Shown: piece by piece, positions 1 to 64,000 of the stretch
Layout of the letters: each line of letters opens with the position of its first letter
Numbering within the stretch: the first letter of the stretch is position 1
Assembly: GCA_964434285.1 (NCBI GenBank)
Contig: CAYSUJ010000001.1
Location: 168,703 to 232,702 of the forward strand
Direction: 5' to 3'
Length of the DNA: 64,000 nt
From: an uncultured Candidatus Saccharibacteria bacterium
GTDB lineage: Bacteria; Patescibacteriota; Minisyncoccia; Phycocordibacterales; UBA2100
Position numbers and translations under genes: made by a program
The notes under the pieces: model-generated
Database searches by the model: none
What the model was told of the DNA's origin: nothing
What the model saw: only the letters and a program-made list of their open reading frames with translations

Positions 1-854
1 GTGAGTAATTGCAGCGGCGTTCTCAGCTGCAACCCAAAATGATGTCGCTTCTCATTGTAGTGCTTCAGATACGTAGGTAAGGCACGATTGATGGTAGTGA
101 GATCAACCGGCAGTCCATCAAGCAGCTCCTCTCGGAGTGTTCGGTTGAACCGTTCCACATGTGCATTGTCGTTACTTTGTCTCACACGGGAGTGTCGATG
201 ACGTATCTGCACTCGCTCGGTGAAGTGGGTACTCCACTCGCTGCCGTTGTCGGTCTGAATACACTCAAACAAGAATGGAGCAGCTACCTGAGATCTCTTC
301 ACGAACAGAAGTCCCGTCCGTGTATTCGCCCGTCTCGAGCACCACGCATACGCCCAGCGTGAGTGCACATCAATCAGCGTGAACACATACAAGACAGTCT
401 TTCCGTGTACGGCAAGATGCACCGTATCAGCCTGCGCCAGAGCGCCAGGATGGTCAGCGAAGGGACGAGGCGAGGGTGCGTGATATCGCTTCCAAGGAGA
501 CCGTTTCTTCAAGAGTCCATGTCGATCAAGGGTACGCTTCACCGAGGGAAGAGAGACCGCAACACCGTCTTCACCGAGTGCACGATGGACGACTTCCGCA
601 GAGCGTTTGAGCGCCAGTCGCTTTGCAACGATTGTCCGAACCAAAGTATGTGGCAACTGATGCGGATGTGACCGTGGCTTCGACGAGAGTGTGAGAATCG
701 GTCGGATACCATATCGATCAAGCTTCTGTTTCCACAGACTCACCGCACCAATCGAGAATCCGAAGTGTCGGGCTGCTTTCCGAACACCATGTTTCTTTGC
801 AAACAATGCCACGTCCCGACGAATACGGGGTATCTTAGGGTTAGTTGTGTACAT
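1..854 (-). mobile_element. IS481-family-like transposase gene; the ATG is the reverse complement of 852-854 and the 3' end runs off the left window edge. It has an N-terminal HTH and an rve integrase core: D in LIDVHSRWAYAW, D in QTDNGSEW, E in HVERFNRTLREE.
   Basis: Manual minus-strand translation gives an uninterrupted frame, MYTTNPKIPRIRRDVALFAKKHGVRKAARHFGFSIGAVSLWKQKLDRYGIRP...QTDNGSEW...NDNAHVERFNRTLREELLDGL. The ORF track does not list it because the stop lies outside the window. Confidence 0.7.
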
Positions 855-986
855 GCCTCAAAGAATACGTGAGGTGTTCACGAGCTATTGAACCATTACG
901 CGTAATTTGACATCATTAATTTGCCGTGTTACAAAGCGTTCCAGTTATGTATGTATCGTGTGCATGCGTTTTGCTAGGAGGCACAC

Positions 987-1295
987 ATGACCTTCACGTT
1001 CTCACCGAAAGTACTACGCGTTGACTGCGCCGAAGTGGAAGTACTCTTGCCGGTTTCCGGCACAGCGATCACCTTCCGCTGCGGGTCGCGCGATCTGCCA
1101 ATCGCCGCGAACCTTGTCCAGGTTACCTGCATGCAGAACAAATGCGTGCTGTGGGAGCCGATAGACGTTTCGCGTGGGCAATGGCTTTCCGCGCGTTCTG
1201 TCGGAGCACATGCAATCGCGGAACATCGGCGCGAGTACGCCGAGCGAGCAAAAAAACGACTCCTACCGTTTCAGTTCTCGTTCCGATTTCAGTGA
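987..1295 (+). CDS. hypothetical protein, 102 aa
   Basis: An AGGAGG Shine-Dalgarno sits 6 nt upstream of the ATG at 987; no recognisable domain. Confidence 0.3.
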   Translation: MTFTFSPKVLRVDCAEVEVLLPVSGTAITFRCGSRDLPIAANLVQVTCMQNKCVLWEPIDVSRGQWLSARSVGAHAIAEHRREYAERAKKRLLPFQFSFRFQ

Positions 1296-1421
1296 AGAGT
1301 ATGGGCGCGGTTGTATAAGTCCGCTCCTTGTTCATTATGTGAATAACTCGTTTCTCGCTCTTGTCATATCGAAAAACGGGGGTAGGATACGCGAATCCCT
1401 GGAAACAAAGGAGATTGATAG

Positions 1422-1595
1422 ATGATCGACGTGTTTACGAGCGCCCGCCTACTTGTGTTGAAGGCACAAGCTGCGGGAAATGTAGCCAAAGATTCTCTCG
1501 TGGGCGAAATCGGTCCCGAAGAAGATTCAATCGGCGGTCTTCTTGCCGATGACGAAAGCTCGAAGGACGAGCGATCGCCCAAGGAGGACGACTAA
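1422..1595 (+). CDS. small acidic hypothetical protein, 57 aa (MIDVFTSARLLVLKAQAAGNVAKDSLVGEIGPEEDSIGGLLADDESSKDERSPKEDD), below the track size cutoff
   Basis: AAAGGAG ribosome-binding site 12 nt upstream; a strong hairpin terminator follows immediately. Confidence 0.35.
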   Translation: MIDVFTSARLLVLKAQAAGNVAKDSLVGEIGPEEDSIGGLLADDESSKDERSPKEDD

Positions 1596-1599
1596 CGAT

Positions 1600-1633
1600 G
1601 GGGCGCTCGCGCAGACGAGCGCCCCTTCCCTTT
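1600..1633 (+). terminator. rho-independent terminator: GGGGCGCTCG-cgcaga-CGAGCGCCCC followed by TTCCCTTT
   Basis: Perfect 10-bp GC-rich stem followed by a T-run, sitting between convergent genes. Confidence 0.6.
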
Positions 1634-2807
1634 ACAATGTCCGGGCGGCTCGACGAGCCATCACAATTGACACCACAGACGCAACGCCGGCGAGAGCGAG
1701 TGTTAGAGCAAGCGCGCCCATCCCTGAAAGGGGGATGAGTATCATACACACGAGACAGGAAAATATGCGTCCAATATGAAGCGCCATTTCTTTAAGAGCA
1801 GTGTATTCATCTATAAAATGACCGCTATCAGCAGCTTGTTCCCCTGCACTTTCGTCTACGCCAAAGCGCTTGGGGGAAATGGTCGTATGAGCAAACACGT
1901 TTGCTGCGAGAATTGCTGCAGGTGCGGGTGCGGCAAGGCGTGCGACCCATGCGCCAAGCACAAGGAGAGAAAAGAGTGTCTCTGACCGTTCCGCTCGCAA
2001 ACGCTTGAGAACGCGCTGTATGTGACTCCTCAACAAGTACGTGAACAGTAATGAAAGTGAAAAAATGAGGCCAAACAAAAACCAATCCGCCCGTACGATG
2101 ATGAATATGACGAGGGGCCACACGAAGAGAAGCGCAGCGCCCTGGATACCGTCAAGAATTCCGCTCATGAGGATGGAGCGATGCCTCGGTTCGAAAAGCG
2201 CTCCTACCGTTTCTGTAACACTCCATTCAAATGCTTCAACGCGCTCCGGGACACGGATGAGGGAAACGAGCGCTATGAGCGCACATATCGCAGCCCCGAT
2301 GAATACTAACGAGCCCGCACCGGGAGTCGTGATAAGGACTCCCGAGACCAACGGCACGCCCATCAGAGCGAGCTCAGGTATCTGGACGCGTTCTGCAGCG
2401 GGTATAACACTCTCATACGGGATCCAATATAGTGCCCGCTGCAGCGCGGTGAAAACGACAAAGAGCGAAAGCAACGTGAAGAATGTAAAAGGAACTCCCG
2501 GGATAAACATGAGCGCAACTATGACAGCAACAAAAATCGCGCACAGGGTGCCAAATGCGAGCGCACGGCGCACACCAAACCGGAGCGCTGGAGCTGTAAG
2601 AGGCGTGAGAAAAAAAGCTAGCACTTGCGCTGATGTATACAGGATGAGCACTGAAAAAAGTGCGTGCTCAAAACCGTATGAAAAAAGGAACACTTGAAAA
2701 ATGAGCAGCCACGCAAAAATTGAAGTTCCCTGAGCGCCGCGCATGAACATGCGATGGGTGCGAAGCGCACGCGCTCCATCGGGAGTCGCGAGTAATCCCA
2801 TACACAT
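1632..2807 (-). CDS. polytopic membrane protein, MFS-transporter-like (LRFGVRRALAFG motif between predicted TM2 and TM3)
   Basis: 391-aa ORF with about 10-12 hydrophobic segments; the motif resembles the MFS signature G-x-L-a-D-r-x-G-r-k. Confidence 0.4.
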   Translation of the reverse strand: MCMGLLATPDGARALRTHRMFMRGAQGTSIFAWLLIFQVFLFSYGFEHALFSVLILYTSAQVLAFFLTPLTAPALRFGVRRALAFGTLCAIFVAVIVALMFIPGVPFTFFTLLSLFVVFTALQRALYWIPYESVIPAAERVQIPELALMGVPLVSGVLITTPGAGSLVFIGAAICALIALVSLIRVPERVEAFEWSVTETVGALFEPRHRSILMSGILDGIQGAALLFVWPLVIFIIVRADWFLFGLIFSLSLLFTYLLRSHIQRVLKRLRAERSETLFSLLVLGAWVARLAAPAPAAILAANVFAHTTISPKRFGVDESAGEQAADSGHFIDEYTALKEMALHIGRIFSCLVCMILIPLSGMGALALTLALAGVASVVSIVMARRAARTL

Positions 2808-2810
2808 CAG

Positions 2811-3164
2811 TTACGACGTTTTCCGAAAAAGCATAGTGTAGGCGAGCGGGAAGACCACAATGAGCGCATATCCGGCCCACACGCTCCATGAGGTATAAAG
2901 AGCCCATCCTGAGAACGGAACGAGATACACCATATCAAGGCCAATAGCTACAGCGGCCCACACGAGCGCGTGACCCACGAGATCTTTCGTATCAGAAAAA
3001 TGCATCGCGCGAGCGGCAATAATAGTGACAAGGGCAAGAATGAAAAGACGCGCGAGCAGAGACACTATGCCAAGTGAAAGACCATAAATCACCATACCTG
3101 ACCACGCAAGATACATGACCGCATATATAACTACTCCCCAACCAAGCGCTCGCCAGATGTGCAT
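2811..3164 (-). CDS. small integral membrane protein, 117 aa
   Basis: Hydrophobic ORF whose stop overlaps the start of the downstream membrane gene (operon-like). Confidence 0.4.
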   Translation of the reverse strand: MHIWRALGWGVVIYAVMYLAWSGMVIYGLSLGIVSLLARLFILALVTIIAARAMHFSDTKDLVGHALVWAAVAIGLDMVYLVPFSGWALYTSWSVWAGYALIVVFPLAYTMLFRKTS

Positions 3165-3263
3165 ACAGTAAGTATACGCGAAAAGTGTTCAACCATTCCT
3201 TACTTATGTGGATAGCACAAACCCGCCACGAGGGCGGGTTTGTGCGGGATGCAAAAGCCGGAG

Positions 3264-3587
3264 TTACCAGCTATTGCGTCGGTTGCCACCACCCCAGTCG
3301 CCACCACCACCTCCGCGGAAATCGCGGCGTGGTCGTTCTTCCATAGGGCGCGCTTCGTTCACGGTGAGAGAACGTCCACCGAAGTCCTTGCCATTCCACA
3401 TGTCAATTGCCTTCTGTGCATCCTCGTCATTCGCGAACTCAACAAAGCCAAAACCTTTCGAGCGGCCAGTCATCTTGTCCATGATGATGATGGCCGACGA
3501 AACGTCTCCAGCCTGGGCAAAAGCATCCTTCAGCTCGTTATCCGTAGTTGAATACGGAAGACCGCCGACATAGAGTTTCTTTGCCAT
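3264..3587 (-). CDS. RNA-binding protein with an RRM domain (RNP-2 LYVGGL, RNP-1 KGFGFVEF) and a glycine-rich tail
   Basis: Canonical RNP-1 and RNP-2 motifs; ATG at 3587 and TAA at 3264 both verified. Confidence 0.85.
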   Translation of the reverse strand: MAKKLYVGGLPYSTTDNELKDAFAQAGDVSSAIIIMDKMTGRSKGFGFVEFANDEDAQKAIDMWNGKDFGGRSLTVNEARPMEERPRRDFRGGGGGDWGGGNRRNSW

Positions 3588-3800
3588 GTATCGTCGCTTG
3601 TTTTTATATCAAATGTAACCCGACCTTCTCCACAACCCCTGCGACGGCTACTGCCCTGCACCGGATGGAAAAACGTACATTCCCCGGCAGTATAGGATGA
3701 AATGCCAAAAGAGCAAGGAAAGGAGGTGTACATATGTGATGCTTGCTTTTAAAAGTAAATCATGTTGTGATTGTATTCGGTCAACCAAAAGGAGGCTCCC

Positions 3801-3977
3801 ATGGCCAGGCGGACCAAGGACGATCTTATAAATGAAATTGTCGAGGCGCTCGCAAAGATCCGCGAAACGCTGACAGAAGAAGAGGAGGGAGTCTGGGATG
3901 AAGCCGTGACTGAAGCTGCCTCCGACGAAGTCGACGGAGGTCTTGTCCGCCCGGACAGGCATCCTTATGACGACTGA
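3801..3977 (+). CDS. small acidic hypothetical protein (MARRTKDDLINEIVEALAKIRETL...)
   Basis: AAAGGAGG 6 nt upstream of the ATG at 3801; a hairpin terminator lies downstream. Confidence 0.35.
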   Translation: MARRTKDDLINEIVEALAKIRETLTEEEEGVWDEAVTEAASDEVDGGLVRPDRHPYDD

Positions 3978-3991
3978 CCTCCCCTCTTTAG

Positions 3992-4020
3992 ACCGGCGCG
4001 CATGCGCCGGTATTGTTTGT
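3992..4020 (+). terminator. hairpin CCGGCGC-gcat-GCGCCGG followed by TATTGTTTGT
   Basis: Perfect GC stem with a U-rich tail directly after the stop of the 3801..3977 ORF. Confidence 0.5.
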
Positions 4021-4353
4021 GGGTCACAAATATTTTACTAACTGTGGAGATTGTACCGCAGAGTTCGAAGGAATTTTCAGATGCCTCCGATCTGATGCGT
4101 ACGCGCGGAGCGCGTGCTGGCTTTGACCCAACGAGGTACGCTTCTACTGCGCTGAAGCACCGCCCGCCGCGGTAAGCGGAGGCAACCCCAGGGATCCGCT
4201 TCTTGCATTCCTGATTCGGCGGGGTGAATTCAAAATGCATTTTCAATAAAGAAAGGTGAATCCGTGGGGTTCTGCCTTTGAGGCAGGGGGGGGGGCGAGG
4301 ATGCAAAAAGAACAAATCGCCTCAAGTCTCAAGAAATGAGGCGATTTGACAGA

Positions 4354-4746
4354 TGATTTATAATTTTCTTGTGTACCGTCCCTCCAAGAGGTCCATGATG
4401 CCCTTGTATTCGAGTGAATATACCGAGCGCAAGAACAAACTGACCTCCGAAAAGCGGACGCTGGACGCTGGAGGAGGAATTGAGAGATTTTGAACGAAAA
4501 GGCACGCAATGGCTCGAACTCATGCGTAATTGGATTTTAGAGGCCAATCAAGCCAAAAAATTGTCGCAGGGAGACAATTTTGACGAAATGCGAAATTTCC
4601 TTCAAGGCATCGGCTCGAACCGCCGCATAGCGACGGGGATTCTCATGGGGGAATTCAAAATGCCGTGGCATTTCCTTGCGGAAATGCCCGTCCATGCGCG
4701 CGGCCCTGCCGCGCGCGGGTTGCGTTCTTCGTCAAATCAAATTTAG
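4354..4746 (+). pseudogene. decayed coding remnants: two frame-shifted ORF fragments (47 aa, then a TTG-start 88 aa) carrying an internally duplicated GEFKM(H/P)-HF segment
   Basis: Frame A ...TERKNKLTSEKRTLDAGGGIERF stops, and frame B continues LEEELRDFERKGTQWLELMRNWILEANQAKKL. A 17-nt motif GGGG-GAATTCAAAATGC occurs at about 4217 and 4647, each time encoding GEFKM. Confidence 0.25.
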
Positions 4747-4819
4747 TGGACCGTACCGGGATCGAACCGGTTGCCTCATCCATGCCATGGATGCGCTCTA
4801 CCAAGTGAGCTAACGGCCC
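4747..4819 (-). tRNA. tRNA-Ala (anticodon GGC)
   Basis: Cloverleaf folded by hand on the reverse complement: acceptor GGGCCGT/ACGGTCC carrying the Ala G3:U70 identity pair, D-stem GCTC/GAGC, anticodon stem CATCC/GGATG with loop AT-GGC-AT, T-arm ACCGG-TTCGATC-CCGGT. CCA is not encoded. Confidence 0.85.
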
Positions 4820-4830
4820 GCGGCGATATT

Positions 4831-5304
4831 TTACATCACCTCAATAAGCGTTTCCATGCTGGGTGGGGACGAAAGACATTGAGAGAGTTGAGGTGTCTGC
4901 GACCAACCACACTTTCCATCAGCTTGCGGTTCGCACGAGGCCTCTTTGTAGCATGTATATTCCGCACGGTATTCGCACGTCGTCACGACATTCGCCGCCT
5001 CATCGGCAGAAACGCAGAGCTGACCCGAGCATCCAGCGATCGCACACCCATTGGATGTAATACCCCCTTCCGATGGAAGAGGCGCGACAATCTCTTCAAC
5101 GAATAAGCGTCCATCGGCGCCGCGGCATTGGCGCGGATACGATTCCATGACCGGATTCCCTGCTGCTGCACATTCCTCAAAATTGCTGATGACGGGTTCC
5201 GGCATTGATGGTTGCATCTTCGGAGCAACAGCATAGACCCACATTGCGAGGACGACGAAAATTCCCGCGACAAGAAGGAGACCGAGCGCCTTCAGAAGCT
5301 GCAT
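4831..5304 (-). CDS. secreted or membrane-anchored cysteine-rich protein; N-terminal TM/signal MQLLKALGLLLVAGIFVVLAMWVYA
   Basis: Internal ATG chosen (reverse complement of 5302-5304); hydrophobic N-terminus followed by a Cys-rich region. The start of the ORF listed in the track is probably a 5' over-extension. Confidence 0.4.
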   Translation of the reverse strand: MQLLKALGLLLVAGIFVVLAMWVYAVAPKMQPSMPEPVISNFEECAAAGNPVMESYPRQCRGADGRLFVEEIVAPLPSEGGITSNGCAIAGCSGQLCVSADEAANVVTTCEYRAEYTCYKEASCEPQADGKCGWSQTPQLSQCLSSPPSMETLIEVM

Positions 5305-5333
5305 AGGCTGAGTATACAACACCGAAGCATCCA

Positions 5334-5819
5334 TCAGTTCATCATCCAAAGCGTGTAGTTCAGAAACGATGCAAATGACACCCACGCAATATAAGGAACG
5401 AGGAGGATGCCGAGCCAGATTTTTACCTTACCGAACTCATACATAGTTTTCGCAATCGAGAGCGACATGAGGCCGATGACGACGAGCGCGAGACCGAGGT
5501 TTTGCGCCCCAAAGAAGATCGGCGACCAGATGGCGTTCAGAAAAAGCTGTGTCCAATACCAATTCATGCCACGGGAAGCATGTGTCTTGTTGAAACGCTC
5601 CTCCCAGACGAAGAACGCCGCGACACCCATAAGCGTGTAGAGCGTCGTCCACACCGGGCCAAATACCCAATTCGGCGGTGCGAACGATGGTTTCGCTAGG
5701 GAGGCGTACCACGTCGGAATCGCATCAAACGTAAAAATGGTACCAATTAATCCGGCAGCCTGGGCGATCAAGACGAATACGACAAGGTACATCAACCGAC
5801 GACAATTCCAGTGGTTCAT
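5334..5819 (-). CDS. tspO: TspO/MBR family tryptophan-rich sensory protein
   Basis: PPNWVFGPVWTTLY ... NWYW ... Trp-rich 5-TM signature. ATG chosen at MNHWN (reverse complement of 5817-5819); the 218-aa ORF in the track appears 5'-extended. Confidence 0.75.
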   Translation of the reverse strand: MNHWNCRRLMYLVVFVLIAQAAGLIGTIFTFDAIPTWYASLAKPSFAPPNWVFGPVWTTLYTLMGVAAFFVWEERFNKTHASRGMNWYWTQLFLNAIWSPIFFGAQNLGLALVVIGLMSLSIAKTMYEFGKVKIWLGILLVPYIAWVSFASFLNYTLWMMN

Positions 5820-5971
5820 GCGGATAGTATACGTTATACTCACGCGACATTGAGCGGGCTGTAGTATACCGGTAGTACGCGTCCATGGGGTGGATGTAGA
5901 CCGAGTTCGATTCTCGGCAGCCCGAACGAGCTGTATGATTTTTTTGAAATATATGGTCAAGCACGCTAGAT

Positions 5972-6385
5972 TTGTTTCCGGAGAATTCATCCAGACGAAA
6001 GAAACCCGTCATGTTTGCAGATCTAGCAGTGTACAAGCTGTCTTTCTTCTTGGTCACTAGCATTTTCGGCGGTGCCTCCCTTAACCAGCCAGTAAAGTTA
6101 TTGATTGCCAAATCGTCAGTCCCTGTTTGGTCAGATGGACAGGAGCAAAATCTGACCGGCTGCGTACTAAACTACGCGAAGGTGATGGCTACTCTTCAGC
6201 GACGTTACGGTATAACTGACGTTCATGCGACATGCCAATTGTATGTGCCCGATTACTCTCCGACTTTCAATGACCGGGTAAAAGTCCATTGGGGACCAGC
6301 ACATAAAGCATACTCATACGAAGCTGTTATAGCCTCACTTATCTTCAAGATAAGGAACAGATTGCGACAAAAGTTTTGGCCCTAG
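5972..6385 (+). CDS. hypothetical protein (AT-rich ORF)
   Basis: Followed by a strong bidirectional terminator; no recognisable domain; composition differs from the core. Confidence 0.3.
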   Translation: MFPENSSRRKKPVMFADLAVYKLSFFLVTSIFGGASLNQPVKLLIAKSSVPVWSDGQEQNLTGCVLNYAKVMATLQRRYGITDVHATCQLYVPDYSPTFNDRVKVHWGPAHKAYSYEAVIASLIFKIRNRLRQKFWP

Positions 6386-6395
6386 GAAGATATCG

Positions 6396-6428
6396 AGAGC
6401 CCCGCAGAAAGTGCGGGGCTCATTTCTT
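6396..6428. terminator. bidirectional hairpin terminator GAGCCCCGCA-gaaagt-GCGGGGCTC with T-runs on both strands
   Basis: Sits between convergent genes at 5972..6385 (+) and 6443..7714 (-). Confidence 0.6.
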
Positions 6429-6442
6429 AGCAAAGATTGGTC

Positions 6443-7714
6443 TTACCATCCAAATAACTTCCCCACATCTTCCGGCTGCTCTCGTTTACGGGCGAGCTTT
6501 ATTTCGCCATTACCCGCAATGAGCTTGGCAGGAGACGAAAGAAGACAATGATGCGAAGCTAGCGGATCTTGGTACGCTCCAGTATCGAGTATTGCGACAT
6601 ACAGCTCCTCAACGCTGCTGAGAGAAGGTAGCAAGATATGAGTTCCACCTGCTGTGTATTTATCGTCACTGTCGCACGAAGAACCGGCAAGCCATGTTTT
6701 TACAAATTTTCGCGCATGTAATGCATTCACAGGCACCACATGCCATTTCTGATGAATGGCCCATGAATCAATCAGGTCGTTCATGAAGGAGCCGTCAATA
6801 ACGTACCAAAGCTTGTCGCTCTTTGTTTCGATTGTTTTTTCTGCGAGAATTTTGTATATGGTCATTTGAGCAGGTGCGGCGACATAGCGCCCCCACTCAA
6901 CAATGAGGTTCGGATGTCGGAGTCCAAGTTTGTCGGAGTGCGCTTTTGCTGTTTTCACGATTCTCTGGATCAAGCTCTTTCCAACATAGAGTCGCTTTTT
7001 TTCATAGGGAACAGCTGCTCCTCCACCAATGTCTAACGTATCGAGTCCTGGATTTTTCTCCTTTAGTTTCTGGAAGAGCTTGAGCGCGCGCTTCAGCGGC
7101 TTTACGAAGCTCTCAACGGATTCCATCTGACTCGAGATATGGTAGTGAAGAATCGTAAGATTGCGCACCTTGCCGAGCCTGAGAAGCTCCTCTTCAGTAA
7201 AACCAAAACGGTTGAATTTCTTGTCCCAGTGGCTCTTTATTTTCACGTTAAGATTCACACGAATACCCACAGGACCGTCGAATTTTCTCATGCGTTCAAG
7301 CTCCACATAATCCTCGATAATTGGCACGATATTCAGACCTTTGCCGCGCAATTCCTCGATCAACTCCATATAATTAGGCGTCTTTGGCCCGTTGCAAGTG
7401 ACGCGAATCTTTGCGTTAAAACGCTCACTCTCGATCATCTTCTTTACAAGATACAGTTCATTCCGGCTCGAGACATCCAGATTTGCCCCTTCGGCAACAG
7501 CCGGGAGCACATACTCTTTATTCTGATTCACCTTCATTGGGTAGTGATAATAGAAACGGCCGCGATACCCAAGAATTTTGATATAGGCATTAAATGTTTC
7601 TATGAGATCACGCACACGATTCTCGATGATGGTTGGGAATACGATTTCGGTCGAAGTTCCGTATTTTTTGACTATGTTGAAGATGTTGTATTGGTAGTTC
7701 CCTTCGCGCACCAC
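6443..7714 (-). CDS. PLP-dependent decarboxylase of the Orn/Arg/DAP decarboxylase family, with arginine-decarboxylase-like motifs: YPMKVNQ, ILHYHISSQ, DIGGG, CDSDD
   Basis: Lys-containing PMKVNQ motif and a GGG loop typical of the fold-III decarboxylases; GTG start verified at 7714; low-GC composition. Confidence 0.65.
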   Translation of the reverse strand: MVREGNYQYNIFNIVKKYGTSTEIVFPTIIENRVRDLIETFNAYIKILGYRGRFYYHYPMKVNQNKEYVLPAVAEGANLDVSSRNELYLVKKMIESERFNAKIRVTCNGPKTPNYMELIEELRGKGLNIVPIIEDYVELERMRKFDGPVGIRVNLNVKIKSHWDKKFNRFGFTEEELLRLGKVRNLTILHYHISSQMESVESFVKPLKRALKLFQKLKEKNPGLDTLDIGGGAAVPYEKKRLYVGKSLIQRIVKTAKAHSDKLGLRHPNLIVEWGRYVAAPAQMTIYKILAEKTIETKSDKLWYVIDGSFMNDLIDSWAIHQKWHVVPVNALHARKFVKTWLAGSSCDSDDKYTAGGTHILLPSLSSVEELYVAILDTGAYQDPLASHHCLLSSPAKLIAGNGEIKLARKREQPEDVGKLFGW

Positions 7715-7989
7715 AAGCTCGCCATCGGGCGAGATGTCAAAATGTGCAGTATTAAATTCCTCGACCCCAAGTTTCCAGAATTTCTTGTGTCCGTTTTTTC
7801 GTTTTGTTGCTATAAGCCGTTGGTCTATTTTGAATTATACGTACAAGAAGCCTTGCGGTCACAGATATTTTTCTCGTCGTCACTCGAAAAATTCCGCGAC
7901 CCCGCCTCGCGGTTCCGCCCGCTGGCGGAACATCGCTCCGGCTTGCACCGCGCGCTCAAACTGCTGAAGGGCAGTTTTCGCGTCGGCGG

Positions 7990-8063
7990 TGCACCTTTCA
8001 GGATTTGAACCTGAGGCCTTTCGAATGTGAATCGAACGCTCTAACCAACTGAGCTAAAGGTGC
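7990..8063 (-). tRNA. tRNA-Val (anticodon CAC)
   Basis: Acceptor GCACCTT/AAGGTGC, D-arm GCTC-AGTTGGTTA-GAGC, anticodon stem TTCGA/TCGAA with loop TT-CAC-AT, T-arm TCAGG-TTCAAAT-CCTGA; no CCA encoded. Confidence 0.85.
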
Positions 8064-8101
8064 GTCGGGTGATTATGCAACCAAAGACGAATTCGTACAA
8101 T

Positions 8102-8572
8102 CTACTTCACCCCCACAATCTTATACTTCTGCGCACCTTTTGGCGTTTCAAACGTAAATGCATCCCCCTTCTTTTTGCCCATAAGGGCGGAGCCGAGCGG
8201 TGAGAGGTGGGAAATTTTTTTTTCCTGCATATTGGCTTCGGCACTCCCCACAATCTCGTAAGTGTGCTCCTCTTTCTCCCCCACCTTCTGAATAACCACC
8301 TGCGAGCCAAGGGAAACGGTCGATCCCTTCGTGTGTTCGATGATGCGTGCGCGGGAGAGCTCTGTCTCCACGGCGCGAATACGATCCTCTGTAGCAGCCT
8401 GAAGATTTCGCGCTTCCTCGTATTCAGCATTTTCGGAAAGGTCGCCAAGCGAGCGCGCGTATTCAAGCTGCTCCGCAATCTCGCGGCGACGTACGGTCTT
8501 TAAATGTTCGAGCTCTTCGGAGAGCTCGTCGAATTTCTCTTGCGAGAGATAGGTGTTTTGGTCGGCGATCAT
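8102..8572 (-). CDS. greA: transcription elongation factor GreA
   Basis: ...SQEKFDELSEELEHLKTVRRREIAEQLEYARSLGDLSENAEYEEARNLQAATEDRI... matches the GreA coiled coil plus FKBP-like C-terminus. Likely ATG at MIADQ (around 8570); the track ORF extends 5' to a TTG. Confidence 0.85.
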   Translation of the reverse strand: MIADQNTYLSQEKFDELSEELEHLKTVRRREIAEQLEYARSLGDLSENAEYEEARNLQAATEDRIRAVETELSRARIIEHTKGSTVSLGSQVVIQKVGEKEEHTYEIVGSAEANMQEKKISHLSPLGSALMGKKKGDAFTFETPKGAQKYKIVGVK

Positions 8573-8624
8573 ATGATGCGTCGAGTACGGGGGTATTGTA
8601 CCCTGTCCGTTCAGAAACAACAAG

Positions 8625-10316
8625 CTATTCCAGATATTCCGGCTTGTTGTTTCTTAACCAGAGGAAAAAGGGATTCATGGACGGTGAAGCACCGGAAAGG
8701 GTGCCAGCTGGAGCACGTTCGAGAACGACAGCAAAAGCGTAGCGTGGTTTCTCATACGGCCAGAAGCCAATGACCCACGAGTTCATGTACTCATTTTTGG
8801 CACCCACCTGCGCAGTACCCGTTTTCCCGGCAAGCGATATTCCAGGAATGTTGAGTGCTGCTGCGGTTCCCCCCTCTAACACGGCAGCGCGCATGCCTTC
8901 ACGTGCAACTTGGAGATACTCGTCTTGAATGCCTATCGACTTCCCTTCCGGCTCTGCATCGAAAACGATGTGCGGCGTGAGTAGTGTTCCGCCATTCGCG
9001 AGCGCCGCCACATATCGAACCACTTGAAGCGGCGTGACTTGGAATCCGTATTGACCAATTGCAGTATTGTATGTATCGCCAAGCCGCCAATCTTCCTCAA
9101 ACACTTCCCGCTTCCACTCCGGCGTCGGGATAGTTCCTGCGAGCCCACCGGGAAGCGCAAATTCTGCAATCTCACCAAAACCAAAACGCTTTGCGTATTC
9201 ATCAATACGCGCAATTCCTAAGCCGCGCTGATCTTCAAACCCGCCGCCGATCGCGTAAAAATAGACGTCTGAGGAAACGGCGATTGCGCGACGCATGTCT
9301 GTCCATCCATGCGCGCGCCAGTCTTTAAAGACAGAGGGCTTTGAGGGTATGTAGGGATTTGGGATCGAAATGGAGCCGTTCGAAAAGATTTGTTTCTGTG
9401 GGCTAATCAGATTTTCTTGAAGCGCTGCAGCAGCGAACATGGGCTTCACGATGGAGCCGGGCGCATACAAGCCCGCGACAGCGCGGTTCAAGAGCGGCGT
9501 CGAGGAGTCGTTGTTCGCCGCAGAAACCACATTACTATCGCCTTCCGCAAATGCCTCAGTGTCATATTCAGGCACACTCACGAGAGCCAAGAGTTCTCCC
9601 GTGCGAACATCCATAATAGCGCCCGCGGCACCGCGAAACTTATTTGCCGCACTATGCTCGGCGAGGCGCCGAGCAAAAGCATCTTGTACCTCGGCATCAA
9701 TCGAGAGCTTAAGTTCTCCCCCTTCGCGCGGCGGATCAACTATGTCGGTGCGCACAAGTCCTCCGCGTGCGTCTGTCTCGTGCATGACACTGCCATTCTC
9801 CCCTGCGAGAACGTGATTAAATGCAGCCTCAACACCCGCGATGCCCTCATGCTCCTCGTTCCACCATCTTCCCGAAGCATCTGCTTTGGGGTAACGCACA
9901 AAACCGAGAATGTGTGAAAAGCCCGCGAGATCAATATGCCGCCGACGCGGAAATGGCAGTGTCGTTGTTGCATTGGGATCGGTTTCGAGTTCATTCCAGG
10001 CAAGTGCCGTGCCGTTCCTGTCGCTAATGATTCCCCGCGGCGCAAAGATGACAGAGCGTTCGAGGCGATTGTTACGAGAAATATCAGCATACGAAGCCCC
10101 TTCAACAACCTGCAGACGAAAGGCCTGCCCGGCAAACACCAAGAGTGCCAAACTGCACACAACACCAATCATGGTTATCGCGCGCGATGAAATTGGGCGC
10201 TCAACCCTGCCTTCTAGCGCTTCTTCGTCGAGGCGTGGAAGGTTGGTTGAATCAATGAAGATGTCCTCCGGAGCGATCTCGGCGGACATTCGTCTTTTTC
10301 GAGAGAAAAAGCGCAT
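8625..10316 (-). CDS. mrdA: penicillin-binding protein 2 (peptidoglycan D,D-transpeptidase); last gene of the mreBCD-pbp2 operon
   Basis: N-terminal TM, dimerisation domain, and a transpeptidase domain with the S-x-x-K, S-x-N and KTG triad (SSDVYFYAIGG ... KTGTAQV); position downstream of mreD. Confidence 0.8.
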   Translation of the reverse strand: MRFFSRKRRMSAEIAPEDIFIDSTNLPRLDEEALEGRVERPISSRAITMIGVVCSLALLVFAGQAFRLQVVEGASYADISRNNRLERSVIFAPRGIISDRNGTALAWNELETDPNATTTLPFPRRRHIDLAGFSHILGFVRYPKADASGRWWNEEHEGIAGVEAAFNHVLAGENGSVMHETDARGGLVRTDIVDPPREGGELKLSIDAEVQDAFARRLAEHSAANKFRGAAGAIMDVRTGELLALVSVPEYDTEAFAEGDSNVVSAANNDSSTPLLNRAVAGLYAPGSIVKPMFAAAALQENLISPQKQIFSNGSISIPNPYIPSKPSVFKDWRAHGWTDMRRAIAVSSDVYFYAIGGGFEDQRGLGIARIDEYAKRFGFGEIAEFALPGGLAGTIPTPEWKREVFEEDWRLGDTYNTAIGQYGFQVTPLQVVRYVAALANGGTLLTPHIVFDAEPEGKSIGIQDEYLQVAREGMRAAVLEGGTAAALNIPGISLAGKTGTAQVGAKNEYMNSWVIGFWPYEKPRYAFAVVLERAPAGTLSGASPSMNPFFLWLRNNKPEYLE

Positions 10317-10337
10317 ACCTGCACTATACCAAAGTGG

Positions 10338-10697
10338 CTATCGTGGTAACGTGGGACCCACGAGAAGCTCCCGCCGGACCGGCTCGAAGAGGATGAGGAG
10401 TGCAAAAGCCGTCATGGTGGCAAGCGGCAACCCGTACAGTGAAAAAGAGAAGGTAGAATGCCACATAAAATCCAGCGCCACTCCGATCGGTACGACCTCC
10501 CATGCTCTAAAGCGGGCACAGAGCGCAAGTGCGATGAGGAGCGTCATCCACCACGGAAAAAAGAGAGCGGAAACGGCGCAGAGAGAAGAAAGAATGAGAC
10601 GCGTTTTATTGAACAACATAGACAAAACGGAGCGTATCGAGATTAGTTGGTGTACGAATGAAGAGCGTTGCGGCTGCACTCGACGATGCAGAGTCAA
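10338..10697 (-). CDS. mreD: rod shape-determining protein MreD (putative); true start probably MLFNKTRLIL around 10619
   Basis: Small polytopic membrane protein located between mreC and pbp2. Confidence 0.45.
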   Translation of the reverse strand: MTLHRRVQPQRSSFVHQLISIRSVLSMLFNKTRLILSSLCAVSALFFPWWMTLLIALALCARFRAWEVVPIGVALDFMWHSTFSFSLYGLPLATMTAFALLILFEPVRRELLVGPTLPR

Positions 10698-11403
10698 GTT
10701 CCATAACGAGACCAGCTGGCCGACTTTCTAGGTGTGGGATGGTCACGACATCGCCAACGCGAAGCGGAGCTTCTCGCGGAGCCTCCCCGCGTGCGTTTCC
10801 ACCGCCGCGTCCTTTGAGGAGAATGGGAACATCGTTGATTGCCGCCTCGATCTCCTTGCCGGGAGCAAAAAGTGACTCCACGGTTGCAGTACGATCTTGC
10901 ACAGAAATAACCGTGCCGAGCACAAAGCCACCGGGTGTGAGCACAACCGCACCTTCCCTGAGGCCATAGCGCGCTCCGGCACCGATCACAAATGTGCCAT
11001 AAGGAGACGTGGCAAACGATGAGAGCACCGCAGCGCTCAGCCCCGTCTCTTCTTCGGCAGTGAGCTGCGCGAGCGCGCGGAGTTCTTCATTTTCGACACG
11101 AAGTGCGGTAGCGCGAGTGTCTTCCTCGGCGCGCCGCGCAAGCGCATCGTGCAACTCTTCATTTTCAGCAATGAGGGCTGCACGAGTTGCAAAACCATGT
11201 GCACTCGGCAATGCGTTCACAACGCTCGCAAGAGACGCCGAGGCAAGACCGCCCGCCTCACGGATCGATGAACGAAGCGTGCCCTGCGTCACATAATCCG
11301 CTCCGAAGACACCGAGTGCAAAAAGAGCAAGTACGAGAAACACGCGCATTGCGGATGAATCGCGCGGAACCCCTCTCGCGTATGTTGGTCGGCGTGGCTG
11401 CAT
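10606..11403 (-). CDS. mreC: rod shape-determining protein MreC
   Basis: N-terminal TM, coiled-coil region, C-terminal beta domain (VVTIPHLESRPAGLVMELDS...), position after mreB. Confidence 0.7.
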   Translation of the reverse strand: MQPRRPTYARGVPRDSSAMRVFLVLALFALGVFGADYVTQGTLRSSIREAGGLASASLASVVNALPSAHGFATRAALIAENEELHDALARRAEEDTRATALRVENEELRALAQLTAEEETGLSAAVLSSFATSPYGTFVIGAGARYGLREGAVVLTPGGFVLGTVISVQDRTATVESLFAPGKEIEAAINDVPILLKGRGGGNARGEAPREAPLRVGDVVTIPHLESRPAGLVMELDSASSSAAATLFIRTPTNLDTLRFVYVVQ

Positions 11404-11406
11404 AGC

Positions 11407-12474
11407 TTATTCAGAAGGCACGAGCTCGTCTTCGTTCGTAAGCAACGTGTCGCGGAAGCGCTCCATGTCGTCCAGAACGAGTGCTGTACCGCGAACAACA
11501 GCCGTAAGAGGATCGGATGCAACAATTACAGGTACGCCAAGTGCTGCGATCAGATACTCCGGAAGCCCGCGAATGTGCGCACCACCGCCCGCAAGATAGA
11601 TGCCGCGTTGCATGATGTCGGCAAGCAATTCCGGTGGTGTGGATTCAAGCACATCTTTCACTTGTTCCACTAAATCGTCGATTGAATGCCCAATAGCCGT
11701 GCGCACATCCTGATCCGAAACGACAATCTCGCGCGGGAGCCCGCTCACGAGATCGCGTCCGCGCGCAGTGAAAGAAATGGGCGTGCCTCGTAGAATCGTC
11801 GCCGCGGCGATTTTGATATCCTCGGCGGTTTTGTCGCCGATCAAGAGCTTATGCTCGTTTCTTAGGTGACCAATGATGTCTTGGTTGAATTTGTCGCCCG
11901 CGATGCGGATATTTCGCGCGTTCACGAGTCCCCCGAGTGCAACGACACCAACGTCCGTCGTCCCGCCACCAATATCAATCACCATACTCCCTGTTGGCTC
12001 GTGCACAGGAAGTTCAATGCCGATCGCTGCAGCCATCGGCTCTTCCACAATATGCACTTCGCGCGCGCCTGCGGCGCGCGCCGCATCCCGCACCGCCCGC
12101 ACTTCCACCGAGGTGATCCCTGATGGCACCCCCACAACCACGCGCGGCCCGAGGAGCTTGGTGTGCCCCGCTTGTGCTTTGCCAATGAGATAGCCGAGCA
12201 TTTCGCTCGTAATCTCGAAGTCCGATATCACGCCGTCCACAACGGGCTGCACCGCGACGATGTGCGGCGGTGTGCGCCCGAGCATATTTTTCGCCTCCTG
12301 CCCCACCGCAACCACCTGTCCTGTTTTCTGATTAAACGCGACGAGTGACGGCTCATTAATCACGATGCCGCGCCCTTTTACGTGCACAAGCGTGTTCGCC
12401 GTCCCTAAATCAATGCCGATGTCATTCGAGAAAAGCCCGAGTATTTTTTCCTTCCAGCGCCTGAGGGTGTTCAT
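11407..12474 (-). CDS. mreB: rod shape-determining actin homolog MreB
   Basis: DLGTANTLV phosphate-1 motif, DIGGGTTD, GGGA... actin/Hsp70 fold motifs across the full 355 aa. Confidence 0.9.
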   Translation of the reverse strand: MNTLRRWKEKILGLFSNDIGIDLGTANTLVHVKGRGIVINEPSLVAFNQKTGQVVAVGQEAKNMLGRTPPHIVAVQPVVDGVISDFEITSEMLGYLIGKAQAGHTKLLGPRVVVGVPSGITSVEVRAVRDAARAAGAREVHIVEEPMAAAIGIELPVHEPTGSMVIDIGGGTTDVGVVALGGLVNARNIRIAGDKFNQDIIGHLRNEHKLLIGDKTAEDIKIAAATILRGTPISFTARGRDLVSGLPREIVVSDQDVRTAIGHSIDDLVEQVKDVLESTPPELLADIMQRGIYLAGGGAHIRGLPEYLIAALGVPVIVASDPLTAVVRGTALVLDDMERFRDTLLTNEDELVPSE

Positions 12475-12479
12475 GGTGA

Positions 12480-13736
12480 TTATGCGTCATGCAGTATGTC
12501 GATAATGTCGCTCTCCGCGACCAGGGTTCCCTTACCCTCGCCTCGTTTAGTGAGTTCGAATCCTCCAGCCGAGATCGTTTTTTCTGAAATAACCAGCCTG
12601 AGGGGAATGCCGATGAGATCGGCGTCGGCAAATTTCTCGCCTGCGCGAAGATCGCGATCATCGTATAACACCTCGATATCACTCTCGCGAAACATCTCAT
12701 ACACGCGATCTGCTTCTTTTTGCACATCCGCATTCCCACTCGTGATGGAAACAAGATGTACCTGGTACGGCGCAACCTCCTTCGGCCAGATAATACCTTT
12801 GTCGTCGGCAAAGATTTCGACGATGGCACCCATAAGGCGCGTAATGCCAATGCCATATGAGCCGAGATGTACCGGTGTCTTGTTCCCGGCCTCATTCGTG
12901 AAATACAGACCGAGTTGTTCGGACTTCATCCCGCCGAAGTCGAAGATATTTCCGGTCTCGATTGATTTCACTTCCTCGAGCTCATCGCGCGTAATCTCGA
13001 GCTTCTTGAGCACGTCATCTCGCAAGACTTCCTGGTTCACGGCAATTTTCTTCCCGCGATGCAAATAAACAACATCTTCGCCAACATCCGAGAGCGTTTG
13101 GAATTCGTGCGAAAATTCAGTAAACGCACCACCCGAAGCGAAAGTCAGGAACGTACGATCTCCCAAACCGACACGCTCGAAGACGCGCAGATAAGCCTGA
13201 ATTGTCGCGTCGTAGAATTTCTTGTGCTCTTCCGGATCCTTCGTGTAGGAATACATGTCTTTCATTACGAACTCACGACCGCGCATGATCCCACTTTTCG
13301 CGCGTAATTCATTTCGCATCTTCGTTTGGAATTGGTAGACGTATGCTGGCAGATCGCGATAACTCGATACGAAGCTTGTCATCATCTCGGTGATAGGCTC
13401 TTCATGCGACCAACCGAAACCAATTTCTCCACCGCTCTTGAGTTCTGATTTAAACCAGACGTCGACTTTTTCGTCATCCCAACGGCCAGTCTTCTCCCAC
13501 AGCTCTTTGCGCTGCAGAGCTGTCATGATAATTTCCTGACCGCCGATCTTATTCATCTCCTCGCGCACGATTTGTTTTATCTTCTCAACGACACGCAATC
13601 CAAGCGGCAAATACGCGTAGACGCCAGCCATTTCTTTGTGCACATAACCTGCGCGAATCAAAAGCTGTGCATTCTTAGCCACCTCGTCCTTCGGGGCTTC
13701 TTTACGTGTGCGGGTGAAGAGCTGTGATTGCCTCAT
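12480..13736 (-). CDS. proS: prolyl-tRNA synthetase, minimal bacterial form of 418 aa with no editing insertion
   Basis: Class II aaRS motifs and a ProRS N-terminus (LIRAGYV..GVYAYLPLGLRV), C-terminal anticodon-binding domain. Its short length fits a reduced genome. Confidence 0.9.
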   Translation of the reverse strand: MRQSQLFTRTRKEAPKDEVAKNAQLLIRAGYVHKEMAGVYAYLPLGLRVVEKIKQIVREEMNKIGGQEIIMTALQRKELWEKTGRWDDEKVDVWFKSELKSGGEIGFGWSHEEPITEMMTSFVSSYRDLPAYVYQFQTKMRNELRAKSGIMRGREFVMKDMYSYTKDPEEHKKFYDATIQAYLRVFERVGLGDRTFLTFASGGAFTEFSHEFQTLSDVGEDVVYLHRGKKIAVNQEVLRDDVLKKLEITRDELEEVKSIETGNIFDFGGMKSEQLGLYFTNEAGNKTPVHLGSYGIGITRLMGAIVEIFADDKGIIWPKEVAPYQVHLVSITSGNADVQKEADRVYEMFRESDIEVLYDDRDLRAGEKFADADLIGIPLRLVISEKTISAGGFELTKRGEGKGTLVAESDIIDILHDA

Positions 13737-13848
13737 TAACGGCTATTCTACGCGGGATTACGTATTCACCAAACTTGACATTCCAGATTTTACCTTTACG
13801 ATGTTCACAGTAATGTGCGCCCTGAACCTGAAGAGGAAAGGAACGAAC

Positions 13849-14046
13849 ATGAGCACAACCAAATGGAGACTCAAGGGCTACGATACGTTTGAGGGCGAAT
13901 ACTACGATCTCGACGGCCAGTACGAGAACGAGCAAGAGGCTCAGGAAGCCGCACGGAGGCGCCTCAGCGAACTCGAAGTAACCCAGCCAAGTTCAAGTTC
14001 TGGGGGGGCAACACTTCGGCGGAATTCAGGACCGAGTGTATATTGA
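13849..14046 (+). CDS. small hypothetical protein (MSTTKWRLKGYDTFEGEYYDLDGQYENEQEAQEAARRRL...)
   Basis: GAGGAAAGGA ribosome-binding site before the ATG at 13849; the upstream part of the ORF listed in the track overlaps proS antisense and is discounted. Confidence 0.3.
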   Translation: MSTTKWRLKGYDTFEGEYYDLDGQYENEQEAQEAARRRLSELEVTQPSSSSGGATLRRNSGPSVY

Positions 14047-14103
14047 AGGTCCCCAAGGGCAGTGGTACAGGGCCTGATTCAGGGCCTGATTCGAACTTTG
14101 GAG

Positions 14104-14135
14104 ATGGCAAGGTCTGACCTTGCCATTTTTCTTTT
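14104..14135. terminator. hairpin ATGGCAAGG-tctgac-CTTGCCAT followed by TTTTCTTTT
   Basis: 8-9 bp stem and T-run between convergent genes. An adjacent tandem pair, AGGGCCTGATTC x2, lies at about 14065-14090. Confidence 0.55.
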
Positions 14136-15219
14136 ACGAGAGGAGGCGGGCGATGTCGTTGTAGGTCACGGCAAGCATAAGAACGACAATAAGAAGAATG
14201 CCTGCGGTGTTGAAGATGTTCACGACGAAGTGTGGCGGTGGGCGACGGATGACGGCCTCAAGACCGAGCAAAAAGAGTCGCCCGCCGTCGAGAGCGGGAA
14301 TTGGCACGAGATTGATAATCGCGAGATTTACTGAAATGAACGCGGCGAGCGCCAAGACCTGCCCCACGCCGTGGCGTGAGGCATTGCCCACGTAATCAAA
14401 AAGCCCGACCGGCCCGACGATTTCTTTTATATTCGGCTGCCCACCCGCGGCGTCGCGTGCGAGTTTCCACAAACCACGTGCCGTTTCTTTAAATGCAACA
14501 AGTGTGCGCGCTCCGGCCTCTTTGAAAGCAGCGCCGAGTGAGAGCGCGTCGTCCGTGACGAGCATGAGGCCAATCCCCACCGCTGGCCTATTGGCACTCC
14601 CCTCAACAACCGCATGCGCGGGAATCATCGTCGTCGTGAATACCTCTTGTTCGCGTCGGTACGTTACCTCTAGCGACTTTCCCCCACGTTCACCAACGAA
14701 ATTTACGACCGTGCCCGGCACGAGATCAGCCACGTTTCCCTTCTCATCAACAATGCGCGTGATTTCATCGCCCACTTTTAGACCTGAAACAGCCGCGGGA
14801 GAACCTGGCACGACGGTGTTGACGAGTAGCTGTGCATGTTCGATCTGCGATCGATCCGTAATGAGACGCGGCACACCAACAGTGAGCGCTCCAACAAACA
14901 GGAAATAGGCTGCAAGCGCGTTCATGGTGACACCTGCAATAAGAATAATCGCCTGCGCGTACTTCGGCGCACCCGCAAAACTTCCGCGCGAATGCGTCTC
15001 CCCATGTTCACCCCACAAACGGACGAACCCACCAAATGGAAGCCAGTTAAGTGTGTATTCTGTCCCGCCCCACGTGCCAAGCGTGAATGCGCGCGGCGGA
15101 TAGCCCACGCCAAATTCTTCCACCTTCACTTTAAACAGCTTCGCGGCAACGAAATGCCCGAGCTCGTGCACAACGATGAGGAAGACGAGGATGCCGAGAA
15201 CCAAAAGAGCGGTGGTCAT
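14134..15219 (-). CDS. rseP: RseP / site-2 protease, an M50 zinc metalloprotease with a PDZ domain
   Basis: HELGHFVAAK (HExxH) near the N-terminus, PDZ region, and a C-terminal motif in a TM segment. Confidence 0.85.
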   Translation of the reverse strand: MTTALLVLGILVFLIVVHELGHFVAAKLFKVKVEEFGVGYPPRAFTLGTWGGTEYTLNWLPFGGFVRLWGEHGETHSRGSFAGAPKYAQAIILIAGVTMNALAAYFLFVGALTVGVPRLITDRSQIEHAQLLVNTVVPGSPAAVSGLKVGDEITRIVDEKGNVADLVPGTVVNFVGERGGKSLEVTYRREQEVFTTTMIPAHAVVEGSANRPAVGIGLMLVTDDALSLGAAFKEAGARTLVAFKETARGLWKLARDAAGGQPNIKEIVGPVGLFDYVGNASRHGVGQVLALAAFISVNLAIINLVPIPALDGGRLFLLGLEAVIRRPPPHFVVNIFNTAGILLIVVLMLAVTYNDIARLLS

Positions 15220-15222
15220 GTA

Positions 15223-15774
15223 TCAACTGTGCATTTCTGCTTCCTTCTTCTCAAACGCCTTTTGCAGATCATCATTCATCGCATCTACCTTCTTCTGCAT
15301 CTCGTCTTTAAGGCGGAATTTTTCATCTTCATTAATCATTCCCTCTTCTTCCTGCGCCTGGATATCCTTCCAGCATTCATCGCGCGACTGGCGTACCGTC
15401 GTGCGCGCGTCTTCGAGCTTCGCTTTTGCGAGTTTAATCAGCTGCTCTCGGCGTTCACTGGTGAGCTCGGGGAACGAGACGCGCACGCCGGAAGCGTCTG
15501 ATCCGACGCCGACACCGAGATCGGCCTGCGTTATTGCGCGCTCAATATCTTTGATGATGCCCGGATCGAACGCCTGTACACGAAGTGAACGTGCGTCCTC
15601 AACGCCAATAGTCGCCACTTGCTTCAAGGGCATCATGGAGCCATATGCCTGCACAGAAATGCCATCAAGAATGGCCGGTGCAGCGCGACCAGTGCGCAGC
15701 CCCTGATATTCACGTCCGAGCCACTCCTTCGCGCCCGTAAGCTTTGTCTCAAATGATTTAAAATCGTATGCCAT
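15223..15774 (-). CDS. frr: ribosome recycling factor
   Basis: Full-length match to the RRF fold sequence: ...LKQVATIGVEDARSLRVQAFDPGIIKDIERAI... with a C-terminal coiled coil. Confidence 0.9.
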   Translation of the reverse strand: MAYDFKSFETKLTGAKEWLGREYQGLRTGRAAPAILDGISVQAYGSMMPLKQVATIGVEDARSLRVQAFDPGIIKDIERAITQADLGVGVGSDASGVRVSFPELTSERREQLIKLAKAKLEDARTTVRQSRDECWKDIQAQEEEGMINEDEKFRLKDEMQKKVDAMNDDLQKAFEKKEAEMHS

Positions 15775-15786
15775 GAGCGGATTGTA

Positions 15787-16431
15787 CTATACTTTCGGCA
15801 CGAGAAGCGCCACCTGCTCAAGGAGCGCCTTCAGAAGCGAGCCTTTGTCCCCCACAAATTTCTCGGCGCGGTAGATGGCGCGGAGCGCCTCGGCTCGATT
15901 CGACTCCTCGGCAAAGCGTCGTTCGAGCGCATGCAGAAATGCCCGCACCCCTGCCATATCGCGACCATCGTCATCGTGTTCGTAGAGTGACTTCAGCATT
16001 TCGATGCGTTTCTCGCGCGTTGCGGCGAGGAATTCGGACACATCCGGACCCGCTGCACCCTCAATATCTAAACGTTGCATTCGAGAGCGGATGGTCGGAA
16101 GCAGTGTATCTGGCGATGGAGTGACAATAAAGAACAGTGGATTTCCTGCGGGATCCTCGATCGTTTTAAGAAGTGCGTTCTGCGCTTCGGTTGTTGGCGC
16201 AGCAGCGAAAAAAACAATCACGCGGTGATCATCGCGCACGGGCTTCATGCGCGCACGGGCACGAATTTCCTCAGCTTCTGCGACACCGAATGCGCGATAC
16301 ACGCGCGAAAAGAGATCGGGACTTCCCTGAGAAATCACACCTTCGCTCTCCAAACGATCCACGAGGACAGGCAGCGCACCGACTCCGCCCGCAACCAAAT
16401 ACGCTCCAACATAGCGCTGTGCACTCGACAT
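15787..16431 (-). CDS. holB: DNA polymerase III delta-prime-like subunit (AAA+ clamp-loader component, short form)
   Basis: QNALLKTIEDP and TIRSR (sensor-2-like) motifs. ATG chosen at MSSAQRYVG (reverse complement of 16429-16431); the 238-aa ORF in the track is 5'-extended. Confidence 0.55.
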   Translation of the reverse strand: MSSAQRYVGAYLVAGGVGALPVLVDRLESEGVISQGSPDLFSRVYRAFGVAEAEEIRARARMKPVRDDHRVIVFFAAAPTTEAQNALLKTIEDPAGNPLFFIVTPSPDTLLPTIRSRMQRLDIEGAAGPDVSEFLAATREKRIEMLKSLYEHDDDGRDMAGVRAFLHALERRFAEESNRAEALRAIYRAEKFVGDKGSLLKALLEQVALLVPKV

Positions 16432-16469
16432 ACGGAGAGTATACCGCGCGGAGAGGTTATACTGGCAGC

Positions 16470-16967
16470 ATGCGCGTACAGAGCGACCTTGAAAAGACTG
16501 CACTCAAAGTTACCCGAGCGGTGGGTTCGCCGCCGTCTATCATTTTGCATTCATTGTTTTTCCTTGGCTGCTTTGTGCTTGCCTTCTCGGGGTTCATCGA
16601 TTTTGATCGCATGCTTCTCGTTCTTACAACCATCGTCTCCTTGGAGGCGATCTATCTAGCGATATTCATTCAAATGACGATCAACTACCAAGGTCAGGCA
16701 ATCGCGGAAGTCAGCGAGGACGTCGAGGAGATTCAAGAAGACGTGGAGGAAATCTCCGAGGATGTGGGAGAAATCCAAGAGGATGTCGAGGAGCTGCAGG
16801 AAAATGTCGAGGAAATCTCTGAAGACGTGGAAGAGATGTCAGAAGATGAAGAAACGGAGGAGGCTGCCGAAGAACGGCGAAAGAATGAGCAGAAACAAAC
16901 CCTCAATGTAATTCATGAGGATTTGAAACGCTTGCTTCTAAACATCGAACGAATGAACAAAAGCTAG
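16470..16967 (+). CDS. two-TM membrane protein with a C-terminal acidic heptad repeat array, (E-D/N-V-E/G-E-I/L/M-Q/S) x6
   Basis: Hydrophobic N-terminal half, then six 7-aa repeats encoded by a 21-bp tandem repeat. ATG at 16470; the upstream part of the ORF listed in the track is antisense to holB. Confidence 0.5.
   Translation: MRVQSDLEKTALKVTRAVGSPPSIILHSLFFLGCFVLAFSGFIDFDRMLLVLTTIVSLEAIYLAIFIQMTINYQGQAIAEVSEDVEEIQEDVEEISEDVGEIQEDVEELQENVEEISEDVEEMSEDEETEEAAEERRKNEQKQTLNVIHEDLKRLLLNIERMNKS
16716..16862 (+). repeat. 21-bp imperfect tandem repeat, about 6.5 copies (GAGGACGTCGAGGAGATTCAA-like)
   Basis: Direct reading: gaggacgtcgaggagattcaa / gaagacgtggaggaaatctcc / gaggatgtgggagaaatccaa / gaggatgtcgaggagctgcag / gaaaatgtcgaggaaatctct / gaagacgtggaagagatgtca. 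Confidence 0.7.
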
Positions 16968-17980
16968 CGCTTTGAGATGATGGCCTTCTTGTAAACGTCG
17001 AGGTGCTTCAATGCTTCACCAGTCCCCTTTGCAACACAGAATGGTGCATCTGCAGCAAGCTGCGCTTTCACGCCCGTCCGACGATAAATGAGTTCGGTGA
17101 AGTTACGCAGCTGCGAGGAACCACCGGTCATGATGATGCCGTTATCGATGATGTCAGCTGCAAGTTCTGGAGGGGTTTCCTGCAGCACCTCCTTAATGGC
17201 ATCAACCATGATGCGTAACTCTTTCGCAATTGCTTTTACTATCTCGTTTGATGACAATTCAATCGAACGCGGAAGCCCCGTCACATAATCGCGGCCCTTT
17301 ATCATCATCGTCAGCTCCTCTTCCAATGGGACCGCGCTCCCGATTTCAATCTTAATGCTTTCTGCATTGCGTTCGCCGACGGCGAGATTCAGATTTTTCT
17401 TGATGTAGTCTGCAATTGCGTGATCAATAGCATTCCCTGCACATTTGACCGAGGTAGACGCCACGATACCACCGAGCGAGATCACGGCAACGTCGGTAGT
17501 GCCACCACCGATGTCGACGATCATGTGCCCACGCGCCTCATGTATTGGAATGCCCGCACCGATCGCGGCGAGAATCGGCTCCTTAACAACATACGCCTGA
17601 CGCGCGCCCGCTTTCGTTGCGGCCTCGACGACCGCACGCCGCTCCGTCGAGGTGACCCCAGCGGGTACGGAGATCATGACTTCTGGACGAAAAAGATTCC
17701 ATGGGCCGAGCGCTTTCTTGATGTAGTAACGAAGCATCGCCTCGGTGACACGATAATCTGCGATGACACCGTCCTTCATGGGGCGGTAGGCACGGATCGC
17801 GTCTGGTGTGCGACCGATCATGTCTTTGGCATCGTTGCCAACTGCAAGAATTCGGTTGTCAGCGAGCGAAACCGCGACGACCGACGGTTCATTGAGGACA
17901 ATGCCGCGGCCCGGCACGAAGACGAGTACTGTTGTTGTGCCGAGGTCGATGCCGAGTTTCGGCTTAAAGAAAGACATCAT
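16964..17980 (-). CDS. second MreB/Mbl-type actin homolog; start chosen at MMSFFKPKLGIDLGTT
   Basis: IDLGTT, DIGGGTTD and other actin-fold motifs; clearly paralogous to the MreB at 11407..12474. Confidence 0.85.
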   Translation of the reverse strand: MMSFFKPKLGIDLGTTTVLVFVPGRGIVLNEPSVVAVSLADNRILAVGNDAKDMIGRTPDAIRAYRPMKDGVIADYRVTEAMLRYYIKKALGPWNLFRPEVMISVPAGVTSTERRAVVEAATKAGARQAYVVKEPILAAIGAGIPIHEARGHMIVDIGGGTTDVAVISLGGIVASTSVKCAGNAIDHAIADYIKKNLNLAVGERNAESIKIEIGSAVPLEEELTMMIKGRDYVTGLPRSIELSSNEIVKAIAKELRIMVDAIKEVLQETPPELAADIIDNGIIMTGGSSQLRNFTELIYRRTGVKAQLAADAPFCVAKGTGEALKHLDVYKKAIISKR

Positions 17981-18042
17981 GCGGATTGTAAGCAATTTGG
18001 GGTAAAAGGAAAGGCGCCGCGTATGCTCGCGGCGCCACTTCA

Positions 18043-18240
18043 TCACTCTCCCGCATAAGCAGGAATGAGCGCTTCATCTTCATGCTCCTGCGCTTCTGCA
18101 CGGCGCAAGGCCGCAGCAAAGCGAGCGTTTTTGGCAGTGTCATGCGCCCCGCACTCGTCAGCCCATTCAGCCCGACGCTCTGCTTCTTGCGCACGACGGT
18201 AACTCTTGGAAATGGGGTCTTTGCTTCTGTACGGCACCAT
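18043..18240 (-). CDS. small hypothetical protein, 65 aa
   Basis: Stop overlaps the start region of the downstream mreB paralog; no domain recognised. Confidence 0.2.
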   Translation of the reverse strand: MVPYRSKDPISKSYRRAQEAERRAEWADECGAHDTAKNARFAAALRRAEAQEHEDEALIPAYAGE

Positions 18241-18315
18241 CTGCGTTTCCTCCTATGCTGCCTGCGCGGCACAATGCCACGACTCCCGTGGGTGTGCAAG
18301 CAGTTATCCACCCCT

Positions 18316-18600
18316 CTATTTCTGCTCGTGTTTCTTAGGATCGAGTTCGTACCAAAACTTCTTCGAGAAATTCCCCGCCTCGTCGCACACGCGCTTTAAG
18401 TAGTAAAGATCCTTGGTCGGAATTTGCTCGAGAATTTTACCCATTCGAGCCATCGTAATTTTCGGAAGGCCGTCGCGCATGCGACTCGGGTTCAGGCGGT
18501 CGCAGAAATATTTCATGATTTCCCCACGCTCCGTCTGACGCAAAGCGCTTCGTTTCGCTTTCAGGCTCATCCCGATGTGCTGCATCCGAGGATTGTACAC
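18316..18600 (-). CDS. hypothetical protein, 94 aa
   Basis: Intact ORF in an intergenic position; no motif recognised. Confidence 0.35.
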   Translation of the reverse strand: MYNPRMQHIGMSLKAKRSALRQTERGEIMKYFCDRLNPSRMRDGLPKITMARMGKILEQIPTKDLYYLKRVCDEAGNFSKKFWYELDPKKHEQK

Positions 18601-18851
18601 GAGCGCTATCGTGTGGTATACATCTTATGGAACCAGTCCTGGGATGGAGACCACCTGGTCCCAGGACCCCCGCCTCAGATTCGCACATACTCGGGCGCGA
18701 GAGAGGTGGGGAGGAGCGCGAACGCTGACCGCGAGAGACCGAGAGGGTGTAATTCTCGAGTCTGGCAGGCGTTCGCGCCCACCATTGCGGCTCAGTCTTT
18801 CCGAAGACTGAGCCGCTTCTGCTTTCGCCGAGTGCACGATATAGTCTTGCA

Positions 18852-19412
18852 ATGGCGAAAATCATCGTTCAGGAGGGACACGCAGCGCTACACGCGATCT
18901 CAGAAGAAATTCCATCATCAGAATTTGGAGGCAAAAAGCTGACCACACTTATCGCGGAAATGAAAAAGCTGCTTGCTAAGGAAGAGTACGGCGTCGCGCT
19001 TGCTGCACCTCAAGTGGGTGAATCAGTGCGGCTTTTTATTGTCTCCGGTGCGGCAGTCGGTAAACGCGAGAAAGCCTCCGCGGAACGCGGGGTCAATGAA
19101 CCTTCCCTAGAAGCTAGAAGCTCAAAGCTAGAAGCTGCGCCCGATCAGATCTACATTAATCCCATACTCATCAAACTCTCGCGCGGAAAAAAAGATAAAC
19201 ACGAAGGCTGTCTCTCCATCCGTGGCAAGTGGGGCATGGTTCCTCGCGCCGAGAAAGCGACGATCACCGCCTACGATGAGCACGGAAAGAAATTCACCCG
19301 CGGTGCGTCAGGCCTCCTCGCCCACATCTTTCAGCATGAGATGGATCATTTAGATGGCGTCCTCTATATCGATAAAGCGACAGAGCTCTATGACGAAGGA
19401 TCAAAAAAATAA
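18852..19412 (+). CDS. def: peptide deformylase
   Basis: GVALAAPQVG, EGCLS, and the HEMDHLDG metal-binding motifs. Confidence 0.85.
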   Translation: MAKIIVQEGHAALHAISEEIPSSEFGGKKLTTLIAEMKKLLAKEEYGVALAAPQVGESVRLFIVSGAAVGKREKASAERGVNEPSLEARSSKLEAAPDQIYINPILIKLSRGKKDKHEGCLSIRGKWGMVPRAEKATITAYDEHGKKFTRGASGLLAHIFQHEMDHLDGVLYIDKATELYDEGSKK

Positions 19413-20259
19413 TTTTGCTTTTTTCGGTACACCCGCACTTGCGGTTGAGATTCTTGAGGCACTCGAGAATGCCGGGCACACGCCCGCTGTTATCGTGACT
19501 ATGCCCGACAGGCCGCAAAGACGTGGGATGGATATGAAAGAAACCGCGGTCGCGGCCTGGGGCCGCGACCGCGGCATCCCAGTTCTCAAACCCGAAAAGT
19601 TGGATTCCGATTTCATCAACAACCTACAGTCTACAAACGACACATCATGCTTCGCTATTGTAGTTGCATATGGAAAGATATTACCTCAGACACTTCTCGA
19701 TATGATGCCGATGTACAACATCCACTATTCCCTTCTCCCCCGCTGGCGAGGGGCGACACCCGTGGAGAGCGCGATACTCGCGGGTGACGCTGAGACTGGC
19801 GTCGCCATTCAGCGCATGGTGCACACACTTGATGCGGGTCCGTTAGTGGCACTCGAAAAAACAAACATCGGAGAAACTGAAACCGCGCCAGCGCTCCGCG
19901 CTCGTTTGAATGGAATTGCAAAAGAATGTTTGATACGAATACTTCCTCAGTTAATGGAAGGATCGCCAACTGAAGAGCCTCAGGATGAATCGTTAGTGAC
20001 TCACTGCGGAAAAATTGTAAAAGAAGACGGGCTGGTGAGTCTTTCTGATTCTGCAGAAACACTCGACAGAAAATTCCGCGCATACTATGGCTGGCCTGGG
20101 GTATATACCTTTTTCGATCGCGGAGGGAAACGTATTCGCACCATCATCGTTCGGGCACATCGCGAAGGTAACCGCTTTGTAATAGAAACGGTTAAGCCTG
20201 AAGGAAAGGGAGAAGTTGCCCTTAGTGACTATCTACGCTCGGGAGCAAAACCTGTGTAA
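19390..20259 (+). CDS. fmt: methionyl-tRNA formyltransferase; ATG at 19390 overlaps the def 3' end
   Basis: N-terminal formyltransferase domain (FFGTP...HYSLLPRWRGATP) and a C-terminal Fmt domain; def-fmt synteny. Confidence 0.85.
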   Translation: MTKDQKNNFAFFGTPALAVEILEALENAGHTPAVIVTMPDRPQRRGMDMKETAVAAWGRDRGIPVLKPEKLDSDFINNLQSTNDTSCFAIVVAYGKILPQTLLDMMPMYNIHYSLLPRWRGATPVESAILAGDAETGVAIQRMVHTLDAGPLVALEKTNIGETETAPALRARLNGIAKECLIRILPQLMEGSPTEEPQDESLVTHCGKIVKEDGLVSLSDSAETLDRKFRAYYGWPGVYTFFDRGGKRIRTIIVRAHREGNRFVIETVKPEGKGEVALSDYLRSGAKPV

Positions 20260-20342
20260 TTGTGAATAATAGGATTGACTTTTTCAAAAAAATCAGTAAC
20301 AGTGTGAAAGGCTGGGAAAATGTTCATTGAGGAGAGTATCCC

Positions 20343-20573
20343 ATGCGATTTAGCAAACTCGGAGAAAAAGGCCGCGCGGTAAAGGAGCAGGTTGCTTCTG
20401 CGCTCAACAACTGGGAGCCCCGGAAAAATAAGCCCATCAAAATCGTCGATGTCCGCCAGGACATGGCGACAGACGCCCCGGGGACACTCGAAGTGGTCGT
20501 CAAAACCCACGATCGCAAACGGTGGAGCGTGCGCATCGATCACGGCACTTTCATCGACGCGGTTTCGTTTTGA
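20343..20573 (+). CDS. small hypothetical protein, 76 aa
   Basis: GAGGAG ribosome-binding site upstream of the ATG; a T-run terminator lies downstream at about 20591-20625. Confidence 0.4.
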   Translation: MRFSKLGEKGRAVKEQVASALNNWEPRKNKPIKIVDVRQDMATDAPGTLEVVVKTHDRKRWSVRIDHGTFIDAVSF

Positions 20574-20623
20574 GATCCCACCACCACCCTCTGCGCGCTC
20601 CACACCCTGGGGCGCGTTTCTTT

Positions 20624-20989
20624 TTACCCCCGCAGCTTTCGCTTCACCTCTCTCCCCTGCTTCTTGGTTTTTGAAACTCGAGCCTTTTTCGTCTTGCGCA
20701 ATTGACGTTCAACTTCTTCCTTCACGTCATCAATCGCCGCTTTCACAGATGCTGCGTGGTTTTTTGCATACGCATCGATACCGCCCGGAGCTTTTATGTG
20801 CACTTCGGCAAACCACATATGATCGCTTTGGTGCTTCTTCCCTGCTGCACGCCCTAATTCAACCTCACACCTCGCCACATCCGCCTGCCCTCCCAAGAGT
20901 TTCTCAAGGACAGCAAGCCGCTTATCCAAATAGTTCTGAATGAGTCCCGTCATTTCCACCTCTTTTCTAGCCTTCAGTCGCGTTTGCAT
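20624..20989 (-). CDS. hpf: ribosome hibernation promoting factor (HPF/RaiA family)
   Basis: LEKLLGG...RCEVELG...AEVHIKAPGG pattern of the S30AE/sigma-54 modulation protein family. Confidence 0.7.
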   Translation of the reverse strand: MQTRLKARKEVEMTGLIQNYLDKRLAVLEKLLGGQADVARCEVELGRAAGKKHQSDHMWFAEVHIKAPGGIDAYAKNHAASVKAAIDDVKEEVERQLRKTKKARVSKTKKQGREVKRKLRG

Positions 20990-20996
20990 ATGGCTC

Positions 20997-21218
20997 TCAG
21001 TGTACCACATTGAAGGTTTTATTCACCCCTCGCACGCCCGAAACCATGTGAACGTTCCCTTCAGAGACACGAAAATGGCGGGCCAAAAGTTCGCGCACAC
21101 GGGCATTGGCTTCATTGCGCTCTGCAGGCTCTTTAACCGCGATAGCAAATACTCCCACGTCCGTCTCCTCGAATTTCTCGCGGCGCGCGTCGGGCTTTAC
21201 TTTGACACGTATGAACAT
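20997..21218 (-). CDS. DUF167 (YggU-like) family protein
   Basis: MFIRVKVKPDARREKFEETD...FAIAVKEPAERNEANARVRELLARHFRV...V.GVRGVNKTF matches the conserved YggU pattern. Confidence 0.55.
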   Translation of the reverse strand: MFIRVKVKPDARREKFEETDVGVFAIAVKEPAERNEANARVRELLARHFRVSEGNVHMVSGVRGVNKTFNVVH

Positions 21219-21357
21219 GGCGCTATGGTACCAGATTGATTCTGTAGAAAAAATGAGGATACGTTGCCGTTGAAATCCTTACCTTTTCGGCTATACTGCC
21301 TCGCAGTCACTGCTCTGCAGTGACGTACTCCGCAGCCCCAAAGCTCGGAATAGTTCA

Positions 21358-21429
21358 TTCCGCGGTAGCTCAATGGTAGAGCAGCTCGCTGTTAACGAGT
21401 TGGTTGTAGGTTCGAGTCCTACCCGCGGA
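21358..21429 (+). tRNA. tRNA-Asn (anticodon GUU)
   Basis: Acceptor TCCGCGG/CCGCGGA, D-arm GCTC-AATGGTA-GAGC, anticodon stem GCTCG/CGAGT with loop CT-GTT-AA, T-arm GTAGG-TTCGAGT-CCTAC, discriminator G; no CCA encoded. Confidence 0.85.
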
Positions 21430-22990
21430 GCACGACAGGATGAGAGGAGCCGAAAGGCTCCTTTTGTCCAATGTTTGCAACCCTTTTTCGCGGTTCTGAA
21501 ATCTTATTGAGCCTTGGCACCCAATTTGCCAAGAAATCGAACGCTAAAGTGTACTCCGGTTTGATCTCACGACCCTCAAGAGCGATGGTCGAGAATGCGT
21601 AACTCAACAACAGCCGCCGATCATCCGTCGTGGCGTCTTCGCTTTCGTAGATTTCCTTGGCGACGGATGCAAGTTCGTGTATCGCATATCCGGCTTCGTA
21701 GTATTTCCTGTTGCCTTTGTTGAGGCGTGCGATTTCATTGGTTGCATCTTCTTTCTGCGCACTGTATTGCTTGAAGAGACGGTCATACGTCTCGACGCTG
21801 ATCTTGCCGTCTAGCTTGTCTTCGTACAGCGCTTCGAGCCGGCGCTGGGATCGCTCAATCGTCATGTTCAATTCCGCAAGCTTTGAGTTGAAGCGTGCTA
21901 TCTCATCCACGTGGCTTTCTTTCAGCGCTTCATTCAGAACATCTAAGACACGCTTGTTCTTCGGTGCAACCTTGAGCAACATCGGGAGCAATTTCTCTTC
22001 CACCTTTTCCTGTCGGACGAAAACGTGACGTTGTTCGCATTTTTGATCCATTCCCGCACGCTTATAGCCGTTGCAATGACCGTACCAATGACCTTTCTGT
22101 CGTTCCCATGTGACGGAGCCGCCGCAAGTCGTGCAGCACATCTTCGCCTTGAATACCGGAATGTGTTTATTGAATTGCGGCTGGTTCAACGTGCGGCTGA
22201 GAAGTAGTTGTACGCGATCGAACAATTCGCGGCTGATGAGACCCTCATGCTTTGCCGGCATGACATCGCCCTTCCACCTGAGGGCGCCATAATAAAACGG
22301 ATCCCTAAGCAAGTCGTACATTCTGCTGCGGCCGACCTTCTTTCCCGCATGATTGCGCAAACCCTCGTCGTACATCGCTGCGGAGAGATTTACGACCGAG
22401 TAATTTCCAGAGGAGTACAACTCAAACATTTTCCTGAGAAACCGAGCCCGAGCCTCGTCGATTACATGGATTTTGTGCCCTTTCTCACCGATGGTCTTGT
22501 ATCCGAGCGGCGGTTTTGTCGGCAACCAGCCCTGCGCGATCTTTTCCTTCTGCCCCTTCTTCACTTCTTCGGAGAGGTTCGAGATATACTTTTTCGCGAG
22601 AACAATCTCGATATCCCAGCGAAACTTCTCGTCGGACTTCGCTTCCTTGTGAATGACCAGATTCTGTTTTACGAAATGAACTTTGCGTCGAGCGTCCGCC
22701 TCGATCCAATCATTGACGGCGACCGCATCTTTCATGTTGCGCGTAAGACGGTCTACCTTTTCACACAAAAGATTGCTGATCTGGTGCTTTTCCATGTAGC
22801 GCATCATCTCGTAGAAGACGGCACGCTGTTTCGATCCGCTAGCCGATTCGGAGATCGAAAACACCTTTACGATCTCGTACTGTTTTCGCGCCGCGTAGTC
22901 AGCGAGCAGCTTCTCCTGCGCCGGCAAAGAATATCCGGCCTCCTCTTGCTCCCGCGAACTCACACGTGCGTACACCAACGATTTCTCCAT
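21419..22990 (-). CDS. large serine recombinase (integrase): resolvase-type catalytic domain YARVSSREQ, recombinase domain, zinc-ribbon CxxC...C, coiled-coil tail
   Basis: The catalytic Ser motif lies in YARVSSREQ. The 523-aa length and Cys cluster (CCTTCGGS...HWYGHCNGY) are typical of large serine integrases. The stop overlaps the 3' end of tRNA-Asn. Confidence 0.85.
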   Translation of the reverse strand: MEKSLVYARVSSREQEEAGYSLPAQEKLLADYAARKQYEIVKVFSISESASGSKQRAVFYEMMRYMEKHQISNLLCEKVDRLTRNMKDAVAVNDWIEADARRKVHFVKQNLVIHKEAKSDEKFRWDIEIVLAKKYISNLSEEVKKGQKEKIAQGWLPTKPPLGYKTIGEKGHKIHVIDEARARFLRKMFELYSSGNYSVVNLSAAMYDEGLRNHAGKKVGRSRMYDLLRDPFYYGALRWKGDVMPAKHEGLISRELFDRVQLLLSRTLNQPQFNKHIPVFKAKMCCTTCGGSVTWERQKGHWYGHCNGYKRAGMDQKCEQRHVFVRQEKVEEKLLPMLLKVAPKNKRVLDVLNEALKESHVDEIARFNSKLAELNMTIERSQRRLEALYEDKLDGKISVETYDRLFKQYSAQKEDATNEIARLNKGNRKYYEAGYAIHELASVAKEIYESEDATTDDRRLLLSYAFSTIALEGREIKPEYTLAFDFLANWVPRLNKISEPRKRVANIGQKEPFGSSHPVVLRG

Positions 22991-23108
22991 ATGCCTATTA
23001 TGCCGGGCTTTTTTGTTTCTTAGAGCCCTTATTGGCTTGTTATGTGTGGGTAAAGCGCCTGTGGGGCGAAAATCGACCGCTTTTCGCCCCTATAGTGCAT
23101 AGAATCCT

Positions 23109-23211
23109 GTATCGTCACTATGTGAGATAGAACACAGTAAGGCTTAGGATATAACCGGTAAGCATAGTGATTACATAAGCAATACATAGCTATAGTATTG
23201 GTGACGATACA
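23109..23211. promoter_or_regulatory. 10-bp perfect inverted repeat GTATCGTCAC ... GTGACGATAC, arms 83 bp apart, upstream of the recombinase gene
   Basis: Read directly from the sequence. A separate GGGGCGAAAA-n8-TTTTCGCCCC hairpin lies at 23063-23090. Confidence 0.3.
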
Positions 23212-23219
23212 ACTTCTGC

Positions 23220-23504
23220 TTACGCAGAAGTTACTTTGAGATACTCTTCTATGATTTTATTTTGTAATTCCTTCCAGAGCTCGGGCGCAGCAAAGAAAAT
23301 ATTCTTATACTCGCCAACACTATCCGCGTACGAAGGAGGAGCTACCCAAATCGGATTACCTTCCGAATCGTAGTGTCCGGTATCGTCGTACATCCCTCTC
23401 AAGATTTTGAAGCCGACGATGCGAAATCCGTCGACCTTCATATCACCGATTTCGATGACAGCCATTCCAAGCACTTTTCCCCGGCGCACAGTTTGCACCT
23501 TCAT
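23220..23504 (-). CDS. SpoVG-family protein (nucleic-acid-binding regulator homolog)
   Basis: Shares a similar central pattern with Bacillus SpoVG: GMAVIEIGD.KVDGFRIVGF ... NPIWVAPPSYADSVGEYKNIFFAAPELWKELQNKIIEEYLK versus SpoVG ...[54 protein letters not shown]. Confidence 0.5.
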   Translation of the reverse strand: MKVQTVRRGKVLGMAVIEIGDMKVDGFRIVGFKILRGMYDDTGHYDSEGNPIWVAPPSYADSVGEYKNIFFAAPELWKELQNKIIEEYLKVTSA

Positions 23505-23577
23505 GCGACACTTCTTTAGGAACATAATTACCAGTGCAGCTTGGTTGATAATCTCGACCAAATCAAAAGGTCCGACG

Positions 23578-23808
23578 CTATCCCATAGGCGGTTCGGACT
23601 TTTTGATTACTGATTTGTGGCGCAGCCGCGCGAGAGTATCGAAGTAACCCGTGAGATCACCGAGTATCTGCTCGGCTTCTTCAAATGAAACATCACGGCC
23701 GTAGTCTTCGGCGAGTATTGTTCTTAGTTTTTCTGATAGGTGCGGGCTGACCATGCAAGCCCGTTCCTGCCCGGTGAATTTGAACGCTCGAAAGCATCCG
23801 CCGGGCAA
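23578..23808 (-). CDS. small hypothetical protein
   Basis: ORF in tandem with the neighbouring island genes; no motif recognised. Confidence 0.3.
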   Translation of the reverse strand: MPGGCFRAFKFTGQERACMVSPHLSEKLRTILAEDYGRDVSFEEAEQILGDLTGYFDTLARLRHKSVIKKSEPPMG

Positions 23809-23873
23809 GCACGAGCCCGCGCAGTCTAAGCAGTGGCGCGGTGACTCACCTGAGAGTCACCAACTGTTTTGTC

Positions 23874-24653
23874 TCAAAAATTGCGAGAAATGGACTTTCG
23901 TTCCCATGTGAAAAGCTTGTCATTTGTGGCGAAACTTTTTTGCACTCTTTCGTTGGCTCTGTAGAGCGTATCCCGCACCGTACGCTCAATCTTGGAGAGG
24001 GATTTCTTGAGCCGCTTTTGTTTGTCCATCGGGTCATGCCCGAGCATTTTTTCCGCGACCTCTGACCAGTCTACAGAGCTGCGCGCAGGTGCAGCAAACA
24101 TGATCGAACAAAAATCTCGCAGGTTGCTATTTGGAGGCAACTGACAGATTTTTGTTCCGAAATAGATTGCTCCTTCTTTCTCTGAATATCTAATCTGATA
24201 CGAACCAAGGGATATCGGAGCACCTTCTGGAGCAGTGGAAGAACTTGCCAGCAGATCCATATAGTAACGATGGAACTTGCCGTAGGCGTTGCGTATTTTT
24301 TCCTTCAGACTTTGATAGTCATCCAGCATCTTGCGCTCGGCATGTATTGAAAAAACTCCCTTGCGCGGATCGAGCCCGAATTGCAGTGACAACAGCTCGT
24401 CTAGTTCATTCACGCTCTTTCTGAAACTGTCGAAAATCGGTGCAACATTCACGTCGCGAACTGTAAATCCAACTGTACGAAATCTCTCCTTCAGAAGGTC
24501 GAGATTCGCTGCATACGTTATGTGATAGACATCATCCTGCAATAACTGATCGCGCAAACGCTCGACATCCGCCTGCGGGAATATGCGTGCGATCTCGTCA
24601 ATAACCTGCTCATCAGTGCGAAAAACCGAGCTGTGTGGCTCGCGAGCGTTCAT
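23874..24653 (-). CDS. hypothetical protein, 259 aa
   Basis: Intact ORF heading a three-gene minus-strand string in the island; no motif recognised. Confidence 0.4.
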   Translation of the reverse strand: MNAREPHSSVFRTDEQVIDEIARIFPQADVERLRDQLLQDDVYHITYAANLDLLKERFRTVGFTVRDVNVAPIFDSFRKSVNELDELLSLQFGLDPRKGVFSIHAERKMLDDYQSLKEKIRNAYGKFHRYYMDLLASSSTAPEGAPISLGSYQIRYSEKEGAIYFGTKICQLPPNSNLRDFCSIMFAAPARSSVDWSEVAEKMLGHDPMDKQKRLKKSLSKIERTVRDTLYRANERVQKSFATNDKLFTWERKSISRNF

Positions 24654-24883
24654 GCCGGAATGCTACCTTTTCCGGCCCCTTAGCGGCAAGCGGGTAGCCT
24701 GCTACAATGCCCGTGTCGCTCACAGAGCGATTTGCCTAAACTCGTCGGAAACGGCGGGCATGGCAAAAAGACAGATCATGCCCAGAAACCCGTCACGGGG
24801 TTCGCATGATCTGCCGTATGGGGAAACCCATATGCCCGTGGCGGTTTTTTGCTGCCCGGATTTATAAAATTATTCGGGATAAC

Positions 24884-25339
24884 ATGGAACACAAACATAT
24901 TTGGGACAAGGTTCTCGGCTCTAACGAGCATGTGAAGTACGAATTTACGGTGGGATCGCAGTATCGAATGGTCGGTTTGGTCGGTTTATCAGTCATCGGT
25001 CTTTTGAGTTTCTTCTGGCTCTGGCAGATGGCGATATTCATTATTGCGATCGCCCTCTTTTATTACGGTTTCTACCTCAAAGCAGCGAACGCGTACGCGT
25101 TTACCGACCGCCGCGTACTGGTCCATCAAGGCTGGCTATCTACCCGCATGATCACGACGGAGTATCAAAAGATTACCGATGTGACAGTCCTCGAGCCTCT
25201 CATCCAGCGCCTTATATTCGCCTCAGGAACGCTTGTAGTGAACACGGCGGGCTCCAAGACCGAGGAGATCGTTCTCAGCAACGTCGAGCGCCCCTACGAG
25301 CTCAAGAAGAAGTTAGACGAGATGCGTGGGCACCACTAA
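24884..25339 (+). CDS. membrane-flanked bacterial PH-domain protein (bPH_2 / YdbS-YdbT-like)
   Basis: Two TM helices, then AYAFTDRRVLVHQGWLSTRMITTEYQKITDVTV.EPLIQRLIFASGTLVVNTAG, the typical bPH_2 pattern. ATG at 24884. Confidence 0.55.
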   Translation: MEHKHIWDKVLGSNEHVKYEFTVGSQYRMVGLVGLSVIGLLSFFWLWQMAIFIIAIALFYYGFYLKAANAYAFTDRRVLVHQGWLSTRMITTEYQKITDVTVLEPLIQRLIFASGTLVVNTAGSKTEEIVLSNVERPYELKKKLDEMRGHH

Positions 25340-25687
25340 ACGCAGATCGGACTCTTGTTCCAAGCCGGAATAAGAAGGGGGTTCAGGTTCTGGAGGATAA
25401 CCAAGAAGAGGTGGGAGTTTAGCTTCCACGCGCCTACGTATCCATATTACCTCTCTAAAGGCTTTCAAAAAGTGCGGATGGATAAAGACAAAATGCCGCC
25501 ACTGCTTTTTAGTCACTCCTGCTGCTGCGAGACAACGTTTTAGATTCTGCCCTTGCCATCGCGCCATGATGATGGCCAGGACTTTACTGCTGTTCGACCA
25601 CCATGCTCTGTCGGTTTTCATTATTTCCAAGCCCTCAAAACCCGGCTCTTGAATGCTGTAGCCCGCGGTTCGATGTAATTTGCGCAT
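25313..25687 (-). CDS. hypothetical protein, possibly a degraded mobile-element gene
   Basis: Basic, low-complexity C-terminus; converges on and overlaps the bPH gene; no confident motif. Confidence 0.2.
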   Translation of the reverse strand: MRKLHRTAGYSIQEPGFEGLEIMKTDRAWWSNSSKVLAIIMARWQGQNLKRCLAAAGVTKKQWRHFVFIHPHFLKAFREVIWIRRRVEAKLPPLLGYPPEPEPPSYSGLEQESDLRLVVPTHLV

Positions 25688-25726
25688 GTCCTTACAGTAC
25701 TACGTACTAAGGCGCATAAATCCACA

Positions 25727-25940
25727 ATGGGCACTTATATAGTTTCTTCGAAAATGTGGGAAAAGTAGACAAAAGTCAGACCCGAATCTCGTAAATACTG
25801 GACGTATCATGGGCACTTTTAGCACATCGGTACTTCTGGCGGAATGCGACTTTGGGCACCTTTTGTGGAGATCACTGCACCTAGTGCAGTAAGGTCTGTC
25901 ACTAGACTCAATCGTCTCCTCGTGGCACGCTGATGGGCAC
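25727..25940 (+). promoter_or_regulatory. four direct repeats of TGGGCAC(T/C) at 25727, 25810, 25853 and 25934 (the last overlaps the kinase ATG), plus the palindrome CTGCAC-cta-GTGCAG at 25875-25889
   Basis: Read directly: aTGGGCACTTatat, aTGGGCACTTttag, tTGGGCACCTtttg, gaTGGGCACCatg. Confidence 0.35.
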
Positions 25941-27942
25941 CATGCTTTCTGAAATCAACGGCTACAAAACTAAGCCCGAGTGGTTCATCGGCAAAGGCAC
26001 TTTTGGTTCTGTATACAAGGCTGAAAAGGACGGTAAATTTTACGCTATCAAAGTATTCCAGTCGGAATTACTGCAAACGGAATACAGGTCTCGTATTGAT
26101 CAGGAAATCAAAGCAATACAGAAGATTTCACACCCGAACGTCGTGAAGCTCCACGACTATGGCACGTTCAAGGAGAACGACTTTGAGTACTTCTACACAG
26201 TGATGGATTTAGTTGAGGGACAACCGTTGAGTGATTTTGTTGGCACAGTAAACGAAGAGCGTAGTATTGAAATTATTGAATCCATATTGGATACAAACAC
26301 TTCCGTGCATGCGACCGGCATCATCCATCGTGATCTGAAGCCTGCGAATATCATGATCGATAAAAGTGGAACGCCCATCATCCTTGATTTCGGACTTGCG
26401 AAACTGATCGATTACAGTTCGATTACACAAACCGGCGAACGTGTCGGCACGTACTATTACATGTCGCCGGAACAAGTGACTGACAGTAAAAATATTGACG
26501 AGCGATCGGATTACTTCGCAGTCGGTATTATTTTCTACGAAATGCTTACAGGCGTGACTCCATACGACGCGACAAATCTGCCGGCACTCATCGACCAGAT
26601 AAAGAACGTATACCCGAAAAATCCTTCGGAGCGAAACGCGAGCATCACTAATCAGACCGAGAATGTGATCCTGCGCTTGCTCGAAAAAGCACCTCATCGA
26701 CGATTTCAAAATACCGCCGATGTCGTAAACGCTCTCAAAGAGATTCCGGAGGAGCGGCCAAAGAAACTTGATCTTTCAACGCGATATTTTGTTCGTCTCC
26801 AACATACAGAAAAAACACTGTTCGAAGACGCACTGAAAGCCAACTTGATTGACCGCGTTATCTTTCCCGCAAATTTCTTCAAGTTCTATCACCACACCGT
26901 GGACGTGTTGCGGAATTCAAAGATCCCGTTCACCACTGATCCGGCCACAAACCGATTGACATACACCGCTTTCTCAAAAACAGCGGGCGTTCAGGAACTT
27001 CCTTATTCCTCCGGGGACGAGGTGACGCCGATACAAAAGAAACATTTCCACTCCATCACTCAGGTCCAAGAGTTCGTTGCAAAAGTAATCACATTTCAGA
27101 TAACGAACGGCGTTACCGAACTTGCCGCGCCTTTCTTTTTTGCAAAAGACTCCGATGATGACTGGTTTAGTATCGACCTGAAACTGCTCAAAGAAGCAAT
27201 CGCGTACCGCGACCAACACCATCCTGACATGCCAATCTGGGGAGGAATCTGCATGAATGTTGAGAATTGGCACGACGACGAAGAGAAGAACAAAATCCTG
27301 AACCACTATGTAAAAGCGGCTCCCGATGGCTTCTTTGTATACGGCGATCCGATCGGCAACCAATCGAACCTGACCCAGTTGTTCCACTACGGCGATCTCC
27401 TCAAAAAATTACAAGCATCGGCCCAAGTCCCGGTAATCGCTTGCCGTGTAAACGGTCTCGGTCTCATTTATTACAGCAACGGTGTTTCTGGTCTCTCATC
27501 AGGCATTGCCGCGCTCGATAACTTCCGAGAAGGAATTTTATCCGATACCCAAGACGGATATTCGATGGATCCTCGCTACTATGTTCCCGAACTTCTTACG
27601 ATGGTCTCGCTCAAAAAAGGCGTCACGACAAAACTCAAAGACCTTGCCAATTCCAGTGTCGGTAAGAACTTTTCCTGCAAATGCCCACATTGCAAAGGCA
27701 TCCTTACCTCCGCGTCACTCTCGACGCGAGCGATGAAATTGCACTTTTTACATGTGCGTCGTGCGGAATTGGCGGAACTAGAGGCGCTCAAGCCCGAGGA
27801 ACGCCTGGACCACATGGAAAAACGAGTTGCGCAGGCAATCAGCTACAGTAAAACCTTATCGAAGGAAAATATTGAGGTCGGTGATTTCTCGCATCTTGGC
27901 ATGTGGCTCACTCTGATCCAGCAATTCAAGAAGCATAGCTGA
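25933..27942 (+). CDS. eukaryotic-type Ser/Thr protein kinase domain (residues 1 to about 270) fused to a roughly 400-aa C-terminal domain of unknown function containing a CKCPHCKG zinc-knuckle-like motif
   Basis: Gly-loop GKGTFGSVY, VAIK-type YAIKVF, catalytic loop HRDLKPANIM, DFGLAK, SPE-like MSPEQ. The C-terminal 400 aa match nothing I recognise. Low-GC gene. Confidence 0.8.
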   Translation: MGTMLSEINGYKTKPEWFIGKGTFGSVYKAEKDGKFYAIKVFQSELLQTEYRSRIDQEIKAIQKISHPNVVKLHDYGTFKENDFEYFYTVMDLVEGQPLSDFVGTVNEERSIEIIESILDTNTSVHATGIIHRDLKPANIMIDKSGTPIILDFGLAKLIDYSSITQTGERVGTYYYMSPEQVTDSKNIDERSDYFAVGIIFYEMLTGVTPYDATNLPALIDQIKNVYPKNPSERNASITNQTENVILRLLEKAPHRRFQNTADVVNALKEIPEERPKKLDLSTRYFVRLQHTEKTLFEDALKANLIDRVIFPANFFKFYHHTVDVLRNSKIPFTTDPATNRLTYTAFSKTAGVQELPYSSGDEVTPIQKKHFHSITQVQEFVAKVITFQITNGVTELAAPFFFAKDSDDDWFSIDLKLLKEAIAYRDQHHPDMPIWGGICMNVENWHDDEEKNKILNHYVKAAPDGFFVYGDPIGNQSNLTQLFHYGDLLKKLQASAQVPVIACRVNGLGLIYYSNGVSGLSSGIAALDNFREGILSDTQDGYSMDPRYYVPELLTMVSLKKGVTTKLKDLANSSVGKNFSCKCPHCKGILTSASLSTRAMKLHFLHVRRAELAELEALKPEERLDHMEKRVAQAISYSKTLSKENIEVGDFSHLGMWLTLIQQFKKHS

Positions 27943-28618
27943 TGTACCTGTTCAACATCATCTCCTTAGCGTAGAGACTGACCGTGGTCTCGTAATTTTG
28001 GTTCACGGGTTGAGGATGTCGTATTTCAATTTCATTTGTCTTTTCGTCAAAAAGAATGAGCCCAATGTTGTGTCTATTGAATTCGTCAAAATCGATATTC
28101 TTTTCGGCTTCTTTTAGAATGGCAAGGTAACTCTCATCTGCAAAATATTGATAGCGACGAGCTTGAACCAAACCGCCGCGATGATCGTTCAACTTGACCT
28201 CAACAGCAATAATTTTTTGAATCGGGTTGAACGACTCTTCAATGGTCCGAATATATGCATCGTCAACTTTTGCGAGATATTCATTAGCAAGTAACACTCG
28301 TAGCTGCTTTTGCATATCCCTCGCATCACTGTTTGGAAATATTTCCAGTAGTTCACCGAAGGAATATATCCGCTCATTCTCCAAACCAAGCAACAATTGA
28401 AGACTACCAAAGCTGGTTAGTGGCGTACGATCAATGATTTTCTTTTTGAATGAGAAATCCGGCGCAAATACGAGATCAGCGATGCCGTAGCCTGCGGAGA
28501 ATTCATGAAACGCAAGATTGGTACCGAATTCTTTTTTCAGAATTCGATCAAGCTTATCAACGAGTGCCCTTTCGTTGCGCATGGTCGTAATGATAAGTGT
28601 AAATGATAAACGACGCAT
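27926..28618 (-). CDS. hypothetical protein with a possible restriction-endonuclease-like (PD-(D/E)XK) core: ...KVDD...(20 aa)...IIAVEVK...Q..RYQY
   Basis: The motif assignment is tentative. The 3' end overlaps the 3' end of the kinase gene by 17 nt in convergent orientation. Confidence 0.35.
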   Translation of the reverse strand: MRRLSFTLIITTMRNERALVDKLDRILKKEFGTNLAFHEFSAGYGIADLVFAPDFSFKKKIIDRTPLTSFGSLQLLLGLENERIYSFGELLEIFPNSDARDMQKQLRVLLANEYLAKVDDAYIRTIEESFNPIQKIIAVEVKLNDHRGGLVQARRYQYFADESYLAILKEAEKNIDFDEFNRHNIGLILFDEKTNEIEIRHPQPVNQNYETTVSLYAKEMMLNRYISYAS

Positions 28619-28651
28619 GAAATGCTTTACTAAAACCGAGTGTGTATAACG

Positions 28652-29164
28652 TCAGGGTTTTCTGGTCTTTATATACTCGCGGTATGCCAGCATACAACCC
28701 TCTGTAAATTCTTGTGGCCGCTCGTTCATCCATTTCTCCAGCTCCTCCGCTGGTATCCACCGAACTTCTGAGACTTCGTCGAGATCAGGATGTACTTCGC
28801 CATCATAAACACCTCTATAGACGCGATTAAAGCGTTTCTTGCCTCGCGCTTCATCGGTTTCCTCTTTGTAGTAATAGCCAATTTCCGTAAGCGGAACTCC
28901 TTCAACTCCGACTTCTTCTTTCAATTCACGATATGCAGCTTCTTCGTAAGTCTCTCCATGATCCACATGTCCGGCGGCCGATTGGTCCCACTTGTCAGGA
29001 TTAGAGAAGATATGCGGGCCTCGCTTCTGCATCAATACTTCTCCCTTTGAGTTGATCAAGAACACACGGGCTATTCGATGTCGGATACCTTTCTCAAGCG
29101 CCTCTTGTTTCGTACCGCCACCGAGGATATTATCGTTTTCGTCTACAAAGGTGATGTCTGTCAT
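28652..29164 (-). CDS. Nudix hydrolase
   Basis: Nudix box GHVDHGETYEEAAYRELKEEVGV (G-x5-E-x7-R-E-x2-E-E-x-G-U). Confidence 0.8.
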   Translation of the reverse strand: MTDITFVDENDNILGGGTKQEALEKGIRHRIARVFLINSKGEVLMQKRGPHIFSNPDKWDQSAAGHVDHGETYEEAAYRELKEEVGVEGVPLTEIGYYYKEETDEARGKKRFNRVYRGVYDGEVHPDLDEVSEVRWIPAEELEKWMNERPQEFTEGCMLAYREYIKTRKP

Positions 29165-29167
29165 ATA

Positions 29168-29773
29168 CTAAGCGCGAGAATTGAAAATAGCTTTTAATTC
29201 TGTTTTCTTTTGAGGATCGGCAAGTGCGGCAAGGATAAGAGGCACAACCTCACGCTCAGCGAAGTTGTCTTGTGTTCCGACCGCAAGAAACTCGTCGAAT
29301 GAGACCGGGTAGAGTTCGATCTTCTCACCTGCATCAGGATTCATGTCCGCGACTTTCTTCACCCCTTTTGCAATGAACGTGTATACAGCCCAATCAATCT
29401 TTCCAACTGGCTGTTGTGCATTCCACAAAACAAATTCTTCAGCTTCGTATCCCGTTTCTTCAAGCATCTCACGACGTGCCGCCTCGATCGGTTCTTCTCC
29501 ACTTTCCATGCGACCACCCGCACCGCCGATAAACGAGAGTTTACCCGGCTGTTCTTGTTTCGTGAGCAAGATCTTCCCATTGGGTAATACTGGAAATACG
29601 ATCACTGTGTCCGGACGTTTTACCTTTTCAAATGTCGCTTTCGTGCCATCAAACATCTCTTGCTCCCATTGGTACACATCGAAAAGCCTTCCCTTAAATG
29701 CGAGCTTGGCGTTCGAGGGGATTGGCTGCTTAGATTCTGGTCGCGGGATTTTCATATCACAGATTCGCATCAA
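29168..29773 (-). CDS. Nudix hydrolase, ADP-ribose pyrophosphatase-like
   Basis: Nudix box GGAGGRMESGEEPIEAARREMLEETGY, with an N-terminal extension resembling ADPRase (LFDVYQWEQ...). Confidence 0.75.
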   Translation of the reverse strand: MMRICDMKIPRPESKQPIPSNAKLAFKGRLFDVYQWEQEMFDGTKATFEKVKRPDTVIVFPVLPNGKILLTKQEQPGKLSFIGGAGGRMESGEEPIEAARREMLEETGYEAEEFVLWNAQQPVGKIDWAVYTFIAKGVKKVADMNPDAGEKIELYPVSFDEFLAVGTQDNFAEREVVPLILAALADPQKKTELKAIFNSRA

Positions 29774-30140
29774 GAAAGGCCTTTAGTGCTTTCAGGTCTC
29801 GTTTCTCTTGGTCGAAATGATACGACGATATGCCGACTGCTTCTGCGCTTTTGACGGCTGCCGGATTATGCTCGAAGTAGACCACATTGTCTGCAGTCAA
29901 GTTGAAGTGTTTTAGCATTTTCTCGAAGTATGCAGAGTCAGTCTTCTCCGGATCATGTTTGAGGGTAAAGACTTCGTATGGCATCTGATCGAGCCCGAAT
30001 TTCTTGAATTGTTCGTCGTTCGCCCCAGTGAGAATGATTTTCCGATTCGAGTACGCTTCCAACAGGTCGTACATCTTCTTGAAAATCTCTCCGGTATCCG
30101 AGACAAAGCAGTCTACCGCATCAACGAGGATGGTTTTCAT
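29757..30140 (-). CDS. HAD-superfamily hydrolase-like protein (small phosphatase)
   Basis: N-terminal ILVDAVDCF (DxD-type motif I) and a length/pattern typical of small HAD phosphatases; overlaps both flanking genes. Confidence 0.5.
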   Translation of the reverse strand: MKTILVDAVDCFVSDTGEIFKKMYDLLEAYSNRKIILTGANDEQFKKFGLDQMPYEVFTLKHDPEKTDSAYFEKMLKHFNLTADNVVYFEHNPAAVKSAEAVGISSYHFDQEKRDLKALKAFLDANL

Positions 30141-30949
30141 ACAACAAATGAATCAATCCACCTCAAGAAAATCTCTCTTATTTCGGCAAGATGTTTCGGA
30201 TCACGGAAGGTGTGCGGCGCATCTTTGATTATTTGCATTTCCTTTTGGCCAGGCAACGCATCGAACAATGCTTTCTGATGTTCGGGAGGCGTCGAATCAT
30301 CGACATCACCAACTATAAGAAGCACTGGCATAGTCAGATTTTCCACGTCCGGTAGAAGATCGTATTTCAAGCGATCAGTCATATGCGACCATTTAAGCCG
30401 CTTTATCCGCCCCGGTTCGCTGACACTTTCTTCCTCTCGCCAGCCGGTTCGCCCCCATTCATCAGCAACCTTCTTGTGTTTATCCGTCTGTGCGCTGAGT
30501 GCACCCGAAACAACTGTTGAGATTGGTGCAAGTGCCTGTACCTTTTCCGGATGCTTTTCTGCATAAAGCGCTGTTGAGATGCCGCCAAGACTGTGTCCAG
30601 CAAGTGCAAATGGCTCTTGGTACCACGACTGCGTTCCGGCCCACGCGATTACATCTTCAAGGTCTTCGTAATAGTTCGTAGTGGTCGCGTCGCTGTAATC
30701 GCCGTCGCTTTCGCCGAAGGTATTTGTCGTGTCAAAACGGATCGCGGTAAACCCTTTCTCAAGAAATGCGTGAGCGAAAGTCTCAATATGCGGCTGTTCC
30801 TTGAATCCTCCGAGGCCGTGCATTACAAAGGCTAATCCTTTCTGGTTGTCTGCCTTTTCGAGTATGATCGCCATTTTCTGCCCTTTTCGGTTTTGGATGA
30901 ACAGCTTTTCCATACCCGCCAGCATACCGTTTTCGGGATAAAGCGCCAA
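30137..30949 (-). CDS. alpha/beta-fold hydrolase
   Basis: HGLGG oxyanion region and nucleophile elbow LAGHSLGG (GxSxG), plus a C-terminal His region (DAPHTF). Confidence 0.75.
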   Translation of the reverse strand: MALYPENGMLAGMEKLFIQNRKGQKMAIILEKADNQKGLAFVMHGLGGFKEQPHIETFAHAFLEKGFTAIRFDTTNTFGESDGDYSDATTTNYYEDLEDVIAWAGTQSWYQEPFALAGHSLGGISTALYAEKHPEKVQALAPISTVVSGALSAQTDKHKKVADEWGRTGWREEESVSEPGRIKRLKWSHMTDRLKYDLLPDVENLTMPVLLIVGDVDDSTPPEHQKALFDALPGQKEMQIIKDAPHTFRDPKHLAEIREIFLRWIDSFVV

Positions 30950-30975
30950 TACGCTTTACTTGCTAGAATGGCTGC

Positions 30976-31545
30976 ATGGAAACAGAATATGAGGCGAAAT
31001 TTCTCAATGTTGACAAAGACGAAGTTCGGACACGATTGAAGACAGTCGGAGCAACGCTCAAGCGACCGGAATTCGCACAGCGCAGATGGGTTTTTGATTT
31101 ACCTTCCGCTATCCATTCAAGAAATGTTTTTGCTCGCGTGCGCGACGAGGGTGGTATTGTCACGATTACGTGGAAAGAATTCTCCGGTACCGAAGTTGAT
31201 CACCCAAAAGAAATCGAGATAATCGCCGACGATTTTGATAAGGCAGTGGCATTAGTAAAAGCACTCGGTTGCACTCCACGCTCCTATCAGGAAAACCGCC
31301 GCGAGCTTTGGCATCTCGATAATGCGAAAATCACGATTGATTCATGGCCATTCTTCGAACCGTTCGTGGAAGTCGAGGGTACTTCCGAGGAAGACATGAA
31401 GGAGGCATCGGAAAAGGCGGGTTTTGATTGGTCGCAAGCTCTCTTTTGCGGTGTGAGTAAGCTTTTTCAGAAACGATATGGCGAGCATGTCCATATCCGC
31501 GAAATGCCAAGGCTCACCTTTGATATGCCAAACCCATTCGTATAA
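30976..31545 (+). CDS. CYTH-domain protein (triphosphate tunnel metalloenzyme, CyaB / thiamine-triphosphatase class)
   Basis: N-terminal EYEAKF (the ExExK signature) and about 180 aa, the typical size of a stand-alone CYTH. Confidence 0.65.
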   Translation: METEYEAKFLNVDKDEVRTRLKTVGATLKRPEFAQRRWVFDLPSAIHSRNVFARVRDEGGIVTITWKEFSGTEVDHPKEIEIIADDFDKAVALVKALGCTPRSYQENRRELWHLDNAKITIDSWPFFEPFVEVEGTSEEDMKEASEKAGFDWSQALFCGVSKLFQKRYGEHVHIREMPRLTFDMPNPFV

Positions 31546-31816
31546 ATCTTCGCAAGTACAATCACCGGAAAAGCCCTGCGTTGCGACAAAATGCCCCTGT
31601 GCGCGATTAAACCGTCCTTCTCTAACTCAATGTTAAAAGTCCACGTATTTGGCGCGTTGCGACCTCTGGGTCAGGGAATGCTTTAGCCCAATCGTACGTT
31701 CTGAACGCAACCTGCCAAGCGAGCAAGGTGTTGGTGTGAAAGCGACCCATCCCCGTCCGAAAGGACGGGGATGGTCGTTTGTTGCCGTCGCAAGAGCATG
31801 GAAGTATGCTGCAGCG

Positions 31817-32254
31817 ATGGCAGCGACCAAACACGCTCCAATATCCGAAGAGGCCGTCAAACGCGCCGTAATCAAGTTTCTGACCAACAAGGGCTGGAGC
31901 AAGAATCTCGATTACAACGACCTTCGCGTGCATGGAGTGGATATAAAAGTGACGAATGCAAAATATCGACGAACTTTCTTCATTGAAGTTAAGGGTTCCT
32001 CAAACGGCAGAAGCGGCGCGGAAGTGGCTTTCGTGTACTCTTTGGGACAGATCGTCACCCGAATGAAAAGTCTGAAAGCTCGATATTATTTCGGGATAGC
32101 GCTCCCTACTCAAGCAGCCTCGATAGCTCTCAGACGTATCCCTTACCAATTTGCGATAACGACCTGCCTCCATGTCTTTTCCGTTGATGTTAAGGGGGTA
32201 GTGACGTGGTACAAACCAGCAGATATCAAACGGCTACAACTGATGAAATCGTGA
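31817..32254 (+). CDS. small PD-(D/E)XK nuclease-fold protein (HGVDIKV ... FFIEVKGSS)
   Basis: D-x13-E-V-K core with flanking hydrophobic strands. ATG at 31817; the upstream part of the ORF listed in the track is discounted. Confidence 0.45.
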   Translation: MAATKHAPISEEAVKRAVIKFLTNKGWSKNLDYNDLRVHGVDIKVTNAKYRRTFFIEVKGSSNGRSGAEVAFVYSLGQIVTRMKSLKARYYFGIALPTQAASIALRRIPYQFAITTCLHVFSVDVKGVVTWYKPADIKRLQLMKS

Positions 32255-32260
32255 GTCTCA

Positions 32261-33920
32261 CTATTTCATTGCCTTATTTGAGATGCCGAAAAATCGGTCA
32301 AAGAAGCCTGTGAGCTTGTTGAGAACGGTCTCCCGCTTCTGTGAACGCTCGCCGCTCGCTGAGAAGCGAGACACCGGCGGCAACACCTTCGTGAGCGCTG
32401 TCCCCGTGGTAGCGACGGCACCATCTCGGAAGGCATTTTGGACGAACGCGTAGGTGGCGTCATGGTCAAGGTTCTCGTCCTTGATGATTTGATCCAGTTC
32501 TTCTATCTTTTTTTCCTCAACATACCTTTGCCAATCCTCGTCGACCACAGAATTCGCATCGAGTGACGAGATGAACTTATTGATGAGGTCTTTCTTGTTG
32601 CGCAGCTCGACACTCGAATCAATTGCTTTGTTGATGTCGATCAGGAGCTCTTTATTCTTGGTATGGTCTTCGTGGTACTTCTTGATGAGGGCGAGGATGT
32701 AATCGATATTTATCTCAATCTGCTTAATGAGCTCCATCTCGAACACCAGATCGTCGTTGATGTTTTCCTTTTCCTTGTCGAGGCTTGTGCGAAACTCGTT
32801 GTACAGATCGATGTACATGCTGTGGTAATCCTGTAAGTCTCTCGCGGAGAGTATTTCGTTCCCTACAAACTGATCGAAGGTCACCAAGATATTCCGCACA
32901 CGCAAGACAGCACCGTACAGTTTGATGAAGTCCTTCTGGTTCTGTTCACCCATGATGCGCTCGCCCACAGGGAACTTCGCCAAGAGCTCATCAACCAAGC
33001 TCTTATATCCGCGCACTTCCTTGTTGCGCTCTTTGTAGCCGTTGTAGTAATCCTCATACGCCTTAAGCAACACAATGCCGCTCGCTTCTTTGTCGCCAAA
33101 GAGCGCAATTGCTTCATTCGTCGCTTTCTCCAGGTTGCGGAAACAGACAATATTTCCAAAGGTTTTTATGCTGTTGAGGATGCGATTAGTTCGAGAATAT
33201 GCCTGCAGTAATCCATGGAGTCGCAGATTCTTGTCTACCCATAGGGTGTTGAGCGTCGTCGCATCAAAGCCCGTTAGAAACATGTTGACCACGATGAGGA
33301 TATCAACCTCGCGATTCTTCACGCGCTCGCTCACATCCTTGTAATAGTTCTGGAACTTGTCAGACGAGGTGTCATAAGACGTGCCGAACATTTCGTTGTA
33401 GTCGGTAATGGCGCTCTCCAAGAAGTCCCGCGAGCTCGCATCAAGCCCGCTGGTGTCTTCGGAGTTTTCATCGATCATTCCGTCAGCATCCTCATCATTA
33501 ACCCCGAAGCTGAAGATCGTTGCAATCTTTAATTTCTTGTCACTCGGCACCTCTGCAAGCTGTTTTTTGAACTCCGCATAATATTTCTTAGCGACATCAA
33601 TGGAAGATACGGCGAAGATTGAATTGAAGCCCGCGAGCCGTCGATCTTTCAGCTTGTAAAAGCTATTGCGCTTCGTCTTTTGGTCGAAGTGTTCACGTAT
33701 ATAGCGCACGATATTCTCGAGTCGTTCCGGTGAGGCGAGAGCAGCTTCACGATCGATACCACTCACTTGTTTGTCCTCTATGTCTTCCGCTTCACGGATG
33801 GTGGAGACGTAATCTACCTTGAAAGGCAGCACATTTTTATCCGCGATGGCGTCCACAATCGTGTACGTGTGGAGTTTGGTGCTGACCCGAGTCCCAAATC
33901 TTAGACACGCTTTCTAGCGA
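32261..33920 (-). pseudogene. hsdR: type I restriction enzyme R subunit (HsdR), C-terminal roughly 550 aa only; the reading frame stays open upstream past the GTG at 33856 until it hits a stop at the IS3 border
   Basis: Helicase motif VI region ...VNMFLTGFDATTLNTLWVDKNLRLHGLLQAYSRTNR plus the HsdR C-terminal domain; no N-terminal nuclease or helicase motifs I-III; the IS3 element abuts its 5' side. Confidence 0.7.
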
Positions 33921-33950
33921 CACCATTATTCGCTAGCATACGTACCACGT

Positions 33951-34205
33951 ATGAAAAAGCATCGCATAGCTCCTGAGGTAAAGGAGCAGATTATCAATCG
34001 CATCAAAAACGAGGGGGTCTCGGTGCAACAGGCTGCCACAGAACATGGCGTCACGACATCCACAATATACGCCTGGATCGGGGCGAAGGTGGAAGGAGGT
34101 CCGTCAGTGATGGAGATCGCGAAACTCCGAAGGGAGAACGAAGAGCTCCTCAAGATGATCGGGATCCTCACCATGAAGCTCAGCGAGTCCCAAAAAAAGA
34201 AGTAG
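33951..34205 (+). CDS. IS3 family transposase OrfA (HTH)
   Basis: See the mobile_element entry. Confidence 0.8.
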   Translation: MKKHRIAPEVKEQIINRIKNEGVSVQQAATEHGVTTSTIYAWIGAKVEGGPSVMEIAKLRRENEELLKMIGILTMKLSESQKKK

Positions 34206-34210
34206 CACGC

Positions 34211-35020
34211 ATGGACGCACTCACAAAGAGTGCGCGCGCAAAGCTTGTCGGTGTTTCTCGTGCCTCGCTCTACTACTACCACAAGATGGAGGACAAGGAT
34301 CACGCGCTCAGGCGTGATATTGAGGGTGTCTTGCGTACCCGCGCAGGGAGAAGCTACGGATACCGCCGTATAGCCGTCGCACTCCGCATCAACGAAAAGC
34401 GCGCACGCAGAGTCATGCGCAAGTTTGGCCTGAAGCCGTACCGAAGACGAGGCAAGAGATACTGCAGAGCAAAGCCGCAGAATGAAGTGTATCCGAACCT
34501 TCTTCAGTTGGTCACACCAGCGTATCCTGGCTGTGTCTGGGTTGCAGACTTTACCCATCTCAACTACCGAGGCATTGATGTATCGGTGGCCACGGTGCTC
34601 GATGTGTACTTGAGGAAGATTGTCGGCATCGCGGTGGGCACGAAGCACGGCGCGCCGCTCATTACAAGCGCCTTTGGCAACGCACTCCTCGCACACGGGA
34701 GACCGGCCATCTTCCACTCAGACAATGGTAGCGAGTATCATGCCGCATCGTTTCGCATGCTCCTTGTGAACCTCGACATCGCCATCTCATGCTCGAAGAA
34801 GGGCTGCCCGTGGGAGAATGGGTATCAAGAGAGTTTCTACGACAAGTTCAAGAACGATCTTGGCGACCCTTCACGCTTCAACTCACTGGGTGAACTCACT
34901 GCGGCAATCTACGAGACCATGCACGTCTACAATACCGAGCGCATTCATTCTGCGCTCAAGATGCCGCCACATCAATTTGCACTCGCGCACGCCGCTGCTA
35001 CACTACACACACGTCATTAG
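34211..35020 (+). CDS. IS3 family transposase OrfB (DDE integrase core), expressed as an OrfAB fusion by a -1 frameshift
   Basis: DDE motifs D(FTHL)...D(NGSEY)...E(NGYQES). Confidence 0.85.
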   Translation: MDALTKSARAKLVGVSRASLYYYHKMEDKDHALRRDIEGVLRTRAGRSYGYRRIAVALRINEKRARRVMRKFGLKPYRRRGKRYCRAKPQNEVYPNLLQLVTPAYPGCVWVADFTHLNYRGIDVSVATVLDVYLRKIVGIAVGTKHGAPLITSAFGNALLAHGRPAIFHSDNGSEYHAASFRMLLVNLDIAISCSKKGCPWENGYQESFYDKFKNDLGDPSRFNSLGELTAAIYETMHVYNTERIHSALKMPPHQFALAHAAATLHTRH

Positions 35021-35120
35021 AGAGCAGTGTCAGGAAAAAGGACTCACTGCACACTGACAAAAGCCCAACTCAAATTCATCGAAGGGGCTCTCGCGTGCAG
35101 GTTAAGTCCTGAGTCTCTGC

Positions 35121-35642
35121 TTATCGTGGAGTGGAGCTCATAATAGGAGTACTATTTTTCGTGCGAAGAAATTCTTGCATAGCGTTCAAAAAACCATGAG
35201 TGAATCTTTCCGGATCGGTGTTCAAAGACGCGATGACATTCGATACCGCCATCTTCTCAAGTGATTTAACTTCCTCGGTTTCCATAAATTTCCATCCCAC
35301 AGGAGCCATAGCCTCGTAAATAGCCCAGAAGTGGTTGAAGCGAGCATTTTCTGGCAGGAACGTGGAGACGTGCTTGATTGGAACGTCTAACCTTATTTCC
35401 TCAAACATCTCCCTCCGCGCCGCATCATCATACGATTCTCCCTTTCCGACATGCCCGCCGACTGCGAGATCGTACTTGCCGTACTTGTTGCTCGTTTGAA
35501 CGTAAAGGCTTCCGTCCGCATCAAAAACAAAAACCCCGACAATACGGTGCATGAGTTTTAGTTCGTGCGCCGTCGTCGCATCAGTCGTCCCGATCACGTT
35601 ATTGTTTTCGTCGACGATATCAATCTGCTCGGAATCAGCCAT
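35121..35642 (-). CDS. Nudix hydrolase, paralog of the 28652..29164 gene
   Basis: Nudix box GGHVGKGESYDDAARREMFEEIRL; N-terminus IVDENNNVIG versus VDENDNILG, and C-terminus FTHGFLNAMQEFLRTK versus FTEGCMLAYREYIKTRK, in the paralog. Confidence 0.8.
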   Translation of the reverse strand: MADSEQIDIVDENNNVIGTTDATTAHELKLMHRIVGVFVFDADGSLYVQTSNKYGKYDLAVGGHVGKGESYDDAARREMFEEIRLDVPIKHVSTFLPENARFNHFWAIYEAMAPVGWKFMETEEVKSLEKMAVSNVIASLNTDPERFTHGFLNAMQEFLRTKNSTPIMSSTPR

Positions 35643-35648
35643 ACACTT

Positions 35649-37154
35649 TTATCGGAATTTTGTCTCGCGCTTGTGAGCCCTCCATTCGCGTGCGTGTTCG
35701 TCATGTTGGGCGGTGATATCGGACACAATCTTCAATTCACTCGCGTAGCTCGCCTTGAGGTTCCGAAATTCCGGATCCTTAAAAAGTTCTGGTTCGTTCG
35801 TAACCGCGTATACTGGGTCTATATGCCTCAACTTCACAGAAACTTCTTCGCCGATTGTCGCATCCTCTACAACACCGAGTTTGCGCATCAACTCTCTATT
35901 CCCCGCAGTGACTGACAACCTGAACTCGCGTTCGTTCAATTGATGTTTCAGATCGTTTCGGAGTATCTTTTTTCTCGACAATGCGGCATACGTACGCAAG
36001 TTATTCGTTCGGAGATACTGACGCATAAATTTCGGAAACATCGAGAGGAGCGGCGGGATCTCGGTCGGAGGCTTCACCCGACTGCTTGAAAATAACGTGT
36101 CGTACCATAGCTTCTCGAATTCCTGCGTCTGTTCGGTATGGAAATCGACTGGTTTCTGACCCCAATCAAGCATTTCCTCTGAGAACGCAATACTCATGCG
36201 GGCACAGAGCTCACGCAGCAACTCCTCCGGCGCGGCTCGTACATCAGTCGTATCGAACACGATATGTGATTTGCCTGTTGATTCAAGATACGCTACTTCC
36301 TCTGCAAGTTTCTTGAACTCCTCCTTCTCAAAATTCATCCGGCGCGGATTTGCTTTCAACACGCCCTCAAAAAACGCATAATCGCGCTCGGCGTACAATT
36401 TTCTGTCGACAAGATCCCGCCAGTTTATATATCCGTTCCTGCGAGCCATGAAGTCCAATAATTCGTTCTGTACAGTCATGACGGGTGTATCTTGTAGACG
36501 TTCAAGATTCTCTCCGTTGTGCAGAAAGTCGAGCGGTTCGGTGTAAGTCCCGCTCTGCACAGCGTCCGAGAACGCTACCCAGTTTGAAAAACCTTTCTCA
36601 GCCGCAGCATAATCGAGTAAATATCGCTGGAGATCGATGCTTGAGCGCATGTCAATCGTCGTCAACACGCGCCGTATCCGAGACTCGACGGACAATAGCG
36701 GGTTGCGTATCAGCACGACCACGGGATTGTGCGTGAGTTCGATTAACCGCACGTATTCTTTGTTCTTTCCGATCCAATGAGACATCTCCTTCACGGCTAC
36801 ACTTGTCCTTTCTCCGGACTGCTCGAATTGTTCTCCGCCGATTGATTCGTAAATTTGCTTATAGCCGTGATCGGGATCGAAATCGTCCCGCCGCGCGCCA
36901 AGAAACGGCTCGTGGCATTCATGTTGTATATCGGACGAATTGCCGACGACGTGCTCAATGAGGGAAGAATTTGTCCTGGGCGGCGCAATGATAATATGTA
37001 TCGAAAGCCGCCCGTCGCTAACGAGTTTCTGCAACTTTTCGTAGTATGAACCATTGCTCATGAGAAGAATGATAGCCGAGTTATCTGCATCCTCAAAGCC
37101 GTGAAAAACGTGGTTGAAAGCGGGTAATGCTCTCAACCACGAATTGCCGTTCAA
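35649..37154 (-). CDS. sulfotransferase-fold-like N-terminal domain (IIAPPRTNSSLI as a PAPS 5'-phosphosulfate-binding-like motif; IRNPLLSVESRIRR as a 3'-phosphate-binding-like R-N-P...S motif) plus a roughly 250-aa unknown C-terminal domain
   Basis: Motif-level resemblance only. A 4-nt ATGA overlap with the upstream kinase-like gene suggests translational coupling. Confidence 0.35.
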   Translation of the reverse strand: MNGNSWLRALPAFNHVFHGFEDADNSAIILLMSNGSYYEKLQKLVSDGRLSIHIIIAPPRTNSSLIEHVVGNSSDIQHECHEPFLGARRDDFDPDHGYKQIYESIGGEQFEQSGERTSVAVKEMSHWIGKNKEYVRLIELTHNPVVVLIRNPLLSVESRIRRVLTTIDMRSSIDLQRYLLDYAAAEKGFSNWVAFSDAVQSGTYTEPLDFLHNGENLERLQDTPVMTVQNELLDFMARRNGYINWRDLVDRKLYAERDYAFFEGVLKANPRRMNFEKEEFKKLAEEVAYLESTGKSHIVFDTTDVRAAPEELLRELCARMSIAFSEEMLDWGQKPVDFHTEQTQEFEKLWYDTLFSSSRVKPPTEIPPLLSMFPKFMRQYLRTNNLRTYAALSRKKILRNDLKHQLNEREFRLSVTAGNRELMRKLGVVEDATIGEEVSVKLRHIDPVYAVTNEPELFKDPEFRNLKASYASELKIVSDITAQHDEHAREWRAHKRETKFR

Positions 37155-37738
37155 AGAGCTGCTTCGATAATCCGCAGAGCGTTATCGAGTTTCGCCGCCC
37201 GATTCCTTCCGGTGACGATTCGAATGGGCAGGCCGTCTCGAATAAAACCAGCTATCTGTTTCTCCCAGTTCCGAGCCTCGCGGATACGTCTTGTGATCTC
37301 TCGCGCAGAAGATCCTCGTACAGTAAGACGTCTCCGAATCTCAGGTTCGGGAGGTGGCGCGATATGCAAGAACGCTCCCCGATTGCCGAGACGTTCCCAC
37401 CAGCGAGGAATATTGCCAGGCGTGATGGGTCGGATGGATAGAGATTTGCGCTCCAGCGATGCTTTTATACTCGCTTCGCGCATGCCGTAATAGTTGCGGG
37501 AGAACTTCGTGTACACGAAGAACTCTCCACGGGCTACCGCGGCTTCGAACTCGCCCTTCGAGATATACTCATACTCGCCGGAAAAATCTTCGTCACGAGG
37601 TCTCCTCGTCGTTGTCGATGTCATGAACATCGATCTAGGCATCGAGCGTAGCAGACCTTCTGTCAACGTACTCTTCCCCACCCCAGAGGCCCCAGTAATG
37701 AGAACGATCCGTAGATTACGTCTGTGGGTCTTGTTCAC
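37151..37738 (-). CDS. guanylate-kinase-like P-loop nucleoside monophosphate kinase
   Basis: Walker A ITGASGVGKSTL, then STTTRRPRDEDFSGEYEYISKGEFE (the Gmk S-x-TTR-x-PR...G-x-Y-x-F signature) and ...YYG. Confidence 0.6.
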   Translation of the reverse strand: MNKTHRRNLRIVLITGASGVGKSTLTEGLLRSMPRSMFMTSTTTRRPRDEDFSGEYEYISKGEFEAAVARGEFFVYTKFSRNYYGMREASIKASLERKSLSIRPITPGNIPRWWERLGNRGAFLHIAPPPEPEIRRRLTVRGSSAREITRRIREARNWEKQIAGFIRDGLPIRIVTGRNRAAKLDNALRIIEAAL

Positions 37739-38008
37739 ATCAACCTCCTATTTTCACCACGACTGCATACACCCTAGCGTAACTGACATCTGAGTGCAAC
37801 GAAGATAACGTTCCCAGTCGACAGCTTAAAAACGCGAGAGTCGTGTCGCATTTGTCGTATTTACATTTTGACCCAAAGCGACCCGTCCGCGTCAGAACCT
37901 ATCACCAAGAAACCTTTGGATTGCTTCACATCGACGGTGTGTGGACCTATACTGGGAGCATAGATACATACAGCAGACTTGCGCCATGTTAAGGTGTGAG
38001 TTCGGGAT

Positions 38009-38473
38009 ATGAAAAGCTACACACATACGCAGATTGGTTATTTGATGATTTGCGTCACACTTCTGGTGCTCACACTCTTCGTGTGGGTGCAGATGACGGC
38101 GCGCGCCGAACCCCCTTCCCCCGATTCCGGAACGAATCTTTTGGTGACTGCTGTGATGGCATTGATACTCGTCGTCCTCGGGTCACTCTCGACACTGACC
38201 ATCTCTCTTGACGAACAGTCTCTCCGTATTCGTTTCGGTTGGGGCATTTTCCACAAACGGTTTCCCCTCTCCGACATCGCAACATTTCAAAAGACCAAAA
38301 ATCATTGGTATTACGGTTGGGGAATCCGATTCTGGCTCTGGCCCAAGATGTGGATTTTCAACGTTTCTGGTTTTGACGCAGTGGAGCTCACTATGAAAAA
38401 TGGAGACGTATATCGCATCGGCACCGATGAGCCTGACGCACTTCTCGGTGCGCTTACCCGAGCGACACACTAG
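38009..38473 (+). CDS. membrane protein, two N-terminal TM helices plus a PH-like C-terminal domain
   Basis: Hydropathy and a bPH-like pattern; no confident family. Confidence 0.45.
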   Translation: MKSYTHTQIGYLMICVTLLVLTLFVWVQMTARAEPPSPDSGTNLLVTAVMALILVVLGSLSTLTISLDEQSLRIRFGWGIFHKRFPLSDIATFQKTKNHWYYGWGIRFWLWPKMWIFNVSGFDAVELTMKNGDVYRIGTDEPDALLGALTRATH

Positions 38474-38640
38474 CACTCAGACCACTACTCCCTCATCTCT
38501 TTCAGTTTCGAGAAGGCACAATTATTTCCCTTTGGGCCTCGGGTACGCAAAGGAGGTATTAATTGTGCCTGTCCCCTTTATTATCCTGGAAAGACTATTG
38601 AGTCGTGACAAGGTGTAGTATTGTTTCTTCTGCCGACTGA

Positions 38641-39213
38641 GTGTTTTCAATGAAAAAAATGAAAAAGCTTTCCATCATTGGTGTCGTCGTCTTGATTTTT
38701 AGTGGCGGTTGGTACCTTTTCACAGACAGTAACTCGACGCAAAAAGTACAAGAGGGTGGCTCAAATCCTCTCAACACGACATATGTGATTGATGGCAGAC
38801 CATATGCTCTGAAAGATGGTCTTTCTGAAGAAGCAATTCCGGCCTCAACTTCAAAAGTGGTAACGAGGTATTTTGGTAACGAGGTACGAACAGACTTAAA
38901 TGACGATGGACGAGAAGATGCGCTATTTCTCATCACACAAGAAACGGGAGGCACGGGAATTTTTTTCTATGTTGTTGCAGCGCTCAATACAGAGGATGGA
39001 TGGCGAGGTTCGCACGGACTTTTCCTGGGAGACCGTATAGCCCCACAAACAACAGCGCTGAGTCTCGATCCTTCTCACAAAAATATCATCGTGGTGAATT
39101 ACGCCGACAGAAATCCTGATGAACCAATGTCTGCACAACCTTCGATTGGCAAAAGTATGTGGCTTGAACTTGATCTTGAAACCCTGCAGTTTGGAGAAGT
39201 GGTCCGAAATTGA
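38641..39213 (+). CDS. secreted or membrane-anchored hypothetical protein
   Basis: N-terminal MKKMKKLSIIGVVVLIFSGGW signal anchor. Confidence 0.45.
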   Translation: MFSMKKMKKLSIIGVVVLIFSGGWYLFTDSNSTQKVQEGGSNPLNTTYVIDGRPYALKDGLSEEAIPASTSKVVTRYFGNEVRTDLNDDGREDALFLITQETGGTGIFFYVVAALNTEDGWRGSHGLFLGDRIAPQTTALSLDPSHKNIIVVNYADRNPDEPMSAQPSIGKSMWLELDLETLQFGEVVRN

Positions 39214-39305
39214 AAAGTCACTGACGAACATACGATGTCCGTCAGTGAGCTGAAAGGGGTTCGAGTTCGATCGTAGAAAGTTCATGAATTCAAAAGTATT
39301 TGATA

Positions 39306-39327
39306 GGTATACCCCAGGGGGGTATAC
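39306..39327 (+). promoter_or_regulatory. CsoR-type operator: perfect palindrome GGTATACCCC-ag-GGGGTATACT, 10 nt upstream of the csoR ATG and overlapping a TATACT -10-like element
   Basis: GC-tract pseudo-palindromes of the form ATACCC-n-GGGTAT are the known CsoR operator architecture. Confidence 0.55.
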
Positions 39328-39336
39328 TCATACTCT

Positions 39337-39612
39337 ATGAAATACATGGACGAAAATAATAAGGCGAAGGTTAACCGTCGCCTCAAGCTTTTGGAGGGTC
39401 AGGTTCGAGGTCTTCAAAAGATGGTTGAGAACGATGCCTACTGCATCGACGTTATTACCCAAACATCGGCAGTAAAGCAGGGCTTGTCTAATGTCGAGGA
39501 TATGCTTCTTGAAAACCACCTTGGACATTGCGTTTTTCATCAAGTCCAATCTGGCCAAACAAAGAAAGCCACGGAGGAAATTATCAAAGTTTACAAGCTA
39601 AAGCGGAAATAA
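39337..39612 (+). CDS. csoR: CsoR/RcnR-family metal-sensing transcriptional repressor (copper-sensitive operon repressor)
   Basis: DUF156 pattern with the metal-ligand Cys (YCIDV) and H-x4-C (HLGHCVFH) motifs; sits upstream of copA. Confidence 0.8.
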   Translation: MKYMDENNKAKVNRRLKLLEGQVRGLQKMVENDAYCIDVITQTSAVKQGLSNVEDMLLENHLGHCVFHQVQSGQTKKATEEIIKVYKLKRK

Positions 39613-39613
39613 T

Positions 39614-41908
39614 ATGCATACACAGACCTACAAAGTAAAAGGAATGCATTGCGCCTCCTGCTCATCGGTCATCGAGAAGACTTTTAAGAAAGTCACGGGG
39701 GTAGAATCAGCGGAAGTTAACTACGGCACAGAAAAGGCCAAGGTATCGTTTGATCCGTCAAAAACAAACCCGCACGATCTCTCGAAACATATTGAACCGC
39801 TCGGCTACTCTCTGGAAATTCCAATGAGTGCTGAAGAAATGGGTATGAGTGAAAGCGAGCATGCAGCTCACCTCGGGCTTAACCAATCAAAGAAGGAAAA
39901 GCTCGCAGAAGTTGCGGATATGAAGACAAAGGTGCTCTCGGCCATTCCCCTTGCCATCATTGCCGCTTTTATCATGGGCTGGGATATTCTTGCGGAATAC
40001 AAAGTCGTGGCAGAAATGGATTACGCGGTGACGGAATTTTTTCACCACTTACTTCCTATTTTCGCGACGTACATCCTTTTTGTAGTGGGCAAGCCCTATT
40101 TGCTCGGTTTTTATAGATTCCTTCGTTATGGCAAGGCAAACATGGACACGCTGATCGGAATCGGGACCGTTTCCGCTTTTCTCTACAGTTTTGCCGTCAG
40201 CGCTTTTGAAGAAGCGCTTCGGCCTTTTATAAATGTTGAGTATCAATACTACGACGTGACGATTGTAGTCATTACGTTTATTGCTCTCGGAAAGTATCTT
40301 GAAGCGCGTTCAAAAATAAAGACGGGCGATGCAATTGAGAAATTGCTCAATCTCCAAGCCAAGACCGCGCTTGTCATCCGTGACGGCAAAGAAGTCGAGA
40401 TTGAAGCTGTCGACGTTAAACATGGTGATGTGGTCATTATCAAACCCGGCGCAAAGATTCCGGTGGACGGCGTAATAACCGAGGGCGGTTCCTTTATCGA
40501 CGAGTCTATGGTCACCGGCGAGCCGATGCCGAGGCATATGAAGATCGGCGATTCTGTCGTCGCCGGAACAATCAACGGGAGCGGCTCGTTTACTTTCAAG
40601 GCTACAAAAGTCGGGTCGGAGACCTTGCTCGCCCAGATTATAAAAATGGTCGAGGTTGCCCAAGGAAGTAAGGCGCCGATTCAGGCATTGGCTGACAAAA
40701 TTTCTGCGGTTTTTGTGCCAATCGTTCTTGTCATTGCGTTCCTTACGCTAGGCACTTGGCTCATTGTCGGCTCACAGTATCTTGGCTTCTCACAAGCACT
40801 CTCTTTCGGCCTCGTCTCGTTTGTAGGCATCCTTGTTATCGCATGTCCGTGTGCTTTGGGGCTTGCCACACCGACCGCCATCATCGTTGGCGTGGGCAAG
40901 GGTGCGAAAGAAGGCATTCTCATCAAAGATGCGGCGACTCTTGAGAAGCTTCACAAGGTCAATACGGTAGTGGTTGATAAAACGGGAACAATCACTAAAG
41001 GTAAGCCGACTCTGGTGCATATTCAGAATCTTTCCGATCTAAATGATAACGAATTGGTGTCGGTTATTGCTTCGTTAGAAAAGAAGTCCGAGCATCCGAT
41101 TGCACATGCGATCGTAAGCTATGCAGAGGGGAAAAATATTGCGCTGTCAGAAATTTCGGAATTTGAAGGCATACAGGGCAAGGGATTAAAAGGTAGGTTC
41201 ATGGGAGTTGAATATTTTGTCGGTAACGCAAAACTCGTGAGCGACCTCAATCTTGCCTTTGACGCTGCACTACTGAACAAGTTTACCTCGGAGGGCAAGA
41301 CGCCAGTCATTCTCGCCACCAAAGATAAGGTACTCGGCTTTGTGATGGTGGCCGATGAGATAAAACAGGAGTCAAGGCAAGCTGTCGCTGATCTGTATAA
41401 GCTCGGAATCAAAGTGGTCATGCTTACCGGCGACGACGAAAAGGCCGCAAAATACATTGCCTCTCTGGTGGGAATTGGTGATGTTGTTGCTCATGTCTTA
41501 CCGCAAGACAAGCTCGAAAAAATACAGGCGATCCAGTCGCAAGGCGCAATTGTGGCCATGGCCGGCGACGGCGTGAATGACGCCCCAGCACTCGCCCAGG
41601 CGGATGTCGGTATCGCCATGGGAACCGGCACGGACGTGGCCATTGAGTCGGCTGGTATCACGCTTCTTGGTGGAGATATCTCAAAGTTGGTGAAGGCTAT
41701 CAGGCTGTCCAAAATCACCATGAGAGGCATCAAGCAAAACCTGTTCTGGGCATTTGTTTATAACATCGTAGGCATACCGCTTGCGGCAGGAGTCTTTTAT
41801 CCGCTTGGAGGATGGCTCTTAAATCCGGTCTTTGCCGGGTTCGCGATGGCTTTATCTAGCGTGTCAGTGGTGTCGAATTCACTGAGAATTAAAGCTAAAA
41901 AAATATAA
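39614..41908 (+). CDS. copA: copper-translocating P1B-type ATPase
   Basis: N-terminal HMA domain GMHCASC, CPC in TM6, DKTGT phosphorylation site, GDGVNDAPAL. Confidence 0.9.
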   Translation: MHTQTYKVKGMHCASCSSVIEKTFKKVTGVESAEVNYGTEKAKVSFDPSKTNPHDLSKHIEPLGYSLEIPMSAEEMGMSESEHAAHLGLNQSKKEKLAEVADMKTKVLSAIPLAIIAAFIMGWDILAEYKVVAEMDYAVTEFFHHLLPIFATYILFVVGKPYLLGFYRFLRYGKANMDTLIGIGTVSAFLYSFAVSAFEEALRPFINVEYQYYDVTIVVITFIALGKYLEARSKIKTGDAIEKLLNLQAKTALVIRDGKEVEIEAVDVKHGDVVIIKPGAKIPVDGVITEGGSFIDESMVTGEPMPRHMKIGDSVVAGTINGSGSFTFKATKVGSETLLAQIIKMVEVAQGSKAPIQALADKISAVFVPIVLVIAFLTLGTWLIVGSQYLGFSQALSFGLVSFVGILVIACPCALGLATPTAIIVGVGKGAKEGILIKDAATLEKLHKVNTVVVDKTGTITKGKPTLVHIQNLSDLNDNELVSVIASLEKKSEHPIAHAIVSYAEGKNIALSEISEFEGIQGKGLKGRFMGVEYFVGNAKLVSDLNLAFDAALLNKFTSEGKTPVILATKDKVLGFVMVADEIKQESRQAVADLYKLGIKVVMLTGDDEKAAKYIASLVGIGDVVAHVLPQDKLEKIQAIQSQGAIVAMAGDGVNDAPALAQADVGIAMGTGTDVAIESAGITLLGGDISKLVKAIRLSKITMRGIKQNLFWAFVYNIVGIPLAAGVFYPLGGWLLNPVFAGFAMALSSVSVVSNSLRIKAKKI

Positions 41909-41910
41909 CT

Positions 41911-42981
41911 ATGAATACATATACATTCCACGTTTCCGGCACTCACTGCGCTTCATGCAAGATCTTCATTGAAGATACGTTGAACGAGCAGCTTGGTATC
42001 GAGCGTGCAAACGTCGATCTGAAGAACGAAACCGTATCGTTTGATACAACCCTTAAAGAAGACCAGCAACAACTTGCAGATATGCTCTCGGAAAAAATTA
42101 AACGCAACGGATACGCTCTTTCAGTCCCGCCTCCGCAGGGCTACGGACGGGCAAGCGAGAAAATGGTAAAACAGAAGGATGGTCAGGGGCTTATTTGGCA
42201 AGCACTGCCGATCGGACTTGGGTTTCTGATTCTGTTTTTCTTACTGCAAAAGTCCGGCATTCTTAATCTCGGACTCGGCGGGGAGATTTTGCCCGTCACC
42301 AGTTTTATTATCGGTCTCATTGCGTCAGTATCATCGTGTCTCGCAATAGTTGGCGGCTTGGTCTTATCGCTTTCGGCCAAAATATCGCAGGACAATATAA
42401 GCGACACCCGCCTTCGCGCGAGGCTACGGACGGGCGAGGCAAAAACGTTCACACTTTTCCATGTGGGCAGGCTTGCCAGCTTTGCGGTGTTGGGCGGCGT
42501 TTTGGGGGCAATCGGTAGCGCGATAGGTATTAATTTCACGTTTACGGCAATCTTGGGCATCCTGGCATCGGTGGTGATGTTACTCTTGGGACTGAACTTG
42601 GTCGGAATTTTTGAAAAAAATAAGATCGCTCTGCCCTCAGGAATTTTCAATTTTTTCCGTAGAATCGAGCATAAAACATTTACCCCACTTGTTCTCGGTT
42701 TTGCCACGTTTTTCCTGCCCTGTGGATTTACGCAATCGATGCAGGTTCAGGCATTAAGCAGCGGATCGTTCATGTCGGGACTTACTATCATGCTCGCATT
42801 TGCTTTGGGGACCTTACCGATGCTTCTACTTCTTTCTTTCGGCTCTGCATCGTTTGCTCACGGAAAGCACGCCCCACTATTCTTCAAATCTGCCGGAATA
42901 GTCGTCATCGGCCTCGGACTGTTCGCGCTTCTCGCAGGGCTTGCCGGACTTGGAATTATTCCTCCGCTATTTAATATCTAA
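41911..42981 (+). CDS. HMA (CxxC copper-chaperone-like) domain fused to a multi-TM membrane domain of the DsbD/CcdA-like or TauE-like type
   Basis: GTHCASCKIFIED then about 8 TM helices; typical accessory of cop operons. Confidence 0.6.
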   Translation: MNTYTFHVSGTHCASCKIFIEDTLNEQLGIERANVDLKNETVSFDTTLKEDQQQLADMLSEKIKRNGYALSVPPPQGYGRASEKMVKQKDGQGLIWQALPIGLGFLILFFLLQKSGILNLGLGGEILPVTSFIIGLIASVSSCLAIVGGLVLSLSAKISQDNISDTRLRARLRTGEAKTFTLFHVGRLASFAVLGGVLGAIGSAIGINFTFTAILGILASVVMLLLGLNLVGIFEKNKIALPSGIFNFFRRIEHKTFTPLVLGFATFFLPCGFTQSMQVQALSSGSFMSGLTIMLAFALGTLPMLLLLSFGSASFAHGKHAPLFFKSAGIVVIGLGLFALLAGLAGLGIIPPLFNI

Positions 42982-42993
42982 TGTACCTAATGT

Positions 42994-43389
42994 ATGTATA
43001 AAACCGCTTCAATAATCATAACGGTCGCGCTTGTGATTGGTGTCGGCATTGTGTTTTTGGGACAGTCACGAAATAACCCTGGCTCCAGCGGAACTGCATC
43101 GGTGCAAAACGTTGAAATACGAGACGGAGTTCAGTATGTCACCATCAATGCGCGGGGCGGCTACTCGCCCAAAGTGTCTACCGCACAAGCGAATATTCCG
43201 ACAAAATTAATCGTGAAAACAAACGGCACATACGACTGTTCCGCTTCATTGGTCATAAGGTCAATCGGTTATCAGAAAATCTTGCCTAATACCGGAGAAG
43301 AAATAATAGACCTAGGCACTCCGCAAGCCGGAACATTTCAGGGGCTTTGCAGCATGGGAATGTACAATTTCGCGCTTAATTTTAATTAA
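42994..43389 (+). CDS. membrane-anchored cupredoxin-like domain protein
   Basis: N-terminal TM; Cys/Met-containing beta-rich domain (YDCSASLVI...GLCSMGMY) as in cupredoxin_1-type proteins of cop loci. Confidence 0.5.
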   Translation: MYKTASIIITVALVIGVGIVFLGQSRNNPGSSGTASVQNVEIRDGVQYVTINARGGYSPKVSTAQANIPTKLIVKTNGTYDCSASLVIRSIGYQKILPNTGEEIIDLGTPQAGTFQGLCSMGMYNFALNFN

Positions 43390-43589
43390 CGTGTTTTTTC
43401 GCTCTTTCCACACGTCGATGCATTGCTCAACAGAGCACGTATCGCATGCAATTCCCATAGCGCCCGCTTCCGGTCAGTAGCTCCCTGGCCAGACAGGCTG
43501 AACTCGCTCAATTTAAAGTGGAATCTGACTCCACTGTATTTTTTCGACTCATCAGAGAGAATACTGCAAAAATCTTCTCCTTTTTAAAA

Positions 43590-44160
43590 AAACGACCACC
43601 GGCCTAAAGGTCGGTGGCTTTGTGTTTGCCGGCAGGACGGCGATGGTCATCGAGAGGTTAGCCTGTCGAGGAGTGACGGCTGATCGACTTTTGCATGGTG
43701 ATGTTGGTGTCTGACATAGCGACGGATCAGGTGTTCGTCGAGACTGATGGTCGAGACGAAGTAGCCTCGTGCCCAGAGCGACTGTTTTTCGTAGAGACCG
43801 GATACGCGCTTGATCTTTTTCTTCATTCATGCGGACGACTTTCCTTTCAGTGTCTGCATGATGTAGGAAACGGAATCCTTGGGTGTGGCGAGAAGAACGA
43901 GATGGATGTGGTCCACCTGCATGTTGAACTCGATGATTTCCCAGTGTTTCCACTTCACAATATACTCGAACATTCTGCGGAGTTCGCGCTTCACGGTCTC
44001 GTCATTCAGTACCTCGCCACGGTACTTGGGCGTCCAGACTATGTAGTATTTAATATCGTAAAAACAGTGTGATAATGTACGGATCGTACGTTTGTGTTGC
44101 ATGCCGAACGTAATGGTTAGTTGCTAATCGCCGTCCTACCGGACGGCGTTAGCATACGCC
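43590..44160 (-). mobile_element. IS200/IS605-family element with subterminal hairpins: GACCACCGGCC-taaa-GGTCGGTGGC at about 43594-43622 and GCCGTCC-tacc-GGACGGC at about 44134-44151
   Basis: tnpA is flanked by the imperfect palindromes characteristic of this family; no tnpB is present. Confidence 0.55.
43623..44102 (-). pseudogene. tnpA: IS200/IS605 transposase TnpA (Y1 HUH transposase) interrupted by an in-frame TGA: ...TLKGKSSA*MKKKIKRVSGLYEKQSLWARGYFVSTISLDEHLIRRYV...
   Basis: HUH motif VDHIHLVL in the N-terminal part and the LWARGYF Tyr motif in the C-terminal part are in the same frame, separated by TGA. TGA functions as stop elsewhere in the window (e.g. GH3 at 48509-48511). Confidence 0.7.
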
Positions 44161-44215
44161 CCTCCCTTCAAACGTACACTCCAGCTAAGGCCGGAGGTTT
44201 TTCTTTGTAATAAAT

Positions 44216-44241
44216 GACCCTGGCCGAGGATGGCCAGGGTC
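44216..44241 (-). terminator. hairpin GACCCTGGCC-gagga-TGGCCAGGGTC directly after the CoA-transferase stop
   Basis: 10-bp perfect stem; A/T-rich trailer on the minus strand. Confidence 0.45.
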
Positions 44242-44249
44242 GTTCTCCT

Positions 44250-45695
44250 TTAGGCTACATATTCAATTGCATGACCCGGATAGAGCCTAGGGAGTAGTCG
44301 AGGATGAAGCTCCGTTACCCCTTTCCTCAAACTATCCCTGAAGTCGGGATGAGCGATGCTGATGATTCGCTCGACCACCACGGCCTCATCGTTGTGCGCA
44401 ATATGCACCACACCATGCTCCGTCGCAAGGTAATCGACTAGCTCGGACGGCGTCGAGACACTCACGCCCCGGGGCACGGCAGCAGTGATACTGCTTCGGA
44501 TCGTGCCGCGATCATCCCGATAGATGCTCGGCGTGCCAATGACCGAAACACCGAACTCAGTACGTCGAATCTCCTCGATCAGCTCGCGTTGTCCGCCAAT
44601 CGCCGAGTACTTTTCGACAGTGCCATCAACCCGTTTTCGCATTGTGGCGTAGACTTCTCCAAACGCGGAAAAACCGAATGCCGCATTGAGGCTAAACGAG
44701 TACGGATGACGCTCGCGACGACCATTGACCCACTCCTGCGGCAGGATGAGCACGTCTGGATTGCGGTGAACAAAGTCACGAATCTTCTTCGTTCCCGCAA
44801 TAATGCCCATCACGTGCTTACCATGGAATGCACCGGAGCGGTTACGCCCGGTGACAACACCTTTCTCAATCGCGTCGACTAGGCTATCCGACGCAAGCTC
44901 TGTGTCTACTGAGAGATCACGATACCCCTCGAGCATTCTCCACAGCGCGCCCGGCCCACCGATACCAGCCTGGATCGAGCTTTGCCGATCCTTAATGAGG
45001 CCTTGTGCTTCGATGTGACGAGCGATTGCCTCCCATGCCGGATTAAGTTCTCCTTTCAGTGGAAAATCCACAAGTGGGAGGTTCTCTTCAATGATGATAT
45101 CAACTTCGTCCTCATGCACTGCACATCCAGCCCTCAGTACGGTCTCCCGGCCAGTTACCGGGTCAGTCCAGGTATGTGCGATGCCTCCCGTGTATGCTTG
45201 CGGCATATTAGGATTCACCACGAGCACCCGAAGGGCGTACCCTCCCTTCGCACCCATGAAGCCAGAGAGCATAAGGCTTCCATCGAGTGTCATTGCGTAG
45301 AGCCCATCTCGTGCGGGAGCGGCGTGACCAATAACGATGTCGGCACCCCACTTACCCGCCATTGAACGAACTGCACGCGACAAATCATCGGCAATAAATA
45401 CACCATTGCCGCTATTCATCGCCTCACGATTCGCACTGCCGATGAAGGGTGTCACCGGAACGATGCCACCACGAGATCGCCATTTGGGCTGACCAACGGG
45501 GAGAATTTGCACATACTCCACCGATCTTGGCGGAAACCTCGTCGACTGTTCACTGAGATACGAATCGAGCCTTTCAATCGTCGCCCCATTGCCTGGGGCA
45601 AAGACGCGGCACGAGCCGTATGTATTGACATGGTCCTGTATGAGATTCCTGATAATGCCGACAGTACCGGCAATCTTCTTTGCCTTCCGTCTCAT
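44250..45695 (-). CDS. acetyl-CoA hydrolase/transferase family protein (CoA-transferase such as succinyl-CoA:acetate or 4-hydroxybutyrate CoA-transferase)
   Basis: Two-domain AcetylCoA_hydro N/C architecture, GXGG(A/P) glycine loops, about 480 aa. Confidence 0.75.
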   Translation of the reverse strand: MRRKAKKIAGTVGIIRNLIQDHVNTYGSCRVFAPGNGATIERLDSYLSEQSTRFPPRSVEYVQILPVGQPKWRSRGGIVPVTPFIGSANREAMNSGNGVFIADDLSRAVRSMAGKWGADIVIGHAAPARDGLYAMTLDGSLMLSGFMGAKGGYALRVLVVNPNMPQAYTGGIAHTWTDPVTGRETVLRAGCAVHEDEVDIIIEENLPLVDFPLKGELNPAWEAIARHIEAQGLIKDRQSSIQAGIGGPGALWRMLEGYRDLSVDTELASDSLVDAIEKGVVTGRNRSGAFHGKHVMGIIAGTKKIRDFVHRNPDVLILPQEWVNGRRERHPYSFSLNAAFGFSAFGEVYATMRKRVDGTVEKYSAIGGQRELIEEIRRTEFGVSVIGTPSIYRDDRGTIRSSITAAVPRGVSVSTPSELVDYLATEHGVVHIAHNDEAVVVERIISIAHPDFRDSLRKGVTELHPRLLPRLYPGHAIEYVA

Positions 45696-45847
45696 GATTC
45701 ACCATTCCCCTTTCTGTATGCAGGCCGCCTTCAAGCTAAAGAACAGCCAGTTAACAGTATACCATATTTATGGACTTACGTACATATCCGCGACATCCCA
45801 TTATCCCGTCACACTGCATCGGTTATGTGTGTAGCCTTTTAATGAAA

Positions 45848-45878
45848 GCCGGGCACAGGTGTGCCCGGCTTTTTTCTA
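45848..45878. terminator. hairpin GCCGGGCAC-aggt-GTGCCCGGC with a T6 run (+) or TTTCATT (-), at the 3' end of the GNAT gene
   Basis: Perfect 9-bp stem. Confidence 0.5.
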
Positions 45879-46469
45879 GTTACTGTGGACCTGAAGCATG
45901 TACTGCACCAGCGTCGGATCATCAGCATCAAAGGTCAGATTGAAGCCTGCCGTGTCGAAGATCTTTCGCATAGGGCGATTGTTCCGCAGTGTCACCGCTT
46001 CAAGACGTTGCACTGTCGGCGTTGCTCTCGCCCACCTCAAAAGCTCAGACATCAAGAGCGTACCGACGCCGCGATGCTTTACCTTTGCGGAAAACGAAAC
46101 TTCAAAGGTACCTGTGCCTCGATAGCGCTCAAGACGCTCCATCGCTCGACACACACCCTGCAGCGAGCCATCTCTTGCAACAAGCACGATAATCCGGGCA
46201 TTTTCATTGTTGATCGCATCCTTATAGAACTCGATCGCACGCTGCCGGCTTACGCTCTTCCTCTTCATCCGCGATAGATATCGCAGATACAACTCTTCCT
46301 CCGAAAATCCATCGAAGTAAGATACGAGAAGATTCGCATCCCCGGGTCGTGCAAAACGAATAGTTGCTCGCGTCTGATCACTGAGCACTACTTCTTTATG
46401 CCAGTCCTTCGGGTACTCCATCGACGCATGTGGTGTATGAATCAGTTCTTGGCTCATGACATCCCTCAT
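45876..46469 (-). CDS. GNAT-family N-acetyltransferase
   Basis: Acetyl-CoA-binding motif ...RHRGVGTLLMSELLRWA... Confidence 0.7.
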   Translation of the reverse strand: MRDVMSQELIHTPHASMEYPKDWHKEVVLSDQTRATIRFARPGDANLLVSYFDGFSEEELYLRYLSRMKRKSVSRQRAIEFYKDAINNENARIIVLVARDGSLQGVCRAMERLERYRGTGTFEVSFSAKVKHRGVGTLLMSELLRWARATPTVQRLEAVTLRNNRPMRKIFDTAGFNLTFDADDPTLVQYMLQVHSN

Positions 46470-46630
46470 TCATAGTCATTACTGACTTTATTACTATACG
46501 CTGAAGTGGTCATAGAGGCAAGAACATTTGCTCGCTCAATACGAGGGGACGACTCAAGTGTCGCGTCGCCCAACATGACTTCAACAATGTGCCTTACGTC
46601 GTACACCGCCGCATAAGAATTCAATAGTTT

Positions 46631-48511
46631 ATGAAATACACAGTATATACTCATCATATGCATTCAGATGTGCGGATTCTTCTTTTTACGATCGCTCTCT
46701 TTATGATAATCGCTTCTCTCGGCAGCGCATCACGAAAAACAGAAGACGCGTCGCTCTTGAACGCGCGCTTTCACAATGCGTCGCTCCCGCCACAGGAGCG
46801 TGCACTCGATCTGCTTTCACACATGACACTCGACGAGAAAATCGGGCAGATGGCGCTCGTCGAGAAAAATAGTGTCCCGCATGTGGAAGTCGTCTCACGG
46901 TTCGGGTTAGGGGCGCTCCTCTCAGGCGGGGGCGGCAAGCCCTCAGAGAATACCCCTCTCGGCTGGCGCACCATGATTACTGCGTTTCAAGACGCGTCGC
47001 GTCGTTCACGGACGGGCATTCCCATTCTCTACGGAATCGATGCGAACCATGGACATGGCAATGTGCCCGGCGCAACCATATTTCCTCACGCGATCGGACT
47101 CGGTGCTGCGGGAGATGAAGAACTCGCGGAAAAGATCGCACACGCAACAGGAGAAGAGGTGCGCGCAACGGGGGCTGATTGGATCTTTTCGCCCTCGCTC
47201 GATCTGCCGACAGACATTCGGTGGGGGCGTGTCTATGAGGCGTTTTCCGAACATGCCACAATTGCAGGACCGCTTGGTGCGGCGCAGGTACGCGGATTCC
47301 ACAGCGCGGGTGCGCTCGCGACACCGAAGCACTACCTGGGCGCGGGCAGCATGATCTGGGGATCATCCTCAAACCCTCGCTTTCTAATTGATCAGGGAGT
47401 GACGCCGCGCGATGAGCTTGCTCTTCGCACTGCATATCTGCCGCCATTTGAGGACGCGATTGCGAGCGGTGCAAAAAGCATTATGGTCGGACTCAACGCT
47501 TGGGGCGACGAAAAAATGTCAGCGAACAGATACCTCGTCACCGACCTCCTCAAGGGTGAGCTCGCGTTTGACGGTTTCGTCGTTTCCGATTGGTATGGTG
47601 TGTATGAAATTTCGGAAAGTAAGTACGACTCGGCTGTTGCCGCGATAAACGCAGGCATCGATATGGTGATGTTGCCCTATGAATATGAACAGTTTATCCG
47701 CGATGTTCGTAATGCCGTCTTGAGTGGAGCGATTCCGGAAGAAAGAATCGACGACGCGGTCCTCCGAATTCTTCGCGTCAAATTTGAACGCGGCCTTTTT
47801 GAGACCCGAACGCTGCCAGGGCTTGAGACGATCGGATCCCGAGAACATCGCGCTCTTGCCCGCGACGCTGTCGCACGCTCGGCTGTTATTCTCAAGAACG
47901 ATGCGGTGCTCCCAATCGACGACAGCACGCGTACCATTCGCGTCGCGGGCTCTGCGGCAGACAACGTGGGGCTGCAGTCGGGTGCGTGGACGGTCGAGTG
48001 GCAGGGTATCGACGGGAATTGGCTTCCCGGCGCAACCTCCATTCTCAGTGGCATACGCGCGTCTGTAGGGGCACGCGAGGTGCAGTATTCAGCAGACGGC
48101 GTTTTTGATGGTGATGAGCGCGCAGATGTCGGGATCGCGATAGTGGGAGAGCGACCCTATGCTGAGGGCTGGGGCGACACTGCACACCCGCAGATATCTG
48201 ATGATGATCTGAGTGCCATCACTCGCCTGAAGGAATCAACAGACAAGCTCCTCGTCATCATTGTCTCGGGTCGCCCCCTCATCATTACCGATGAGTTGGC
48301 AGAGTGGGATGCGCTCATCGCCGCATGGCTTCCCGGGTCAGAAGGCGCGGGGATCGCCGACGTGCTCTTCAGCGCAACGACCACGGGCAAACTCCCACTT
48401 ACCTGGCCACGCACGATCGATCAACTCCCACTGACTCACGAGGGTGCCTCGAGTGATTCCTCTTTCCCACTCTTTCCTCGTGGCTTTGGATTGCAACTCG
48501 TCGCTCCCTGA
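46631..48511 (+). CDS. glycoside hydrolase family 3 (beta-glucosidase / beta-hexosaminidase type), secreted
   Basis: N-terminal signal/TM; KHYLGAG (KHFPGHG-like); catalytic nucleophile in GFVVSDW; C-terminal alpha/beta sandwich domain. Confidence 0.85.
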   Translation: MKYTVYTHHMHSDVRILLFTIALFMIIASLGSASRKTEDASLLNARFHNASLPPQERALDLLSHMTLDEKIGQMALVEKNSVPHVEVVSRFGLGALLSGGGGKPSENTPLGWRTMITAFQDASRRSRTGIPILYGIDANHGHGNVPGATIFPHAIGLGAAGDEELAEKIAHATGEEVRATGADWIFSPSLDLPTDIRWGRVYEAFSEHATIAGPLGAAQVRGFHSAGALATPKHYLGAGSMIWGSSSNPRFLIDQGVTPRDELALRTAYLPPFEDAIASGAKSIMVGLNAWGDEKMSANRYLVTDLLKGELAFDGFVVSDWYGVYEISESKYDSAVAAINAGIDMVMLPYEYEQFIRDVRNAVLSGAIPEERIDDAVLRILRVKFERGLFETRTLPGLETIGSREHRALARDAVARSAVILKNDAVLPIDDSTRTIRVAGSAADNVGLQSGAWTVEWQGIDGNWLPGATSILSGIRASVGAREVQYSADGVFDGDERADVGIAIVGERPYAEGWGDTAHPQISDDDLSAITRLKESTDKLLVIIVSGRPLIITDELAEWDALIAAWLPGSEGAGIADVLFSATTTGKLPLTWPRTIDQLPLTHEGASSDSSFPLFPRGFGLQLVAP

Positions 48512-48668
48512 AGTGCGTTTCTACTTCATTTCCGCCACGCGCATGCCGTTCAACGCCTGCGACTCTACAGGAAGTCCAAAAGATAGAGGATGATCAGTAC
48601 CCCGATCGGAACTCCGAGAAGCCATAATATAAATCCCATACGTACACTCTACTCTTTTGCACGTGACA

Positions 48669-48887
48669 TTACCGTGAAGCGCGGGAGTTTCTTTTCGGCT
48701 TTGGAGGAACGCGAGCACCGCTTTCTCGCGCCTCGTTAATGCCGATCGCAATCGCCTGCTTTCTGCTCGTTACTTTTTTATTGCTTCGACCTGAGCGCAG
48801 TGTCCCTTTTTTGAATTCACGCATCGTCTTGCGCATTTTTTTTCGAGCCTTCGGACCGTATTTCTTTCCCTTATGTTTCTTCGCCAT
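48669..48887 (-). CDS. small highly basic hypothetical protein (MAKKHKGKKYGPKARKK...)
   Basis: 72-aa Lys/Arg-rich ORF at the start of a cluster of stress-protein genes. Confidence 0.35.
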   Translation of the reverse strand: MAKKHKGKKYGPKARKKMRKTMREFKKGTLRSGRSNKKVTSRKQAIAIGINEARESGARVPPKPKRNSRASR

Positions 48888-48890
48888 AGT

Positions 48891-49280
48891 TCAGCTATTC
48901 CTACGCGTCTCATCATCCACCTCTCGCCGCGCCGCTTCAATACTGTCCTCGGCTCGGGCACGAATGTGCCGATACTCCGCCTTCATGCGGTGAGCAAGTC
49001 TTCTCAGCTGTGCTTTTGTGAGATCTTTTGCGATTCCGTAATCTTCCACAACTTCGTCGGCAACTCGTTCATATGTCTCGCGAGAATATTCTCCGAGGTC
49101 TGCGAGTTGAGAGCGTAGTGTGGCCGTGACGTCATCAACGTATTCTTCAATGTCATCTCGACGGATTCGCCCGCCAGGGCCGTACAGTACGTATCCAATG
49201 ACGGCGCTCGCTAAAGCGGCGCCCGCCATAAACGGCCACAGATAATTATTTCTATACCTGTCATTATAATTATGGTTCAT
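48891..49280 (-). CDS. YtxH-like membrane-anchored stress protein
   Basis: N-terminal TM plus a charged helical domain with a YtxH/DUF948-like layout. Confidence 0.45.
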   Translation of the reverse strand: MNHNYNDRYRNNYLWPFMAGAALASAVIGYVLYGPGGRIRRDDIEEYVDDVTATLRSQLADLGEYSRETYERVADEVVEDYGIAKDLTKAQLRRLAHRMKAEYRHIRARAEDSIEAARREVDDETRRNS

Positions 49281-49301
49281 AGATTGTTTGTTATTGATAA
49301 T

Positions 49302-49577
49302 TTATAAAGGGCTCTGAGACGGGTTTCTTGCGCCATGATCGAGCGTTCGTCTCGCAAAAATTTCCGCGCTCCGGACGATGACGCGAAGGCGGCGCACTAA
49401 TGAATCTCGCGCAAAGGTAACGCGTTCGGCTTCCCGCTGTGCCGTACGCAGCAGTGCTCGCAGCTCTGTAACGGCACTCACGACGTAATACACAACAACA
49501 ATACACGCGAGCGTGAGAACGACCGCGCAGACGCTTGCGATAAGGGCAAAAATCTCAAGAGCTGATCCTTCAACCAT
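49302..49577 (-). CDS. DUF948-like small membrane protein
   Basis: Single TM followed by an amphipathic helix. Confidence 0.4.
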   Translation of the reverse strand: MVEGSALEIFALIASVCAVVLTLACIVVVYYVVSAVTELRALLRTAQREAERVTFARDSLVRRLRVIVRSAEIFARRTLDHGARNPSQSPL

Positions 49578-49670
49578 GCCTCTTTATTGCACACAGCGCT
49601 TGAAGATATGATGAATCCGGATTGAGCAACAGCGCCACAGGGAGGTTGCGTATGCGAGCGGCGAAAGCAA

Positions 49671-49931
49671 CTACGCAAAAAGCAGGTTGACGAGGAAAAG
49701 TAATACGACCGCGCCTATGACGGCCCATATGAAGCTCATGATGCCCGAAGGCCGGTCAACGCCTGGCGTTTGGCTGAATCCGAACATATCAGCAAGCCAT
49801 CCACCGACGAAGGCGCCCGCAATACCGACAACAATGTTCCCAATAACACCAAGAGAGGCAGCATTTCCCACAATAAGGCTTGCGATCCATCCTGCTAAAC
49901 CTCCAAAAAGTATCCATATCACGATGTTCAT
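49671..49931 (-). CDS. GlsB/YeaQ/YmgE-family stress-response membrane protein (transglycosylase-associated protein)
   Basis: FGGLAGWIASLIVG...GIAGAFVGGWL, the signature of this family. Confidence 0.8.
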   Translation of the reverse strand: MNIVIWILFGGLAGWIASLIVGNAASLGVIGNIVVGIAGAFVGGWLADMFGFSQTPGVDRPSGIMSFIWAVIGAVVLLFLVNLLFA

Positions 49932-50129
49932 ATGTGTATGCGCCTGAGGCGTTTTACGATGCTAATACAATAAGGATGACAGAGCATGGTGAAAGACACA
50001 TGAATTTTCACCCGCAGGTCCCACAACGTCGCCTCAATCGTCTGCGAATAACGACTCGCACGCATTCACACACACTTCACGCGCCTCTGTATATGATGAC
50101 GATATGTTACAAGCATAGTCACAATATCT

Positions 50130-50666
50130 ATGAAGCAATACACCATTGGAATGTTTAAACGGCGCTCAGACGCAGAAGCCGCGGTAAGTGCGGTCCATCA
50201 AAAACTCGGCGTTGATAAGGATGAAATATCATATGTATATCGCTCGAGCGATGGCACGATGATGGAAATGGACGCCGAAGAAATCTCAGGAAAGACCGCT
50301 GGTGAGAGAGCCGTTCAAGGAGCCACCATTGGTGGAGGAGTAGGAGCCTTGGCGGGAGTCGCTGCAGCTGCAGGTATTATCCCGGTCGTTGGACCCATCG
50401 TGGCTGCGGGTTCTCTCGGTACCGCTCTTGGCGTTGGCACAAGTGCGCTCGGGACGACGGTCGCAGGTGCAGCAACTGGAGCAGCGGCAGGGGGCATAAT
50501 CGGCGCACTTTCAACCATGGGTGTTAGCGAACCATCGACCAAGCGTTACGAAGACATGGTTGCGGAAGGCAATATTATGGTTGGTGTCCACGCAGACTCC
50601 TCGACGCATGTCGCAGCGACTCTCGAAGATGCCGGTGCGGTCGAGGTGAGTAGTTTCAGACCGTAA
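50130..50666 (+). CDS. general stress protein with a YflT-like N-terminal domain and a Gly/Ala-rich membrane-like centre
   Basis: MK.YTIGMFKRRSDAEAAVSAVHQ...EISYVY N-terminus; GxxxG-rich middle. Confidence 0.5.
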   Translation: MKQYTIGMFKRRSDAEAAVSAVHQKLGVDKDEISYVYRSSDGTMMEMDAEEISGKTAGERAVQGATIGGGVGALAGVAAAAGIIPVVGPIVAAGSLGTALGVGTSALGTTVAGAATGAAAGGIIGALSTMGVSEPSTKRYEDMVAEGNIMVGVHADSSTHVAATLEDAGAVEVSSFRP

Positions 50667-50731
50667 CCGGGTCCGTCTTTGTAGACTTTATGAGGAATGC
50701 CCACGATGTATTGAGGGGTTAGGAAGCACTC

Positions 50732-52609
50732 CTAAAATTCTCGCCACGTCGGAAGTATGTCGACTGCTGCGTTACGTGTTCGCGTTCCACCAGCTGTCTC
50801 ACATGTAAGTGTGTAGACTGTCCGCGCTTGAATTGGTGCAGACGTCTCACCACCGACGGGAGAATGTATGCCGGTCCAGGAATCTCCATTGGGCGCTGTA
50901 ACAGTGCAGCTCTCGACGTTTTCCGCTGACCAATTAACTTGAGTAGTTGCACCCCGCGAGACAAGCGACGGAATCGTTCGTATTTGCAAATCAATTGAAC
51001 CATTCCCATCACCCGTACCGTCACCATCCGGATCCCCATTGATAGGACCATCAAGTACACTAATCGTCTCATCATCTGCATCTCCGCCACATACGAAAGA
51101 GAAGGATGTATATGCAGATGTAAATCCATCTTCATCTTGAGCAAACACCCGCACTGTGTGCGAACCACTTTCAGAGAAAACACGAGTTGCAGACTGTTCA
51201 ATACCGGATTCAACATACCCACTGCCTGGCACATATACATCTATGCTACCATCCGCATCCCAATCAACGCCGTATCGTATTTGATCACCCTCCGGATCTG
51301 TCGCGTTCATACGAATCGTATATGGTTCACCGACGACACACCGACCCGCACCAGCCGCGTTAACCGTCGGAGAACCGGGCGGATTGCCTTCTGCTTCCGT
51401 TACGTTGATTGTGTACGGAACAGTTTGACGGGGGACAGTTACTGTCGATATCCCGCTGGAACCGCCGCTAGTATTTACATAGAATGTTGCAGGTGTGATT
51501 GCAAAATTCCCAATCGTCTGAGCTGGAACATGAATACTCGATCCCATGACGTTAATTTGCAATGACCCTCCAGGAAACGCCACACCTTGCCCATCGCTGT
51601 CACCTGCCGTTGAAACGACACTGCTCACCCACGACCAGAATCCGCCGCCAAGGCCTCCAGCATACGACGCCCCCGACTCTGCTATTTGAGCAGGTATTGT
51701 TAGACTCTCAATCTCTTCACCAAGCGTCTGAGCAGGTATATCCAGTGTGTAGGTTGATCCTTCATATGTAACACCAATCGACTGCGCGGGAATCGAAAAA
51801 GAAACAACGTTACTTGCCCCCTGTGCAGCACCGCGCGTCGTCAAGTTGCCATAGCCACATACGTTGTCATGCGTCATGATGGTGTAGAAATGACCTTGGG
51901 TGGAATCGAAAGAAAATATTGGGTTAAAGGCGCCAACATGGTCAAGCGTACAGTCATAGCCACCGCCGTTTAGATTGCCGATCTGTGCTGTTGCGGGACT
52001 GCCTCCAGTCGCCGCAACGGGAGTACAATTCCACCCCGTGCCGACGTCTACATTTTTCACAGGAGCGTTAATTGAGAGTGAACCGTAGTTTACGCTACTG
52101 TCTCCATTGATAGAAAAAATTCTATTTTTTTCAGTACAGACAGACTCTAGTGATGCCCCTACCTCTGAGGGGACCTTATCGACAGTAGCGCCGGTACCCA
52201 ACTTCTGCGACGTTATCCAGTCGCCATACGGGGACGAAGCAAATGACCCTGTTGCAAACCAATAGATGTCGCGTGATTCATGTGGCATAAATCGGAGACG
52301 CACCTGCGTGCCCTGCGGGACCGTTGCCCCTGAGGGAATAACGACTCCTGTCGCTGCATCCACCACCTGGACGCCATACTGCACAGAAATTGAAGGATTG
52401 TTTATATGCAATCTGCCGTAGTGGCAATAATTACACACACTACCAGACAAAACAGTTTGCCATAATTTTGATTGCGTTCCCGTGGGAACCGTCCTCAGCG
52501 TGCCTGTGAAAATATCGGTATACGAGGCTGAGTATGCCCAAACCGCAAGTGGCGCACTTATCAATACCATGATCCCTACAAAAACCTTTGCGATGTTATT
52601 TTTTTTCAT
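50732..52609 (-). CDS. large secreted surface protein with a signal peptide, Gly/Thr/Ser-rich and beta-rich
   Basis: MKKNNIAKVFVGIMVLISAPLAVWA signal; repetitive beta-strand-like composition. Confidence 0.55.
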   Translation of the reverse strand: MKKNNIAKVFVGIMVLISAPLAVWAYSASYTDIFTGTLRTVPTGTQSKLWQTVLSGSVCNYCHYGRLHINNPSISVQYGVQVVDAATGVVIPSGATVPQGTQVRLRFMPHESRDIYWFATGSFASSPYGDWITSQKLGTGATVDKVPSEVGASLESVCTEKNRIFSINGDSSVNYGSLSINAPVKNVDVGTGWNCTPVAATGGSPATAQIGNLNGGGYDCTLDHVGAFNPIFSFDSTQGHFYTIMTHDNVCGYGNLTTRGAAQGASNVVSFSIPAQSIGVTYEGSTYTLDIPAQTLGEEIESLTIPAQIAESGASYAGGLGGGFWSWVSSVVSTAGDSDGQGVAFPGGSLQINVMGSSIHVPAQTIGNFAITPATFYVNTSGGSSGISTVTVPRQTVPYTINVTEAEGNPPGSPTVNAAGAGRCVVGEPYTIRMNATDPEGDQIRYGVDWDADGSIDVYVPGSGYVESGIEQSATRVFSESGSHTVRVFAQDEDGFTSAYTSFSFVCGGDADDETISVLDGPINGDPDGDGTGDGNGSIDLQIRTIPSLVSRGATTQVNWSAENVESCTVTAPNGDSWTGIHSPVGGETSAPIQARTVYTLTCETAGGTRTRNAAVDILPTWREF

Positions 52610-52626
52610 AGAATGATTAAAAGTTA

Positions 52627-54057
52627 TTAGTAGGATGGTGCTGGCGGTACAGTGCCTTCGCGTCGTGAGAGTACACGTCGTGCAATTGCACTCACAATGA
52701 TGAGGAGTAGCATTATGCCTCCAAGGCCTATAGCGGTAGATAGACCATTCTGCGATGCACTTGAACCGCTTTGACCAACACAGCTTTGAGGGTCGATGTT
52801 TTTGCAGTCGTATTCATACCGAGAGTCATCGACTAGTTTGCCATCTTTAAACAGACGAGTGTCAAGCGTGAAGCGATCGTAACTCCTCTTTGGAGTGAAC
52901 GAGTCAGCAACCGCCATCATTGCACTACTTACCGCTCCCTCATATGCGATTTCATGGATAAGCTGCCCCGATTCATCGGTGAGCACGACTTCTAAGCGGG
53001 TATTCTCTACCACGTCCTTTTCTCCCGCATTATGGAGACATGAAAATAACGTATTCTCCTGTCCCGCTACGAGCGGGAAGAACATGACGCTAGGAAAGTG
53101 AATTCTTGGCTGATTGACACCCGATCTTGCGAATCGCACGCCGATAACTGATTTCGTGTCCTTCCAGATAACCGTCGCTTGCGCTACATATACGGAATAC
53201 TTGGTATCCGTTACGGTTATTGCTATCGGAGCGGATCCATTTGCGGGCACTGTGATGTTTTCCGTTTTCTCCTGCACGATATTCTGCCTCAATAGCGTGT
53301 CCCACTGGTAGACCAACCACGTGACCGTGACCGCTTCTGCTGACGCATGTGGATTTCTGACTACCGCCCGTACCTCGACCGGCTCCGTCGGAGACAAAAC
53401 CGGTGGAAATGCTGCAAAGGCATAAGCATCACCGGCTACAGTAACCGATTCCTTGTCGATTGCGATAGGACCTTTTTCATTCCCCGTTACACCAAAGGAG
53501 ACGGCGTTCCCGATAATGTCATCGGTGAATGAAAGGCCGAGCATGCTAAATTTACGATCTACAGAGAAGAACGTTGCAAGCTCATACTCTCCCGACTCAG
53601 CATATGCAGGTACACTCCAAGTAAACGACACTGGTACTGAGCCATTTGCAGGAATAGTGACCCCATCTAATGCAACATACTGATCCACGACGTTGGGACC
53701 GTATATATCTTTCTGCGTGGTTCGCGTCTTAAATATCTTAACAAAAAGCGTTCCCTCCACTATTGGGTACGGGTTCTTGTTCCGCAAGACGCCGTTGAAC
53801 TGTATGGGAACACCTGAGACAGTGTTTGGAGTTACAACAGCGAGATCTGCCTCCACTGAACCAAACTTATAGTAGTCGAAGCAGGACACGGCACCCGCAG
53901 GAAGCATTGAACCACCGACGATGTCTGGATTATTACTTACGTTATTTAGTTCGTCTGCAATGTTCGTCTGTGCCTCAACGCCTCGAAATGCAAAAAAGAT
54001 AACCCAACACATTACAATAAATAAATAAAACTTCTGACCCTTGGTTACGGTGCTCAT
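52627..54057 (-). CDS. secreted surface protein with a C-terminal TM anchor and a basic tail
   Basis: N-terminal signal; ...GLGGIMLLLIIVSAIARRVLSRREG at the C-terminus. Confidence 0.55.
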   Translation of the reverse strand: MSTVTKGQKFYLFIVMCWVIFFAFRGVEAQTNIADELNNVSNNPDIVGGSMLPAGAVSCFDYYKFGSVEADLAVVTPNTVSGVPIQFNGVLRNKNPYPIVEGTLFVKIFKTRTTQKDIYGPNVVDQYVALDGVTIPANGSVPVSFTWSVPAYAESGEYELATFFSVDRKFSMLGLSFTDDIIGNAVSFGVTGNEKGPIAIDKESVTVAGDAYAFAAFPPVLSPTEPVEVRAVVRNPHASAEAVTVTWLVYQWDTLLRQNIVQEKTENITVPANGSAPIAITVTDTKYSVYVAQATVIWKDTKSVIGVRFARSGVNQPRIHFPSVMFFPLVAGQENTLFSCLHNAGEKDVVENTRLEVVLTDESGQLIHEIAYEGAVSSAMMAVADSFTPKRSYDRFTLDTRLFKDGKLVDDSRYEYDCKNIDPQSCVGQSGSSASQNGLSTAIGLGGIMLLLIIVSAIARRVLSRREGTVPPAPSY

Positions 54058-54198
54058 AGTATAGTGAATCTATTCTAGCAACAGTCAACTCACTGGAGTC
54101 CGTTGATGACCACATACTGTGTATAGCCATCGTCGCTAATTCTGCCCCCCCACTCGCCCATTTTCGACAGTATTACCGCACAGCAAACTATTCAGCGG

Positions 54199-55071
54199 TC
54201 AGGAGATCGCAGCCAATACTAAATTTACGCAACTGCGCAGCTCTTTATGATCCGTGACACAGTTGGAGCAACAGATGACCTTGCGCGAGGGATGGACCGA
54301 ATCATCGCTGTAGAAATCTTCGGTGGAATTTTTGCAGAACGCGCAGCGCGAGATGACTTCACGATTGGGTGTCTCCACGACCGGCGTCACTTGGCGGTTG
54401 TCGAAGACGTAGAGCGTGCCTTTGAAGCGCTTCCCGGGAAACTTCTGCATGTAGGTGTGGATGCCGTCTTTCAATTGATACAGATTCTCGAAGCCTTCTT
54501 TCTGAAGGAGGCAGGTTGCCTTCTCGCAGCGGATGCCGCCGGTGCAGACCGCGACCACCTTCTTCTGCTTTAAATGCGCGATCGAATCGAGCTTTTTCGG
54601 AAGATCGCGGAAGAAGCGTAGCTTCGGATCGATAGTGCGCTCAAACTGCCCTGCTTCTATTTCGAAATCGTTGCGGAGGTCGAGGACGACAAAGTCGTCA
54701 TTGCGCGCATACATTTCTTCGAGCTCCTCTGCCGTCACTTCCGGCGCCGTTTCTTTTGCCACATCAAATTCCCCCGCGCCGAGCGTGACCACTTCTTTCC
54801 GCACCTTTATGCGAAGCTGTGGGAAGGCACTCCCGGTGCCTTCGGACTCCTTGAAGACGAGACCGCGGAAGCGTTCGTCGCTCCAGAGCGCTTGTTTGTA
54901 CGTCTCGATTGCCTCATGGGTCCCCTCGAAGGTGCCGTTTATGCCCTCGCCGGCGATGAGCATGCGGCCTTTCAGTCCGAAACGCTTACAAAGCGCAATC
55001 TGCTCGTCCCGAAACGCCGCCGGGTCGTCGATTTTCACAAACTTATAGAAGAGGATTATGGTGTATTTCAC
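54199..55071 (-). CDS. trhO: rhodanese-domain protein, tRNA uridine(34) hydroxylase TrhO (YceA/UPF0176 family)
   Basis: MKYTIILFYKF...GINGT... N-terminal domain plus a rhodanese Cys loop (CTGGIRCEK) and a C-terminal Cys cluster. Confidence 0.8.
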   Translation of the reverse strand: MKYTIILFYKFVKIDDPAAFRDEQIALCKRFGLKGRMLIAGEGINGTFEGTHEAIETYKQALWSDERFRGLVFKESEGTGSAFPQLRIKVRKEVVTLGAGEFDVAKETAPEVTAEELEEMYARNDDFVVLDLRNDFEIEAGQFERTIDPKLRFFRDLPKKLDSIAHLKQKKVVAVCTGGIRCEKATCLLQKEGFENLYQLKDGIHTYMQKFPGKRFKGTLYVFDNRQVTPVVETPNREVISRCAFCKNSTEDFYSDDSVHPSRKVICCSNCVTDHKELRSCVNLVLAAIS

Positions 55072-55257
55072 CTATCTAAACTACCGCGAAATGGGCTCTT
55101 CGGAAAGCCTAGCGCACCATCCCGACGATGCCTTGCGCGAAGGAGAGCATGAGGCTCAGGATCGAGATGAAGAACGTCACGATGAGCGTGAAGAACTGCA
55201 GGAGGAAATCGAGGATGTATGTCAAGAATTCCATTGCGTAAGTGTACCAAAATTTGC

Positions 55258-55479
55258 TTACCGATGCGGGCAGCCGGCCCAGCAGCAGGGGCGGCGCATG
55301 CCGCCGGAGAGTTTGGACATCGCTTTTTTGATGCGAATGTCGCGCGTTTCTGCCTTCTTGCCGGAAGTGGCCCAACAAATCCACTCGTTCTTAGCGAGGG
55401 GTGTTGTGGAGTCCCAGGTGGCTTTTGCTCGCGGCGATTTTAAGAGCGCCGCGTTCAAGTCCTTGGGCAAAGTGTGCAT
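55258..55479 (-). CDS. YdeI/OmpD-associated (bacteriocin-protection) family-like small protein, ending ...RRPCCWAGCPHR
   Basis: C-terminal CCWAGC-HR motif recalled for this family; a 4-nt gap to the REC gene. Confidence 0.4.
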   Translation of the reverse strand: MHTLPKDLNAALLKSPRAKATWDSTTPLAKNEWICWATSGKKAETRDIRIKKAMSKLSGGMRRPCCWAGCPHR

Positions 55480-55482
55480 ACG

Positions 55483-55893
55483 CTACGAAGTCGACGCAAT
55501 GCCGAGCTGCTCTTTTACGATCCGCGCGAGTTCTTCAAGACTCACCTCGCTCTTCATCAAGTAGCGCTGAGGAGCGATAGCCTCGATATCAGCAGCCGCA
55601 GATTCATCTTCGGGCGCAATATTGGTGAAAAAAATTACGCGTACGCGCTGTCCCCATTCCCCGCTCTTCCGCAACGTCTTCAGCATCTCGTAGCCCGTCA
55701 TGTTTGGCATGCGGTTGTCAAGAATGATGAGATCGGGGTGTGTTTCGAGCGCCGTCGCAAGGCCTTTTGCGCCATCGGCAGATTGCGTGACGGTAAAACC
55801 TTCTTGCGTGAGTTTCTCGGCGCTCAACGTGCGCAGAGTTTCGTCGTCTTCAATGATGAGGACTGAGTATTTCATTTCAAGCGGTGCGCCCAT
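55483..55893 (-). CDS. stand-alone response-regulator receiver (REC) domain protein
   Basis: IEDD acidic pocket, phospho-acceptor D in LIILDNRMP, and the T/K positions. Confidence 0.8.
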   Translation of the reverse strand: MGAPLEMKYSVLIIEDDETLRTLSAEKLTQEGFTVTQSADGAKGLATALETHPDLIILDNRMPNMTGYEMLKTLRKSGEWGQRVRVIFFTNIAPEDESAAADIEAIAPQRYLMKSEVSLEELARIVKEQLGIASTS

Positions 55894-55906
55894 GTGTCGC
55901 AGTATA

Positions 55907-56686
55907 CTAGAACGAGCGCAGCTTGTCGCGATATATAAGCGATACGAGTGCGAAACTCAGAATGAGGAGCAAGAACCACGAACCAATTTTTGCAAAGGAA
56001 ACGAGGTGCCAGGCGTAAAGCTGGCTCGGATACAGCCAGATGTGGGTAAAGGTACCGACGTTTTCGGCGACCCAGACGAAAAATGCCGTGAGGAGTGCTG
56101 CCGCGAGAAACGGCATCGCACGCTCTTTCGTATACACCTGAAAATAGATGCGAGTATTCCAAAAAATGAAGAGAACATAACCAAAAAGAAAATAGCGGAT
56201 ATCAAGAACGTAATGGTGTGTGAAGAAATTCAAATATATCAGCACAGCCATCACCCAAAGGTGGTAGTAGGCCGGAAAACATTCGAAGCGCAACCGAAGA
56301 AAATGGAACGCACGAGAAATGTAACTCCCGACAGCAGAGTAAAGAAAGCCCGTAAAGAGCGGCACGGTTGCTATCGCGAAAAAGGTACCGGGAAGACCGG
56401 GATATACCCAAGACGCTATATCCGGATGTGTCTTGAAGAGTTCCATCAGAGTCGCGAGCACGTGAAAAATAAGAATGACGGCAAACTCCCGAAACTCTTC
56501 GAAACGAAAAAGAAGCGCACTCGCTTGAAATGCAACGGCAGCAAAAAAAATGACGTCGTACCGTGCGAGGCCAGGTACTGCAATAAGCTCCGTTACTAAA
56601 AACACTGCAAGAAGAAACGCTCCGAACTGGCTCGCCCGTGCGTTCGCGATCCCGAAGTGCCAGAGTTCTCTCATAATCTGTTGCAT
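55907..56686 (-). CDS. polytopic integral membrane protein of unknown function
   Basis: About 8 hydrophobic segments. Confidence 0.5.
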   Translation of the reverse strand: MQQIMRELWHFGIANARASQFGAFLLAVFLVTELIAVPGLARYDVIFFAAVAFQASALLFRFEEFREFAVILIFHVLATLMELFKTHPDIASWVYPGLPGTFFAIATVPLFTGFLYSAVGSYISRAFHFLRLRFECFPAYYHLWVMAVLIYLNFFTHHYVLDIRYFLFGYVLFIFWNTRIYFQVYTKERAMPFLAAALLTAFFVWVAENVGTFTHIWLYPSQLYAWHLVSFAKIGSWFLLLILSFALVSLIYRDKLRSF

Positions 56687-56709
56687 ACACTCAGTACTAA
56701 CGGTACACC

Positions 56710-57975
56710 CTACTTCTTCTCAGCACGAATATGTTTGTATGTCCGAAGCAGCTCGCGCGCGATGTTCTCACTCTTAAACTGCTCGGCGGTTTTCTCAGCT
56801 GCCTCAGCCATTCTTTCACGGAGCACGGGGTCAAATCGAAGCAGTCTAATCTTTTCGATCGCTGCTTTCTCGCTTCCAACCAAGAATCCATTCTCTCCGT
56901 CACGAATGATCTCAGGCGCAACACCAACCGGGAACGTAACCGGTATAAGACCCTGCGACATACCTTCGACTAAAGAGAGGGAAAAGCCTTCATAGCGCGA
57001 TGAGACGATGAGAATGCTCCCCCGAAGAGGCGCAAGTGCCCCGGGAATAAAATCTTTGCGCATATTTACGAACATGTGGTGTTTGGGGAACGAGACTTTC
57101 AACCACTCTTTAAGCTTACGGCTCGTCGTCATGCACACAGTGGTTTTGGGCATTTCGGGAAATGCCTTGTAGATATTCACCAATCGACTGAAGCCTTTTA
57201 ATTTCAGCGTATAGATGTCACCACCGAGGCGACCAAGAAAGACGAGGTGCGGCTCTGCTATAACCTCGGATGTACGACGTCCATGATTGAACCAATAATC
57301 TTCTATCGCGTTATGAATCACATGAATGTTTGCTTCAGGAACACCGGCTTCCATCAGTTCCTTCTTCACTTTCTTTGAGGTTGCGATGCAGGCGGAGGCC
57401 TTGAGGGCTGTCAGCTCTTCCACGTCGGCTACATCCTGAATGGGACGAAGTGTCTTGAAATCGAGTTCCGGTATAATTCCGAGTCGGAAAAGATGTTTGA
57501 ACACAGCTTTTTGAGCCTGAGGCAAATCCAGTGTCCAAGGTGTTGAATTTAGAAACCCGCGACTCGTCGAACCAAAGTGACACACCGTGGGCGTCTGAAA
57601 TGGTGTAAACGGAAGCGGCGTATAGGTTGTGCCCTGCACGATGTCTGCAGCAAGTACTTTGTCTTTATATTCGAGGAGAGAATAAAAGAAGAGGATGTTC
57701 GCGATGCCTTTCAAATGCGAAGGTGTTTCGAAGAGCTTTTGCTTCGGAAAAATGTGCTGTACGTCCACCCCTTCTTTGGAGAGCGCTTTCGAGATCAGAT
57801 CGTTTATCTGACTGGCTCCTGTTTGAAGCTTCTTTTCATTATGAATGAAGGCGACCCTGAATTTTCGGGGTGCTTTAAGGACTTCTGGTGCTTTCTCCCC
57901 CCGAAAAAGCCTTAAAAAGGTTCGCGTTGCTTGGTACGATCTCCGGCCGATTGAGCCTTTCTTTTTCTTTGCCAC
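56710..57975 (-). CDS. glycosyltransferase family 4 (GT-B fold)
   Basis: E-x7-E motif region VSSRYEGFSLSLVEGMSQGLIPV... Confidence 0.8.
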   Translation of the reverse strand: MAKKKKGSIGRRSYQATRTFLRLFRGEKAPEVLKAPRKFRVAFIHNEKKLQTGASQINDLISKALSKEGVDVQHIFPKQKLFETPSHLKGIANILFFYSLLEYKDKVLAADIVQGTTYTPLPFTPFQTPTVCHFGSTSRGFLNSTPWTLDLPQAQKAVFKHLFRLGIIPELDFKTLRPIQDVADVEELTALKASACIATSKKVKKELMEAGVPEANIHVIHNAIEDYWFNHGRRTSEVIAEPHLVFLGRLGGDIYTLKLKGFSRLVNIYKAFPEMPKTTVCMTTSRKLKEWLKVSFPKHHMFVNMRKDFIPGALAPLRGSILIVSSRYEGFSLSLVEGMSQGLIPVTFPVGVAPEIIRDGENGFLVGSEKAAIEKIRLLRFDPVLRERMAEAAEKTAEQFKSENIARELLRTYKHIRAEKK

Positions 57976-58057
57976 GTTCTCAACATAATACCACGTTTTT
58001 CATACTCTTTCCAGCGCATCACGCTGTTGCATCTTTTCGCTCTGGTATACTGAAATA

Positions 58058-58246
58058 ATGAACATTTTTTCGAACAGCACGTTCACATGGTGGCAGGTTG
58101 GTGTCTTTAAATTATCAACCGTTGGTTTTGGTGTTCTTGTCGGCGCATATTGGCACGAATTCTTTGGTCAGTACCTTTTCCCCATCCTCACCATCTCGCT
58201 TGTTGCAGGCATATATATTAGTTGGGTGTACTTTAAACAGCACTAA
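58058..58246 (+). CDS. small 2-TM membrane protein, 62 aa
   Basis: A TATACT -10-like element directly upstream; no Shine-Dalgarno, so possibly leaderless. Confidence 0.3.
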   Translation: MNIFSNSTFTWWQVGVFKLSTVGFGVLVGAYWHEFFGQYLFPILTISLVAGIYISWVYFKQH

Positions 58247-58668
58247 TGGCGAGGACCCGGTGGATTCCACGAGAATTTAAACTCCGCGTGCGCAAATCTG
58301 CCACCGGGCGCGGGCTTTTTGCTGAAGAACCAATTCCTAGAGGCGCATGCATTATTGAATACACTGGGCGCCCCGCAACGCTTGAAGAAATGACGCGCGA
58401 TGAAGGCAAATATCTCTTCTGGACGGGAAAGACGACGATGATAAACGGGAACATTTCCTCGAATCTAGCCCGGTATATCAATCATTCTTGTGCGCCGAAC
58501 TGTGAAGCCGACGGCCCCGAGGGGCGCATCTTTATCATCGCGCGCCGCGCTATTAAGGCGGGCGAAGAGCTCACCTATGACTATGGAAAGGAGTATTTTG
58601 ATAAGCACCTAAAACCGAAGGGGTGCAAGTGCACAGCGTGCGTGCGAAAGCGCGAAAAACGTGTATAA
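58246..58668 (+). CDS. SET-domain protein (putative lysine methyltransferase)
   Basis: GRGLFA, NHSCAPNC (the SET N-H-S-C pseudoknot motif), ELTYDYG, and a post-SET Cys cluster CKCTAC. Confidence 0.8.
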   Translation: MARTRWIPREFKLRVRKSATGRGLFAEEPIPRGACIIEYTGRPATLEEMTRDEGKYLFWTGKTTMINGNISSNLARYINHSCAPNCEADGPEGRIFIIARRAIKAGEELTYDYGKEYFDKHLKPKGCKCTACVRKREKRV

Positions 58669-58676
58669 TCGCCGCC

Positions 58677-58802
58677 ATGGGACAAGGAAGAATCTCGCCG
58701 ATCATGCGCAAGAAGTCGCGCTCGCGGAAGACGAAGAAGCGTCTTGCCACAAAAGCGACCATGCTCGCCGCGAAGAAAACAAAGCGCGCGAAGCGCCGAT
58801 AA
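58677..58802 (+). CDS. 41-aa lysine/arginine-rich ORF (MGQGRISPIMRKKSRSRKTKKRLATKATMLAAKKTKRAKRR), not in the ORF track
   Basis: Starts 9 nt after the SET stop; a strong terminator follows immediately. Confidence 0.35.
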   Translation: MGQGRISPIMRKKSRSRKTKKRLATKATMLAAKKTKRAKRR

Positions 58803-58819
58803 ATTTACCATCATCTCGT

Positions 58820-58851
58820 ACAAGGCTCCGCAAGGAGCCTTGTCGCTTTTA
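58820..58851 (+). terminator. ACAAGGCTCC-gcaa-GGAGCCTTGT followed by CGCTTTTATAAT
   Basis: Perfect 10-bp stem plus a T-run. Confidence 0.65.
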
Positions 58852-58868
58852 TAATGTTCCCTTCGCAC

Positions 58869-59117
58869 CTACGCGCGTAACATCCTCACAATCCAGATGA
58901 GAATCACGGCGCCAAGTGTTGCGACTACAAGGCTGTAGATGTCAAAACCAGTGACCCCTGCGCCGCCAAACGCGTTAAATGCCATGCCTCCGATAAACGC
59001 GCCAATAATGCCTACAATGACGTTGCCAACGATTCCTTGTGACGCATCGGTGTCCATCAACAATGACGCCAGCCACCCCGCAATGCCACCTAAGACTAAG
59101 AATGCAATAATTCCCAT
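58869..59117 (-). CDS. second GlsB/YeaQ/YmgE-family membrane protein
   Basis: LGGIAGWLASLLM...GIIGAFIGG. Confidence 0.75.
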   Translation of the reverse strand: MGIIAFLVLGGIAGWLASLLMDTDASQGIVGNVIVGIIGAFIGGMAFNAFGGAGVTGFDIYSLVVATLGAVILIWIVRMLRA

Positions 59118-59181
59118 ACGCGAAAAGTGTTACCAGTAATCCCTTTCATCGTACGCATTCGTTACTGAAGCGAGGATGAAG

Positions 59182-60369
59182 TTAGAGCGCCGCAAGACGA
59201 GCACGCGTGAGCGGACCAAAGTAACCAGCAGCTGGCGCAATCGCGTGCGCTCTTTGAAATGCGGCGAGCGCGGCCTTTGTGCGCGCACCAAAGTAATTTG
59301 ATTCATTGCCCGGCGAACCTGCGCCCGAAGATGCAACAGTGAATCCCTTCGTATTCAAAAATTTCTGAAGTTCGCGCACATCGGCGCCTTCCATGCCGAG
59401 TTCGAGATCACGCGAGAATCCATTTTCACTGGGGGTCGAAGCCGCCATGACACCTGACTGTCCGAATATAAGGGTATATGTTGCCTCATCAATAATGCCA
59501 CTCACGGAAAGCCCTGCGGCTGCCTGATATTCCATCAGAGCAGCGCGCGTGAGCGAGCCGTAATGGCCTGTCGCACCAGTGTTCGCGAGACGTGCGCCCG
59601 AACTTCCCTTCGGATTTGCAATGAGGAATTCTTGGAGTTCCCGCACATCTGCATTCGTCTCGCCGAAGACGAGATTCGCGCGGTACGCACGTGCGCTCTG
59701 CGGTTGCTCCGAGAGAGAAGTAGTTCCCGATGCAGTGGGAGTATGGGCACGCGGCAGCGCAATGCCTTTCGCCTCTGCATCAGCAATCGCCGTCTTGATT
59801 TCGTCTTCAGTAAACACGCTCGCGAGACGCGGATAGGGATCTGTCGCAGAGCCACCGGAGCGAATTTCGAGATGAAGGTGTGCAGGACCGCCGGACGCGT
59901 TGCCTGTATTCCCCACAAATCCGATAATCTCACCACGCGCAACACGATCGCCCGCCTCGATGCCGGACGCGATCGAGCTTAAATGCATATAGACGAAATT
60001 TTCTCCTCCCGGATTCGCGGTGCGTATATAGAGACCCGAATTCGTGCCGTTTCCGGTGCGGAGCACAATCGCCTCGGTGGGAGAAACAATCGGCGTTCCC
60101 TCTTTCGCCATGATGTCGAGCCCCTGATGCGTGCGCGTGCCGCCGCCACGCGCGTCGCCAAAATTTCTCGTGAGATTGCTGAGCTCAACGCCAAAGAGCA
60201 CCGGAATCGGAAGATTCTCGACGCGCGTCGTACTGAGATCGGCAACAAGTGAGGAGTAGCGGGATGAGTGTCCCCAATAGCGGCGGTCGTTTGGATCATC
60301 ATCTTCGAGCGCCTGTGCGGAGAGCACAAGTGGAAACAAGGCAAGCGCAACAACAATTCCTCTGCGCAT
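59182..60369 (-). CDS. M23-family metallopeptidase (LytM-like) with two C-terminal peptidoglycan-binding (PG_binding_1) domains
   Basis: HQGLDI...HLHLEIR zinc ligands; two L-x-x-F-L...G-x-F-G-x-x-T motifs. Confidence 0.8.
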   Translation of the reverse strand: MRRGIVVALALFPLVLSAQALEDDDPNDRRYWGHSSRYSSLVADLSTTRVENLPIPVLFGVELSNLTRNFGDARGGGTRTHQGLDIMAKEGTPIVSPTEAIVLRTGNGTNSGLYIRTANPGGENFVYMHLSSIASGIEAGDRVARGEIIGFVGNTGNASGGPAHLHLEIRSGGSATDPYPRLASVFTEDEIKTAIADAEAKGIALPRAHTPTASGTTSLSEQPQSARAYRANLVFGETNADVRELQEFLIANPKGSSGARLANTGATGHYGSLTRAALMEYQAAAGLSVSGIIDEATYTLIFGQSGVMAASTPSENGFSRDLELGMEGADVRELQKFLNTKGFTVASSGAGSPGNESNYFGARTKAALAAFQRAHAIAPAAGYFGPLTRARLAAL

Positions 60370-60453
60370 AGGTATGTAGTATAGACGGTGCGCGCGGTGA
60401 CTTCTTTCAAGACCTCATTGCCCTTTCATACAAGATGAGTCACACTTAATTGC

Positions 60454-61383
60454 ATGCAAAAAATAACTCCGTGCCTGTGGTTTGATGCAAACTGCGAAGA
60501 AGCGATGAATTTTTACGTCGCCCTTTTCCCAAATTCAAAAATTCATTCCATCAAGCGGTATCCTGTGGGAGTGCAGGAAGGCCCACTTTCGGGCATGGAT
60601 GGCAAGATCTTGACGGCAATTTTTGAACTCGATGGTTACACTTTTCAAGCACTTGATGGTGGACCGCACTTTACCAAGAACCCCTCGGTCTCGTTTTTCG
60701 TGAACTTTGATCCTTCGCGCGAGCCGCATCCGGAGGAACGTTTACGTGCGATGTGGGAGAAACTTTCTGATGGCGGCACGGTGCGTATGCCGCTTCAAGA
60801 ATACCCGTACTCCAAACTCTACGGCTGGATTGAGGATCGCTTTGGGCTCTCCTGGCAGCTCATGCTCACGAACCCCGAGGGCGAGCCGCGCCCTGCGATC
60901 GTCCCCTCACTTCTCTTCACGAAAGAAATGAGCGGAAAGGCACACGAGGCATTTCAGTTCTACGTCGACACTTTCAAGAACGGCGCACGTATGGGTACCG
61001 TCGCACACTATCAAGCCGGCTCGCCGCCGGGCCTCGAGGGCGGCGTCATGTTTGCGGAGGCACAGCTCGCCGGGCAGTGGTTTTCCGCGATGGACGGCGG
61101 CGGCGCGCACGAATTTTCTTTCAATGAGGGCATTTCTTTCGCTATCGAGACCGCGGATCAAGCAGAGACGGATTATTTCTGGGATGCGTTTACAAAAGAC
61201 GGCGGCGCGGAGAGTCAGTGTGGTTGGCTTAAGGACAAGTACGGCTTCTCCTGGCAAATCGTCCCCAAACGCTTGATGGAACTCATGAGCGATCCCGATC
61301 AAGAAAAAGCGAAGCGTGCTCTCTTGAAAATGCTTGAGATGCAGAAAATCGACATTGATGCGCTCGAGAAAGCTGCCGTGTGA
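60454..61383 (+). CDS. tandem VOC/glyoxalase-like (PhnB / 3-demethylubiquinone-9 3-methyltransferase-domain) protein
   Basis: ITPCLWFD...AMNFY N-terminal pattern repeated in the second half (QFYVDTF). Confidence 0.65.
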   Translation: MQKITPCLWFDANCEEAMNFYVALFPNSKIHSIKRYPVGVQEGPLSGMDGKILTAIFELDGYTFQALDGGPHFTKNPSVSFFVNFDPSREPHPEERLRAMWEKLSDGGTVRMPLQEYPYSKLYGWIEDRFGLSWQLMLTNPEGEPRPAIVPSLLFTKEMSGKAHEAFQFYVDTFKNGARMGTVAHYQAGSPPGLEGGVMFAEAQLAGQWFSAMDGGGAHEFSFNEGISFAIETADQAETDYFWDAFTKDGGAESQCGWLKDKYGFSWQIVPKRLMELMSDPDQEKAKRALLKMLEMQKIDIDALEKAAV

Positions 61384-61384
61384 T

Positions 61385-61819
61385 ATGGCTGAGTTGAAAA
61401 CGAAAAAAACGAGAGCGAGCGTAGCGGCATTCCTCGCGAAGATTGCTGATCCGAAACAGCGCGCCGATGCAAAGACCTTGCTTGCGCTCATGAAGAAAGC
61501 GACGGGTGAGAAACCGGCCCTCTGGGGCACCAGTATCATCGGCTTCGGCGAATACCACTACGAATCCGAGCGGAGCGCGCAGAAAGGCGATTGGCCGCTC
61601 ACCGCGTTCGCCCCGCGCAAAGGCAACCTCACGGTCTACATCATGCCGGGCTTTAAGGATTACGAAGCGCTTTTGAAAAAGCTCGGAAAACACAAACACA
61701 GTGTGTCGTGCCTTTACATCAAGCGCCTCGCTGACATTCATATGCCCACCCTCGCGGCACTTGTCACCAAAGGATACAAAGACATGAAAAAGCGCTATGC
61801 TAAGAACATTACGAAATAA
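61385..61819 (+). CDS. DUF1801 (YdhG-like) domain protein
   Basis: VAAFLAKIADPKQRADAKTLLALMKKATG...YIMPGF pattern; ATG at 61385. Confidence 0.55.
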   Translation: MAELKTKKTRASVAAFLAKIADPKQRADAKTLLALMKKATGEKPALWGTSIIGFGEYHYESERSAQKGDWPLTAFAPRKGNLTVYIMPGFKDYEALLKKLGKHKHSVSCLYIKRLADIHMPTLAALVTKGYKDMKKRYAKNITK

Positions 61820-61831
61820 CCGATACAAACT

Positions 61832-62215
61832 ATGAAAGGCTCATATGTGGATGGATTTGTGTTTCCGATTCCGAAGAACAAAGTCGCTGCTTACAAGAAA
61901 ATGGCGGAGTGGGGCATGCGCACGTGGATGAAGCATGGCGCGCTCGCGTATTACGAGTGTCAGGGCGACGATCTCGTGCCAAAGCCGATGGGCGACATGA
62001 AGCAGCGCTCCTTCAAAGAGCTCGCGAAAGCGGGACCGAACGACACTGTCTGGTTTTCGTTTATCGTCTTCAAAGACAAAAAACACCGCGACGCGGTGAA
62101 TAAGAAAGTCATGACTCAGATGGAGAAGGAATCAAAGAAATGGGAGGGCGTCCCTATGCCAATGGATCCAAACAAAATGGCGTACGGTGGATTTAAGGCG
62201 GTGGTGAAGAGGTAA
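61832..62215 (+). CDS. DUF1428 family protein
   Basis: MKGSYVDGFVFPIPKNKVAAYKKMAEWGMRTWMKHGALAYYEC. Confidence 0.6.
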   Translation: MKGSYVDGFVFPIPKNKVAAYKKMAEWGMRTWMKHGALAYYECQGDDLVPKPMGDMKQRSFKELAKAGPNDTVWFSFIVFKDKKHRDAVNKKVMTQMEKESKKWEGVPMPMDPNKMAYGGFKAVVKR

Positions 62216-62220
62216 CAGAA

Positions 62221-62250
62221 GGTGCCGGGAAAGACCGGCACCTCTTCGTT
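62221..62250. terminator. GGTGCCGG-gaaaga-CCGGCACC followed by TCTTCGTTC
   Basis: Perfect 8-bp stem between convergent genes. Confidence 0.5.
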
Positions 62251-62516
62251 CAAAGATCTGCATCGCACCTATCGGCAAGATCCCAGATCTTTAATTTCTC
62301 CTCTTCCGTGATGTTGCGGGGATTCAGATGTCCATCGAGAACAAGCCCGTGGATCTTGACGACGAACCAGCCCGAATTAAACATGAAGCCAGCTCTTCTG
62401 AGTGTCATAAATTCCATGACCCCATCGACAAACATCAGATACTGAGGAAACTCGATTTCAGTCTGCGACGCTGGTCGCGACCGCTCGTTGAGCCGATCAT
62501 CTGCTGCATTTCCCAT
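62250..62516 (-). CDS. hypothetical protein
   Basis: ORF only. Confidence 0.25.
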   Translation of the reverse strand: MGNAADDRLNERSRPASQTEIEFPQYLMFVDGVMEFMTLRRAGFMFNSGWFVVKIHGLVLDGHLNPRNITEEEKLKIWDLADRCDADL

Positions 62517-62581
62517 TACACATCTCCTATAAGTGGGTGAACTTCTGACACCCTACACGATGAAGGAATTGACGTCGAGGA

Positions 62582-63181
62582 TTACTTCGCCGCGAGGGTT
62601 TGTTCGACGCGCATCGCGAGTTCTGCCTGAGTTTCGGGGATGTCTTTAATTTCGATTTTGCCCACGACGCGTGCGGTGATACCTCCGCAGCTCGCGAGCG
62701 CTTTCGCTGCATTCACATTTTTAACACCGCCGTTCACATGCACGTTTACCATCGCATCCTCTGCAAAGAGAATGTCTACCCGCTCTGTGTGACGCGCGTT
62801 CATGGTGTCGGCGATCACGCGGTAGCCGACGAAATGTTCGACGAGTTCCCACCCACAGTATTGCCCGGTGAGATTGTCTGACGCTTCGAGCGCAATGACG
62901 GTGCCAAACGGAAGCGCACCACGCAAATCGCGCGATACAGCAGCCACCACTTCGGGGTTCGAGAAGGCACCGGAAGCGGTCGTGAAGGGGTCGCTGTCGG
63001 TTTGCTCGGGAACGGCGTTGTAGCCCGTCACCCGAACGGGTATGGTCTTCGCTGGTGCCGCCGCAAGGGCCGGCACGGGCTCGGGGAGCATTTCCTCGGG
63101 CGCTGGGCTGGTTAAGACCGGCGACGAGGCGACACTCGACCAAACAAAAAAGCCCGTTAGGGCTATCGATGCAAGATTCAT
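62582..63181 (-). CDS. 3D (MltA-like / YocH-like) domain-containing secreted protein
   Basis: Signal peptide; VRVTGYNAVPEQTDSDPFTTASG...FGTVIAL...YRVIADTMNAR..VDILF. Confidence 0.55.
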   Translation of the reverse strand: MNLASIALTGFFVWSSVASSPVLTSPAPEEMLPEPVPALAAAPAKTIPVRVTGYNAVPEQTDSDPFTTASGAFSNPEVVAAVSRDLRGALPFGTVIALEASDNLTGQYCGWELVEHFVGYRVIADTMNARHTERVDILFAEDAMVNVHVNGGVKNVNAAKALASCGGITARVVGKIEIKDIPETQAELAMRVEQTLAAK

Positions 63182-63428
63182 GTGTAAATAAGGAAAATAT
63201 CCTTATATAGAGCCAAATTTAGCATATTTTGACCCCGCTGTCAAGGAAATCAGATTGCTGAAATTGACGCCCTCATCCCCTTCACGGGTCGCCAAAGCGT
63301 CAGATATGGGAATGCCTAATAGACCACGGCAATCCCGATACGTCGAGTAAGTTTGCCACTCGTCGGCCCGTCTACTCCCAAAGGGCGTATAATTCCCTTG
63401 TTTATACACACTAACAGTATCATTACCT

Positions 63429-64000
63429 ATGCATTCACTTCGTATGAGTATCGGGGCAGCACTCGTGCTTGCTCTTATGTCGGCATCATTTGCCTTTGCC
63501 GATGATGACCGCGACAATTCGGGGAAAGGCAAGGGCAGAAATGATGACGACAAAAAGTCGTTCTCTCTTCCCTTCAACCTCTCCGCATTAGGAACGACCA
63601 CGGGCGCTCTTCAGGCTCAGATTCAGAGCTTGCAGGAGATGCTCAAAAATTTAAAGGCTCAGCGTGAAGCGCTCGATGATGATTCTGATGATTCCGACGA
63701 TGATTCAGACGATTCAAACAAAGCAGTGCGCGACGCGCTCAAGTCTGAAATCAAGCAGACGAAAAACGAGCTTAAATTCTTGCGCTCACTCTCGCGCGGC
63801 ATGAGAGGTGACGACGTGCGCGATCTCCAGGAACTTCTTGCGCAAGATCCTTCTATTCTTTCTTCCGACAATGTGACTGGTTTCTTTGGCCCTTTGACCG
63901 AAGAGGCACTTCGCAAGTTCCAGCGCAAGCACGGCATTGACGCGATTGGCGTTTTTGGTCCGAAAACACAGGCGAAGATTCTCGCACTTTACCTCGGCAA
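63429..64000 (+). CDS. secreted protein with an acidic DDSDDSDDD repeat and a peptidoglycan-binding (PG_binding_1) domain; the 3' end lies beyond the window
   Basis: Signal MHSLRMSIGAALVLALMSASFAFA; ...RGMRGDDVRDLQELLAQ...VTGFFGPLTEEALRKFQRKHGIDAIGVFGPKT. Not in the track because no stop falls inside the window. Confidence 0.6.
   Translation, partial: MHSLRMSIGAALVLALMSASFAFADDDRDNSGKGKGRNDDDKKSFSLPFNLSALGTTTGALQAQIQSLQEMLKNLKAQREALDDDSDDSDDDSDDSNKAVRDALKSEIKQTKNELKFLRSLSRGMRGDDVRDLQELLAQDPSILSSDNVTGFFGPLTEEALRKFQRKHGIDAIGVFGPKTQAKILALYLG

What the first reader, a model, noticed from the sequence alone, without database searches (positions are those of the whole stretch)
35121..37738. Guanylate-kinase-like, sulfotransferase-fold-like and Nudix operon; its Nudix is a paralog of the one 6 kb away
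The first two of three minus-strand genes overlap by ATGA, and the third follows 7 nt downstream. The first is a P-loop NMP kinase with the Gmk S-TTR-PR signature. The second, a 501-aa protein, has motif-level resemblance to sulfotransferase PAPS-binding elements (PPRTNSSLI; IRNPLLSVESRIRR) plus an unassigned 250-aa domain. The third Nudix is clearly paralogous to the Nudix at 28652..29164, with shared N-terminus VDEN(D/N)N and C-terminus FT(E/H)G...E(Y/F)(I/L)(K/R)T. Duplicated Nudix genes therefore bracket the IS3/hsdR junction. A kinase plus sulfotransferase-like plus Nudix set suggests modification of a nucleotide or nucleoside-like substrate, for example a sulfated or phosphorylated nucleotide product, rather than core metabolism, where a real gmk would sit elsewhere.
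Basis: partly seen in the sequence, partly recalled or inferred. Interest (0 to 1): 0.6.

Follow-up and report, generated by a model that had tools for sequence, protein, structure and literature searches.

The report
Sulfotransferase–Nudix–kinase module of Patescibacteria
Three neighbouring genes (a kinase derived from guanylate kinase, a sulfotransferase and a Nudix hydrolase) form a conserved but uncharacterised module in the tiny-genome Patescibacteria, and it probably sulfates a nucleotide-like small molecule.

Summary
The three minus-strand ORFs exist, and their family assignments hold up.

- **Sulfotransferase:** the middle protein passes Pfam Sulfotransfer_5. It keeps both PAPS-binding motifs and a TPST-like Arg/Glu/Lys set. 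A confident model (pLDDT 92.6) finds TPST1/2 first, though weakly.
- **Nudix:** it belongs to the DR_0079/YfcD type and has an intact catalytic box.
- **Kinase:** it is Gmk-derived. It keeps the phosphate-binding residues but has lost all three guanine-binding residues, and it scores far below the gmk equivalog cut-off.

The grouping is not chance. Among 35 non-redundant orthologous loci, all Patescibacteria-type, the Nudix is adjacent or fused to the sulfotransferase in 28, and a Gmk-like kinase is adjacent in 20. Three loci add an APS kinase, which in two of them is fused to a small nucleotidyltransferase.

Some details in the finding are wrong:
- The kinase/sulfotransferase "ATGA overlap" is really TTGA.
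- The homolog-supported start lies 90 nt downstream, after a conserved terminator-like hairpin.
- The two Nudix genes are only 28% identical, so they are old paralogs and not a recent duplication.

The acceptor is unknown. No PAPS synthesis gene and no second gmk lie in the 64-kb window.

Verdict: a real, uncharacterised variant of a known enzyme kind, of moderate interest.

The parts
37151..37738 (-). Gmk-derived P-loop kinase (195 aa, GTG start preceded by AGGAGG). The phosphate-binding residues are kept and the guanine-binding residues are lost.
   Evidence: ORF and sequence. Pfam Guanylate_kin scores 59 bits. TIGR03263 scores 85 bits against a cut-off of 160. Aligned to yeast Guk1 (1GKY), E69, S80 and D100 become V, M and I, while R38, R41, Y50 and Y78 are kept.
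37109..37141 (-). Terminator- or attenuator-like hairpin (13 bp, 7 G-C pairs) followed by TTTTT, in the spacer between the kinase and the sulfotransferase.
   Evidence: Pattern scan. The fold has a z-score of -3.55. The stem is invariant in L020, where the loop differs and frame-breaking indels are present. L058 has an equivalent hairpin with a different stem sequence.
37069..37096 (-). Promoter-like site, TTGAGG-16-TATCAT. The -10 box ends 7 nt before the ATG at 37061, which could mean a leaderless sulfotransferase-Nudix transcript.
   Evidence: Consensus scan only. TATCAT at the same offset is conserved in L020 and L058. This is an inference, not a demonstration.
35649..37061 (-). Sulfotransferase-fold protein, 470 aa from the homolog-supported ATG (the longest ORF would start at the TTG at 37154). 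Numbered from that ATG: 5'-PSB loop P27-P28-R29-T-N-S32-S, H50-E51-P52-F53, K91-E92, 3'-PB R119-N-P-L-L-S-V-E-S127. A helical insertion covers roughly residues 140-260 and a C-terminal extension covers residues 335-470.
   Evidence: Pfam PF19798 scores 24.7 bits against a cut-off of 23.2. The AF2 model has pLDDT 92.6 and pTM 0.90, with five core strands. The top Foldseek PDB hits are TPST2 and TPST1. The C-terminal 136 aa have no fold match.
35121..35642 (-). Nudix hydrolase of the DR_0079/YfcD (COG1443) type, 173 aa, starting 6 nt after the sulfotransferase stop. Its Nudix box is GX5EX7REX2EEXRU.
   Evidence: Pfam NUDIX E 6e-12. NF011922 YfcD scores 61.6 bits, below its cut-off. The closest solved structures are DR_0079 (E 1.7e-8) and YfcD 2FKB. 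The box glutamates are conserved in nearly all of 22 orthologs (one has Thr at one position). In L001, L010/L035/L036 and L012 it is fused to the sulfotransferase.
28652..29164 (-). Distant paralog of the module's Nudix (170 aa). It is not part of the module.
   Evidence: 28% identity, E 4e-22. Module Nudix orthologs in other genomes are 41-82% identical to the window protein but only 25-31% identical to this one.

Best explanation
This is a self-contained accessory gene module restricted to Patescibacteria (CPR). Its core is a PAPS-type sulfotransferase that works as a physical pair with a Nudix diphosphatase. In other lineages the two are translationally coupled or fused into one polypeptide. 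A kinase derived from guanylate kinase usually accompanies them.

Proposed mechanism:
1. The sulfotransferase binds PAPS through its 5'-PSB loop (PPRTNSS, Arg29) and its 3'-PB element (Arg119...Ser127).
2. It transfers the sulfo group using a TPST-like Arg/Glu/Lys set (Arg29, Glu51, Lys91).
3. The acceptor is a cytosolic small molecule of nucleotide type that carries a phosphomonoester or a diphosphate.
4. The Nudix (diphosphate to monophosphate plus Pi) and the Gmk-derived kinase (monophosphate to diphosphate, with a base pocket no longer suited to guanine) set the phosphorylation state of that acceptor or of its sulfated product.

What is shown: the folds and motifs, the loss of the guanine-binding residues, the conservation of the gene set, the fusions, and APS-kinase adjacency in some lineages.

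What is inferred: PAPS as donor, the nucleotide nature of the acceptor, and the order of the steps.

In this genome the kinase gene appears to be a separate transcription unit. A terminator-like hairpin follows it, and then a promoter-like site precedes the tightly spaced sulfotransferase-Nudix pair.

The confidence of 0.5 applies to this whole mechanism. That the three genes form a real conserved module around a true sulfotransferase-fold enzyme is much more certain, at about 0.9.
For: Sulfotransferase identity:
- Pfam Sulfotransfer_5 is above the gathering score. Of 70 family members, 60 hit Sulfotransfer_5 and 15 hit Sulfotransfer_3. The N-terminal PSB region of P0077 aligns to positions 3-43 of Sulfotransfer_3, and P0074 covers positions 78-223 of Sulfotransfer_5.
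- The invariant residues fall exactly in the PSB and PB motifs.
- The model has five core strands arranged strand-loop-helix at both motifs.
- The top PDB fold hits are TPST2 and TPST1, with probability 0.89-0.97. The TPST catalytic set Arg78/Glu99/Lys158 (PMC10951654) has the same Arg-to-Glu spacing as here (21 against 22 residues).

Module conservation:
- Among 35 non-redundant orthologous loci the Nudix is adjacent or fused in 28 and truly absent in 2. A Gmk-like kinase is adjacent in 20.
- Gene order and strand vary and the flanking genes are unrelated housekeeping genes, so selection acts on the set itself.
- ST::Nudix fusions occur in three lineages.

PAPS link:
- APS_kinase is adjacent in L001, L036 and L012, and next to distant relatives in L016 and L056.

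Nucleotide-type substrate:
- The closest characterised Nudix, DR_0079, is described as a pyrimidine nucleoside di-/triphosphate diphosphatase.
- All three kinase subtypes keep the TTR..R/Y/Y phosphate binders but replace E69 and D100 of yeast Guk1.
- In L002, which lacks both partners, a Cytidylate_kin2 gene sits next to the sulfotransferase.
Against: - No acceptor has been identified. Nothing in the data directly ties the sulfotransferase active site to a nucleotide.
- The structural match to solved sulfotransferases is weak (E about 0.05, TM about 0.4, no hit at E<=0.001). A sequence profile search of the PDB found nothing.
- No APS kinase or ATP sulfurylase lies in the 64-kb window, and most loci lack one nearby, so the donor supply is unexplained.
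- A kinase and a Nudix acting on the same compound would form a futile cycle unless they act before and after sulfation.
- The kinase is missing from at least 5 loci that have adequate flanks, so it is not obligatory.
Confidence: 0.5

Rival explanations
1. The sulfotransferase acts on a non-nucleotide acceptor such as a tyrosine in a peptide, a glycan or a lipid. The Nudix and the kinase only service the cofactor economy, for example by removing ADP or other by-products that inhibit PAPS synthesis, or by recycling AMP.
For: The best structural matches are protein-tyrosine sulfotransferases. A Nudix ADPase has been used to pull PAPS synthesis in vitro (reference 27 in PMC10638397). The large family-specific insertion and C-terminal extension could bind a macromolecule.
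Against: Fusing an acceptor-specific enzyme to a by-product scavenger in a 1:1 ratio would be unusual. The kinase has lost the base-pocket residues, but nothing shows it gained an adenine pocket. No candidate peptide, glycosyltransferase or lipid genes are conserved nearby. All three proteins appear to be cytosolic.
Confidence: 0.25
2. The middle protein is not a sulfotransferase. It would instead be another P-loop-derived nucleotide-binding enzyme, such as a kinase like zeta toxin or deoxynucleoside kinase, so the module would be a phosphotransfer pathway.
For: Zeta/PezT toxins and dCK appear among the top fold hits at E-values similar to TPST. No sequence-level PDB match exists. Most loci have no PAPS gene nearby.
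Against: There is no Walker A GxxxxGK[ST] motif. The loop reads PPR(T/S)xS(S/T), as in sulfotransferase 5'-PSB loops. An R-x7-S 3'-phosphate motif is invariant. Pfam hits go only to sulfotransferase families. APS kinase is adjacent in five loci.
Confidence: 0.1
3. The module is a conflict or defence system that makes a toxic sulfated nucleotide analogue. This would be the logic of viperin plus CMPK2, with the Nudix protecting the producer or trimming the product.
For: In the window the module lies beside an IS3 element, a truncated hsdR, and, about 7 kb away, a Ser/Thr kinase that matches PD-T4-6 defence models. In L002 the gene upstream of the sulfotransferase is weakly RnlA/HEPN-like. The module is rare and patchy in distribution.
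Against: None of the three proteins gives a PADLOC hit beyond generic P-loop or Nudix-box matches. No viral contig encodes a relative. In L058-L060 the module sits among housekeeping genes such as the ATP synthase operon, aminoacyl-tRNA synthetases and RuvA.
Confidence: 0.1
4. The adjacency is fortuitous: a housekeeping gmk happens to lie next to two unrelated genes.
For: The Pfam and PDB best hits for the kinase are guanylate kinases. A terminator-like hairpin separates it from the next gene. No second gmk lies in the window, although 64 kb cannot settle that.
Against: A Gmk-like kinase lies beside the sulfotransferase in 20 of 35 loci, in three different arrangements and three sequence subtypes. 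It scores 85 bits against the 160-bit equivalog cut-off. The guanine-binding E69, S80 and D100 are replaced.
Confidence: 0.03

Closest known systems
Tyrosylprotein sulfotransferases TPST1/TPST2 (PDB 3AP3, 5WRJ, 9WWE)
   Same: They are the best structural matches. Both have a single alpha/beta domain with a five-stranded sheet, a 5'-PSB strand-loop-helix with a catalytic Arg in a P-R-S/T-x-S/T-S/T loop, a Glu 21-22 residues later, a Lys on a following strand, and an R-x7-S 3'-PB element.
   Different: Identity is only 11-12% and TM about 0.4, with E about 0.05. The window protein is a cytosolic bacterial protein with a helical insertion of roughly 100 residues and a 135-aa C-terminal extension of unknown fold. 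It has an obligate Nudix partner. There is no evidence for a peptide substrate.
Pfam PF19798 Sulfotransfer_5 (mostly uncharacterised bacterial sulfotransferases of about 280 aa)
   Same: The window protein and 60 of 70 relatives pass or approach the family threshold. Many proteins of 260-300 aa match the family profile in two stretches that correspond to the core.
   Different: For the window protein only the C-terminal third of the domain aligns (profile positions 137-199). It also carries the insertion, the C-terminal extension, and the conserved Nudix and kinase neighbours. No member of this clade is characterised in the papers found.
DR_0079 of Deinococcus radiodurans and YfcD of E. coli (Nudix, COG1443 group)
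   Same: These are the closest solved relatives (E 1.7e-8 and 5.9e-6). They share the IDI-like N-terminal extension. As in DR_0079 (G to N; here G to R), the last glycine of the Nudix box is substituted.
   Different: The similarity is remote (E 1.7e-8 over about 110 residues). The substrate here is untested. It is coupled or fused to a sulfotransferase, which is not reported for DR_0079 or YfcD.
Guanylate kinase (yeast Guk1 1GKY; TIGR03263)
   Same: It shares the fold, the P-loop, the S/T-TTR-x-x-R motif, the Tyr phosphate binders and the lid arginines.
   Different: The guanine-recognition residues E69, S80 and D100 are replaced in the window kinase, and E69 and D100 in all three module-associated subtypes. 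The score is about half the equivalog cut-off. It occurs next to the sulfotransferase rather than as a universal gene.
Bacterial sulfotransferase loci that carry their own PAPS synthesis genes (NodH with NodPQ; RaxST with RaxPQ). These examples come from my own knowledge and were not tested here.
   Same: In three orthologous loci and two distant ones an APS kinase gene is adjacent to the sulfotransferase.
   Different: In four of the five loci the APS kinase is fused to a small CTP_transf_like nucleotidyltransferase instead of accompanying CysDN or Sat. The accompanying genes are a Nudix, a Gmk-like kinase and sometimes a methyltransferase. The window locus has no PAPS gene nearby.

Membership tests
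PAPS-dependent sulfotransferase superfamily | 5'-phosphosulfate-binding (5'-PSB) strand-loop-helix with a conserved basic residue | tested here: met
   Strand 19-26, then loop A-P-P-R29-T-N-S-S, then helix 32-40 in the model. P, R and S are invariant or nearly invariant in 70 sequences. The region aligns to positions 3-43 of Sulfotransfer_3 in P0077.
PAPS-dependent sulfotransferase superfamily | 3'-phosphate-binding (3'-PB) motif on a strand-helix, Arg...Ser | tested here: met
   Strand 114-118, then R119-N-P-L-L-S-V-E-S127-R at the start of helix 121-138. R119 and S127 are invariant.
PAPS-dependent sulfotransferase superfamily | Profile match above the curated threshold | tested here: met
   PF19798 scores 24.7 bits against a cut-off of 23.2, a marginal pass that covers profile positions 137-199 only. 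Of 70 relatives, 60 match, with a best E of 7.5e-12.
PAPS-dependent sulfotransferase superfamily | Sulfotransferase fold confirmed by structure comparison | tested here: inconclusive
PAPS-dependent sulfotransferase superfamily | Catalytic base positioned at the acceptor (His in SULTs, Glu in TPST and heparan sulfate sulfotransferases) | tested here: inconclusive
   H50-E51 is nearly invariant and lies 22 residues after the PSB Arg, against 21 in TPST2. No model coordinates were accessible to check the geometry.
PAPS-dependent sulfotransferase superfamily | PAPS-dependent sulfotransfer activity | not testable with these tools
   This needs biochemistry. The only indirect support is APS kinase adjacency in 5 loci.
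Guanylate kinase (EC 2.7.4.8, TIGR03263 equivalog) | Score above the equivalog cut-off | tested here: not met
   85.1 bits against 160.45. The other gmk equivalogs score 60-62 bits against cut-offs of 263-318.
Guanylate kinase (EC 2.7.4.8, TIGR03263 equivalog) | Guanine-binding residues (yeast Guk1 E69, S80, D100; residue roles recalled from the 1GKY literature) | tested here: not met
   In the window kinase they are V, M and I. E69 and D100 are also replaced in the 178-aa and 258-aa module-associated subtypes.
Guanylate kinase (EC 2.7.4.8, TIGR03263 equivalog) | P-loop, TTRxxR, the Tyr phosphate binders and the lid arginines (general NMP-kinase machinery) | tested here: met
   GASGVGKST, STTTRRPR, Y56, Y84 and the lid arginines R137, R141 and R151 are conserved.
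Nudix hydrolase | Nudix box GX5EX7REUXEEXGU with the catalytic glutamates | tested here: met
   G-HVGKG-E-SYDDAAR-RE-MF-EE-I-R-L. Only the last Gly is replaced, by Arg here and by other residues in some orthologs. The box glutamates are conserved in nearly all of 22 orthologs (one has Thr at one position). Pfam NUDIX E 6e-12.
Isopentenyl-diphosphate isomerase type 1 (the name JGI gives to several orthologs) | Catalytic Cys67 (E. coli numbering, from my own knowledge) and a score above the equivalog cut-off | tested here: not met
   Going by my own recollection of the E. coli Idi sequence (not aligned with a tool here), the position of Cys67 falls in the conserved (V/A)GGH segment, where it is Gly. 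NF002995 scores 37.5 bits against 127, and TIGR02150 scores 21.7 against 105.8.
   Kinase to sulfotransferase: the overlap exists only for an unsupported TTG start. The supported start is 90 nt downstream, beyond a conserved hairpin and T-run. Sulfotransferase to Nudix: a 6-nt spacer, so this pair is tightly linked.

The most novel reading that the evidence does not exclude
The module makes a previously unknown class of metabolite: a sulfated nucleotide, for example an O-sulfated pyrimidine nucleoside mono- or diphosphate. Patescibacteria would use it as a signal, an antimetabolite or a polymerase poison in dealings with their hosts, their competitors or phages. The fused or coupled Nudix and the re-specialised Gmk-like kinase would control its phosphorylation state. 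In some lineages a minimal PAPS synthase (APS kinase fused to a nucleotidyltransferase of 110-150 aa) would supply the donor.
Probability: 0.15. Interest if true: 0.8.

Novelty: new variant of a known kind. Interest (0 to 1): 0.5.

Why it matters
Patescibacteria have very small genomes and little biosynthetic capacity. A dedicated module that is repeatedly rearranged yet conserved is therefore likely to serve something important to their symbiotic lifestyle. If the acceptor is a nucleotide, this would add sulfation to the known enzymatic modifications of free nucleotides. It would also give a function to an uncharacterised branch of the Sulfotransfer_5 family, to a branch of the orphan YfcD/DR_0079 Nudix group, and to a set of 'guanylate kinases' that automated annotation mislabels. 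The associated fusion of APS kinase with a nucleotidyltransferase could be an unusually small PAPS synthase. All of this can be tested with three small soluble proteins.

Tried and rejected
- A sequence profile search of the PDB with the sulfotransferase family found nothing meaningful (best E 0.14, a proteasome ATPase).
- The C-terminal 136 residues were modelled separately (pLDDT 80) and searched against the PDB. There was no match better than E 2.4.
- No viral contig encodes a relative. PADLOC gave only generic P-loop or Nudix-box hits for the three proteins. A phage or defence origin was therefore not pursued as the main reading.
- Rfam at a permissive threshold found no riboswitch in 34900..38300.
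- The window's own genome could not be extended. The exact sulfotransferase protein is not in the contig index, the kinase is found only on short Logan contigs, and cluster look-ups gave no accession or name. Presence of gmk, cysC or sat elsewhere in the genome therefore remains untested.
- tblastn of canonical Gmk and APS kinase sequences against the window found only the module kinase and no APS kinase.
- Literature searches for PF19798/Sulfotransfer_5, for sulfotransferase plus Nudix plus Patescibacteria, and for YfcD found no characterisation of this module.
- No inverted repeats marking the IS3 ends were found.
- The IDI annotation that JGI gives to orthologs was rejected, because the catalytic Cys is absent and scores are below the cut-offs.
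- A PhnN-like ribose-1,5-bisphosphokinase was considered for the kinase. The match is only 20 bits against a cut-off of 156.


Full report
**Observation**

The minus strand carries three consecutive ORFs: 37151..37738 (195 aa), 35649..37154 (501 aa as the longest ORF) and 35121..35642 (173 aa).

The junction between the first two reads ...GCTCTTTGAACGG.... The four shared bases are therefore TTGA, with a TTG start codon, and not ATGA as the finding states.

That TTG start is probably not used.
- Most homologs are about 470 aa and cover 93-94% of the query.
- In the alignment they begin at the residue equivalent to M32, in the segment MSNGSYYEKL. That is the ATG at 37061.
- An independent gene call on an identical Logan contig also starts the gene 90 nt after the kinase stop.

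The 90-nt spacer is non-coding.
- It contains a 13-bp hairpin with 7 G-C pairs followed by TTTTT (fold z-score -3.55).
- In the 88%-identical relative L020 the stem is invariant. The loop differs, and 1-nt and 3-nt indels would break the reading frame.
- In the 72%-identical relative L058 a different GC-rich hairpin plus T-run sits in the same place.
- In all three, a TATCAT box lies 7-9 nt before the ATG. This hints at a separate, possibly leaderless, sulfotransferase-Nudix transcript. That rests on consensus matches only.

The Nudix gene starts 6 nt after the sulfotransferase stop.

**The sulfotransferase-like protein**

Profile evidence:
- Pfam gives Sulfotransfer_5 (PF19798) at 24.7 bits against a cut-off of 23.2. 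Only residues 266-332 of the 470-aa protein align.
- Scanning 70 family members one by one, 60 match Sulfotransfer_5 (best E 7.5e-12), 15 match Sulfotransfer_3 and 3 match Sulfotransfer_1. No other enzyme family recurs.
- In divergent members the N-terminal loop region aligns to positions 3-43 of Sulfotransfer_3, and the middle aligns to positions 78-223 of Sulfotransfer_5.

Conserved residues, numbered from M32:
- P27-P28-R29-x-x-S32 in the loop APPRTNSS.
- H50-E51-P52-F53.
- K91-E92.
- R119-N-P-L-L-x-x-E-S127-R.
- D270/T272/D273, and several aromatic residues.

Structure:
- An AlphaFold2 model built on the family alignment is confident (pLDDT 92.6, pTM 0.90).
- It has five core strands (19-26, 47-50, 86-93, 114-118, 266-270).
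- The PPRTNSS loop and the RNPLLSVES segment each sit in a strand-loop-helix. That is the arrangement described for the 5'-PSB and 3'-PB motifs of sulfotransferases (PMC10951654).
- The top Foldseek hits against the PDB are TPST2 and TPST1 (probability 0.89-0.97), but they are weak (E about 0.05, TM about 0.4). Zeta toxin, deoxycytidine kinase, SULT2A1 and NDST1 follow.
- The TPST catalytic residues Arg78, Glu99 and Lys158 are mirrored by R29, E51 and K91. The Arg-to-Glu spacing is 22 residues here against 21 in TPST2.
- There is no Walker A GK[ST] motif.

I conclude that this is a sulfotransferase-fold protein. Its PAPS-binding elements are intact and its catalytic set is plausibly TPST-like. 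Activity and donor remain inferred.

- A helical insertion at roughly residues 140-260. It is absent from the short homologs P0072-P0074 and from many relatives of 260-300 aa, which match the profile in two stretches.
- A C-terminal extension of about 135 aa. It models at pLDDT 80 and has no fold match.

**The kinase**

- Its best matches are guanylate kinases (Pfam 59 bits; yeast 1GKY E 1e-18).
- The gmk equivalog TIGR03263 scores only 85 bits against a cut-off of 160.
- Aligned to yeast Guk1, the P-loop, S-TTR-x-x-R, Tyr50, Tyr78 and the lid arginines are kept.
- The three residues that read the guanine base (E69, S80, D100; their roles are recalled from the 1GKY literature) are V, M and I here.
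- E69 and D100 are likewise replaced in the two other kinase subtypes found beside sulfotransferase homologs.
- Close relatives number only nine, at 65-86% identity. Identity then drops to 30-34% for ordinary Gmk proteins.

So this is a Gmk-derived kinase for a phosphomonoester other than GMP. It is not a housekeeping gmk.

**The Nudix**

- The Nudix box is complete except that the final Gly is Arg. DR_0079 has a substitution at the same position.
- The closest solved relatives are DR_0079 (E 1.7e-8), which the Nudix review describes as a pyrimidine nucleoside triphosphate diphosphatase, and E. coli YfcD, whose function is unknown.
- Several orthologs are named isopentenyl-diphosphate isomerase by JGI. 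Going by my own recollection of the E. coli Idi sequence, the catalytic Cys position falls in the conserved (V/A)GGH segment and is Gly. The IDI equivalogs also score far below their cut-offs.
- Orthologs of the module Nudix in other genomes are 41-82% identical to the window protein and only 25-31% identical to the other Nudix. The two are therefore old paralogs. Their positions on either side of the IS3/hsdR remnant say nothing about a duplication event.

**Conservation of the set**

Scans of GTDB genomes and JGI metagenomes, plus exact-protein look-ups, gave 35 non-redundant loci of the orthologous clade. They are titled Parcu-, Sacchari-, Paceibacteria, Falkow-, Staskawicz- and Nomurabacteria, among others. 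A few short contigs binned elsewhere are likely mis-binned.

| Partner of the sulfotransferase | Adjacent or fused | Absent with adequate flanks | Contig too short to tell |
|---|---|---|---|
| Module Nudix | 28 | 2 | 5 |
| Gmk-like kinase | 20 | 5 | 10 |

Three arrangements recur:
- Kinase, then sulfotransferase, then Nudix on one strand. This is the arrangement in the window, L058, L029 and L030 (L020 begins the same way, but its contig ends before a Nudix could be seen).
- Nudix, then sulfotransferase with a 4-nt overlap, and the kinase convergent downstream. This is the most common.
- Kinase, then (methyltransferase), then an ST::Nudix fusion, then APS kinase. This occurs in L001, L010/35/36 and L012.

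The flanking genes differ completely between genomes and are ordinary housekeeping genes. What is conserved is therefore the set itself. The fusions are a classical sign that the sulfotransferase and the Nudix work together.

In L012 and L036, and in the distant relatives L016 and L056, the APS kinase domain is fused to a small CTP_transf_like nucleotidyltransferase. It carries a GRWQPFHxGH motif and occurs in either domain order. ATP sulfurylase belongs to the same HIGH-motif superfold (my own knowledge), so this may be a minimal PAPS synthase. That is a lead, not a result.

The family is rare. In a library of 1.84 billion representatives, 145 match at E<=1e-30 and 1084 at E<=1e-3.

**Mechanism**

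Shown:
- A sulfotransferase fold with both PAPS-binding motifs.
- A catalytically intact Nudix that is genetically and sometimes physically joined to it.
- An NMP-kinase-type enzyme whose base pocket is rebuilt.
- Occasional adjacency to APS kinase and to a SAM-dependent methyltransferase.

Inferred:
- The sulfotransferase uses PAPS to sulfate a cytosolic nucleotide-type small molecule.
- The Nudix (diphosphate to monophosphate) and the kinase (monophosphate to diphosphate) act before and after sulfation. They would deliver the right phosphorylation state of the acceptor or of the product.

Hints toward nucleotides, and perhaps pyrimidines:
- The DR_0079 relationship of the Nudix.
- The NMP-kinase ancestry of the kinase.
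- A Cytidylate_kin2 gene next to the sulfotransferase in L002, a locus that lacks the other two partners.

Weak points:
- The acceptor is unknown.
- The kinase and the Nudix would be futile if they acted on the same species.
- No PAPS synthesis gene lies near most loci, nor anywhere in this window.

Rivals:
- A non-nucleotide acceptor, with the Nudix and kinase only servicing the cofactor.
- A non-sulfotransferase phosphotransfer enzyme.
- A conflict system that makes a toxic nucleotide analogue.
- Chance adjacency, which the conservation data contradict.

**Comparison and novelty**

The parts belong to known superfamilies (Sulfotransfer_5/TPST-like, the YfcD/DR_0079 Nudix group, and Gmk-like kinases). 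I found no description of this clade or of the three-gene association in the searchable literature.

I rate it a new variant of a known kind. It is a real, conserved, uncharacterised module of moderate interest, with a modest chance of leading to new nucleotide chemistry.

Noticed in passing
window 24733..24845 (+); L036 6451..6569 (+); L030 936..1056 (-): LOOT RNA (Rfam RF03000, 70-78 bits against a gathering score of 46) occurs about 10 kb from the module in the window. In L036 it lies 53 nt upstream of the kinase gene of the five-gene version, on the same strand. In L030 it lies about 300 nt from the kinase on the opposite strand. That is three hits in about 330 kb scanned, which may be more than chance for a rare sRNA, but there is no consistent cis arrangement.
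   Followed up: partly
L012 7556..8545, L036 9864..10850, L016 6688..7494 (-), L056 4213..5022 (-): An APS_kinase domain is fused to a small CTP_transf_like nucleotidyltransferase (motif GRWQPFHxGH) in either domain order, next to sulfotransferase homologs. It could be an unusually small bifunctional PAPS synthase. It is not present in the window.
   Followed up: partly
window 25933..27942 (+): A 669-aa protein has an N-terminal Ser/Thr kinase domain that matches PADLOC PD-T4-6 defence models (E 4e-69). Its C-terminal half of about 390 aa is unassigned.
   Followed up: no
window 32261..33856 (-) and 33951..35020 (+): The hsdR-like ORF (531 aa) is only a C-terminal fragment. It abuts an IS3-type transposase pair (orfA 84 aa, orfB 269 aa). 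The missing N-terminal half is not found beyond the IS, which suggests an IS-mediated deletion right next to the module. No terminal inverted repeats were detected.
   Followed up: partly
window 28652..31545: This is a run of small hydrolase-type genes: two adjacent Nudix genes (28652..29164 and 29168..29773), a HAD-like gene (29757..30140), a 270-aa ORF that looks like an alpha/beta hydrolase by eye (30137..30949, not profiled), and a 189-aa ORF at 30976..31545 (+) that had no PADLOC hit and was not Pfam-tested. It may be a nucleotide or phosphoester housekeeping cluster.
   Followed up: no
L002 5470..5958 (+) (also L003, L004): In the one well-flanked lineage that lacks both the Nudix and the Gmk-like kinase, the gene 42 nt upstream of the sulfotransferase is weakly RnlA-DBD/HEPN-like (E 1.5e-4). 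A Cytidylate_kin2 gene lies divergently next to it.
   Followed up: no
window 39337..42981 (+): A metal-resistance block lies on the kinase side of the module, on the opposite strand: a CsoR-type repressor (Pfam Trns_repr_metal on the identical gene in L018), then a 764-aa protein that looks like a P-type copper ATPase by eye, then a 356-aa membrane protein with a heavy-metal-associated-like N-terminus. The last two were not profile-tested.
   Followed up: no

What the first reader, a model, noticed from the sequence alone, without database searches (positions are those of the whole stretch)
58246..58851. SET-domain methyltransferase co-transcribed with a 41-aa lysine/arginine-rich ORF
A 140-aa bacterial SET-domain protein (NHSCAPNC, ELTYDYG, post-SET CKCTAC) is followed 9 nt later by an unannotated 41-codon ORF that is about 50% K/R (MRKKSRSRKTKKRLATKATMLAAKKTKRAKRR). 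A perfect 10-bp-stem terminator ends the unit immediately afterwards. In the few studied prokaryotic SET systems (Chlamydia, Methanosarcina) the substrates are small basic chromatin-like proteins. Here a candidate substrate/partner is encoded in the same transcript.
Basis: partly seen in the sequence, partly recalled or inferred. Interest (0 to 1): 0.6.

Follow-up and report, generated by a model that had tools for sequence, protein, structure and literature searches.

The report
SET methyltransferase with split-off basic tail gene
A small bacterial SET-type protein methyltransferase is followed by a real, never-annotated 41-codon gene for a very basic mini-protein; in related bacteria the two are fused into one protein, which makes the mini-protein a directly testable candidate substrate or partner of the enzyme.

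Summary
A 140-aa SET plus post-SET gene (58246-58668) is followed 8 nt later by a 41-codon, 44% K/R ORF (58677-58802) and a 10-bp-stem terminator.

The small ORF is a real gene. Its frame is conserved, dN/dS is 0.05-0.14, and it belongs to an unnamed family of about 40-aa basic proteins in Patescibacteria (64 clusters, no Pfam or NCBIfam hit). It is not L34 or any solved ribosomal protein.

SET-then-peptide in tandem is ancestral to one SET clade (SET about 66% identical or more). Within that clade it fused into a single ORF at least twice and was lost or moved twice. Convergent and nearby arrangements occur outside the clade.

"Co-transcribed" is only half right. No terminator separates the two genes. 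However, a -10 box (TATAAT, which contains the SET stop codon) lies 7 nt before the peptide ATG and there is no SD. This leaderless-promoter signature is seen in 29 of 39 family members.

Most family members have no SET nearby. One lineage sits among the Obg, RluD and DEAD-box helicase genes. The peptide therefore has a function of its own, probably nucleic-acid binding.

The substrate or partner relationship is plausible but remains inferred. I rate it a new variant of a known kind, of moderate to high interest.

The parts
58043..58051 (+). TGgTATACT extended -10 box, 6 nt before the ATG of the 62-aa ORF. Candidate promoter P1 for a leaderless transcript carrying the 62-aa ORF, SET and the peptide.
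   Evidence: Read directly from the sequence. The same architecture recurs before the peptide genes. No TSS data exist.
58058..58246 (+). 62-aa ORF with two predicted transmembrane helices. Its stop overlaps the SET start codon (TAATG).
   Evidence: ORF list. No Pfam hit. Conserved in L081 (87%), L082 (73%) and L120 (56%) by tblastn.
58246..58668 (+). SET plus post-SET protein lysine methyltransferase gene (140 aa).
   Evidence: Pfam SET E=1.2e-23. Invariant residues N79, H80, S81, C82, Y111, Y113, C127 and C129 across 26 homologs. Closest solved sequences are the KMT2D/C/A SET domains, E=4e-17. The AF2 model of a fused homolog has core pLDDT above 90, and the top Foldseek hits are MLL1, G9a and GLP.
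58664..58669 (+). -10 hexamer TATAAT (P2), preceded by TG at 58662-58663. It contains the SET stop codon TAA (58666-58668) and ends 7 nt before the peptide ATG.
   Evidence: Read from the sequence. 29 of 39 unique peptide-gene upstream regions have a hexamer matching TATAAT at 5 or more of 6 positions and ending 5-9 nt before the ATG, and 0 of 39 have an SD-like motif. Controls give 13.9% and 16.7% respectively, and 2.3% for all ATG trinucleotides.
58677..58802 (+). 41-aa basic protein gene (MGQGRISPIMRKKSRSRKTKKRLATKATMLAAKKTKRAKRR), a member of an unnamed Patescibacteria small-protein family.
   Evidence: Conserved in frame in L081-L085, L090/91, L094, L095 and L132. dN/dS is 0.05-0.14 and variable sites by codon position are 8/4/21. 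The family has 26 hits in the word-indexed search and 64 clusters in the exhaustive HMMER search. It is fused to SET in P0011, P0015, P0021 and P0026.
58820..58850 (+). Intrinsic terminator: 10-bp stem, GCAA loop and a T-rich tail, ending the unit.
   Evidence: Terminators at the same position but with different stem sequences follow the peptide gene in L081, L082, L083, L089, L090, L094, L095 and L132.

Best explanation
The locus is a two-part module.

Part 1 is a minimal MLL-like SET plus post-SET lysine methyltransferase.

Part 2 is a 41-aa, roughly 45% K/R protein from a previously unnamed family of about 40-aa proteins in Patescibacteria (Paceibacteria/Minisyncoccia). The family core is K-K-S-x-S-R-K-T-K-K-R-L-A-x-K-A-x-M-L-A-A. 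It comprises a flexible Lys/Ser/Arg-rich N-terminal half and a C-terminal amphipathic helix.

Shown:
- The small ORF is a real gene under purifying selection.
- It carries the signature of its own promoter producing a leaderless mRNA. The SET stop codon lies inside that -10 box.
- No terminator separates it from SET, so SET transcripts must also run through it to the shared terminator.
- The SET-then-peptide pair is ancestral to one SET clade and persists while both flanks change.
- The pair fused into a single polypeptide at least twice.

Inferred:
- The mini-protein is a nucleic-acid-binding protein, either ribosome/rRNA-associated or nucleoid-associated, with a function of its own.
- In this clade, SET acts on it or through it.
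- Most likely SET methylates one of its invariant lysines: K18 in the S-R-K-T motif of the flexible segment, or K26 on the helix. This would parallel cpnSET-Hc1 and Go1-SET-MC1alpha.

My estimates: real gene, above 0.95. Functional link of some kind, about 0.65-0.7. Specifically enzyme-substrate, about 0.35-0.4. The confidence given for this explanation (0.6) refers to 'real gene plus a functional SET-peptide link, as substrate or partner'.
For: Real gene:
- The frame, the 41-46-codon length and the protein sequence are conserved where SET is 69-84% identical.
- dN/dS is 0.05-0.14, and 21 of 33 variable sites are at third codon positions.
- Stand-alone homologs have been called as genes in other assemblies, giving 64 clusters at E<=1e-3 among 1.84 billion representatives.

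Functional link:
- Tandem pairs have 8-44 nt gaps, and the flanking genes differ between loci.
- Four fused clusters exist (P0011, P0015, P0021, P0026). P0021 was seen on 3 contigs from 3 sources.
- An NJ tree places the fusions in two separate positions among tandem relatives, and the tail sequences agree with that placement.
- Convergent-adjacent pairs occur in L022 and L104, which lie outside the clade.
- Among 40 peptide-seeded loci (288 kb in total), 5 hold a SET gene against 0.24-0.58 expected by chance. Four are within 500 nt or fused, against 0.05-0.11 expected.

Own promoter and leaderless mRNA.

Shared terminator.

Enzyme looks competent: catalytic and Zn-binding residues are invariant, and the fold is confidently predicted.

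Tail anatomy: in the AF2 model of fused P0021, residues 147-163 have pLDDT 56-59 and residues 164-187 form a helix with pLDDT 81-91.

Precedent: small basic DNA-binding proteins are the substrates of prokaryotic SET enzymes (PMC3980110).
Against: - Most family members have no SET within 3-10 kb. Among loci with at least 3 kb on both sides, only 3 of 10 have one.
- L120 keeps the DUF817-peptide arrangement without SET.
- In 80 species-representative SET loci (SET 62% identical or less), only L022 has the peptide, plus a weak hit in L046.
- The tandem cases largely belong to one clade, so independent events are few. With 2-3 independent events, the chance P is only about 0.002-0.1.
- The peptide is also fused in frame behind an unrelated GIY-YIG gene (P0149, P0169). 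Read-through fusion therefore seems to arise easily when the -10 variant (TATACT) holds no stop codon.
- AF2 gives low confidence for the Lys-rich segment and offers no sign that it docks in the active site.
- No experimental evidence exists for expression, nucleic-acid binding or methylation.
Confidence: 0.6

Rival explanations
1. Targeting module rather than substrate. The basic peptide or tail binds DNA or RNA, and by fusion or non-covalent binding brings SET to the nucleoid or ribosome. There SET methylates other proteins.
For: SET orthologs in other lineages carry non-homologous K/A-rich C-terminal tails of 20-105 aa with K+R of 0.3-0.5. This applies to 17 of the 80 GTDB loci, mostly Alphaproteobacteria, and to P0064, P0111 and P0229. 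A basic appendage is therefore a recurring, convergent feature of this SET family. Fusing a catalytic domain to a nucleic-acid-binding module is the commonest meaning of such architectures. The conserved L23/A27/L30 stripe on the predicted helix could be a protein-docking face.
Against: In the window and most of the clade the peptide is a separate polypeptide with its own promoter, so tethering would need an unproven non-covalent SET-peptide interaction. The peptide exists widely without a neighbouring SET, so it has its own role. The two models are not exclusive, since automethylated tails are known (NUE; PMC3980110).
Confidence: 0.25
2. No functional link. The peptide gene is an independent, highly expressed small gene that happens to lie downstream of SET in one clade. 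The fusions are neutral read-through accidents.
For: Most copies lack a nearby SET. GIY-YIG-peptide in-frame fusions show that the peptide tolerates, or falls into, fusion with unrelated upstream genes. The internal -10 box is retained in the fused genes (L089 TATACT, L112 TACACT), so the free peptide may be the only functional product. An 8-nt intergenic gap leaves little room for rearrangement breakpoints.
Against: The pair survives repeated rearrangement of both flanks. There are two independent fusions with the same partner. Independent convergent-adjacent pairs occur in distant SET lineages (L022, L104). SET is about 10-fold or more enriched near peptide-seeded loci. Fused ORFs persist across three clusters that are 75-78% identical (P0015, P0021, P0026), which argues against very recent accidents.
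Confidence: 0.2
3. The small ORF is a divergent or mis-called known ribosomal protein gene (bL34, bL32, bL36, bS22 or Thx).
For: The size and composition resemble these proteins. Pairwise Smith-Waterman scores against L34 are marginally above shuffles (p 0.008-0.14). One lineage of the family lies among the Obg, RluD-type pseudouridine synthase and DEAD-box helicase genes.
Against: No hit to Pfam Ribosomal_L34 or any other Pfam or NCBIfam model at E<=10. The profile search against all PDB chains, ribosomes included, returned only two designed proteins at E>1. The filters-off family HMM scores B. subtilis, T. thermophilus and M. tuberculosis L34 at 0 bits or less, and bS22, Thx, L36 and L33 at or below zero. 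The HGFR motif is absent and there is no rnpA neighbour. A new, lineage-specific ribosome-associated protein is not excluded and is included in the best explanation.
Confidence: 0.03

Closest known systems
Chlamydophila pneumoniae cpnSET with histone-H1-like Hc1/Hc2, and Methanosarcina mazei Go1-SET with MC1-alpha
   Same: A small prokaryotic SET enzyme is paired with a small, very basic nucleic-acid-binding protein of the same organism as its proposed target (PMC3980110).
   Different: Those pairs were found biochemically, are not reported there as adjacent or fused genes, and their substrates are about 90-200 aa. Here the partner is about 40 aa, has no detectable similarity to any Pfam family, and is genomically coupled, in tandem or fused. 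No biochemistry exists.
Eukaryotic KMT2/MLL SET domains (H3K4 methyltransferases)
   Same: They are the closest solved sequences and folds: E=4e-17 with about 31-34% identity, and the top Foldseek hits. They share the NHSC and ELxYDY motifs and the post-SET Cys cluster.
   Different: There is no WRAD partner context and no flanking eukaryotic domains. The resemblance of the peptide to the H3 tail (LATKAA, RK[ST]) was tested and is not significant at family level.
Yeast SET-domain ribosomal protein lysine methyltransferases (Rkm1-4). This comparison is from my own knowledge and was not tested here.
   Same: SET enzymes that methylate small basic ribosomal proteins. This would be the analogue if the peptide is ribosome-associated, as its Obg/RluD/DEAD-box neighbourhood hints.
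   Different: No homology beyond the SET fold was examined, and the ribosomal association of the peptide is only a neighbourhood hint.
Bacterial SET orthologs with intrinsic K/A-rich C-terminal tails (Hyphomonadaceae, Bradyrhizobium, Methyloceanibacter loci L009-L080)
   Same: The same SET orthologous group carries a strongly basic C-terminal appendage.
   Different: Those tails are low-complexity and not homologous to the peptide. They are never a separate gene and lack the conserved SRKT...RLAxKAxML core.

Membership tests
SET-domain protein lysine methyltransferase (Pfam PF00856) | Match to the SET profile above the curated threshold | tested here: met
   84 bits against a cut-off of 22.4, E=1.2e-23, covering profile positions 1-105 of 105.
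SET-domain protein lysine methyltransferase (Pfam PF00856) | Catalytic and SAM-binding motifs: GxG, NHSC, and ELxYDY with its Tyr | tested here: met
   G21, G23, N79, H80, S81, C82, Y111 and Y113 are invariant in 26 homologs. The motifs are visible in the sequence.
SET-domain protein lysine methyltransferase (Pfam PF00856) | Post-SET zinc-binding cysteine cluster | tested here: met
   C82, C127 and C129 are invariant and C132 is at least 90% conserved.
SET-domain protein lysine methyltransferase (Pfam PF00856) | SAM-dependent lysine methylation activity | not testable with these tools
   Needs an enzyme assay.
Prokaryotic SET and chromatin-protein substrate pair (cpnSET-Hc1, Go1-SET-MC1alpha) | The partner is a homolog of Hc1/Hc2 or MC1 | tested here: not met
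   No Pfam or NCBIfam family matches six members at E<=10.
Prokaryotic SET and chromatin-protein substrate pair (cpnSET-Hc1, Go1-SET-MC1alpha) | The partner is a small basic nucleic-acid-binding protein that SET methylates | not testable with these tools
   Composition (44% K/R, 41 aa) fits. Binding and methylation need experiments.
   No Pfam, NCBIfam or PDB hit. The filters-off HMM scores three of four L34 sequences at 0 bits or less. The neighbours are SET and a GlsB-like gene.
Leaderless-mRNA gene | A -10 box ending about 5-9 nt before the start codon, and no SD | tested here: met
   In the window, TATAAT at 58664-58669 is followed by 7 nt and then the ATG. Across the family, 29 of 39 have such a box and 0 of 39 have an SD. 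Controls give 13.9% and 16.7%.
Leaderless-mRNA gene | Transcription start mapped at or next to the start codon | not testable with these tools
   Needs 5' RACE or dRNA-seq.
Rosetta-stone (fusion/fission) gene pair | The two separate genes occur as one ORF in other genomes, more than once | tested here: met
   P0011 (L089), and P0015, P0021 (L112) and P0026. They occupy two positions in the SET tree.
Intrinsic terminator | G+C-rich hairpin followed by a U-tract, conserved in position | tested here: met

The most novel reading that the evidence does not exclude
The roughly 40-aa protein is a lineage-specific chromatin or ribosome component of Patescibacteria. Its invariant lysine in the flexible S-R-K-T segment is methylated by the neighbouring MLL-like SET enzyme. 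This would be a minimal, genetically coupled 'writer plus basic tail' module in bacteria, captured in separate, tandem and fused states. It would be the first prokaryotic SET system in which the endogenous substrate is identified by gene fusion, and an experimental entry point to protein-methylation-based regulation in the uncultivated CPR.
Probability: 0.35. Interest if true: 0.75.

Novelty: new variant of a known kind. Interest (0 to 1): 0.58.

Why it matters
For almost all free-living bacteria, what their SET enzymes do is unknown. The few characterised cases are either host-directed effectors or act on nucleoid proteins that had to be found by trial. Here genome context nominates one specific, synthesisable 41-residue candidate, and natural fusion proteins offer a ready construct for an automethylation test.

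The work also brings to light a small-protein family that gene callers miss. It has a family-wide leaderless-promoter signature and occurs in a phylum with reduced ribosomes and unknown chromatin proteins. Finally, it shows concretely how a promoter's -10 box can double as the stop codon that keeps two genes separate: TATAAT contains a stop, whereas the TATACT variant does not and the genes fuse.

Tried and rejected
- Known ribosomal protein (L34, L32, L36, bS22, Thx). Rejected by Pfam, NCBIfam, a PDB profile search and a filters-off HMM. The pairwise scores were only marginal.
Single-sequence shuffle p was 0.003-0.1. The family HMM scores H3 at 0.0 bits, and 103 of 500 shuffles do as well. 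No H3 hit appeared in the PDB profile search. Rejected as evidence.
- Universal SET-peptide adjacency. Rejected: none of 80 species-representative loci has a K/R-rich ORF directly downstream, and only L022 (convergent) and L046 (weak) hold a homolog.
- A known RNA element at the site. The Rfam gathering scan finds nothing there.
- Docking of the tail in the SET active site. AF2 coordinates are not exposed, so only pLDDT and secondary structure could be read.
- Genome-level co-occurrence of SET and the peptide.
- First attempt at the profile alignment (A4). It used a start coordinate off by one and was discarded in favour of A5.
- Three script calls failed on an hmmsearch option clash, diagnosed it, and one search is the valid run.

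Full report
**1. Observation**

The + strand carries a 140-aa ORF at 58246..58668. It matches Pfam SET over the full profile: 84 bits, E=1.2e-23. It has the NHSCAPNC, ELTYDYG and CKCTAC motifs.

Eight nucleotides after its TAA stop, an ATG at 58677 opens a 41-codon ORF that ends at 58802.

A perfect 10-bp stem with a GCAA loop at 58820..58843 is followed by CGCTTTT. It folds at -20 kcal/mol with z = -4.75.

The exact peptide is absent from a collection of 15 billion predicted proteins, whereas the SET protein is present. The small ORF is therefore genuinely uncalled.

**2. Organism and enzyme**

SET homologs number in the thousands. The closest carry names such as Minisyncoccia, Patescibacteria and Paceibacterota.

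Catalytic and zinc-binding residues are invariant across 26 homologs. The closest solved sequences are the KMT2D/C/A (MLL) SET domains at E=4e-17. An AF2 model of a fused homolog has a SET core with pLDDT above 90, and its top Foldseek hits are MLL1, G9a and GLP. The enzyme looks competent.

**3. The small ORF is a real gene**

In relatives whose SET is 69-84% identical, a 41-46-codon ORF follows SET in the same orientation after 8-44 nt. This holds for L081, L082, L083-85, L090/91, L094, L095 and L132. The protein sequence is conserved.

Among five close sequences, dN/dS is 0.05-0.14. Variable sites fall 8/4/21 by codon position. The other two frames contain stops in some sequences. The internal Met10 is not conserved, so the first ATG is the start.

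**4. It belongs to a family**

A profile of the peptide retrieves 26 called proteins of 36-70 aa in the word-indexed search. An exhaustive HMMER pass over 1.84 billion representatives gives 64 clusters at E<=1e-3, nearly all 37-84 aa.

- Invariant residues: M1, K18, R22, L23 and K26.
- Near-invariant residues: S16, R17, T19, A27 and L30.
- The N-terminus varies (MGQGRISPI or MAKRPDVDI).

No Pfam or NCBIfam model matches at E<=10. A profile search of all PDB chains gives only two designed proteins at E>1.

In the AF2 model of the fused protein, the Lys/Ser-rich half has low confidence (pLDDT 56-59). The KKRLAxKAxMLAAR half is a confident helix (pLDDT 81-91). The conserved L23/A27/L30 residues lie on one face of that helix; this last point is my inference.

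**5. Fusion and fission**

Four protein clusters are single ORFs in which SET runs through a short linker into the peptide, with its Met retained. They are P0011 (228 aa, locus L089), P0015 (187 aa), P0021 (189 aa, locus L112, seen on 3 contigs from JGI, Logan and GEM) and P0026 (188 aa).

An NJ tree of SET cores gives these results:

- One clade comprises the window, P0001, P0002, P0006, L094, P0023, L095, P0033 and the fused forms. The tandem pair is ancestral to it.
- The fusions sit in two separate positions, P0011 and the group P0015/P0021/P0026.
- P0014 (L086) and P0027 (L133) have lost or moved the peptide.

The tail sequences agree with this. The P0011 tail resembles P0121. The P0015/21/26 tails resemble the tandem peptide of L132. 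The tree rests on 131 columns and has no support values.

**6. Promoter**

In the window, TATAAT occupies 58664-58669, contains the SET stop codon (58666-58668), and ends 7 nt before the ATG. No SD is present.

| Set | Hexamer matching TATAAT at 5+ of 6 positions, ending 5-9 nt before the ATG | SD-like motif |
|---|---|---|
| 39 unique peptide-gene upstream regions | 29 (14 with an adjacent TG) | 0 |
| 533 long control ORFs | 13.9% | 16.7% |
| All ATG trinucleotides | 2.3% | not scored |

This is the signature of an own promoter producing a leaderless mRNA. The fused genes keep a -10-like box that contains no stop: TATACT in L089 and TACACT in L112. Whether the two genes are separate or fused therefore depends on which -10 variant is present and in which frame it falls.

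No terminator lies between SET and the peptide. Each tandem or fused unit ends in a terminator at the same position but with a different stem sequence. SET transcripts must therefore also include the peptide ORF.

The 62-aa membrane ORF upstream (58058-58246) overlaps the SET ATG (TAATG). It has its own TGgTATACT box 6 nt before its ATG.

**7. How tight is the association?**

It is not universal.

- None of 80 species-representative SET loci (62% identical or less) has a basic ORF directly downstream. Only L022 (convergent, adjacent) and L046 (weak, 2.3 kb away) hold a homolog.
- A metagenome scan seeded with the peptide gave 36 loci. With four more loci from look-ups, 5 of 40 hold a SET gene. 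They are L094 and L095 (tandem), L112 (fused), L104 (convergent, 408 nt away) and L092 (4.5 kb away).
- Chance would give 0.24-0.58 such loci. For pairs within 500 nt, chance would give 0.05-0.11.
- Because several of these belong to one clade, the independent events are perhaps three. That leaves P at about 0.002-0.02.

SET-less copies have varied neighbours. One lineage, however, repeats the order GIY-YIG, Obg, RluD-type pseudouridine synthase (divergent), peptide, DEAD-box helicase (L131, L130, L093, L114 and L101). That is a ribosome-biogenesis flavour.

L120 has DUF817 next to the peptide with no SET. The window, L081 and L082 have DUF817 followed by SET and the peptide. SET therefore appears to come and go beside a resident peptide gene.

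The peptide also occurs fused in frame behind GIY-YIG (P0149, P0169).

**8. Basic tails elsewhere**

17 of the 80 SET loci encode non-homologous K/A-rich C-terminal tails of 20-105 aa. Most are Alphaproteobacteria. A basic appendage recurs in this SET family.

**9. Interpretation**

Shown:
- The small ORF is a real, conserved gene from a new family.
- It carries an own-promoter, leaderless signature and shares a terminator with SET.
- The pair is ancestral to one clade, has fused twice, and recurs in other arrangements elsewhere.

Inferred:
- The peptide binds nucleic acid, on the ribosome or in the nucleoid.
- SET methylates it or is recruited by it.

The substrate model follows precedent: cpnSET with Hc1, and Go1-SET with MC1-alpha (PMC3980110). 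It also fits a separate, independently expressed protein. The targeting model fits the convergent basic tails. The no-link model fits the wide distribution without SET and the GIY-YIG fusions.

**10. Leads rejected**

Similarity to L34 and to the H3 tail looked tempting by eye and was marginal in pairwise shuffle tests. Both vanish with the family HMM run with filters off. The curated Pfam, NCBIfam and PDB searches are the primary evidence.

**11. Novelty**

Full-text searches for SET domains in Patescibacteria or the CPR found nothing relevant, and the bacterial-SET review I read reports no adjacent or fused partner gene. I class this as a new variant of a known kind: a prokaryotic SET enzyme with a small basic partner. 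The partner family is new, the pair is genetically coupled in tandem or fused states, and the promoter-as-stop-codon architecture is unusual.

Noticed in passing
window 24733-24845 (+): Rfam LOOT RNA (RF03000), 69.8 bits against a gathering score of 46.4. Three tRNAs lie at 4747-4819 (-), 7990-8063 (-) and 21359-21430 (+).
   Followed up: no
window 58043-58246 (+): 62-aa ORF with two transmembrane helices. Its stop overlaps the SET ATG (TAATG), and a TGgTATACT box lies 6 nt before its own ATG. It is conserved in L081 (87%), L082 (73%, not adjacent to SET) and L120 (56%).
   Followed up: partly
all fetched Patescibacteria loci (L001-L133) and the window: 13.9% of ORFs of 200 aa or more have a -10-like hexamer 5-9 nt before their first ATG, and only 16.7% have an SD-like motif. 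Leaderless mRNAs may be common in this group.
   Followed up: no
P0149, P0169 (proteins): The basic peptide is fused in frame to the C-terminus of a GIY-YIG nuclease-like protein, with the linker ...RYTPAMAKR (TATACN -10 box). Separately called GIY-YIG genes also lie 2-5 kb upstream of the peptide in L130 and L131.
   Followed up: partly
L131 5125-8486; L130 9234-10153; L093 3429-6878; L114; L101: Recurrent synteny of Obg, RluD-type pseudouridine synthase (divergent), peptide and DEAD-box helicase in the MAKRPDVDI-type lineage. This hints at a ribosome or RNA role for the peptide.
   Followed up: partly
L071, L077, L080, L029, L031, L034, L038 and others: SET orthologs of Alphaproteobacteria carry non-homologous K/A-rich (histone-H1-like composition) C-terminal tails of 20-105 aa.
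   Followed up: partly
L120 3278-4239, compared with window 55907-58802: DUF817 (-) lies directly next to the peptide gene with no SET in L120. The window, L081 and L082 have DUF817 (-), intervening genes, then SET and the peptide. SET seems to be gained or lost beside a resident peptide gene.
   Followed up: partly
window 58869-59117 (-): A convergent 82-aa transglycosylase-associated (GlsB-like, PF04226) gene ends 26 nt beyond the terminator hairpin. An M23 peptidase with PG_binding_1 domains lies at 59182-60369 (-).
   Followed up: no
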